Source of the DNA: Bryobacterales bacterium
GTDB taxonomy: Bacteria; Acidobacteriota; Terriglobia; Bryobacterales; Bryobacteraceae
Direction: 5' to 3'
NCBI GenBank assembly: GCA_030838885.1
Contig: JAUZEU010000476.1
Span: 1 to 28,914 of the forward strand
Length of the DNA stretch: 28,914 nt
Below the pieces are notes generated by a model. It did no database searches. It saw only the letters and a program-made list of their open reading frames with translations, and was not told the origin of the DNA. This document shows positions 1 through 28,914 of the stretch, in pieces. Within the stretch, counting starts at the first letter, position 1, and every line of letters starts with the position of its first letter. The position numbers were made by a program, and so were the translations under genes.

Positions 1-1
1 C

Positions 2-142
2 GACGGCTGGCTCACCATCGAAAGCTTCGGCTTCGCCCTGGGTGATCTCTCCGCTGCCGCTGCCATCTGGCGCGACATCGAAAGCACCCCGGAGTCCATC
101 GCCTTTGAAGGCATCAAATTCCTGAAACAAAACGCCCTGTGA
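2..142 (+). CDS. 3' end of sugar phosphate isomerase/epimerase (TIM barrel, D-psicose/D-tagatose 3-epimerase-like), 5' truncated by window
   Basis: Frame from nt 2 reads DGWLTIESFGFALGDLSAAAAIWRDIESTPESIAFEGIKFLKQNAL* (TGA 140-142), matching the GxLTIEsF...IWR C-terminal pattern of this family; not in the ORF track. Confidence 0.75.
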   Translation, partial: DGWLTIESFGFALGDLSAAAAIWRDIESTPESIAFEGIKFLKQNAL

Positions 143-162
143 CCCCCAGGGCCCGGGACGAG

Positions 163-1164
163 CTACTTCCGGGCCGCTCCGGTGGAATCCCGAACCACAA
201 ACTCGGGATCGAACACGAACTCTTTGCCCAACGCGCCAGCCGAATCCGCATCCCCTTGAGCCAGGCTCGTAAACGACGTATGTCCAATCCTGTCCCGGGG
301 AATATGAACCGTAGTCAACGCCGGATAACAAAACTCCGAAAGTTTGATGTTGTCGAAGCCCGTCACCGAGACATCCTCCGGCACCCGAAGTCCCCGTTCC
401 CGCAATTCCTTCAGAGCACCCACCGCCATCAGATCGTTCACACAGATAATCGCGGTAGGCGCCGGACCACTGGTCAGCAACTCCCGAACTGCTTGCCGGC
501 CGCCTTCCAGACTGTCGCTGTCCGCCGCCACCCGCACACTCGCGTGCGGACACACCAGTTTGACCGTATCGAACAACGCCTGCCGCCGTTCATCGAGCGG
601 AGCCAGCACCGCGTGGTGACCGATAAACGCCAGTTGTTCATGACCCAGGGCCGCCAGATACTCCACAATTCGCTCCACGCCCTTCCGGTAATTCACTCGG
701 ATTTTGGTGATGTTTCCGCCCGCCGTGCCAACGTCGTAAAACACAATCGGGATCCGGCTTTCCGTTAGTTCCTCGACAATGTCGTGTTCCATCTCCGAAA
801 CAATTGCGGCCAGCCCTGCGACACGCCGCCCGATCATCAGACGGATGCTCGCCACCAGTTGCTCGGACTTGTACGCGGTGTTCGCCACCAGAACCTCGTA
901 CCCCTGCGCGTGGCAATCGCTCTCCACGGCGCGGTATACATCGAGAAAAAATGGGTTATCCAGGTTCGAAACAATTACCCCGATAGTCCGGCTGCGCCCC
1001 CCAGCCAGGCTTCTCGCATGAAGGTTCGGGTGATACTTCAGCTCCGTGATCGCCGTCATGACGCGCGACCGCGTGGAGTGCTTCACAACGTCCACGCCAT
1101 TCAGAACGCGCGAAACCGTTGCGGTCGAGACGCCGGATCTCTTCGCTACTTCCTCCAGGCTCAT
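163..1164 (-). CDS. LacI-family transcriptional regulator
   Basis: MSLEEVAKRSGVSTATVSRVLN HTH, YHPNLHARSLAG hinge helix, sugar-binding domain (AIICVNDLMAVG, VSVTGFDNI, LTTVHIP); start placed at ATG 1164 rather than 1239. Confidence 0.95.
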   Translation of the reverse strand: MSLEEVAKRSGVSTATVSRVLNGVDVVKHSTRSRVMTAITELKYHPNLHARSLAGGRSRTIGVIVSNLDNPFFLDVYRAVESDCHAQGYEVLVANTAYKSEQLVASIRLMIGRRVAGLAAIVSEMEHDIVEELTESRIPIVFYDVGTAGGNITKIRVNYRKGVERIVEYLAALGHEQLAFIGHHAVLAPLDERRQALFDTVKLVCPHASVRVAADSDSLEGGRQAVRELLTSGPAPTAIICVNDLMAVGALKELRERGLRVPEDVSVTGFDNIKLSEFCYPALTTVHIPRDRIGHTSFTSLAQGDADSAGALGKEFVFDPEFVVRDSTGAARK

Positions 1165-1254
1165 TACATTTATTCTAACGCGTCCTAAGTTGCTTATTTG
1201 CTGAAGATGCGTTCCCGGCCCGCGAATTCGAAACGTCAAAAAACCATCAATTTC

Positions 1255-1268
1255 TGAAAGCGATTACA
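1255..1268. promoter_or_regulatory. candidate LacI-family operator upstream of lacI
   Basis: TGAAAGCGATTACA, pseudo-palindrome with central CG, matches TGWAANCGNTNWCA; about 90 nt upstream of lacI ATG; 12/14 identical to site at 14387. Confidence 0.6.
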
Positions 1269-1962
1269 ATGCCTGGCTCACCGCAATCGCCTGGTTTTCC
1301 TTCACATCCTTCAGCACCTGAACTTGCCCTCCCGGCCAGCGGATCTCGATCCGGGACGCCGAATCATTTCGACCCAGGCCGAACCGCACCAGCGGCTCAC
1401 TGGACGAAGCGTATCCCACCGCTGTGGTCGCGTGGTTATATTGGACCGCGCCCGTCGGCAGCGTCAGTTTCACGTTCGCTCTGGTCCCCGGCAGACGCAA
1501 CGCCAGCCAGTGCGTTCGCACAGGGCTGGTATTCCGGAAGAACTTGGCCGCACCGTTCACTGCTGTCACCACGACGTCCACCCGCCCGTCACATCGAAAT
1601 CCGCAAACCGCGGCGCCATGGTACAGGGCAGGGGATTGGAAATCCTTCCCGGCGGTCGCTTAAACATACTCAAAGTACCCCCTGCCAACAATTCGCAGCA
1701 CATGGTTTGGCGTCTCCGCCGGAGAGTGTACATAAGGCTCAGATCCCGGAAAGTGGGAGGTGGCGAAGAACAGATCCTTACGACCGTCGTTATCCAGATC
1801 GAACATCTCCGCCCCCGCGGGACGCAAGGACACTTGCGCCTGAGAGAGCGGCCGCCCATCCAAGTCCGTCACTTTGCCGCGCACCAAAGGCCGGCTTGGC
1901 GGCTGATTTTGCGCGCAACAAACCAAACCCAATGCCACAGCCCACCCCAGCCGGCGATTCAC
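1264..1962 (-). pseudogene. degraded chimeric CRTAC1/FG-GAP-ASPIC/UnbV family gene
   Basis: ORFs 1660-1962 and 1264-1581 share a frame and are separated by TAA (1660-1662) in ...GYFEYV*ATAGKDFQ...; FG-GAP motif MFDLDNDGRKDLFF, ASPIC/UnbV tail GYASSSEPLVRFGLG...IEIRWPGG; +1/-1 indels scramble FADFDxDG. Confidence 0.75.
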
Positions 1963-3998
1963 TAATTGGCTCCGATTTGTTGCAGCGCTCGCGCCGCCTG
2001 CTGCGCGACCTGCGGATCCGAACCCCTGGCCGCCTCCCGTAAGTGGAGAATGGCCCCGGTCATATCGCCTCTTCCCGCCAGCGTCGCCCCCAGATCCAGC
2101 TGCGCCCGGCTGAAGTCCGGCTTTAATCTGACGGCCGCCTCAAACTCCGCCAACGCCCCATCCATGTCCTTCTTCCGGGCCAACAGCCCTCCCAGAAGTT
2201 CGTGCGCCTCCGCCAGATTCCCGTCCGCCCGGATCGCCGCCCTCACCTGTTCATCCGACTCCTCAAAGCGGTTCAGCCGAACGAAAGTCAATGCGTATTC
2301 GTAAAGATACGGCGCATAGCCAGGCTGCAGCCGAACGGCTTTTTCGTAGTGAAACAGAGCCTGCGGAAGGTCGCCGGCCTGGGTCAACACCCGCGCGAGG
2401 CCGCTATGAGCGACTGCATAGGAAGGATCGATGGTCAGCGCGGCCCGGAACGCCGCCTCGGCTCCTTTCACGTCACCGGTCTCAAACAGGTTTACGCCCA
2501 GACTGTTCTGCGCGTCCGCCAGATCCGGGTTCAGCGCGATCGCCCGCCGGACACTGGAAATGGCTTCGTTTTTTCGCCCTTCAGCAGATTGCAGCAGCCC
2601 CAGTTCAAACCATCCCTGTGCATCGGTGGGTGCCAACTGCACTGCCCGCCTCAGCGCCTCGCCCGCCCGAACCGGCTGTCCGGCTTCCTTGAGCGCGACG
2701 CCAAGATACCGCAGATTTCGCGCCGCGTCCGGCTTTAACCGGACCGCCTGCTCATAAGCGGCCACCGATTTCGATGCCTGACCCAGCACGATGTAAAACT
2801 CCGGATCGGTCGGTTTCCGCTTCGCCAGTTCGGCGGTTAGCTGAGGAATCCCCGCCGGATTGCTGCCCTGGATCACCTGCGCCACGGCTTTATATAAAGG
2901 ATCGATCGCGGAAGGATAGTAAGGCACCACCTCCCCGCGATACCGCTGATCAATCTCCGGACGGCTCTTGCGCGCCGCCGGACGCCGTGCAATCAAATGG
3001 TCCGTCATCGCGACATGCACCACGTCATCCGTATTGCGCTTCGGCATATGGCAACTCGCGCAATCGTCGCCGGCGGGGTGGCCGGAACTCAGCGACGTGT
3101 GGCACTGCACGCAAGCTCCCAAGGAAACCTTCGCTTCATGGGGGTTGTGGCAGGTGGTGCAAGTCATCTCACCCCTGCTCTTCAGAAAACACTGGGACTG
3201 CCGCAGCCGGTACGCTGACCCCGCAATCTCAAATTTGTCCTCTCGCCCGCTGCCAGGCGCATGGTCGAACGACATGACGAAGTCCCCCAGCGGCTGGTCC
3301 GGAACATAAGAAAACGCTCCCCGATCAAAGCGGCGCAACAAGCCCGGCAACCGCGTGCTGGTGGTTTCGAGGTGGCACTGCATACACGCCTCCAGCTGCC
3401 GATCCTTACTGAGCCTTGCCGGATTGATGATGTTGACCTTCTGTGGCGACTGAATATGCTTCGCGCCCGGCCCATGACAACGCTGGCAGTCAATGCCCTC
3501 CGGAAGGGTGCTCGCGGCAACCGGATAAGCGTTATGACAGAACAGGCACTCATCGGCAATCGGGCGTCGAACCGGCGGATGCGCCACGTCATACCCGGGG
3601 TTCATGTCCCAATACCCGCCCTTCTCCGCATACCACCCCAGTGGCAACTGCGTCAAAGTGCCGCGCTCGGTCCGATGCAAATAGGTACGTGCATGATTAC
3701 CCGACCCCATGACGAAATCCACCGTCATCTCCTCCGCGTTCTCTTCATTGCCCGCATACCCGATCTGCCATCGCCGCTGATAATATCTACCGCCGCGCTC
3801 GAACATTGAATAGTGCGTTTCGGAAGCGGCGTTATAGAAATCCTTCACCGCCGGAAACGCTTGCGGACGAGAGAACGATCTCCCCATGCCGGTCTGCTGG
3901 TACTTCCGATAGATCTCTGCATGGCAGCCGGCGCACTGTGGCTGTGCAAATGCTGCAACCGCCGCGAACCCCAGGACTATCAGACGGCTTAACAGCAA
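1962..3998 (-). CDS. exported multiheme c-type cytochrome (7 CxxCH) fused to C-terminal TPR repeats
   Basis: TTG start 7 nt after GGAGG; signal peptide ending AFA; CAGCH, CLFCH, CQRCH, CMQCH, CTTCH, CVQCH, CASCH; TPR-like repeats (A..LG......G...EA...Y..A..L.P) in the C-terminal half. Confidence 0.9.
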   Translation of the reverse strand: MLLSRLIVLGFAAVAAFAQPQCAGCHAEIYRKYQQTGMGRSFSRPQAFPAVKDFYNAASETHYSMFERGGRYYQRRWQIGYAGNEENAEEMTVDFVMGSGNHARTYLHRTERGTLTQLPLGWYAEKGGYWDMNPGYDVAHPPVRRPIADECLFCHNAYPVAASTLPEGIDCQRCHGPGAKHIQSPQKVNIINPARLSKDRQLEACMQCHLETTSTRLPGLLRRFDRGAFSYVPDQPLGDFVMSFDHAPGSGREDKFEIAGSAYRLRQSQCFLKSRGEMTCTTCHNPHEAKVSLGACVQCHTSLSSGHPAGDDCASCHMPKRNTDDVVHVAMTDHLIARRPAARKSRPEIDQRYRGEVVPYYPSAIDPLYKAVAQVIQGSNPAGIPQLTAELAKRKPTDPEFYIVLGQASKSVAAYEQAVRLKPDAARNLRYLGVALKEAGQPVRAGEALRRAVQLAPTDAQGWFELGLLQSAEGRKNEAISSVRRAIALNPDLADAQNSLGVNLFETGDVKGAEAAFRAALTIDPSYAVAHSGLARVLTQAGDLPQALFHYEKAVRLQPGYAPYLYEYALTFVRLNRFEESDEQVRAAIRADGNLAEAHELLGGLLARKKDMDGALAEFEAAVRLKPDFSRAQLDLGATLAGRGDMTGAILHLREAARGSDPQVAQQAARALQQIGAN

Positions 3999-4013
3999 CG
4001 TAATACCTCCCGG

Positions 4014-4053
4014 AAATTAAAATAGCGCGGCCGCGAAGTATCGCGGCCGCGCT
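4014..4053 (-). terminator. intrinsic terminator-like hairpin after TonB-dependent receptor
   Basis: 13-bp perfect stem AGCGCGGCCGCGA-(4 nt)-TCGCGGCCGCGCT at 4024-4053 followed on the minus strand by ATTTTAATTT. Confidence 0.7.
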
Positions 4054-4078
4054 GCTCAAGCCAACAATCCGGATCAGA

Positions 4079-7000
4079 TCAGAATCTGATCTTCAACCCG
4101 AATCGCAGGTACCGTTCGTCGATCAACCGGCTCGCCGTCGTCGTGCTGGTGATCTGCGCGTAAGCAGGGTTGGTGGTATTTCCCTGCGGGTTGCTGAAGT
4201 GCGGAGTGTTACTGAGATTGAACGATTCCGCCCGGAACTGAATGGTGAACCGTTCCGTTGCCTTGAAGTCCCGGAAGACGCTCATGTCCAAATTGGTGAC
4301 ACCGGGCCCGCGGAGCGTGTTGAACCCCGCATTTCCGATCACACCCGGAGCCGTCAGCGCCACAAAGGCTGTCGGATCGAAATAAGATTGTCCTGGGCCG
4401 ATATTGCCGAGGATCTGCACATCCTGTTTGACCTGCTGGGCCCGCTGTGTGAAGCCGGGGGTGTTCAGGGCGCCGCCGCCTGATACCGAGAACGGCGAAC
4501 CCGAATACTTACTGAAGATCGACTGTATATGCCATCCGCCAACAACTGCATCGGCGAAGCGGTTACTGTTCAGGAAGTGCTTCCCTTTGCCGAACGGCAG
4601 ATCATAAACCGCGCTCACCCGAAGGTTGTTCGGACGATCGGAGCCCATCAGGGCCTTGTTCAGGTACGTGTACTGGGGCAGAGCGACAGCAGGGCCGCCA
4701 TCGCCGGAATCGTCGCAGCAGGTACCGATCGCCTTTGATCTTGTGTACGCAAGACCGAAGAGAAGTCCCGATGCATCGAAGCGATGATTCAGTTGCGCCT
4801 GCAGCGAATTGTAGTGCTGGCTCTCGTACGGCAGAATCACTGTGATGCCTCCGGTGATTCCCTGCGGAGCGAACACCTGGCTCGCGCTGCCTCCATTCAG
4901 GCTGGTAGCGTAGTTGACGTTGTAGCGCGTGTGCTGATGGATGGTGAGCGTGCCCACGTAACCCGCCTGCGCGACCCAACCATGACCGAAGTCTTTCTGA
5001 ATGGTGAAGTTCATCGATTCGGTATAGCCGCGAATGAACTTCTGGTTCGGCAGAATGATAGCTCCCAGGACAAGCCCTTTCGGCGGGGTGATGATCCCGC
5101 TGCTGATATCGACCGGCGCCTGTACCGGAATACCGTCGCTGAGCGACGCGACCGGGCTATACGGCGAAGCACCGCTCTGGTCGTAATCCACGCGGACAGG
5201 GTAGTTGTAAATGCCGTCGCGGAACATGTTGATCTGCTCGGGCGATAGTGAATACCCCGCGCGGATCACCATGCTGTCGGTTGGGCGGTAAGCGATACCG
5301 ATGCGGGGCGCGAACAGGAGCTTCTGCACGGTGATGCCGCAGTTGGACGGGTTGGGGCCAATGCCGCAAAGCGTGATCTGGTTCTTCGCGAAGTCGTAGG
5401 TTTCGATCTGGCGATTGCCACGCGTCGGAACCGGATAGTATTCCCATGCCGTGCCCACGGCGACAGTGAGCTTCCGGTGCGCTTGCCAGGTGTCCTGAAC
5501 GTAGATACTGTGCTGCCAGGTCCGAAGTGTGATCGGTGTGCTGGGAGCGGGGCTGTTCACATAGCGCTGCGGAAGGCCAAGCAGGAAGTCCGCATAGGTG
5601 TTGAATGCATTTGCGTTCGCTCCACCCGGCCCGGACTGAGTGGCGCCACCGTTGAAGCTGAACTGGGTGGGTGTGGTTTCGAAGTGGTTCATGTGCTGCT
5701 GGCTCATGTTCAGGCCGAAACGAACGTTGTGGCTGCCCTTGATCCAGGTAGCATTCGCGGCATACTGGAATACCGGATCGTCATACTGCAGCGGGGAATA
5801 GGAGTAGCCGTAACCCGAATAGTTCGTGATGTTGAACTGCGGCATACCACCGGCCTGCGGCAACTGACCGAGGTTGGTGCCGGGGATGCCGAGGAAATCA
5901 GCGCCCAGTTTCTTGTCGACTGAAGGCGGGTTCAGTACCTGATGAGCATAGGTGCGTCCCCAGTTACCGTCAAGGATGAACGTGGGGCTGAAAACATAGG
6001 TGGCGGTCGCGGCGTAAGCAGTCGCATAGCCCGTTTGAAGGCTGTTCGGACTTCCGCCCAGGATCGGTCCAAAGATTGTCGGTTGGGTAATGTTATACGG
6101 CTGATAGCCATAGCGGCCCGCAATTTTCAGTTTCTGGCTTGCCACCCAGTCGACCTTCGTATCGTAGTGTTTCAAGTCGTTTGAGATCGGGGTATTGACA
6201 TAGTAGTTGTTGGCCGGAAGAATCTGCCCCAGGTTTTGATTCGGGTTTGGCAACAACGCCGTGAGCTTCGAGGAAATCGCGCTGATTCGGTTTGCCGGAA
6301 TGATGTTACCCGGGAACGGAGTTCGGCCCGTCGGGATGCCCTTGGAATCGTAGGTGCCCGTGGCGGGATCGTAGATTGTCGTGGGGCTCGCCGAAAGGTT
6401 CCCCTGCCGGATCGCAACCGTGGGAATGGTGACGGTCGGGTTGGCGCTTCCCTGCCGGATGTAGTCGCCTTCGAAGCTGCCAAAGTAGAACAGCTTGTTC
6501 TTGATGATCCTGCCGCCTGCAGTAACGCCCAGATCGTTCTCGATGAGCTTCGGAATACCTTGATTCGCGGGCAGGAAGTACGGCCGCGCTTTCAGCGCGC
6601 TGGTGATGTTGTATTCGTACAGGGAGCCGTGGAAGCTGTTGGTGCCGCTTTTGGTCTGCACGTTAATCGAGGCTCCGTTGGTCATGCCCTGATCCGCGCC
6701 CGAACTTCCGGTCACGACGTTCACGGTCTCGATCGCTTCGATGGAGGGCGCATAGGTGGCAAAGAACTGCACCCATGGATTCGTTGCGCTCACCCCATCG
6801 ATCAGAACGTTGGTTCCGCTGCGGCTCGTGCCATCCGCGGAAATCTGAAAGGACTTGCTGGGGTTATTTGTTCCGCCACTGCTTGCGGCAGGCGGTGCGA
6901 TACCCGGCATGAGGGCGACGATTCCTTCGAACTGCCGGGTAGGTTGCGGAAGATCGATCAGTTGTTTGCTGCTGAATTCGGCGTGTACATCCGCTCGGTC

Positions 7001-7447
7001 GGTTTGAAGCGCGGCAGACTCTGCTGTAACTTCAACCGTCTGCGATTGCGCGCCAACCTGCAGGGCGGTATCGACGCGAACTACCGTATTCAGGCTGACC
7101 TGAACATTGTCGGTTGTGGAACCCTTGAAACCCTCTTTTAAAACGGCAACTTTGTAGGTTCCGGCGTGAACCGTCGACAGTGTAAAACCGCCGGACTCGT
7201 TCGTTTTGGTTTCGCGCGTCTCATTCGTTTCAGCCTGCGTCACCGTTACGGTCGCGCCCGAAACTGCGCCGCCGGAAGCGTCTGTCACGCTGCCTACGAT
7301 GGAGCCAAAGAGCACCTGAGCGCTGGCGGGCTGCAGCGTTGCAAGCAGCCACAGCGCGAAGCAAACTACTGTGAAGATGATGTATAACCGATTGCGCGAA
7401 ACGTGGCCGGGACCCGCGCGACGTTTCAGGCAGTGGGACTCTAACAT
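4079..7447 (-). CDS. TonB-dependent receptor with N-terminal carboxypeptidase-regulatory-like domain (Oar-like type)
   Basis: Signal peptide ...ASAQ, GSIVGSVTDASGGAVSGATVTV domain, plug segment EAIETVNVVTG...G, barrel ending RYLRFGLKIRF with terminal Phe; AAGGGG upstream of ATG. Confidence 0.95.
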   Translation of the reverse strand: MLESHCLKRRAGPGHVSRNRLYIIFTVVCFALWLLATLQPASAQVLFGSIVGSVTDASGGAVSGATVTVTQAETNETRETKTNESGGFTLSTVHAGTYKVAVLKEGFKGSTTDNVQVSLNTVVRVDTALQVGAQSQTVEVTAESAALQTDRADVHAEFSSKQLIDLPQPTRQFEGIVALMPGIAPPAASSGGTNNPSKSFQISADGTSRSGTNVLIDGVSATNPWVQFFATYAPSIEAIETVNVVTGSSGADQGMTNGASINVQTKSGTNSFHGSLYEYNITSALKARPYFLPANQGIPKLIENDLGVTAGGRIIKNKLFYFGSFEGDYIRQGSANPTVTIPTVAIRQGNLSASPTTIYDPATGTYDSKGIPTGRTPFPGNIIPANRISAISSKLTALLPNPNQNLGQILPANNYYVNTPISNDLKHYDTKVDWVASQKLKIAGRYGYQPYNITQPTIFGPILGGSPNSLQTGYATAYAATATYVFSPTFILDGNWGRTYAHQVLNPPSVDKKLGADFLGIPGTNLGQLPQAGGMPQFNITNYSGYGYSYSPLQYDDPVFQYAANATWIKGSHNVRFGLNMSQQHMNHFETTPTQFSFNGGATQSGPGGANANAFNTYADFLLGLPQRYVNSPAPSTPITLRTWQHSIYVQDTWQAHRKLTVAVGTAWEYYPVPTRGNRQIETYDFAKNQITLCGIGPNPSNCGITVQKLLFAPRIGIAYRPTDSMVIRAGYSLSPEQINMFRDGIYNYPVRVDYDQSGASPYSPVASLSDGIPVQAPVDISSGIITPPKGLVLGAIILPNQKFIRGYTESMNFTIQKDFGHGWVAQAGYVGTLTIHQHTRYNVNYATSLNGGSASQVFAPQGITGGITVILPYESQHYNSLQAQLNHRFDASGLLFGLAYTRSKAIGTCCDDSGDGGPAVALPQYTYLNKALMGSDRPNNLRVSAVYDLPFGKGKHFLNSNRFADAVVGGWHIQSIFSKYSGSPFSVSGGGALNTPGFTQRAQQVKQDVQILGNIGPGQSYFDPTAFVALTAPGVIGNAGFNTLRGPGVTNLDMSVFRDFKATERFTIQFRAESFNLSNTPHFSNPQGNTTNPAYAQITSTTTASRLIDERYLRFGLKIRF

Positions 7448-7525
7448 GGAAAAACCCCTTTCGTGTGCCGATTAGTAACGAATTTGAACTGGCTAATTGA
7501 CGAACGCCCATTGCGAGCGTAATCG

Positions 7526-7554
7526 CTGACTCACCCCGTTTCCGTTGGTATAAC
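7526..7554 (+). promoter_or_regulatory. candidate sigma70 promoter for PSCyt-DUF1501 operon
   Basis: CTGACT-N17-TATAAC with extended -10 TG at 7546-7547. Confidence 0.55.
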
Positions 7555-7570
7555 ATGAGTGCTGAATTGA

Positions 7571-7584
7571 TGCAAGCGCTTTCG
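7571..7584. promoter_or_regulatory. candidate LacI-family operator in TBDR/PSCyt divergent region
   Basis: TGCAAGCGCTTTCG (reverse complement CGAAAGCGCTTGCA), just downstream of the predicted start site; aligns with sites at 1255 and 14387. Confidence 0.6.
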
Positions 7585-7606
7585 GGCGTACCGCCGCGAA
7601 TCTCCT

Positions 7607-10425
7607 ATGAATCTTACCGCTCACGCTGTTCCGTTGATGCTGTTGGCCCTTCCGGCGGCTGCACAGGATCCCTCTGCTTTCTTTGAAAAGCAGATCCGGC
7701 CCGTGTTCGCCGCCAAATGCGCGCAGTGCCACAACAGCACTCTGAAGACGGCGGGCCTCGATCTCACCACGTCCGGCGGCATCGTGGCGGCAGCTTCCGG
7801 CAACCGTCTGGTCAAGGCGATCGGGTACGAAGATAAGACGAAGATGCCGCCATCCGGCAAGCTTCCGGACGTTGCGATTCAGGACATCACGACTTGGGTG
7901 AATTCCGGGGCGATAGTGCCGGACTACAAGCCGCTGGCGACTCCAACCGCCGGCGTTTTCAGCGAAGCGCGTCGCAGCCACTGGTCTTATCAGCCTGTTC
8001 GGAACGTAGCGCTGCCTGCTGTCAAACAGGTTGCCTGGGCGCAATCGCCTATAGATCGGTTTATCCTGGCGAAGCTGGAAGAGAAAGGTCTCACCCCTCC
8101 AAAGCCCGCAGACAAGGGGACGCTGATTCGGCGCGCCAAGTACGATCTTCTGGGGCTGCCACCCACGGAAGACGAGATCCGCGAATTTACCTCAGACAAC
8201 TCGCCAGATGCTTTCGCGAAGGTTGTAGATAAGTTCCTGGCGTCGCCTCACTACGGTGAGAAGTGGGGAAGGCACTGGCTGGATGTTGCGCGGTATGCCG
8301 AATCTTGTGGAGTGGATGAAAACGACGCTTACACCGAAGCCTGGCGCTATCGCGAGTACGTCATCGATGCATTCAACCGTGACGTTCCTTTCAATACTTT
8401 CATTCGCGAACAGGTGGCTGGTGATCTTCTTCCATCCGGCGATGGATCGCCGGTAAATGTGCGCGGCAGGGTGGCCACCGGGTTTCTCGCTCTTGGCCCA
8501 AGGCCACGGTTGAGATGGACAAACTGAAGACTGCATCGGATGTGATCGATGAGCAGATCGACACGACGTCGAAGGCCTTTTTGGGCCTGACCGTTGCGTG
8601 CGCGCGTTGCCACGATCATAAATTCGATCCGATCGCGACCAAAGATTACTACTCGATGGCCGCGATTTTCGCGAATACGAAGAGCTTTGACAATGCGAAG
8701 GGCGACTTCTTTACGGAGCGGAAATCGCGCCTTTATATGGCGCCTCTTGCGGACCAGGCGGTCTACGAGACTTACCGATTGCACCAGCAGAAGATCGCTG
8801 CGAGGACGATGCAGGCGACAGCATTGCTCGATAACGAGACCTGGAAATATGCATCGGCGAATCTCTTCCCGCGGATGGCCGATTACATGGCGGCAGCATG
8901 GAAAGCTCAGCATGGCACGAACGCCGATGAAATCGCCGCCATTGAGAAGCTTGACGCCTGCATCCTGAAGGAGTGGATAAAGTATCTCGATCCGAAAGGC
9001 GGGTTTCTTCCGCACCTGCAGCGCTGGCGTCAGGCGGATAAAGCGAATGTCGCTTCCGTGGCCCGAGAGTACGCCGGGCTTTTCCAGAAGACTGCTAATA
9101 GCTGGGGCGTCCAACTGGCGGAATGGAAGGTGGCCGTCGATGACGCTGTAGCTGGTAAGAGGGAATTGCCCAAGGCTCCCAATATCGAGTACAACAGCAC
9201 GACGGCATTCACAGATCCTTCAGAACGCCTGTTCGCCGACATCGTGATTCCTGCGCGCACGTTGAACGATAGGACCGCTAAAGACGGTCCGTTTGTTCTT
9301 CCGGCCAAAGAACAGGAGGATCATCTGTCGGCCGACATGAAAGTGCGTCTTGCGGAGCTTCGGAAGGAAGCAGACACCCTTAAGGAAAGCTCTCCGCCCA
9401 AGCCGCCGATGGCGAATGCCGTGGCGGAAGGCCCGAAGGTGGAACAGCATGTGTTTATTCGGGGCAACTACTCAAATCCCGGGGATCTGGTCGAGCCAGC
9501 CATGCCGACCATCCTTCGTGCCGCCGCGACTAAGCCCGTGGCGCAGGGAAGCGGCCGGCTGGAACTGGCGGATTTTCTCGCGAGCTCCGCCAACCCGCTG
9601 ACCGCCCGCGTGATCGTAAATCGGATGTGGTCCTGGCACTTCGGGGAAGGTCTGGTCCGCACGCCCAATAACTTCGGAATCATGGGTGAAGCGCCGACGC
9701 ATCCGGAGTTGCTCGACAATCTGGCGAAGCAGTTCATAGCCGGAGGGTGGTCCATGAAAGCCATGCACTGGACGATGATGCTCACCAGTCTGTATCAGAG
9801 CGCCAGTGAGACCTCTCCGGATGCTGCTCGTATGGACCCCGCGAACCGCCTTTGGTCCCGCTTTCAACGCCGCCGAATGACTGTGGAAGAGGTGCGCGAT
9901 ACCTGGCTGCAACTGGCCAACTCGCTCGATCTCAGGATGGGCGGCATCTTCGATCAGGTGGACGCGGAAGCCGGTGGCCGGGGTGGTCCGGATCGCGGAA
10001 TGCGCGGCGCTTCGCCAAGAAACTTTGACGTCAGCAAGCGGCGCACAGTCTACGTTGCGATTAACCGGAATGCGGTGGCTACTCCGATGGTTCTGTATGA
10101 CTTTGTCGACTCCACTACGAGTGCGGGTGACCGGCCGGAAACTATCATTGCCCCGCAGGCACTTTACCTGATCAATAACCCGTTTGTGGCGAACAATGCA
10201 AAGGCCTTTGCTGAGCGCCTTCTCTCGGACAAGACCCTTTCCGATGAGCAACGCATCGCGAAGGCTTACCAGATGGCATGGCAGCGCGAGGCAACCACGG
10301 CCGAGATGGGCAGCGCGTTGAATTACATCCGGCAATATCCGGCGGCTGCTAAGGCGGACTTCACTGGCTGGCAAAGTTTCTGCCGCATTCTGATGTCGGC
10401 AAACCAATTTCATTTCATTGATTAA
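7607..10425 (+). CDS. PSCyt1/DUF1549/DUF1553 (PSD1 and planctomycete cytochrome c) protein, interrupted by a 1-nt frameshift near 8500
   Basis: Signal peptide, CAQCH, DUF1549 motifs (HWSYQP, PIDRFI, LIRR..YDLLGLPP, GEKWGRHWLDVARYAES, ACARCHDHKFDPI), DUF1553 motifs (NPLTARVIVNRMW, PTHPELLD, QALYLINN); ORFs 7607-8527 and 8515-10425 join inside DUF1549. Confidence 0.88.
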
Positions 10426-10438
10426 CGAGGCACGCACG

Positions 10439-11824
10439 ATGATGAACCCGAGTCATTTTTCACGACGAGCGATGCTCCGTAAGAGCGCCTGCGGTTTCGG
10501 CATGATCGGCCTCAGCAGCCTGCTGGCGGCGGAAACCAATCCACTGGCGCCCAAGGCACCGCACTTCGCGCCCACTGCGAAGCGGGTCATCATGCTTTTC
10601 ATGGATGGTGGTCCTTCCCATGTGGATTCCTTCGACCAGAAGCCCCTGCTCGACCGCGATCATTTGAAGCCACCGCCGTTCAAGCTGGGGACTACTTTCA
10701 ATCCGGTTGGCGCGCTCATGAAGTCGCCGTGGGCGTTCAACCGCTATGGGCAAATGGGAATGCCGGTTAGCGATCTGTTTCCCAACGTGGCACAGCATGT
10801 GGACAAGATCACCTTCATGCATTCGATGGTTGCAGATGGCCTGGACCATGGCGGCGCACTGCTCCAGATGCACACAGGGACTCTGACGCTAACCCGTCCG
10901 TCTATGGGTTCATGGATACTCTACGGACTCGGTACTGAGAATCAGAACCTGCCGGGCTTTCTGACTATTCGCCCGCACACGGGCCACAGCGGGGTGCGTA
11001 ACTGGAGCACGGCTTTTCTGCCCGGCGCTTACCAGGGCACTCCTGTTGGGGTGTCGCGCCCCAGGCTGGAAGACGTCCAGAAAGAGCCTATTGAGAATCT
11101 GTTGCCGCAGGGCCTCAGCCCTGAACAACAGCGATATGAACTCGACATGCTGCGCAACGTCAACCTGAAACAGGCAGAGCTGAACAAGTATGACGAGCGA
11201 TTGGAATCTCGCATCCAGTCGTTTGAACTTGCTTTCCGGATGCAGGCTGAAGCTCCCGATGCGTTCGATACTTCAAAGGAATCGGAGGCCACTAAGAAAC
11301 TCTATGGGGTAGACGATCCGGCAACGGCTGACTATGGCTGGCAGTGCCTGTTGGCGCGGCGGCTGGTGGAGCGTGGCGTTCGCATCGTGCAGTGTAATTC
11401 AGAGGGTTGGGACCAGCACACGGAACTGGCTCGACGCCATGCGGAACAGGCACGGATGGTGGATAGGCCAATCGCGGGGCTGCTGGCAGATCTGGAATCG
11501 AGGGACATGCTGAAGGACACGCTCGTCATCTGGGGCGGGGAATTCGGCCGTACACCGGTTATGGAGAAAGATGGCCGGGATCACAACCCGTATGGCTTTA
11601 CGTTCTGGATGGCCGGCGGTGGCGTGAAGCGCGGCTTCCGCTATGGCGCGACTGACGATTACGGCTATAACGCGGTTGAGGACCGAATGCATGTGCATGA
11701 TTTCCATGCGACGGTGCTGCATCTGCTTGGCCTGGACCACAAACGCCTCACCTATCGATATAGCGGCAGGGACTTCCGGCTGACGGATGTTTATGGTGAT
11801 GTCGCGAAGAAGATCCTGGCGTGA
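10439..11824 (+). CDS. DUF1501 domain protein (alkaline phosphatase/sulfatase-like fold), twin-arginine signal
   Basis: SRRAMLR...GFG signal; AKRVIMLFMDGGPSHVDSFD, RPSMGSW..YGLG, WDQH, WGGEFGRTP, GRDHNP, HDFHAT.LHLLG.D, RDFRLTDV; GAGG 8 nt before ATG 10439. Confidence 0.93.
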   Translation: MMNPSHFSRRAMLRKSACGFGMIGLSSLLAAETNPLAPKAPHFAPTAKRVIMLFMDGGPSHVDSFDQKPLLDRDHLKPPPFKLGTTFNPVGALMKSPWAFNRYGQMGMPVSDLFPNVAQHVDKITFMHSMVADGLDHGGALLQMHTGTLTLTRPSMGSWILYGLGTENQNLPGFLTIRPHTGHSGVRNWSTAFLPGAYQGTPVGVSRPRLEDVQKEPIENLLPQGLSPEQQRYELDMLRNVNLKQAELNKYDERLESRIQSFELAFRMQAEAPDAFDTSKESEATKKLYGVDDPATADYGWQCLLARRLVERGVRIVQCNSEGWDQHTELARRHAEQARMVDRPIAGLLADLESRDMLKDTLVIWGGEFGRTPVMEKDGRDHNPYGFTFWMAGGGVKRGFRYGATDDYGYNAVEDRMHVHDFHATVLHLLGLDHKRLTYRYSGRDFRLTDVYGDVAKKILA

Positions 11825-11867
11825 GAACCGTTTAGCTCGCGGCGCTGTCAAGTATCCTATGGATTGT

Positions 11868-13946
11868 TTAGGGCAGAGCTAACGCGACTAACTCTGCCGG
11901 GAAACCCGCCGCGCCAACTGCTACAACGATGAACTGCCGCCCGTCCGCCATATAAGTCATCGGGACGCCCGTGGTCATGGCAGGCAGAGTCATCTCGTGA
12001 ATGACTTTGCCGGTCTTCTTATCTATGGCGCGGAACGTGTTACCCCCAGCCCCCGCCGGGCTGGCCCAGAGGTTATTCCCGTCCGATCCGAACAACAACG
12101 ACTTCGTCACCATCAGCAACGACCGCGACGGCTTGCCCGTATTACTCAGGTCAATCCCTTTCAGTGCGGGATGATTTTTGATGTAATCCGGCGCATCGCC
12201 GTTGGCGATGGTCCACATGTGGTCGCCAGAGTTCAGGTCGATTGCCGTGATTCTTCCCCATGGTGGTTTGACAAGAGGCAGGCCCTGAGGGCCGACATTG
12301 GTACGTGCTGCAGGCCGCATGGCGAAACTTTCGCTGTCGTCCGTGTTGCCGGAGAAGGTGGGGGGAGCGATTCGGGCCGGGCCGCCATTCGCGTTGCCTG
12401 TTGTGCCGGCGGGCGCTCCGCCACGTGCGGGGCCGCCGCGACCGCCGCCGACGTAACCCATGTCCGACCTCTTCGGGTCAGCCTTTGTGACGGAGAGAAA
12501 CTCACTCTGGGTGACCGATGCCACGTAAAGCACACCGGTTTCCGCATCCACTGCGCCGCCTGGCCAGTTCACGCCGCCCACATGCGCGGGAAGCAGAAAC
12601 AGAGCGGATTTTCCATCTGTATCCGGCACGATCGGGGGTGAATAGAGCGGGCCCATTTTGTATTGGGAGGCGATCTTCAGCGCTTCCTGTCTCAACGCCG
12701 GTGTGAAGTCAATCAGAACGTCAGGGCTGGAACCCTGGCGGTCAAACGCAGCGGGCTTGGTGGGGAACGGCTGCGTGGGTGAAGTCCTCTCGCCAGGCAC
12801 ATCGGACTGCGGCACCGGGCGCTCCTCGATCGGCCACACCGGCTGCCCCGTAACCCGGTCGAATACAAAGGCGAAAGCCTGCTTTGTAACCTGCGCTACA
12901 GCCTTAATCTTCTTGCCATCTTTGTTGATGTCCACGAGGATAGGGGGCGCGGCGATATCCCAATCCCAGACGTCGTGGTGAACCAGTTGGTAGTGCCAGA
13001 CGCGTTTGCCGGTGCGTGCATCCAGACACACCAGGCTGTCGGAGAACAGATTGGCGCCCGGGCGGTTCCCGCCATAGAAGTCTCCGGTCGGCATCTCGAC
13101 CGGGATGTAGACGTAGCCAAGTTCTTCATCCGCGCTCAGCGGCGCCCAGGCGCCCGTGTTGCCGGAGTACTTCCAGGAATCGTTCTCCCATGTTTCATTG
13201 CCAAACTCGCCAGGCCGGGGAATCGTTTTGAAGGTCCAGATCTTCTTCCCCGTGCGCACGTCGAAGCCGCGGATGTAACCGGGCACGTTCTCTTTGGTCG
13301 TCGGAGCCGTACCCGCCAGCAATGCCGCGCCCACCACAACCGTATCCTTTACGATAATCGCCGGGGAACTTGCGCCGATTTGTCCCGGTTTCACCGCCGG
13401 GCGATCCAGGCCCTCGGTCAGTTCAACCTTGCCACTTGTGCCGAAGGTGGTGATTGGCAGACCGGTCTTTGCGTTGAGCTCTATAAGTTGGTAGCCGGGA
13501 GAAATCACCAGAATTCTCTCGTCGCCCTTACCGTCGGTCCAGTATGCGAGCCCGCGATTCACCACTCGGGCAACTACGGTTCCGCGAGGGCCTTCATCCA
13601 GCCGGTAGATCCAAAGCGTTTCGCCCGTCACCGCATCTACTGCAACCGCGTCACGCCGGGTACCTGCGGTGAAGTACAGCACCCCGCCGGCCATGAGCGG
13701 CGTGACTTCCCAATTGAAATCCGGGCGCTTGCCGAAATTCTGCGCCTTCCATTCCCAAACGATTTTTAGGTCCTTCACGTTCGAGGCATTGATCTGGTCG
13801 AGCGCCGAGTATTTGGTAGACCCGGCATCGCCGCCGTAAAAGTGCCATTCGCCGTTCTGCGCGCCACGCTGTGCACACACCGGCAGCGTTCCGACTGCCT
13901 GCAGCACTGTCAGAGGCACAATCCACCGCAACCCGTTTATTGCCAT
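11868..13946 (-). CDS. PQQ-dependent dehydrogenase (quinoprotein glucose/quinate/shikimate dehydrogenase-like beta-propeller), soluble and exported
   Basis: W..YGGD..STKYS.LDQIN..NV..L, Trp-docking repeats, QLVHHDVWDWD, PTQPFP, PPWG.ITAIDL, PMTY..DGRQF; signal peptide instead of N-terminal TM helices; GAGG RBS. Confidence 0.92.
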   Translation of the reverse strand: MAINGLRWIVPLTVLQAVGTLPVCAQRGAQNGEWHFYGGDAGSTKYSALDQINASNVKDLKIVWEWKAQNFGKRPDFNWEVTPLMAGGVLYFTAGTRRDAVAVDAVTGETLWIYRLDEGPRGTVVARVVNRGLAYWTDGKGDERILVISPGYQLIELNAKTGLPITTFGTSGKVELTEGLDRPAVKPGQIGASSPAIIVKDTVVVGAALLAGTAPTTKENVPGYIRGFDVRTGKKIWTFKTIPRPGEFGNETWENDSWKYSGNTGAWAPLSADEELGYVYIPVEMPTGDFYGGNRPGANLFSDSLVCLDARTGKRVWHYQLVHHDVWDWDIAAPPILVDINKDGKKIKAVAQVTKQAFAFVFDRVTGQPVWPIEERPVPQSDVPGERTSPTQPFPTKPAAFDRQGSSPDVLIDFTPALRQEALKIASQYKMGPLYSPPIVPDTDGKSALFLLPAHVGGVNWPGGAVDAETGVLYVASVTQSEFLSVTKADPKRSDMGYVGGGRGGPARGGAPAGTTGNANGGPARIAPPTFSGNTDDSESFAMRPAARTNVGPQGLPLVKPPWGRITAIDLNSGDHMWTIANGDAPDYIKNHPALKGIDLSNTGKPSRSLLMVTKSLLFGSDGNNLWASPAGAGGNTFRAIDKKTGKVIHEMTLPAMTTGVPMTYMADGRQFIVVAVGAAGFPAELVALALP

Positions 13947-13966
13947 TTAGCTTTCCTCGCGCCACG

Positions 13967-14374
13967 CTACTTTTTTGCTTCGATCCGGATCTCATTCATG
14001 GCGGCCAGTTCCCGATCCAGTTCTTTCTCCCCGGCGGGAAAGTCGTTCGCTTTGAGAATGAACGCGGCGAGATCGGAGTACTGGCGCATGCTCAGATGCC
14101 CCGGATCGTCCGTAGGCATGGTCTTGCGCATGAATTCGAAAAGCGCCCCCACCGTCTTTCCGTTCCAGCGGCTCAGGAATTCCGGCCCGGTGAGTTCAGG
14201 AGAGCCATCCCCGCCGGTCAGATTTTCGGAGTGGCATTTGGCGCACTCTTCGCGGTAGACAGTCTGTCCACGTATGGCCTGGTCTTTTGTGTAAACGCCG
14301 TCCTGGGCCGAACGTGCTGCGGCAAGAATGGGAATGATGGCGGACAGAAAGATCGCAACGCGGGCTCGGCGCAT
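13967..14374 (-). CDS. monoheme c-type cytochrome, likely partner of the PQQ enzyme
   Basis: Signal peptide, VYTKDQAIRGQTVY..ECAKCH, Met ligand candidate in KTMP; 20 nt upstream of the PQQ gene. Confidence 0.9.
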   Translation of the reverse strand: MRRARVAIFLSAIIPILAAARSAQDGVYTKDQAIRGQTVYREECAKCHSENLTGGDGSPELTGPEFLSRWNGKTVGALFEFMRKTMPTDDPGHLSMRQYSDLAAFILKANDFPAGEKELDRELAAMNEIRIEAKK

Positions 14375-14386
14375 AAGAGGTCTTGG

Positions 14387-14400
14387 TGAAAACGATTGCA
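14387..14400. promoter_or_regulatory. candidate LacI-family operator upstream of cytochrome c-PQQ operon
   Basis: TGAAAACGATTGCA, 12 nt from the cytochrome c ATG, at about +1 to +14 of the predicted minus-strand promoter. Confidence 0.65.
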
Positions 14401-14407
14401 GCTATGG

Positions 14408-14436
14408 AACTTATAACAGTGGGGGTTCTCTGTCAA
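14408..14436 (-). promoter_or_regulatory. candidate sigma70 promoter for cytochrome c-PQQ operon
   Basis: Minus strand TTGACA (14436-14431)-N17-TAAGTT (14413-14408). Confidence 0.6.
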
Positions 14437-14472
14437 GGGGACGGAACCCCCCTATGGATAGGGCGATTCAAG

Positions 14473-14500
14473 TTGACCTGAAGCCGTCATTTCATATAAG
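14473..14500 (+). promoter_or_regulatory. candidate sigma70 promoter for alpha-hydroxy-acid oxidase pair
   Basis: TTGACC-N16-TATAAG, 22 nt upstream of the TTG start at 14523. Confidence 0.55.
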
Positions 14501-14522
14501 CTCGGCGCACAGTGGTGAAGTC

Positions 14523-15680
14523 TTGAATCGCAGGGAATCTCTTCGTGCTTTGGGGGCGTTTTTGGCAGGCTCGCCGCTGCTTGCGCAGCAGGATCCCCTG
14601 CGTGATCACACGCGGGTTCCGGGGCTGAACGAACTGTTAACGGCTTTCGATTTCGAGGCAGTGGCGTATACGAAGCAGCCGCGCGCGGTTTACGATTACC
14701 GGGCGTATGGTTCGGACAGCGAGTTTACGCTGCGCCGCAACCGTGAGGCGTTCGAATGGGTGGAGTTGATTCCGAAGCGCGTGGTGGCGGGTCCGGTGTC
14801 CACCGCATGCGAAGTGTTCGGGACGAAGATGGCGTTCCCTCTGATTGTGTCTCCGACGGCAGCCCATGGTGAACTTCATCCGGAGGGCGAACTCGCCACT
14901 CATAAGGGCGCGCTGGCGGCGGCGAGCACGCCGATGATTCTGAGCAACAATACCAGTTTCCCGTTCGACAAAGTGGTGGCGGCAGCGGGGAGCCCTATGT
15001 GGGTGCAGCTGTACCCGAAACAGCAGCTTGAGGCCAACCGGTCGTATCTGGAAAGCGCACAGGCGGCCGGGGCGAAGGCAGTGGTGGTTACTATCGACCA
15101 GCAGGTCTCGTACTACGAGCGCTCGCTGCATGACCGGAATCTGAACAGCAGTACGCGGGGTAGTGCGCGTGGTCCGGGAATGCGCCCGACGATGGGGAAT
15201 CCGTACCGCGTGGCCGATAACCGCCTGTGGTACGAGTGGAAGTTTTTCGATGAGATTCGCCCTTTTGTGAAGGTGCCAATGATTGCCAAAGGCGTGGTAA
15301 CGCCGGAGGATGCGAAGCTCTGTCTGGAGCACGGGGTGGATGGTGTTTATGTTTCCAACCATGGTGGGCGCTCGCTGGACTACGGCCCTTCGACTCTGGA
15401 AGTGCTGCCCGAGATTGTGGATGCGGTGCATGGACGCGTGCCGGTGCTGTTCGACAGCGGGATTCGCCGGGGTTCAGATATTTTGAAAGCCCTGGCTCTG
15501 GGCGCGAGCGCGGTGTGTATCGGGCGCGTGCCGTTGTGGGGGCTTGGATCGTTTGGTGCAGCCGGCGTGCAGCGTGTGCTGGAGATTTTGCAGGCCGAAC
15601 TGGTGCAGGCAATGCAATATACCGGGTGCACTACGTTGGCGTCCGTAGATCGTAAGATGTTGCTGACGAATTTCCCGTAG
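14523..15680 (+). CDS. FMN-dependent alpha-hydroxy-acid oxidase/dehydrogenase with twin-arginine-like signal peptide
   Basis: TTG start gives MNRRESLRALGAFLAGSPLLAQQ; VYDY, WVQLY, VTID, KGV, VSNHGGRSLD, DSGIRRGSD..KALALGA, GR; upstream in-frame starts lie 5' of the promoter. Confidence 0.9.
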   Translation: MNRRESLRALGAFLAGSPLLAQQDPLRDHTRVPGLNELLTAFDFEAVAYTKQPRAVYDYRAYGSDSEFTLRRNREAFEWVELIPKRVVAGPVSTACEVFGTKMAFPLIVSPTAAHGELHPEGELATHKGALAAASTPMILSNNTSFPFDKVVAAAGSPMWVQLYPKQQLEANRSYLESAQAAGAKAVVVTIDQQVSYYERSLHDRNLNSSTRGSARGPGMRPTMGNPYRVADNRLWYEWKFFDEIRPFVKVPMIAKGVVTPEDAKLCLEHGVDGVYVSNHGGRSLDYGPSTLEVLPEIVDAVHGRVPVLFDSGIRRGSDILKALALGASAVCIGRVPLWGLGSFGAAGVQRVLEILQAELVQAMQYTGCTTLASVDRKMLLTNFP

Positions 15681-15683
15681 AAC

Positions 15684-16631
15684 ATGCCACAGATAAAAGG
15701 AGAACCGGCCGGACGTATTGCGCCTTTTGAGGAACTGGTGAATGCGCTGGAGTTCGAGGCAATGGCGCAGCGGAAGCTGGATAGCCTCACGTATGCGCTG
15801 GTGGCGACTGGCGGCCGGAAGGCCCTGGACCGTATTACGCTGCGTCCGCGCGTGATGGTGAATACGACAAAGCTCGATCTGACGCTGGACCTGTTCGGGC
15901 TTCAGATGTTTGCGCCGATTTTGATTGGGCCTGTGGCGCAGCAGAAGCGTTTTCATCCCGAAGGCGAACTCGCAATGGCGAAGGGCGCTGCGGCGGCCAA
16001 AGCGGTCGTGGTGATTTCGGATCGTTCGAGCCAGCCGCTCGATCAGGTAACCCCGTTGTGTACGGCTGGGTTCTGGTATCAGATCTATGCCGAGGCGGAT
16101 ATGACTGCGGCGGCGGGTCGCGCGAAGGCGGCGGTGGCGGCGGGCGCCAGGGCGGTGTGTCTGACGCTGAGTAGTTCCGGGCTGGACTGGAGCGGTGTCG
16201 AACGCGTGCGGCAGTCGTTGAAAGCGCCATTTGTGCTGAAAGGCGTGATGAGTGCGGAAGAGGCGCAGGCATGCGTGCAGAAGGGCGTGCAGGGGATTGT
16301 GGTTTCGAACTATGTCGACGGACCTTCCGCGGGTCTGGCTTCGCCGATTGAAGTTCTGCCGGGAATCGCGGACGCGGTGGGGGGGAAGATACCGGTCCTG
16401 ATGGATGGCGGGCTGGTGCGTGGCGCCGATATGTTGAAGGCGCTGGCCTTGGGCGCGCGTGGGGTTTTGATTTCCCGGCCGGCAGTTTGGGGATTGGCTG
16501 GCTACGGAGCGGATGGAGTGCAGCGGGTTACGGAGTTGCTGCAGACCGAGCTTGCGCGGGATATGGCCATGACGGGGAAGCCGGGTTTGAAGATGATTGA
16601 CCGAAGCACTGTGAAGGTGCATCGCTGGTAA
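15684..16631 (+). CDS. alpha-hydroxy-acid oxidase-like protein lacking catalytic residues
   Basis: Family motifs APILIGP, HPEGELA, YQIY, LKGV, DGGLVRGAD.LKALALGA, SRP retained, but SNHGGR is SNYVDG and TxD is TLS; starts 3 nt after the previous stop. Confidence 0.88.
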   Translation: MPQIKGEPAGRIAPFEELVNALEFEAMAQRKLDSLTYALVATGGRKALDRITLRPRVMVNTTKLDLTLDLFGLQMFAPILIGPVAQQKRFHPEGELAMAKGAAAAKAVVVISDRSSQPLDQVTPLCTAGFWYQIYAEADMTAAAGRAKAAVAAGARAVCLTLSSSGLDWSGVERVRQSLKAPFVLKGVMSAEEAQACVQKGVQGIVVSNYVDGPSAGLASPIEVLPGIADAVGGKIPVLMDGGLVRGADMLKALALGARGVLISRPAVWGLAGYGADGVQRVTELLQTELARDMAMTGKPGLKMIDRSTVKVHRW

Positions 16632-16860
16632 GTGCCAGGCGCCCGGCCCGGCGGGCGACGTTTCAGGGTTGAAACCAGGTGAGCTGAGACGAAAACATGG
16701 CTAAAACGGCGTAACCTGTGTGTTTTGAGTAAAACTTATCCTGAGCGTGGTTACCGACTCGCTGGAGCAGTACGGTAGAGGCAGCCGAGATCAATCGGCT
16801 CTCAGATTCCGGCTGAGGCGCTAAAGTTCCGATCGATTTCCGCCGATTCGTTCAACAGTA

Positions 16861-18918
16861 ATGGAAGATGCCCGGAGATTGGTAGTTTGTCTGCTCGCCC
16901 TGACGTTTCCACTACTCGGGGCCGGCGAAGTTCGGAGTTCGCCGCGTACCATTTTCGGGGATGGCAGCCGCCTGGCAGTTTTGACTCGCGCCCATGATGT
17001 CCAGATGCTTTCGGTGGTGGAGGCAAAACGTGGATACCCGGTCAAACTGCGCGGCGTAGTGACATACATGGACAGGTTTGAAGGAAATCTGGCTGATGCA
17101 TTCATTCAGGACGACACTGCCGGCATTTTCGTGTTCTTGCAAAAGTCCGCCGTTCAGTTGCCTGTTCACACGGGACAGATCGTCGAAGTTTCCGGTGTCT
17201 CGACGCCGGGCGACTTTTCTTCCTGCGTGGCAAACGGGCAGATCAGAATCCTTGGCGAAGGGTCAATGCCGAAGCCGAAGCACCTGGTGTATGAGGAACT
17301 TCTGGGCGCGAAAGAGGACGGGCGGTGGACGGAACTCGAGGGGGTGGTCCGCTCCGGACAGATAAAGACCGGGCGGCTGTTCTTGAATGTGGCCACGTTT
17401 GGTGGAACGTTCCTGGCTATCATGCCGGCTTATTCAAAGGACTGGGCCAATACGCTGGTGGACTCCAGGGTTGCGTTGCGCGGCGTTGTCGCGGCGATTT
17501 TCAATGATCGACGGCAATCAGTGGGCTTCAGGTTGTTCGTGCCGGATCCTTCGTTTGTTCATATTCAGGAGCCTGCGCCCGCCAATCCGTTCGAACTGGA
17601 AATAGCTCCCACGGTAGCTGTGGGTCAATTCCGCCCCCAAAGTTCGCTCGAGAGGCGAATCCGGGTCCGCGGTGTCGTGACGGCGGTTGAACCGGGAGTT
17701 GCTGTTTACCTCTCGGACGGGCAGGGAAATCTTGAGGTGCAGTCGGCCCCGTTCTGTCCGGTGAAGGCGGGCGATGTTCTCGATGCAGTTGGCTTTCCCG
17801 GTCATGTTAATGGCCGTCCGGGTTTACAGGACTCGATTTGCCGCAGGGTGAAAGATTCCGCAAAGGTGGAAGCCGTGCCAGTGACCGCTGACGAGGTGCT
17901 TCCAGCACTTATCGAAACCGATCCAAGCGGTTATGGCCTGCAAGCAGGTAAGAAGTACGATGCAACCCTGGTCAGCATTGAAGGGAAACTTCTGCAGTAC
18001 TCTGAAGGTCCCAACGGGTACACGCTGGTTCTTTCGGCAGGGAAAAGGACGTTTTCGGCGTTGATGCCGTCGAGCGGCGAGGTTCCGCGCGTTGAAACCG
18101 GAAGCCGAATTCGCCTGACTGGTGTTTGCCTCGTGACGTTCGATCCGTACCGGCGAGGACAATACTTTCGGATCCTGCTTCGGGTGCCGGGAGATGTCGT
18201 GGTTCAGGAACGACCCCCGTGGTGGAATTTGCGCAAGGCACTTTGGGCTCTCTGCGCGTTCTCTTTTTTGTCCGCGCTCACCTGGATTCTGGTGCTGCGA
18301 AGCCAGGTCGCTCAGAGAACACGCCAATTGCACGAAATTTCTCTTCTGGATCCGCTCACGGGCGCGGCTAATCGTCGGCACTTTGACGAGAGGCTCGCGG
18401 CTGAATATGACCGAGCGCGCCGATCCGTATCACCACTTTCTCTTCTCATGGTAGACATTGACCACTTCAAGGCGCTGAACGATAGTGAGGGGCACCCGCG
18501 TGGCGACGCATATCTCCGGCAGGTGGTGGGTATTTTGCACACTGTGGTGACGCGCCGCCAGGATCTGGTGGCCCGTTACGGAGGAGAGGAGTTTGCTGTG
18601 GTTCTTTCAGATACGCCGGCGGAAGGTGCACGGATGTTGGCCGAGGCTATACGGATGCGAGTGGAGCGGCTGGCAATTCCGAACTCCGGGCTGCCGTCTG
18701 GCAAGGTACTCTCGGTCAGCGTCGGGGCCGCGACGTGGCTCAGCTCTGACGAGGGGTCGGCGGCGGATCTGGTTGCTGAGGCGGACCGGGCGCTTTATCA
18801 GGCCAAATCGCTTGGTCGCAACTGCACGGTTACTGTGGAGATTGGGGGGCAATGCGAACTGCGGTCCATTGTGGCTGGGAACTATTATTCGATAATTGGT
18901 CCATCCAGGCAGGGATAA
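16861..18918 (+). CDS. membrane-anchored diguanylate cyclase with extracytoplasmic OB-fold-like repeats
   Basis: Signal peptide, four V/L-x-G-V/K-V/L repeats, PPWW plus one TM helix, DPLTG..NRR, DIDHFK..ND, I-site RRQD, ARYGGEEF. Confidence 0.93.
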   Translation: MEDARRLVVCLLALTFPLLGAGEVRSSPRTIFGDGSRLAVLTRAHDVQMLSVVEAKRGYPVKLRGVVTYMDRFEGNLADAFIQDDTAGIFVFLQKSAVQLPVHTGQIVEVSGVSTPGDFSSCVANGQIRILGEGSMPKPKHLVYEELLGAKEDGRWTELEGVVRSGQIKTGRLFLNVATFGGTFLAIMPAYSKDWANTLVDSRVALRGVVAAIFNDRRQSVGFRLFVPDPSFVHIQEPAPANPFELEIAPTVAVGQFRPQSSLERRIRVRGVVTAVEPGVAVYLSDGQGNLEVQSAPFCPVKAGDVLDAVGFPGHVNGRPGLQDSICRRVKDSAKVEAVPVTADEVLPALIETDPSGYGLQAGKKYDATLVSIEGKLLQYSEGPNGYTLVLSAGKRTFSALMPSSGEVPRVETGSRIRLTGVCLVTFDPYRRGQYFRILLRVPGDVVVQERPPWWNLRKALWALCAFSFLSALTWILVLRSQVAQRTRQLHEISLLDPLTGAANRRHFDERLAAEYDRARRSVSPLSLLMVDIDHFKALNDSEGHPRGDAYLRQVVGILHTVVTRRQDLVARYGGEEFAVVLSDTPAEGARMLAEAIRMRVERLAIPNSGLPSGKVLSVSVGAATWLSSDEGSAADLVAEADRALYQAKSLGRNCTVTVEIGGQCELRSIVAGNYYSIIGPSRQG

Positions 18919-19144
18919 AGGGTTGCTGCTCGGGATGGATCCGATGTTTGGAAGGTTATATGACGTCGGGTCAGCTGCATTCCGAGAGCAGCGCCGAAGT
19001 CTCGTTCGGACTATGCGCCTCTCCCTGACAATTACGAAACCACTGGTCAGGGCGGTGGTGGCGCGTTCAGAGAGTTAGGCGCACTCGCCGTTGGAGAATG
19101 GCCCTGAATGCGCCCGCAGGGCAGTACTTTGGTTTTTCATACGT

Positions 19145-19546
19145 TCAGCGGGTGTTGAGGTTGGCAAGCTCTGGAAATTGTTGGTTCTCACATTGCAGGC
19201 ATTTCTTCACGGCCGTGATTAGCTGACTCTGGGAGAATGGTTTTTCCAATACGGCGCAAAGGGCCTTTAAGTCCTCAGGCGCGATGTCCTCCGGGCTGAA
19301 TCCAGTCATCAGGATGACCTTTGATTTCGGTTGGAGTTCGAAGATATTGCGGGCCAACTCCAGGCCGCCCATTATTGGCATCGCAATGTCCGACAAGGTA
19401 AGTGCAATCTCGGAGCTCATTTCCTGATAGAGTTCCAGCGCCTGTGATCCATTCTGAGCGAGAATCGGAATGAAGTCGTGGCGGGCCAGTATGGCTGCGC
19501 AGACGTCGCGGACAGCTTGCTCATCATCGACAACCAGGATTTTCAC
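19145..19546 (-). CDS. single-domain response regulator (receiver)
   Basis: ILVVDD, LSDIAMP (phosphoacceptor Asp), MTG, KPF. Confidence 0.92.
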   Translation of the reverse strand: MKILVVDDEQAVRDVCAAILARHDFIPILAQNGSQALELYQEMSSEIALTLSDIAMPIMGGLELARNIFELQPKSKVILMTGFSPEDIAPEDLKALCAVLEKPFSQSQLITAVKKCLQCENQQFPELANLNTR

Positions 19547-19991
19547 TGCCTGGGTCGCCCTTCGCCGGATGCGCGAGTGCGTGCCACAAGACGTTGCATT
19601 ACGCCCTCAGCAGCAAGTCGACGGCCACTTACGCTCGACGATCCGCTCGACCGGACCTCGCCATTTGCCGACTTCCATCGCCACTGGAGCGACTCTGGCA
19701 CGGTTGTTCTTATTCATCGGAACGCGTTAAGGCAGCCTCTGAAAAATGTGCACCATGAGCGTTGAGCTTCTGCATCGAGGAGAATCCAGCAATGCCGAAG
19801 GGTCTCTTCTGCGGCGAGAACAATCCTCCTCGTCAACGAAGTACAACGAGTTTGCGTTGCCGTTTGAGCCAGATTGTCCACTTGCGCAATGATCGCCCAA
19901 GTAGCGGCGATTGGGGTAAATGTGATCTGACAGACGGAAGCTTTCAGCCGGACAGTAGCGTGGCTACAAATATGCTGAAGATCTGGACCGT

Positions 19992-20354
19992 ATGCCACTT
20001 TGCCAGGAATGCAGGAATTTAATGGATGAAGCGGGCGTAGCGATAAGGCGCTTCGCCGATGCGACCGCCCGCCTTTCAGCGGCTGCCCAGGACGGCGAGC
20101 ACGCTGAACTTTACGAACTCAAACATGCTGTTCAGAAGTGGCGCGAGGCCACAGACAAGTCAGTGCTCCGATATGAACATCACCAGGCTTCACATACAAC
20201 GTTGCCGTCCCGGGCGCGCACGGAGGCTGCGAGACTAAGTTCCGGCTCGCGGCGCACACGCCACATTGCGGTGATGGATGCTGATAAAACTATCGCAGGG
20301 GCAGACAGCGGCTCGGGCTGCGGCGAACTATTACGGCTTACTTGCGGCAGCTAA
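19992..20354 (+). CDS. small hypothetical protein, CxxC...helical hairpin...HxxxH
   Basis: MPLCQECRNL..., amphipathic helices, YEHHQASH; the first ~68 aa look protein-like, the C-terminal third does not. Confidence 0.55.
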   Translation: MPLCQECRNLMDEAGVAIRRFADATARLSAAAQDGEHAELYELKHAVQKWREATDKSVLRYEHHQASHTTLPSRARTEAARLSSGSRRTRHIAVMDADKTIAGADSGSGCGELLRLTCGS

Positions 20355-20722
20355 GTGATTTGAGCCGCTGCCATGCGGCCGGGCCAGTTCTTTCCGTCAT
20401 TGCCGTAATCCTCAATCAGCTCTTTGCAGAACCACCCGCACATCCGCGTACCCAAAAGCACAACCCGAGGATTTCAGCATTGAATTGACACGCTTGTGGT
20501 TCCGTAACGCGGCCTGCCGCCCCGAGGCTTCGATCAGGTCGCCCTATCGAAACTGCCCAGTACCGGAGATTCACCGAACCCTGGTCCTTTTTCTCGCGAA
20601 GAGTCTCGACAGGGTGTAACGACTTCAAGAGAGTAATCTGGGTGTCTACGGTGAAGGGGTGAGGTTACGCCTGGCTATCAAAGCTGCCTGGCTGTGGCGC
20701 GTTTGAACGGTACTTCGAAGTG

Positions 20723-23287
20723 TCACTTCGATTTCTCCACGCTATGGACGCACATCGCGGGGCCTCGATCATGCGTTACATTTCCGAGGATTGTTGGGCG
20801 GAGTTCAACGGCGCCGGCCGGATTCCGGACCCGAACTCCTGAAACCGCAGCCCCGGTTACGGCGAATCGAGGCCTGCCCAGAAGCAAGCCCTGCATCTCA
20901 TCGCATCCCAGGCTGCTGAGCAGGTGCAGTTGAGCGGTTGTCTGCACGCCTTCGCCGATCACCCGCAGCCCAAGAGTATGGGCCAATTCCACAACACACC
21001 GTAACACCGCGGCTCCACGCGGCCGGCTCTCATTTTCAGTGAGGAACGCCCGGTCGATCTTCAAGGCATCAAGGGGCAGCTTCTGCAGGTAGCTCAAAGA
21101 CGAATAGCCAGTACCAAAATCGTCGAGCGCTATCGTCACGCCGAGGTTTCTGAGCTTCGCCATAGTGTGGGCCGACTCCTCTGCATCACGGATGAAAACA
21201 CTTTCCGTCAATTCGAGTTCCAGCAGGCGCGCGGGGAGCCCCGTCGATTCGAGCGTCTGCACAACAATCTCGACGAAATCCGGACACGCGAACTGGGAAG
21301 CCGAAACGTTGACAGCGACCCCGGTCCCCCTCAAGGTTCCCGTTTGCCACTCCGCGCACTGCCGGCAAGCCTCGCGGAGAACCCAGGTACCGATCGGGAT
21401 GATCAAACCGTTCTGCTCCGCAATGGGGATGAATTTCAGGGGCGGTGTAGAGCCATGATCGGGCGAATACCAGCGAACCAGGGCTTCGAAGCGGCTTGGG
21501 AGCGACCTGCCCGGAGCAAACTGAGGCTGAAACATCAGTCTAAATTCCGACAGCGAGAGAGCCCTTCGGAGTCGTGTTTCCATCTCCAGCCGTTCGCGCG
21601 CTACATCCGCATATACGGGGGTGAAGAATCTGAGCTGGTTCTTGCCAGCCCGCTTTGCTTCGTGCATTGCGACGTCGGCGCCCCTTTGCAGCACTTCCGG
21701 GTCAGTCCCATTTTCCGGGAAGAGACTGATGCCAATGCTGGCGCCGATAAACACCTCCCGGTCGGCTATTCTGAATGGCTCGTCCAGGCAGGTGATCAGT
21801 TTGTTGCCGAGATGGCGCACCGCGTCCGGACCTCCGAAGCCGGCGGCAACAAGGGTAAATTCATCGCCGCCGAAACGGGCCAGGGTGCCGGATTCACCGC
21901 AAACCGCGAGCAACCGTTGAGCGACCTCTTTCATCAGCAGATCGCCCGCGGAGTGGCCCAGCGTATCGTTCACCAGTTTGAAGTGGTCGAGATCGATAAA
22001 AATGACCGCGACGGACGTCCCGGCGGCGCACTCATTGATCGCTTGTGCCAGTTTCTCCCGGAACAGTCTCCGGTTAGGAAGATCCGTCAACTCGTCATAC
22101 AGAGCCTGATGAAGCAGCTGCAACTCCGAGAGCTTCCGTTCGGTCATGTCTTCGGCGACACCAGCAAGGCGCACGATATTGCCGTCGCTGTCGCGAACAG
22201 GAAAAGCGCGATCGCGAATCCAGCGGACGGCGCCGGATGGCTGCACGATGCGGTATTCGTTTTCGAGGATTTCTCCCTGGACCTGGCGTAAGAATGCTTC
22301 TTGTGCCCGCGACCGGTCCTCCGGATGTATGGAATGCGTCCAGTTTTCCGGATTCGTGTGAAGGTCCTCGCATGGCTGCCCCCAAACCTTTTCGTAGGCC
22401 GGGCTCACGTAAAGCACCTCTTTTGATGCCGAGTCTGTCATCCAGAAGACCTCGCGGATGTTTTCGGCCAGTTGGCGAAATTTTTCCTCGCTGCTCCGCA
22501 GGCTTTGCTCGGATTGCCTGGACTCGGTAATGTCTGGACAGAGGCCTACGTGTCCCAGGAATTCGCCGCCCGGCGATAAGCGCGGATCCGCGCGCGTTTC
22601 GAGCCACCGCCACTCACCATCGGCGCGCCGGACGCGGGCTGCGGCCGTGAAAGGCGCGTGTTCCCGTAAGGCACGGTGGAATGCCGCCGCAAACTCCGGC
22701 CGCTCGTCCGGGTGAATCAGCAACTGCCACTTGCCTCCCTGGACCTGTTCGCGGCCAGTACCGAAGAATTCCCGGTACGCCCTGTTGATGAACTGAACCT
22801 CGCCCTCTACGTTCGTCACCCACATCAACATCGCGCAACCATCGGCCATGATGCGGAAGCGATCTTCACTCTCGTGCAGCGCTTCCTCGGTCCGCTTGCG
22901 CTCCGTGATGTCTTCCACGTGGACAACGGAATACAACGGGTTGCCGCCGCTGTCTCTTACCAGCGAAACCCTCATACGGGTCCACACCACCGTTCCGGTA
23001 CGGTGCATGCAGCGCATTTCCGCGTCCGCGCATCCGATCCAGCCCGTCCACAGATGTTCCCTCCTCTGTTGGGCAGACCCCTGATCATCGGCGTGGATCA
23101 GGTCCGGCCAGGTTGTGTCCATCAGTTCCTGTTCGGAATAGCCGAGCATCCGGCAAAACGCACCATTCACGTGGAGGAAGCGCCAGTCCAACCCGCAGAC
23201 GCAAATGCCGAAAGGCGCGTGTTCAAAGGCCCCGCGGAATCTTTCTTCGCTTTTCTGCCGTAATCGTTCCACGTTAAAAGACCTCAC
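20723..23287 (-). CDS. 3xPAS/PAC-GGDEF-EAL cyclic-di-GMP enzyme
   Basis: Three SE.RFR/KFR-PAS-D(I/M)TE modules, YDELTDLPNR, DLDHFK.VND, ARFGGDEF, FEALVRW, LELTES, DDFGTGYSSL, LKID, EGV, DEMQG; alternative GTG start at 23272 has a better GAGG spacing. Confidence 0.93.
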   Translation of the reverse strand: MRSFNVERLRQKSEERFRGAFEHAPFGICVCGLDWRFLHVNGAFCRMLGYSEQELMDTTWPDLIHADDQGSAQQRREHLWTGWIGCADAEMRCMHRTGTVVWTRMRVSLVRDSGGNPLYSVVHVEDITERKRTEEALHESEDRFRIMADGCAMLMWVTNVEGEVQFINRAYREFFGTGREQVQGGKWQLLIHPDERPEFAAAFHRALREHAPFTAAARVRRADGEWRWLETRADPRLSPGGEFLGHVGLCPDITESRQSEQSLRSSEEKFRQLAENIREVFWMTDSASKEVLYVSPAYEKVWGQPCEDLHTNPENWTHSIHPEDRSRAQEAFLRQVQGEILENEYRIVQPSGAVRWIRDRAFPVRDSDGNIVRLAGVAEDMTERKLSELQLLHQALYDELTDLPNRRLFREKLAQAINECAAGTSVAVIFIDLDHFKLVNDTLGHSAGDLLMKEVAQRLLAVCGESGTLARFGGDEFTLVAAGFGGPDAVRHLGNKLITCLDEPFRIADREVFIGASIGISLFPENGTDPEVLQRGADVAMHEAKRAGKNQLRFFTPVYADVARERLEMETRLRRALSLSEFRLMFQPQFAPGRSLPSRFEALVRWYSPDHGSTPPLKFIPIAEQNGLIIPIGTWVLREACRQCAEWQTGTLRGTGVAVNVSASQFACPDFVEIVVQTLESTGLPARLLELELTESVFIRDAEESAHTMAKLRNLGVTIALDDFGTGYSSLSYLQKLPLDALKIDRAFLTENESRPRGAAVLRCVVELAHTLGLRVIGEGVQTTAQLHLLSSLGCDEMQGLLLGRPRFAVTGAAVSGVRVRNPAGAVELRPTILGNVTHDRGPAMCVHSVEKSK

Positions 23288-23293
23288 CTCTAT

Positions 23294-23317
23294 TTATCAC
23301 CTAATTATCACCTAATT
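23294..23317. repeat. perfect 11-bp tandem direct repeat TTATCACCTAA x2 (+TT)
   Basis: 23294-23304 and 23305-23315 are identical; lies immediately 5' of the PAS-GGDEF-EAL start. Confidence 0.9.
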
Positions 23318-23548
23318 GTCGGTCCTCTGGGGCCTTTCTTCAGTCAGCAGTGCCGTGACCGCGATGGTGCGGGCCCCTGCATGGAAGGGTAGCTTCGGAG
23401 CGTACACAGGCACCGATCAAGCCAGTCAGTTCCGAATCGCTTATAAGACGAAGATCGGTAGCTGTTCGCGATTTCTCTCGTCGAGTCAATTTCCAACAGG
23501 GCCTGAAACACCATATCTGCCGCAATCCGCCATGGCACCCCGGGATGA

Positions 23549-24985
23549 GTGTTTCTCGATAAACTATCCAACGGGCCAGCCTTGCGCATCTTCTGGAAAA
23601 CCCTCGCGCGCTTTTGGAAGTCCGGCGGAGCACGGCGGACGGCTTCGGCACCCTTCCGTGCCGGCAAGTTTCGGGCCGCTGCGGCTACGGTCGCGACGGC
23701 TGCTTTTCTCTGGGTGGCTCCGCTTCCGGCGCGGATCATCGAAGCAGATATCAATGGCATTGTCCATCCGGTCACTGTTCGCGTCATCTCATCCGCTATC
23801 GCGATGTCCGAACGAGAGCACGCGGACGCTTTGCTTATTCGCCTCAGTACTCCCGGCGGTTTCATGGGAGCGACGCGGGATATCGTGGAGCGGGTCTTTC
23901 ATTCCCGGGTTCCGGTGATCATGTGGGTCGGGCCTTCTGGCGCCCGGGCCGCGTCCGCCGGTTTCTTTCTGCTCGAATCGGGCGACATTGCGGCCATGGC
24001 TCCCGGAACCAATACAGGGGCTTCCCATCCCGTCCTTGCATTTGGCCAGGAGATAGACCCGGTAATGAAAGGGAAGATCGAAAGCGATGCCGCGGCACTG
24101 ATGCGCGCAATCACCACGCACCGGGGGCGTAACCAGCAAGCCGCAGAGAAAGCCGTTCGGGAAAGCACTTCTTATACCGACCGCGAAGCCCTCGAGCAGC
24201 ATCTCATCGACCTGATTGCTGCTGATCCCTCCGCCCTCATCCAGCAGCTTGAGGGACGTCAGATTACCCCCCGCTTCGACGGCCGTCGCCAGACGCTGCA
24301 CTTCAACAGCACCGCTATCGATGTCTACCAACCCTCGCCCGCCGAGCGCGTGCTGCTGGCGATTGCCGATCCCAACATTGCACTTCTGCTGGTGGTACTC
24401 GGGGTGCTCGGAATATATCTGGAGTTTTCCTCGCCGGGACTGGTTGTGCCGGGCGTTGCCGGAGCGATCCTGGCCCTGCTGGGCCTGACCGCGCTTTCCA
24501 TGTTGCCGATCGACTGGCTGGGCGCGATGCTCATGATTCTCGGGTTGGTTTTCTTTGTTCTCGAAGCAAAATTCGCAACCCATGGAGTACTCACTACGGG
24601 CGGCGCACTGGCGCTCGCTCTTGGCGCGGTGATGCTGATTGATACGAACATCCCTGAATTGCGCATTCGCTGGAGCACCGCCCTGGGACTCGTCATTCCG
24701 TTCGCTTTGATCACCAGTTTTCTTCTCTCCCTCGCGGTGCGCGCCCGGCATTACAAAGTCGTTACAGGTCTCGAGGGGATGTTGGGGGAGCCGGCGGTGA
24801 CACTCCGGGAATTGAACCCCTGCGGCACCATTGTGGTTCGGGGAGAGTACTGGAGCGCATGCGGGTCCCGGCACGTTGCGCCAGGCGAGCCAGTTCGCAT
24901 CACTGGAATTGAAGGGCTCACGCTCAGGGTTGAGCCCATCGCGACTGACCAACCCGCGGTTCAGCAGGATAAGGAGACGCAGTGA
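23549..24985 (+). CDS. nfeD: long-form NfeD (ClpP-class membrane serine protease plus C-terminal OB domain); start uncertain
   Basis: INGIVHP, L.TPGG, RAASAG (Ser), [17 protein letters not shown] (Lys), TM bundle with EF.SPG..VPG..G, C-terminal VTG.EGMLGE...GEYW.A OB domain. Confidence 0.92.
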
Positions 24986-25764
24986 CAGGCACACCGGTTC
25001 TTGTGGTCGTTTTCATTCTCGTGATCTACCTGCTTTCCTCGATCAAGATTCTGGCTGAATACGAACGAGGCGTGATCTTCCGCCTTGGCCGGCTTCTCCC
25101 GCAGGCGAAAGGGCCGGGCGTCATTCTGGTGTTTGCTCCGCTCGACCGGATGGTCCGGATCTCGCTGAGAATCGATACCATCGAAGTGCCTGCCCAGGAC
25201 GTGATCACGCGAGACAATGTCACCGTCAAGGTTAACGCGGTGATTTACTTTCGTGTGGTTGAGCCACGGCTGGCTGTCATCGAAGTCTCGAATTTCCTGT
25301 ACGCAACCTCCCAACTGGCGCAGACGACTCTTCGCAGCGTTCTGGGCGAAGTCGAACTCGACGACCTCCTGAGCAAACGGGACGAGTTGAACGTGCGGCT
25401 GCAGGCGATTCTCGATCAGCACACGTCGCCCTGGGGAGTGAAGGTGACGCTTGTCTCCGTCAAGCAGGTCGACATTCCGGAACAAATGATCCGGGCCATC
25501 GGAAGGCAGGCCGAAGCGGAGCGTGAGAGGCGCGCCAAGGTTATTCATGCCGAGGGAGAGTATATGGCCTCCGAGAAACTGGGCATGGCTGCTGAAGTCA
25601 TCCAGAGACAGCCGGTCGCGATCCAGCTCCGCTACCTGCAGACACTTGTGGAAATTGGACAGGAAAAGAATACAACAATCGTGTTCCCGCTCCCCATCGA
25701 TATACTGAGCTCACTCGAACGTTTTTTCGACAGCGGGCGGCGGGATGGCTCCGCTAAAGCTTAG
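24982..25764 (+). CDS. slipin/stomatin-like SPFH protein
   Basis: [68 protein letters not shown]; GTGA overlap with nfeD stop. Confidence 0.95.
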
Positions 25765-25970
25765 CCACGTCCCGGATGGAAAGCAGCCCCGGACACGTTC
25801 TCAGCCGTGGGAATTCACATGCGCTTACAACGGGATGCCCGGCAGAGCATCCGCGACGTGGCGCCGATGAGGATATTATCGACCCTTGGTTTACATCGCC
25901 GCGAGAGATTCGGCTCAGCAATAACAATTCTCACCAGCGTTCTCTCGCTTTGTGGCACCCTGAATTGGCA

Positions 25971-26231
25971 TCAGCGCAGGTTCCTGGCAGCGCGTGCACC
26001 GCCGTATGCTTCGCCCTCCCGCGGTGTAAGCCGCCGGTCAGGAGCCCGGAACTTGAAGGTGCAATCCAGGCAAAAATACTTTCGCTTTCCTGTCAGCAGC
26101 ATCAGAATTCGCTCGAGACCTGCTGCCTTTTTGATTTTAAGCCTTGTCGAATAACATCTTAAACACGTCCCGCCGGGGTTCGCCCTGAGACGGACGCCGC
26201 CAGGCGGGTTATCTTCTGTCCAGTCAGTCAT
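25971..26231 (-). CDS. small zinc-ribbon-like hypothetical protein
   Basis: CLRC...(~26 aa)...YFCLDC..F two-knuckle pattern, followed by DRRLTPR. Confidence 0.65.
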   Translation of the reverse strand: MTDWTEDNPPGGVRLRANPGGTCLRCYSTRLKIKKAAGLERILMLLTGKRKYFCLDCTFKFRAPDRRLTPREGEAYGGARAARNLR

Positions 26232-26372
26232 TTGCTTGATTGATTCACGCGGCGCATCACTCTCTTCCTTATCTCAAACGAATGCACCAGAGCTCAATCG
26301 AACTGTTCTGAAAGATGAGACAGCTAGTGCAAACCAGGCGGTCGGGCCGACCCTCCAGCACGGCTTATTAGC

Positions 26373-26386
26373 AAGTACTAGTACTT
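26373..26386. other. perfect 14-bp palindrome AAGTACTAGTACTT in an AT-rich intergenic patch
   Basis: Self-complementary by direct reading; function unknown. Confidence 0.5.
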
Positions 26387-26778
26387 ATAGTGGCACAAAT
26401 TGACTGCGAAAGAGGGGAGTTCATAAAAGCTCTTCTGGGTTTCCGCGCTGGCGCAGGCGAGACCAGTCCATTTATTACGAAAGTGATACATATTAGCTCG
26501 CCGGCTTCGGGGTGTCGCAGCGTCGAAACTCTTGGCGATCACGAATCGGGGGGCTTTGTCTGTACTGTGGCCGCAGGCGCCGCCCGGTAAGCAGGGGCAG
26601 GGGCTGCGGCCACCTCGGCTGCCTATCGTAGGTGGCCAGGCTCGGATGTTATGGAGCCTTCACTTATCGACCATCGCCTGGTCTGTACTGGGCTTATACT
26701 CCATAATGCGCTCGAAGAGCAGGCAATCCGTGATGTAGCCAAATCCTTGTAGCCGGCAGGGCATCGAAGTTCTGTTGG

Positions 26779-28275
26779 TCAGCCGCGTTTTGGCATCGCG
26801 CCCGGCGAACCTGAATTCGGATTCGTACCGGGTTGGGCCGGTACGCCAAGCCAGCCACCTCCTAAGGCCTTGATCAACACGACTGTCGCGACCATGCGCT
26901 GGCCTCCGATTTGGGTTGCAGTACGTTGATTCGTCAGGAGAGAGGTTTGCGCATACACGACATCGAGAAAGCTCACCAGGCCGCTCTTGTACCGGTTTAG
27001 CGCGATCGTTTCCGCCTGCCGGGCGTAGGTTACTGCATCAGCGGTCGATTGTGCCTCACCGTTGAGAATGCGCAGAGCAGCCAGTTGATCTTCTACCTCC
27101 TGATACGCGGTCAGCACTGTCTTTTGGTACTGTGCGAGAGACTGCCGGTACACTGCCCATGCCTGATCCACGCCCGATCGCACTCTTCCGCCAGTAAACA
27201 AAGGCGTCACAGCAGACGCGCCCAAAGACGCTATGGAGTTCTGCCAACTGAACAGACTCGTCATGTTGGTGGTTTCAAAGCCCGCCAGGCCCGTAAGCGA
27301 TATGTGGGGCAGTGCGGCCGTCTTAGCCACGCCGACCTGTGCGTTAGCGGCTGCTACGTAACGCTCCACTTCGGCGATATCGGGACGGCGCCCCAGAAGT
27401 TCAGCCGGAAGACCAGAAGGGATTGCAGGCGGCTGCCACCCGTCCTCACGACCTGGCAGCGGACTGGGCGGAATGGAGAACTCCGAAGCAGCCTTTCCTG
27501 TGAGTACTGCAATTGCGTGGTCGAGTTGCGACCGCTGGACGTCCAGCGCCTGCGCCTGTGACTGCGTTTGGCTCAACAGCGTCTGGGCCTGTTTCACTTC
27601 CAATTCGCTCGTCAGCCCACCTCGAAAACGATTGCTGGTTAAATCCACTGCTTGTTGCATTTCCTGCACGGTGGAGTCGAGTACCTTGCGTTCGGCATCG
27701 TTCTCACGTAAGGCGTAGTAGTCCATCGCTACGTTCGCCTCCACGGCGAGTCGCACAAACCGCACATCGGCTGCTGTCGCCTGTTCTGTTGCGTTGGCGG
27801 CTTCGATAGAATGGCGCACTCGTCCCCATGCATCTACCTCGTAGCTGAAGAACGCCGGCAGTTGGAAATCATTGAAGGTAGCGGCCAACCCGTTAGTGTT
27901 GCCATTGTTCGGTCGGGTTTGAGCTTCACGTGTCCGCGAAGCGCTCGCACCAAGACTAATGGTGGGGAAGAGGAAAGATCGCGCGTATCTCGCGCCTGCA
28001 TCGGCCTGATCTACGCGCGCTACCGCGAGCCGGATGTCCTGATTTGCTGCATCGGCCTCAGTTTCCAACCGGTCCAGTTGGGGATCGTGAAAGACCCGCC
28101 ACCAGTCGCTGTAAGCAATTTCAGGCGTACCGGAATCCGGCGTGCCGCCTTCCTTAAATTGCGTCGGAACCGGAGGCACCGGCTGGTGATATTTCGGGCC
28201 GACCGTACAGCCCGCGAGTGACACCAGAGTTATCGCCCCGGCTAAGCGCATAGACTCCATCTTGAAGTTCCGCAT
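26779..28275 (-). CDS. efflux transporter outer membrane subunit (NodT/OprM-type lipoprotein)
   Basis: Lipobox LAGC-TVGP.Y, WW..F.DPQL..L, SYEVDAWGRVR, PAELL.RRPDI..AE, ALLIKALGGGW-like terminus (VLIKALGGGW). Confidence 0.95.
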   Translation of the reverse strand: MRNFKMESMRLAGAITLVSLAGCTVGPKYHQPVPPVPTQFKEGGTPDSGTPEIAYSDWWRVFHDPQLDRLETEADAANQDIRLAVARVDQADAGARYARSFLFPTISLGASASRTREAQTRPNNGNTNGLAATFNDFQLPAFFSYEVDAWGRVRHSIEAANATEQATAADVRFVRLAVEANVAMDYYALRENDAERKVLDSTVQEMQQAVDLTSNRFRGGLTSELEVKQAQTLLSQTQSQAQALDVQRSQLDHAIAVLTGKAASEFSIPPSPLPGREDGWQPPAIPSGLPAELLGRRPDIAEVERYVAAANAQVGVAKTAALPHISLTGLAGFETTNMTSLFSWQNSIASLGASAVTPLFTGGRVRSGVDQAWAVYRQSLAQYQKTVLTAYQEVEDQLAALRILNGEAQSTADAVTYARQAETIALNRYKSGLVSFLDVVYAQTSLLTNQRTATQIGGQRMVATVVLIKALGGGWLGVPAQPGTNPNSGSPGAMPKRG

Positions 28276-28276
28276 A

Positions 28277-28914
28277 TCATTGCCCCTTGTTGTTTCCGCC
28301 GGACGCCGACTGCACCGCGACCTGCATTCCGTTCACCAGAGAGTCTGGCGGGTTGGCGATTACGGCGTCGTTCGGACGAACTCCGGTAATGACTTCAATC
28401 GTGTCTCCGAAATCATGCCCTAACGTGATTTTTCGAAGCTCGACTTGGTTTTGACTGTTCACCACACCCACTTGCGGACCGGCGGCCCGGAAAAGAACCG
28501 TGCTTGATGGCAGCACCAGAGGCACAACATTGAGCGGAAGCTGAAAGTGCACGTCAGCATATGCGCCAGGAAGCAGCACGCCGGACGGATTCGGAACGTC
28601 GAGTTCCACCGTCAACGTTCGGGAGTTTACATCAATTGCGTCCGCGGTTCGCGTGACCGAAGCGCCGAAGGGGCGGTTGGGGATTGCGGTCAGATCCATC
28701 GATGCTCTTGTGCCAACCCGGACTTGTTTGGTGAATTGTTCGGGTACCGTGACAAACACCCGCACGATATTATTCTGCGAAAGCCTGAAGAGCTCGCGAC
28801 CAATGCCGGCGTTGCCTGCGTTCACCAGATCCCCAATATCCACCTTTCGCTCTGTGATTACGCCATCAAATGGCGCCACGATTTTTTCGTACCCCTGCAT
28901 CTGTTCCAGTCTGT
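28277..28914 (-). CDS. RND efflux periplasmic adaptor (MFP), 5' truncated by window
   Basis: I.APFDGVIT.R.VD.GDLV, SRTL.VE.DVPN....LLPG.Y, G.D.G...EV..G; frame open to the window edge; stop 1 nt before the OMF ATG. Confidence 0.93.
   Translation of the reverse strand, partial: RLEQMQGYEKIVAPFDGVITERKVDIGDLVNAGNAGIGRELFRLSQNNIVRVFVTVPEQFTKQVRVGTRASMDLTAIPNRPFGASVTRTADAIDVNSRTLTVELDVPNPSGVLLPGAYADVHFQLPLNVVPLVLPSSTVLFRAAGPQVGVVNSQNQVELRKITLGHDFGDTIEVITGVRPNDAVIANPPDSLVNGMQVAVQSASGGNNKGQ

Follow-up and report, generated by a model that had tools for sequence, protein, structure and literature searches.

Predicted LacI-Family Operators Link Receptor, PSCyt/DUF1501 and PQQ Dehydrogenase Operons Around a lacI Gene in a Bryobacterales Bacterium

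Introduction

Acidobacteria, Planctomycetes and Verrucomicrobia carry tens of copies per genome of cassettes of the PSCyt/DUF1553-DUF1501, PSCyt3/PSD-DUF1552 and TonB-dependent receptor (TBDR)/multihaem-TPR/CRTAC1 kinds, none of which has a known function or regulator (PMC3542564, PMC5615132). What, then, might control them? The question is raised by a 28,914-nt stretch of DNA (hereafter the window) from a Bryobacterales bacterium, an acidobacterium of soil that is uncultured, in which a LacI-family repressor gene stands among such cassettes. A sequence-only reading of the window had proposed that three matching operators tie lacI, the TBDR, PSCyt/DUF1501 and PQQ/cytochrome c genes into one regulon. 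We find it probable (roughly 0.78) that the adjacent LacI binds these sites and joins the flanking operons in one local regulon, with an arabinose-type sugar as the predicted inducer. This core of the proposal is supported by the sites' genome-wide ranking, by the recurrence of their motif next to orthologous lacI genes and by a recognition helix that does not vary, but the promoters and an auxiliary operator copy proposed with it did not stand. In silico the predicted regulon appears sound, its mechanism ordinary and its cargo unusual.

The Repressor and Its Operators

The lacI gene (166-1164, minus strand; stop codon 163-165) encodes a LacI/GalR-family repressor of 333 aa starting MSLEEV, the start codon being fixed by 12 aligned orthologues that all begin MSLE or MTLE. 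Domain searches and the orthologue alignment reveal a LacI HTH (PF00356, 62 bits), a hinge and a type I periplasmic-binding fold (Peripla_BP_1/3/4), and the best solved matches, over residues 3-302, are PurR, RbsR and CcpA. The recognition helix VS(T/P)ATVSRV and the hinge (YHPNLHARSLAGG) are invariant among 13 orthologues at 54-92% identity.

All three 14-mers claimed as operators are present where, and on the strand on which, they had been reported: O1 (TGAAAGCGATTACA; 1255-1268, plus strand), O2 (CGAAAGCGCTTGCA on the minus strand (TGCAAGCGCTTTCG); 7571-7584) and O3 (TGAAAACGATTGCA; 14387-14400, plus strand). Their consensus, TGmAAGCGCTTkCA, is a 14-bp palindrome centred on CG. Three matches are observed where dinucleotide shuffles of the window predict 0.01, and the degenerate consensus, itself derived from these sites, has no further match in the 6.59-Mb assembly. 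For an independent weight matrix we took 14 sites found next to LacI orthologues of seven other genomes and left out those of the window. When the genome was scanned with this matrix, O1 (20.2 bits), O2 (19.9 bits) and O3 (16.7 bits) ranked 3, 4 and 18 overall and were the best three non-coding matches in 6.59 Mb.

Upstream of lacI, O1 is 91-104 nt from the ATG and overlaps a stop codon, that of a CRTAC1-like remnant. O2 occupies a divergent region, where it precedes the PSCyt ATG by 23-36 nt and that of the TBDR by 124-137 nt. O3 precedes the cytochrome c ATG by 13-26 nt and the TTG start of an FMN dehydrogenase gene by 123-136 nt. All three are non-coding and promoter-proximal, and their distances from start codons (-13 to -137), together with autoregulation, agree with a survey of 1,303 LacI-family regulons in which sites mostly fall 30-140 nt before start codons (-140 to -30; PMC4052901).

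Operons Flanking the Operators

The receptor operon begins with a TBDR of 1122 aa (4079-7447, minus strand; CarboxypepD_reg, Plug and OMP_b-brl_4 domains) and continues with a 678-aa multihaem cytochrome fused to TPR repeats (1962-3998, minus strand; Cytochrom_c3_2, paired CXXCH motifs and many TPR families) and the CRTAC1/ASPIC-UnbV-like remnant (1264-1962, minus strand). The remnant translates in a single frame over 232 codons, among them a TAG at 1660-1662; other soil assemblies have further 1-nt deletions at 1462 and 1608. A metagenome contig whose LacI is 84% identical (L214) carries the same operon of receptor, haem-TPR, CRTAC1 and lacI genes, with 67% identity for the TBDR and 54% for the haem-TPR gene in the same position, and there the CRTAC1 orthologue is intact (631 aa; CarboxypepD_reg, FG-GAP and UnbV_ASPIC). 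Three operators of 19.5-21.2 bits precede its receptor, which supports the inclusion of this operon in the regulon. In genome G024, where no LacI was found, the TBDR orthologue (79%) lacks the operator. Since contig C509 carries pqqC and pqqE, a role for the receptor as a PQQ importer was set aside.

On the other side of O2 lies a PSCyt1-DUF1549-DUF1553 gene (7607-10425, plus strand), over whose two ORFs the Pfam PSCyt2 match extends, followed by a gene for a 468-aa DUF1501 protein (10418-11824, plus strand; PF07394, E = 8e-144) that overlaps its end. In this assembly a 1-nt frameshift near 8497 splits the PSCyt gene; a homologue aligns in two frames that join at 8500-8503. Comparison of the window with four soil metagenomes, taking the best-supported 40 of 494 differences, settled the nature of the split: an extra T after 8496 in three independent soil assemblies restores a 939-aa ORF.

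It is possible, though improbable, that O2 serves only the receptor operon, the target that is conserved, and that the PSCyt-DUF1553/DUF1501 operon shares the intergenic region while lying outside LacI control. L214, the sole orthologous test, has its operators before the TBDR and an esterase as divergent partner, and neither PSCyt paralogues in the genus nor 80 metagenomic PSCyt loci are generally associated with the motif or with LacI (a LacI neighbour in only 1/80). Orthologues of the window's PSCyt gene, sought in 48 genus genomes and in the metagenome scan as a means of footprinting O2, were not found above 57% identity. Against this, O2 is much closer to the PSCyt ATG than to that of the TBDR and lies past the best -10-like element of the plus strand, and the lacI of genome G043 is divergent from another PSCyt/DUF1501 pair. 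A further contig (L218; LacI 85%) repeats the layout at O1, with a CRTAC1 3' end, operator and lacI, and next to it a 19.9-bit operator stands 9 nt before a PSCyt3/PSD-DUF1552 pair. We keep the PSCyt/DUF1501 operon in the predicted regulon on the evidence of O2 itself and of this analogous operator, but not as an instance of a general link between such loci and LacI. A 19-bit match near a PSCyt paralogue (L085) was rejected as a counterpart of O2, being inside a CDS.

O3 precedes the gene for a class I cytochrome c of 135 aa (13967-14374, minus strand; Cytochrome_CBB3/Cytochrom_C), the first of an operon that also encodes a soluble PQQ dehydrogenase of the glucose/quinate/shikimate (mGDH-like) type without membrane anchor (11868-13946, minus strand; PF01011 over its full length, and TIGR03074 at positions 151-767 of 783). 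In G043 and G060, two genomes with close LacI orthologues, the orthologous operon is preceded by the same succession of -35/-10, operator and start codon, and the operator occurs at this operon in 0/13 genomes that lack one. It is also absent from four LacI-positive genomes (G019, G015, G012 and G052), so the claimed membership of the cytochrome c/PQQ operon finds support in a subclade but not more widely. Two genes for FMN-dependent alpha-hydroxy-acid dehydrogenases/oxidases (14523-16631, plus strand; PF01070 in both) share the O3 intergenic region and are possible further members.

Conservation Beside LacI Orthologues

Does this LacI, rather than another protein, recognize the sites? In the conservation check proposed with the original claim, the same motif stands beside members of the LacI orthogroup, where it is the sole recurrent non-coding palindrome, as is characteristic of LacI/GalR operators (even, with a central CG and kept beside orthologous regulators). 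The expectation of autoregulation is likewise supported: at least nine orthologous loci (P0002, P0003, P0013, P0020, P0033, G047 and G019, among others) have an operator ~90-190 nt ahead of lacI, and O1 itself forms the conserved block in the lacI upstream alignment; the close orthologue loci P0012, P0019, P0026 and P0006 have no site. The strict pattern TGMAAKCGMTTKCA does not discriminate across the genus, occurring at 0.94 sites per LacI-positive genome versus 0.66 per LacI-negative genome. AT-centred variants of this pattern are common in CDS.

The genome has 4-5 LacI-family genes, and binding of the sites by another of their products, wholly or in addition, through cross-talk or as a more global regulator, is considerably less likely still than an O2 serving the receptor only. 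One paralogue, on contig C678, shares the recognition helix VSTATVSR; the motif is similar to the generic consensus of LacI-family and cre sites; and genome G021, in which no orthologue of this LacI was detected, carries a full ara regulon and six perfect sites. However, the motif follows this orthogroup over more than 13 loci, including the site upstream of lacI itself; the C678 protein lacks the conserved hinge; no LacI-family gene in the genome other than the window's lacI has the motif upstream; and the sites lack the genome-wide non-coding spread that a global regulator would require. The case of G021 may reflect a gap in the assembly or a regulator of another kind; its site cluster ends ~700 nt from a contig end, so the lacI may simply lie in unassembled sequence. 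Chance occurrence of a low-complexity palindrome is effectively refuted: the first consensus did come from the sites themselves and similar-scoring 14-mers do arise by chance within coding regions, but the remaining ~15 matches of at least 16.7 bits in the genome-wide scan all lie well within long ORFs, so that ~0.001 would be expected in the ~550 bp of local non-coding DNA against three observed, and an independent matrix and orthologous loci (G043/G060, L214, L218) recover the same motif.

The Probable Effector

The adjacent LacI was proposed to answer to a sugar-type effector. A sugar remains the expected kind, but that description is too general, since orthology points to something arabinose- or arabinoxylan-related. 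In sister Bryobacteraceae the sites precede genes for GH51, araB, araD, GH10/GH43, esterases and TBDRs, and the motif is promoter-proximal at ara/xylan genes and TBDR genes in G015, G019, G002, G018, G012, G052 and G021. The window's LacI is orthologous to LacI proteins encoded within such loci, being 55-75% identical to those in GH51-araB-araD loci (G018, G012 and G044) and 65-70% identical to those in GH10/GH43/GH51/esterase loci (G002, G019 and G052), with an identical HTH in both groups. Searches of the 84%-complete assembly of the window's own genome gave no match to araB, araD, GH10 or GH43, and the homologues of GH51, MR_MLE, lactonase and epimerase found there lack the site. With no ara/xylan catabolic genes under the motif in that genome, the arabinose assignment is one of orthology alone; from the gene neighbourhoods of the orthologues, the effector is probably arabinose- or arabinoxylan-related.

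Promoters and a Possible Mechanism

Two of the sites had been described as lying just downstream of good sigma-70 promoters. The quoted hexamers and spacings are in the sequence, but none passes a strict sigma-70 consensus scan. CTGACT-N17-(TGg)TATAAC (7526-7554, plus strand) fails because position 6 of its -10 hexamer is C; as a candidate promoter it would put O2 at about +10 to +23. TTGACA-N17-TAAGTT, or alternatively TGtTATAAG with a 15-nt spacer (14408-14436, minus strand), also fails, and either reading would put O3 at about +1 to +14. The weaker minus-strand candidate TTGCAT-N17-TATACC, whose letters are present, does not pass either. In the three intergenic regions a strict search for sigma-70 promoters and for terminators returned nothing, and an Rfam scan of 1-16700 returned no RNA family. 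The auxiliary 10/14 copy can be read at 7518-7531, but the window has 68 matches of this quality and this one reaches only 3.9 bits; we reject it as chance.

A conserved element is TAGAAT (1172-1177, minus strand), which resembles a -10 hexamer and lies 7 nt ahead of the lacI ATG; when 10 lacI upstream regions are aligned, TA[GC]AAT hardly varies and stays 7-9 nt from the ATG. This suggests a promoter that would yield a leaderless lacI mRNA. O1 is ~85-100 nt upstream of this element, which is no classical occlusion position and counts against the explanation we favor.

Under that explanation, a LacI dimer would occupy the 14-bp central-CG palindrome at each of the three operators. At O1 it might autoregulate lacI or block read-through from the receptor operon; at O2 it would sit between the TBDR/multihaem-TPR/CRTAC1-remnant/lacI operon and the divergent PSCyt-DUF1549-DUF1553/DUF1501 operon; and at O3 it would lie just downstream of the -10 of the cytochrome c/PQQ-dehydrogenase operon. 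Without inducer the protein, presumably a repressor rather than an activator, would rest on or just past the transcription starts and block RNA polymerase. The inducer, most likely L-arabinose, an arabino-oligosaccharide or an arabinoxylan product, would release it.

Comparison with Known Systems

The predicted regulon shares with the local LacI-family sugar regulons that Ravcheev et al. (2014; PMC4052901) reconstructed by comparative genomics, regulogs of the RegPrecise type, a repressor with HTH and periplasmic-binding fold, an even central-CG palindrome, self-regulation, a few operons beside the regulator gene and a content that is flexible between relatives. That study never mentions Acidobacteria. 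In place of hydrolases, kinases or ABC transporters the window has a TBDR, a multihaem-TPR protein, a PSCyt/DUF1553-DUF1501 pair and a cytochrome c with a PQQ dehydrogenase. Two-gene modules of PSCyt/PSD with DUF1501/DUF1552, of the same architecture and pairing, have been described in Planctomycetes and Verrucomicrobia, where roles in electron transfer and carbohydrate use were speculated upon, the function was stated to be unknown and no regulator was given (Kamneva et al., 2012, PMC3542564; He et al., 2017, PMC5615132). Here, two kinds of module (in the window and in L218) carry the operator of a sugar-type repressor.

The mechanism, a LacI repressor that would act at palindromic operators and on its own gene, is a textbook one, and the value of the locus lies in its cargo. 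Predicted operators of one sugar-type repressor precede all these kinds of cassette in at least three organisms, and its relatives run arabinose/arabinoxylan genes; the combination supplies a candidate inducing condition for finding an activity of these proteins. A more ambitious proposal, to which we give well under even odds, is that an arabinose/arabinoxylan-type LacI of uncultured Bryobacteraceae controls a conserved envelope redox set comprising the TBDR, multihaem-TPR, CRTAC1/ASPIC, PSCyt modules with DUF1501/DUF1552, and the soluble mGDH-like PQQ dehydrogenase with its cytochrome c. If so, these families would have a part in the oxidation, in the periplasm, of pentoses from plant cell walls or of oligomers of these, and the PSCyt/DUF1501/DUF1552 and haem-TPR/CRTAC1 cassettes would gain a first regulatory handle on their role.

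Arabinose repressors come from several families. AraR of Corynebacterium glutamicum is of the LacI type; that of B. subtilis is a GntR/LacI chimera (PMC1950556) and that of Bacteroides belongs to the NrtR family (PMC4666351). The LacI orthologues found in GH51-araB-araD-epimerase-symporter loci, with an operator at each promoter, would share their physiological role. In the window's genome, by contrast, araB and araD were not found and the genes under predicted regulation encode redox and uptake proteins.

CcpA of Firmicutes is a global regulator with many sites, requires HPr-Ser-P and binds cre sites with the 14-bp consensus TGWAANCGNTNNCA. The window's motif has a similar consensus, its LacI has a similar recognition helix (VSxATVSRV), and CcpA is among the closest solved structures. 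In contrast to that global role, the scan found only three non-coding matches of at least 16.7 bits, all in the window and beside the regulator gene. Weaker candidates in the window's genome (15-16.5 bits) are few and mostly unrelated, and matches of 15-17 bits at integrase, SDR/ClpP, M2 peptidase, PKS, PQQ propeller and M14 peptidase genes were judged to be chance. Candidates of 15-17 bits also precede two further TBDR genes in this genome (C623 and C694).

Predicted operators beside lacI

The assembly containing this contig comprises 6.59 Mb in 839 contigs (84% complete, 58.5% G+C). On the minus strand, lacI (1164-166) follows genes for a TonB-dependent receptor (7447-4079), a multihaem-TPR protein (3998-1962) and a CRTAC1/ASPIC-like (UnbV) remnant of 232 codons (1962-1264) interrupted by an in-frame TAG at 1660-1662. 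The sequence-only reading had proposed three 14-bp LacI operators, here called O1 (1255-1268), O2 (7571-7584, reverse strand) and O3 (14387-14400). On the gene map O1 is 91 nt before lacI and overlaps the stop codon of the remnant, O2 is in the divergent intergenic region between the receptor and PSCyt genes, and O3 is 13 nt before a cytochrome c start codon. All three sites were recovered exactly, in position and strand, where shuffling of the window predicts 0.01 matches. Their degenerate consensus has no further match elsewhere in the genome, a test that is circular because the consensus was derived from the three sites themselves.

Independent evidence came from loci around LacI orthologues of the same genus (54-82% identity). 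The non-coding DNA of these loci holds high-scoring copies of the motif, and when the near-perfect central-CG palindromes there were listed blind, no other non-coding type recurred. In a genome-wide scan with a matrix built from 14 orthologue-locus sites, none from the window, the three sites scored 20.2, 19.9 and 16.7 bits (ranks 3, 4 and 18 among 13.2 million positions). They are the best three non-coding matches in the genome, and every other match of at least 16.7 bits sits deep inside a long ORF. From the background of ~15 matches per 6.59 Mb, a Poisson estimate gives ~0.001 matches in the ~550 bp of non-coding DNA around the operons. Only four or five genes of the LacI family occur in the genome, and apart from this lacI none has such a site upstream. 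We put the probability that the adjacent LacI uses the three sites as its operators at roughly 0.78, and a local LacI regulon whose cargo is unusual and conserved in part is well supported in silico. A weaker match, TGTAAGCAATTTCA at 28110-28123 (14.6 bits), falls within a minus-strand ORF (26779-28275), 158 nt from the longest-ORF start, and is probably a chance occurrence.

A survey of the LacI family reported autoregulation in 72% of cases, ~90% local regulators, and even central-CG palindromes mostly 30-140 nt upstream (PMC4052901). The mechanism of the predicted regulon fully matches these regulons. Acidobacteria, which include the present host, were not among the organisms covered. Two subsidiary elements of the original proposal fared poorly. 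None of the sigma70 promoters proposed there, good or weaker, passes a strict consensus scan, although they remain plausible candidates: one has an extended -10 (TGgTATAAC), another a perfect -35 (TTGACA). The window contains 68 matches at the 10/14 level; the proposed operator copy at 7518 is among them, at only 3.9 bits.

Probable autoregulation and the receptor operon

An operator 90-190 nt before lacI is kept in the window, in metagenome contigs with LacI proteins of 89%, 88%, 85%, 84% and 81% identity, and in two further genomes (G047 and G019), which supports predicted autoregulation. A second block, TA[GC]AAT, lies 7-9 nt before the lacI ATG and is nearly invariant across an alignment of 10 orthologous upstream regions (window 1165-1177, minus strand). 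The block points to a leaderless lacI mRNA, and O1 lies far upstream of the lacI promoter so predicted. From there its main effect may be on transcription that reads through from the receptor operon, or may come about by looping.

A metagenome contig (L214, LacI 84%) reproduces this gene order: receptor (67% identical), haem-TPR protein (54%), CRTAC1 and lacI. Its CRTAC1 is intact at 631 aa, and the region upstream of its receptor contains three operators (21.2, 19.5 and 19.9 bits). The window's own CRTAC1 is a true pseudogene with an in-frame stop, and its decay shows in other soil assemblies too, which have additional 1-nt deletions at 1462 and 1608. A receptor orthologue of 79% identity in a genome with no detected LacI (G024) lacks an operator. 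At ~3490-3505 of its locus (L110, G024:C349), ~70 nt upstream of that gene, is CTAAATCGTTTACT; a single half-site is intact, so this may be a decayed operator.

The cytochrome c/PQQ operon

O3 precedes the minus-strand genes for cytochrome c (14374-13967) and a PQQ dehydrogenase (13946-11868); two FMN-dependent alpha-hydroxy-acid dehydrogenase genes (14523-16631) lie on the plus strand. Among ~20 orthologous operons (67-83% identity), 8 from LacI-positive and 13 from LacI-lacking genomes, the operator was found only in the present genome, G043 and G060, where the LacI orthologues are close (77-81%) and the layout is shared: -35/-10, operator, start codon. It was absent from four more distant LacI-positive genomes and from all 13 LacI-negative ones. 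By sequence family the dehydrogenase corresponds best to the catalytic domain of membrane glucose/quinate/shikimate dehydrogenases; the membrane anchor is missing, and its partner cytochrome c is a separate protein. Since pqqC and pqqE are present in the genome (C509), the PQQ cofactor can be made; a role in periplasmic aldose oxidation would fit the family assignment.

The PSCyt/DUF1501 module

Divergent from the receptor are PSCyt1-DUF1549-DUF1553 (7607-10425, plus strand), split by a frameshift, and a DUF1501 gene (10418-11824, plus strand). Genus and metagenome scans yielded no orthologue of the PSCyt gene above 57% identity, and of 80 PSCyt loci from metagenomes just 1 lies beside a LacI gene. 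However, PSCyt-type modules do recur under this regulator: on contig L218 (LacI 85%) the CRTAC1 3' end, operator and lacI come first, then in convergent orientation a PSCyt3/PSD-DUF1552 operon whose ATG has a 19.9-bit operator 9 nt upstream, the DUF1552 neighbour is also seen in L214 and L117, and in G043 another PSCyt/DUF1501 pair is divergent from lacI. On balance, LacI control of the module appears moderately probable.

The split results from a 1-nt frameshift in this assembly at 8490-8505. Contigs from three independent soil metagenomes carry an extra T after 8496, which gives one continuous ORF of 939 aa. The frameshift thus reflects either misassembly or a lesion particular to one strain, and the regulon of the population probably holds an intact PSCyt gene. 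The function of PSCyt/DUF1501 modules is given as unknown, with electron transfer and carbohydrate use speculated (PMC3542564, PMC5615132); the predicted regulon provides that speculation with a regulator and a candidate inducer.

Effector and regulon breadth

What might the inducer be? The recognition helix, VS[T/P]ATVSRV, and the hinge helix are without variation in 13 orthologues. In sister genomes (G018, G012, G044, G021) sites precede a GH51 arabinofuranosidase, araB, araD, an aldose epimerase, a sodium/solute symporter and TonB-dependent receptors; in G019, G002 and G052 they precede GH10, GH43, GH51, esterases, an MFS transporter, a lactonase, enolase-superfamily dehydratases and a cytochrome c-PQQ propeller. 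From these arabinose and xylan genes, the orthogroup is predicted to be a local regulator of arabinose/arabinoxylan type. For the LacI of the window itself, the odds of an arabinose-related effector seem about even.

G021 has six perfect motif copies and a complete ara locus (GH51, araB, araD, epimerase, symporter) with an operator at each promoter. No orthologue of the window's LacI was found in that assembly (95% complete; loci L201-L205), where the motif cluster stops ~700 nt short of the contig end. Elsewhere, the surroundings of operator and lacI differ widely even where the orthologues are 84-93% identical (L114-L120, L212-L219), with OmpA, glycosyltransferase, AP_endonuc_2, melibiase and radical-SAM clusters among them. 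Operator and lacI appear to move together from place to place as a cassette.

No araB, araD, GH10 or GH43 homologues were found in the present assembly (84% complete), and its homologues of the remaining sister-regulon genes have no site; relative to the sister genomes its regulon looks rewired. Two further TonB-dependent receptor genes are possible additional members, with weaker candidate sites of 15.9 and 15.4 bits lying 128-138 nt upstream (C623:11670 and C694:1076). The C694 site also faces a frameshifted DUF1552 gene.

Follow-up and report, generated by a model that had tools for sequence, protein, structure and literature searches.

A Catalytically Degenerate Paralogue Encoded Next to an Intact FMN-Dependent 2-Hydroxy-Acid Oxidase Points to a Two-Subunit Periplasmic Enzyme in Soil Acidobacteria

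Organization of the Locus

The window analysed here is a stretch of 28,914 nucleotides from a Bryobacterales bacterium (contig JAUZEU010000476.1). It contains two consecutive genes of the FMN_dh family (PF01070), designated below as alpha (gene 1) and beta (gene 2). The features of the locus are as follows.

11868..13946, minus strand: soluble PQQ-dependent dehydrogenase of the glucose/quinate/shikimate type, 692 aa (PF01011, E 8e-185)
13967..14374, minus strand: small c-type cytochrome, 135 aa, divergently transcribed (PF13442/PF00034)
14523..15680, plus strand: gene 1 (alpha), intact FMN-dependent 2-hydroxy-acid oxidase/dehydrogenase, 385 aa from TTG 14523
14523..14591, plus strand: Tat-type signal peptide of alpha, MNRRESLRALGAFLAGSPLLAQQ, read from the sequence; the mature N-terminus opens with DPxRDH
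14697-14699, 15012-15014 and 15096-15098, plus strand: alpha equivalents of catalytic Tyr24, Tyr129 and Asp157
15120-15122 and 15288-15290, plus strand: alpha equivalents of catalytic Arg164 and Lys230
15360..15371, plus strand: catalytic HGGR of alpha (His254/Arg257 equivalents, by alignment)
15678..15683, plus strand: junction TAG AAC, comprising the alpha stop TAG (15678-15680) and one codon, AAC, followed in the same frame by the beta ATG at 15684
15684..16631, plus strand: gene 2 (beta), 315 aa, FMN_dh paralogue with a degenerate catalytic site and neither lid loop nor signal peptide
15699..15719, plus strand: GEPAGRI, beta-specific N-terminal motif (by sequence comparison with relatives)
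16164..16172, plus strand: TLS replacing TxD (Asp157 to Ser163); the lid-loop deletion starts right after it
16239..16241, plus strand: Lys186 of beta, the retained Lys230 equivalent (FMN N1/O2 contact)
16311..16322, plus strand: YVDG replacing HGGR (HMMER alignment), with Tyr210 at catalytic His254 and Gly213 at Arg257

Alpha was assigned to PF01070 with an E value of 5.6e-99 (331.9 bits against a gathering cut-off of 24.9). Alternative starts for this gene are the ATG at 14454 chosen by the gene caller (408 aa) and the beginning of the longest ORF at 14328; the TTG at 14523 is preceded by GGTGAAG, and alignments with the alphas of relatives begin at residue 66 of the long ORF. The twin-arginine signal of alpha, assigned by motif, is NRRESLRALGAFLAGSPLLAQQ, and an RR signal followed by the DPFRDH motif was present in 21 of 21 alphas examined. 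The catalytic set of alpha is complete and invariant in all 23 alphas from the loci compared and in 108 of 108 database alphas.

In the profile search, beta matched the same family with an E value of 1.6e-73 (248.2 bits, cut-off 24.9). It shares 35% identity with gene 1. PDB relatives match at E 1e-52. A previous sequence-only reading of this DNA described the beta ORF as intact, starting 3 nt after the alpha stop codon and lacking a signal peptide, and all three points were borne out. The in-frame stop 3 nt upstream of the ATG bars an N-terminal extension, so no signal peptide is possible on the window beta. No obvious Shine-Dalgarno sequence was seen at the junction, and a scan of positions 13900-17000 for promoters and terminators found none. 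Read-through of the TAG would give a 702-aa chain with a layout comparable to that of the natural fusions described below.

Residues Lost and Retained in Beta

The residues of beta were mapped by HMMER alignment to spinach glycolate oxidase (1gox/1gyl), whose numbering is used for family positions. The codon at the His254 equivalent is TAT (16311-16313). The sequence-only reading had noticed the change of HGGR to YVDG, of VYDY to TYAL and of TxD to TLS, and the alignment gives the same replacements; in TYAL, Tyr24 becomes Leu39. In addition, Trp108 is replaced by Arg114 and the Arg164 equivalent is deleted. Among His254, Asp157, Arg257, Arg164, Tyr24 and Tyr129, only Tyr129 is kept in the window beta. 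The two deletions proposed earlier (about 10 aa and the lid loop) were also recovered: a 9-aa gap follows the Tyr24 region, and the stretch from Asp157 to Lys230 measures 23 aa in gene 2 versus 64 aa in gene 1. The lid loop has lost about 40 aa.

The claim that the FMN-contact motifs remain was borne out: WYQIY (Gln127, Tyr129), LKG (Lys230), DGG..RG and SRP (Arg309) are all kept. One FMN-phosphate arginine, Arg289, is Val in the window beta, and Val, Gln or Ile across its subclade, which makes FMN binding by the window beta less certain. The window beta starts at the mature-type motif GEPxGRI (here GEPAGRI). In relatives, this motif marks the mature N-terminus and immediately follows either a Tat signal belonging to beta or the fusion linker.

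Conservation of Beta

More than 120 homologues of beta were found at 55-91% identity with the ORF intact. A lineage-specific oddity was rejected as a reading, and the recurrence of the degenerate pattern in more than 100 homologues means that it is not due to chance. Both the 9-aa and the lid-loop deletions are universal in beta.

The two kinds of position evolve very differently. Across 119 betas, the FMN contacts Pro77, Gln127, Thr155, Lys230, Ser252, Asp285, Gly286 and Arg309 have an entropy of at most 0.07 bits, which is exactly 0 at all but two of the eight; Lys230 is Lys in 119 of 119. Arg289, although Val in the window beta, is likewise kept among the beta homologues with an entropy near 0. 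In contrast, Tyr24, Tyr129, Asp157, Gly255 and Arg257 reach 1.2-2.6 bits in the same betas (2.6 for Arg257, 2.5 for Gly255) versus 0-0.2 bits in 108 alphas. The Tyr24 position is occupied by E, L, A, S, K, T, G or R, and Tyr129 is swapped for F, A, G, T or P. Two positions have a preferred substitute: Tyr stands at His254 in 106-107 of about 120 homologues (~89%; His in 8), and Arg, His or Lys stands at Trp108 in 103 of 119 (~87%). His254 is still present in some early-branching betas, as is Arg257 in 4 of the 25 betas from the compared loci.

The dN/dS ratios were calculated from less diverged pairs at other loci, the window pairs being saturated at synonymous sites (the nearest DNA is 76% identical). 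In the same genome pairs, the ratio was 0.08-0.20 for beta and 0.03-0.17 for alpha; within fusions, it was 0.15-0.19 for the beta domain and 0.10-0.16 for the alpha domain. Beta is maintained under purifying selection and is not decaying. As an enzyme homologue whose catalytic residues are gone, whose FMN contacts are invariant and whose substrate positions vary freely under overall purifying selection, it can be classed by sequence as a putative maintained pseudoenzyme, as the sequence-only reading had proposed, and it is neither lineage-specific nor evolving neutrally.

Pairing of Alpha and Beta

An intact alpha lies directly upstream of beta at every locus with readable flanking DNA except in one genome, where both copies look broken. 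Conserved adjacent pairs of an active and an inactive member, for which a search had been suggested earlier, occur at about 35 loci in at least two classes of the phylum. The hosts are some soil Acidobacteria. The two genes often share a 4-nt ATGA overlap, and only the pair itself is conserved in the neighbourhood. In a 201-genome sample of the class, alpha orthologues (E<=1e-90) and beta were found in exactly the same 8 genomes. Several genomes that consist of one contig also contain the pair.

In the phylogeny, the alpha and beta clades (SH-aLRT 100 each) group as sisters to the exclusion of 10 other FMN_dh proteins, with correlated pairwise distances (r=0.77). Judging by these sequence relationships, alpha and beta stem from one old duplication. 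Natural alpha-beta fusions form 11 clusters of 684-746 aa with a single N-terminal Tat signal and a short linker where beta's signal would be; they belong to at least two, and probably three, separate clades.

Predicted Structures

A TIM-barrel fold was predicted for both alpha and beta by AF2. In the AF2 models, both barrels are confident, with pLDDT mostly above 90; the inter-domain arrangement is unconfident in these single-chain models (pTM 0.55 for the 687-aa natural fusion at locus L033 and 0.53 for the window TAG read-through chain). The alignments used for modelling consisted of fusions and betas only, which place the betas correctly and leave the alignment of the alpha domain shallow. 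For one fusion barrel, Foldseek gave TM scores of 0.83-0.92 (normalised by target length) against glycolate oxidase, HAO1 and mandelate oxidase. With the fusion model, it returned single-domain matches only and no two-domain match to 7f20.

Export Signals

Signal peptides were assigned by visual inspection of the sequences for RR motifs and hydrophobic stretches. Among 119 betas, a full RR signal was seen in 36, a shortened one in 17 and none in 56. On the tree, the beta signal changed state at least three times, and signal-less betas are nested among signal-bearing ones. A signal that is present, vestigial or absent in beta while 21 of 21 alphas keep theirs is what one would expect of a beta that can be carried by alpha. 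TatC (PF00902, E 3e-59) is encoded in the same genome on contig C507. Based on these sequence features, we suggest that the window beta would be exported by riding on alpha.

Precedents for such Tat hitchhiking are E. coli PaoABC (PMC4273604) and the gamma and alpha subunits of the Burkholderia cepacia FAD glucose dehydrogenase (PMC6719666). In these systems, as predicted here, a carrier with a twin-arginine signal takes along a signal-less, cofactor-loaded partner, and the setting is a periplasmic flavoprotein dehydrogenase that possibly feeds cytochrome c. However, the known carriers and passengers are unrelated, whereas here the putative passenger is a paralogue of its carrier, and beta's own signal is intact, shortened, absent or replaced by a linker depending on the lineage.

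Neighbouring Genes

No universal neighbour was found beyond the pair; PQQ dehydrogenase and cytochrome c genes recur at some loci only. The PQQ-dependent dehydrogenase of the window is missing the membrane anchor, because TIGR03074 matches it only from profile position 151. Its homologues adjoin the pair at seven loci (L017, L026, L032, L186, L187, L188 and L192), and cytochrome c homologues lie near it at L022, L026 and L032. The cytochrome of the window is a candidate periplasmic electron acceptor, as genomic context rather than as a demonstrated part of the system. The repeated linkage to both genes weakly suggests a periplasmic oxidation chain, which might, for example, use products of the PQQ enzyme such as sugar acids or other 2-hydroxy acids.

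Proposed Function of the Pair and Alternatives

Based on the above results, we suggest that alpha and beta probably form an obligate heteromeric, Tat-exported periplasmic FMN-dependent (S)-2-hydroxy-acid dehydrogenase/oxidase, in which beta is non-catalytic and probably binds FMN. The proposal of the sequence-only reading, a structural, regulatory or electron-relay subunit of a hetero-oligomer that could be co-exported, is in general supported by the conserved adjacency, the shared genomes, the purifying selection, the fusions and the signal pattern. Alpha, with its full catalytic set and twin-arginine signal, would do the chemistry. Beta would have arisen by the old duplication of alpha and would have lost Tyr24, Asp157, Arg164, the lid loop and usually His254 and Arg257, while keeping the TIM barrel and the FMN-contact residues. 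Most likely, it replaces some alpha subunits in an oligomer normally built of identical subunits. Without catalysis of its own and probably carrying FMN, it would be needed there for assembly, stability or the docking of the acceptor. The window beta would first fold and associate with alpha in the cytoplasm, and the Tat signal of alpha would then take it across the membrane. We infer the physical contact between alpha and beta, the FMN occupancy of beta, its co-export and its role. It should be noted that genes for successive enzymes of a pathway can likewise be adjacent, co-occurring and fused although their products never assemble stably.

In a narrower version of the heteromer proposal, beta would be a redox-active electron-relay or docking subunit, whose exposed FMN takes electrons from the FMN of alpha, or holds the acceptor, and passes them to cytochrome c; a dead paralogue would thereby supply half of a two-flavin wire. 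The invariant FMN contacts, including Lys230, which stabilises the reduced flavin, fit this version, as do the universal lid deletion and the cytochrome c gene near the pair in the window and at three other loci. Furthermore, the tandem lactate oxidase of PDB 7f20, which is engineered and has the loop deleted in one copy, shows that such an architecture can fold. However, the cytochrome is not a conserved neighbour, and fold stability or quality control by the Tat system could account for FMN retention just as well. Flavin-flavin distances in the known oligomers of the FMN_dh family are also probably too long for direct transfer. We consider this version rather unlikely, and the same holds for its fullest form, a Tat-exported paralogue pair in which beta, a lid-less and substrate-blind FMN barrel, would be a second redox centre on the path from alpha to a periplasmic cytochrome c.

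Alternatively, beta could itself be an enzyme whose active site, made of Tyr210, the basic residue at 114, Lys186 and FMN, has been rebuilt and is open, and which acts on the product of alpha or on a more bulky one. In that case, the two genes would be adjacent or fused as two steps of one pathway, and beta would not be a pseudoenzyme subunit. The predominance of Tyr at His254 (106 of 119 betas) and of a basic residue at Trp108 fits such a remodelled site and speaks against a pure pseudoenzyme; the kept FMN site and the betas that retain His254 or Arg257 point the same way. On the other hand, even close orthologues differ freely at most positions of the pocket, unlike in a working active site, and no NCBIfam or PDB family with such a residue pattern was found. 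An enzymatic beta seems distinctly improbable to us.

It is very unlikely that beta stays in the cytoplasm, unbound to alpha, as a co-transcribed sensor, chaperone or regulator of alpha maturation. The missing signal peptide of the window beta and the unconfident inter-domain arrangement in the AF2 models would agree with this reading; however, many orthologous betas have their own Tat signal and the fusions place beta behind the signal of alpha, which indicates that the beta family as a whole is built for the periplasm. Signal-less betas, moreover, branch among signal-bearing ones. Finally, a functionless duplicate on its way to a pseudogene, as the lost catalytic residues and the two deletions might suggest, is ruled out for practical purposes by the dN/dS values, the ORFs intact in homologues down to 55% identity, the invariant FMN contacts, the strict co-occurrence with alpha and the maintenance of beta inside fusions.

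Comparison with Known Systems and Significance

The heteromer model was compared with what is described for the family. Active members have five substrate residues that are 97-100% conserved and form tetramers or octamers, and a Tat signal is predicted for PauLDH, a characterised relative (PMC9670274). With the PF01070 enzymes (glycolate oxidase, L-lactate oxidase, LldD, mandelate dehydrogenase and flavocytochrome b2), the pair shares the TIM barrel, the FMN contacts, the full catalytic set in alpha and a Tat signal, predicted for at least one characterised relative. The known members, however, consist of identical subunits, each with a complete active site, whereas the intact subunit described here comes with an obligate partner, separate or in the same chain, namely a paralogue devoid of the catalytic residues and the lid loop. 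In the literature searched, no heteromeric or pseudoenzyme member of PF01070 was found.

The tandem L-lactate oxidase of PDB 7f20/7f21/7f22 (720-736 aa) resembles the fusions in having two FMN_dh barrels per chain, one of them without a lid loop, but it appears to be a laboratory construct in which one lactate oxidase is present twice, each copy being catalytically intact. No paper for 7f20 was found in the literature searched. Like pseudoenzyme partners of active paralogues elsewhere, beta is a dead paralogue under purifying selection that adjoins, and apparently depends on, the active one; unlike them in general, it seems to keep the cofactor site.

The pair suggests a periplasmic enzyme with two kinds of subunit, in a family so far known only as identical-subunit assemblies. 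The alpha-hydroxy-acid oxidases have been a textbook flavoenzyme family for decades, and an obligate two-subunit form would add a new quaternary design. Beta would be an unusually clean case of a pseudoenzyme, with the cofactor site kept and the substrate site released from selection. The full, shortened, lost and fused signals of beta provide a natural series for studying the evolution of Tat hitchhiking. If beta were indeed a second redox centre, the pair would be a new wiring of a 2-hydroxy-acid oxidase to the respiratory chain, in a role like that of the haem domain of flavocytochrome b2, and the states of the beta signal would be successive stages in the evolution of hitchhiking.

The automatic names "4-hydroxymandelate oxidase" and "alpha-hydroxy-acid oxidizing protein" are probably wrong for beta. 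Alphas from these Acidobacteria may be inactive or unstable when expressed without beta, which matters for enzyme mining, e.g., for lactate or glycolate biosensors. In addition, the repeated proximity of soluble PQQ dehydrogenases is a hint that these bacteria, which are abundant in soil, may have an unstudied route of oxidation in the periplasm.

Tandem FMN_dh Genes and the Degenerate Site of Gene 2

Two tandem FMN_dh genes were found on the forward strand of the window:

14328–15680, +, gene 1 (alpha), FMN_dh, longest ORF
14454, +, ATG start of the gene-caller version of gene 1 (P0346, 408 aa)
14523, +, candidate TTG start of gene 1, preceded by GGTGAAG, where the alignments of relatives begin
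15684–16631, +, gene 2 (beta), FMN_dh, 315 aa

Both match PF01070 (E 5.6e-99 for gene 1 and 1.6e-73 for gene 2) and share 35% identity. The alignment of gene 1 relatives begins only at residue 66 of the longest ORF and, whichever start is used (14454 or 14523), the N-terminus (NRRESLRALGAFLAGSPLLAQQ) carries a twin-arginine type signal by motif. The stop codon of gene 1 (TAG, 15678–15680) is followed by AAC and then by the ATG of gene 2, in a single reading frame throughout. Since this in-frame TAG lies 3 nt before the ATG, an N-terminal extension of gene 2 is impossible, and the protein has no signal peptide, as had been claimed from the sequence alone. One stop-to-sense change in the junction (15678–15686), or read-through of the stop, would yield a 702-aa fusion.

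Based on HMMER alignment to spinach glycolate oxidase, the following replacements were established in gene 2:

His254 to Tyr210 (TAT at 16311–16313, +)
Arg257 to Gly213
Asp157 to Ser163
Tyr24 to Leu39
Trp108 to Arg114
deletion of 9 aa after the Tyr24 region

The interval from Asp157 to Lys230 comprises 23 residues versus 64, and Arg289 is Val. Lys230, Gln127, Tyr129, Thr155, Ser252, Asp285 and Arg309 are retained. The sequence-only reading, which described gene 2 as an intact ORF with a dead catalytic site, was right in every detail checked.

Conservation of the Beta Family

A search of 5.8 billion proteins revealed at least 120 homologues of gene 2 (55–91% identity, 258–370 aa), all of them encoded in metagenomes and MAGs of Acidobacteriota (Bryobacteraceae, Solibacteraceae, Terriglobia). 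Tyr24, Asp157, Arg164 and the lid are absent from all 25 betas of the genomic loci; the His254 position is occupied by Tyr in 18 of them and by His in 7, and Arg257 is kept in 4. Tyr129, Asp157, Arg164, Lys230, His254 and Arg257 are all kept in 23/23 alphas. How unusual beta is can be judged from the 97–100% conservation of the five substrate residues in active family members (PMC9670274).

The same division emerged when column entropies were compared between 119 betas and 108 alphas. The FMN contacts of beta (Pro77, Gln127, Thr155, Lys230, Ser252, Asp285, Gly286 and Arg309) have entropies of at most 0.07 bits, while its substrate positions reach 1.94 (Tyr24), 1.95 (Tyr129), 1.22 (Asp157), 2.47 (Gly255) and 2.58 bits (Arg257), that is, 1.2–2.6 bits versus 0–0.2 bits in alpha. 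Averaged over columns, entropy is 1.08 bits for beta and 0.94 bits for alpha, and both deletions (9-aa and lid) are present in every beta. By the Nei–Gojobori method, applied to pairs with unsaturated synonymous sites, dN/dS of beta is 0.08–0.20 (L020/L021 0.20, L115/L116 0.12, L031/L117 0.15) and that of alpha in the same genome pairs is 0.03–0.15; within the natural fusions described below, the alpha domain gives 0.10–0.16 and the beta domain 0.15–0.19, with purifying selection acting on both domains. These values, together with the entropy pattern, indicate purifying selection guarding the fold and flavin site of beta, with the substrate site released, and agree with the earlier proposal that gene 2 is maintained. 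On this comparative evidence, gene 2 is judged to be a member of a conserved family and not a case of decay.

Co-Occurrence and Adjacency of Alpha and Beta

Beta is present in 8 of the 201 sampled genomes of the class. Alpha orthologues (E ≤ 1e-90) were found in exactly the same 8 genomes, the remaining 193 having none. Each of the 8 loci has alpha immediately upstream of beta in the same orientation, and most show a 4-nt ATGA overlap between the two genes, so that the conserved adjacent active/inactive pairs that the sequence-only reading proposed to look for do exist. This arrangement is also found in the GTDB genome contigs L025–L031 and, in reversed order (beta-alpha), in L032, as well as in every metagenome contig with upstream DNA (L105–L117). 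One genome, G041, contains two complete pairs. Apart from the pair itself, no conserved neighbour was found in the loci compared.

Of the 8 loci taken from outside the class but within the phylum, 7 keep this arrangement (L186–L192). The sole exception is the complete genome G303, where beta is C-terminally truncated, matching only residues 7–281, and a frameshift splits the single alpha-like gene, which lies 4 Mb from the beta-like gene (C1:749629–750791 and L193 3056–4198). This looks like joint decay of both partners.

Phylogeny and Natural Fusions

A maximum-likelihood tree was built from alphas, betas and ten other FMN_dh proteins, drawn from this phylum and from others. Alphas and betas fall into separate clades (both SH-aLRT 100), and the two are sisters relative to the ten other proteins (support 97–99). 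Internal groupings are alike in both clades, with pairwise distances correlating at r = 0.77. The tree thus indicates one duplication followed by co-divergence. Betas retaining His254 (L019/L020, L031/L117, L023, L018, L022) tend toward early branches; therefore, the lid, Asp157 and Tyr24 were probably lost first and the change of His to Tyr came later. On the metagenome contig L122 (2–1620), a partial alpha precedes a paralogue that is full-length and catalytically intact and bears a Tat signal of its own. In the tree this paralogue is placed at the base of the split between alpha and beta, where the branching is unresolved, and it may represent a stage that preceded beta degeneration.

Three MAGs and one metagenome contig (L033, L034, L041, L124) encode a single 687-aa protein consisting of a Tat signal, alpha, a linker of about 15 aa and beta. 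A database search gave 11 clusters of alpha-beta fusions (684–746 aa, mutual identity down to 48%), all with one N-terminal RR signal and in alpha-to-beta order. At the junction, the GEPxGRI motif of mature beta, or its position, is kept, and a short linker stands in place of the beta signal. The fusions form three groups on the tree, in the alpha half and in the beta half alike, and its well-supported branches force at least two independent fusion events.

The window read-through chain has a layout comparable to that of the natural fusions. AlphaFold2 models of the L033 fusion and of this chain have mean pLDDT of 83.7 and 84.3, both barrels being mostly above 90 and the alpha lid disordered. 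With about 12 paired sequences as input, pTM is 0.55 and 0.53, respectively, so the barrel-to-barrel placement is of low confidence, which is probably due to the small number of paired sequences. In Foldseek, single barrels match glycolate oxidase, HAO1 and mandelate oxidase.

Signals and Export

All 21 alphas examined carry a signal of one kind, RRxALRxLAGFLAGSPLLxxQQ, followed by DPFRDH. As classified by eye from motifs, which limits these counts, 36 of 119 betas have a full RR signal resembling that of alpha, 17 have a shortened one that retains RR without the hydrophobic core, and 56 lack a signal and begin with GEPxGRI. Betas without a signal branch from within groups that bear one, with at least three changes of state on the tree, and TatC is encoded in the window's genome. 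Such a pattern is expected if beta is periplasmic in all lineages and can use the signal of alpha. A predicted Tat signal is known within the family from PauLDH (PMC9670274). Tat hitchhiking has been described for unrelated subunits, namely in PaoABC (PMC4273604) and FAD glucose dehydrogenase (PMC6719666); in the literature searched, we found no case involving a pair of paralogues.

Neighbourhood and Possible Pathway

The following genes surround the pair in the window:

163–7447, −, LacI-type regulator, TPR protein with a weak cytochrome c3 motif and large TonB-dependent-type outer-membrane barrel (OMP_b-brl_4)
7607–10425, +, DUF1549 (PSCyt2)/DUF1553 (PSD1) protein, apparently split into two overlapping ORFs
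10418–11824, DUF1501 gene, after these ORFs
11868–14374, −, soluble PQQ dehydrogenase (692 aa) and c-type cytochrome (135 aa), upstream of the pair and divergent
16861–18918, +, GGDEF diguanylate cyclase with a large N-terminal periplasmic-looking part, downstream
19145–19546, −, putative single-domain response regulator, judging by its translation, downstream
20723–23287, −, PAS-GGDEF-EAL protein, downstream

The PSCyt2 domain is cut at profile position 146/157, and the split reflects a frameshift or else an assembly error. L017 and L022 also have TonB-type barrels close to the pair, but such barrels are common in these genomes. In other loci, the signalling genes at 16861–23287 showed no link to the pair.

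The PQQ dehydrogenase is of the glucose/quinate/shikimate type without a membrane anchor, and a homologue adjoins the pair in L017, L026 and L032; in the last, beside the reversed pair, it is split into two overlapping ORFs (9211–11215). In a different class of the phylum, the PQQ dehydrogenase gene follows directly downstream of the pair and on its strand (alpha-beta-PQQ dehydrogenase):

L186, 4614–6695
L187, 1222–3201
L188, 1195–3231
L192, 4184–5875

Cytochrome c genes lie near the pair in L022, L026 and L032. The PQQ/cytochrome c linkage recurs without being universal, and these genomes commonly encode PQQ dehydrogenases; the linkage weakly suggests a periplasmic oxidation chain. The pair, the PQQ dehydrogenase and cytochrome c may form a periplasmic oxidation module, in which the PQQ enzyme would make a 2-hydroxy acid, the flavoenzyme would oxidise it and cytochrome c would serve as acceptor.

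Comparison with Known Systems

Alpha looks like an ordinary alpha-hydroxy-acid oxidase. Beta belongs to this family by homology and fold but fails its defining catalytic features. No two-subunit or pseudoenzyme member of this family was found in the literature searched, and there is no NCBIfam model specific for beta, the best matches (MftD, LldD) being far below cut-offs. The PDB entries 7f20, 7f21 and 7f22, named L-lactate oxidase (720–736 aa), repeat a single lactate oxidase sequence in tandem, with the lid loop missing from one copy; they appear to be engineered, and no paper describing them was found in the literature searched. The entry 7f20 can be seen as an artificial counterpart of the natural alpha-beta fusions.

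The interpretation of gene 2 as a maintained pseudoenzyme subunit is supported by the comparative tests proposed with it. The comparative evidence makes a strong case for alpha and beta as an obligate unit.
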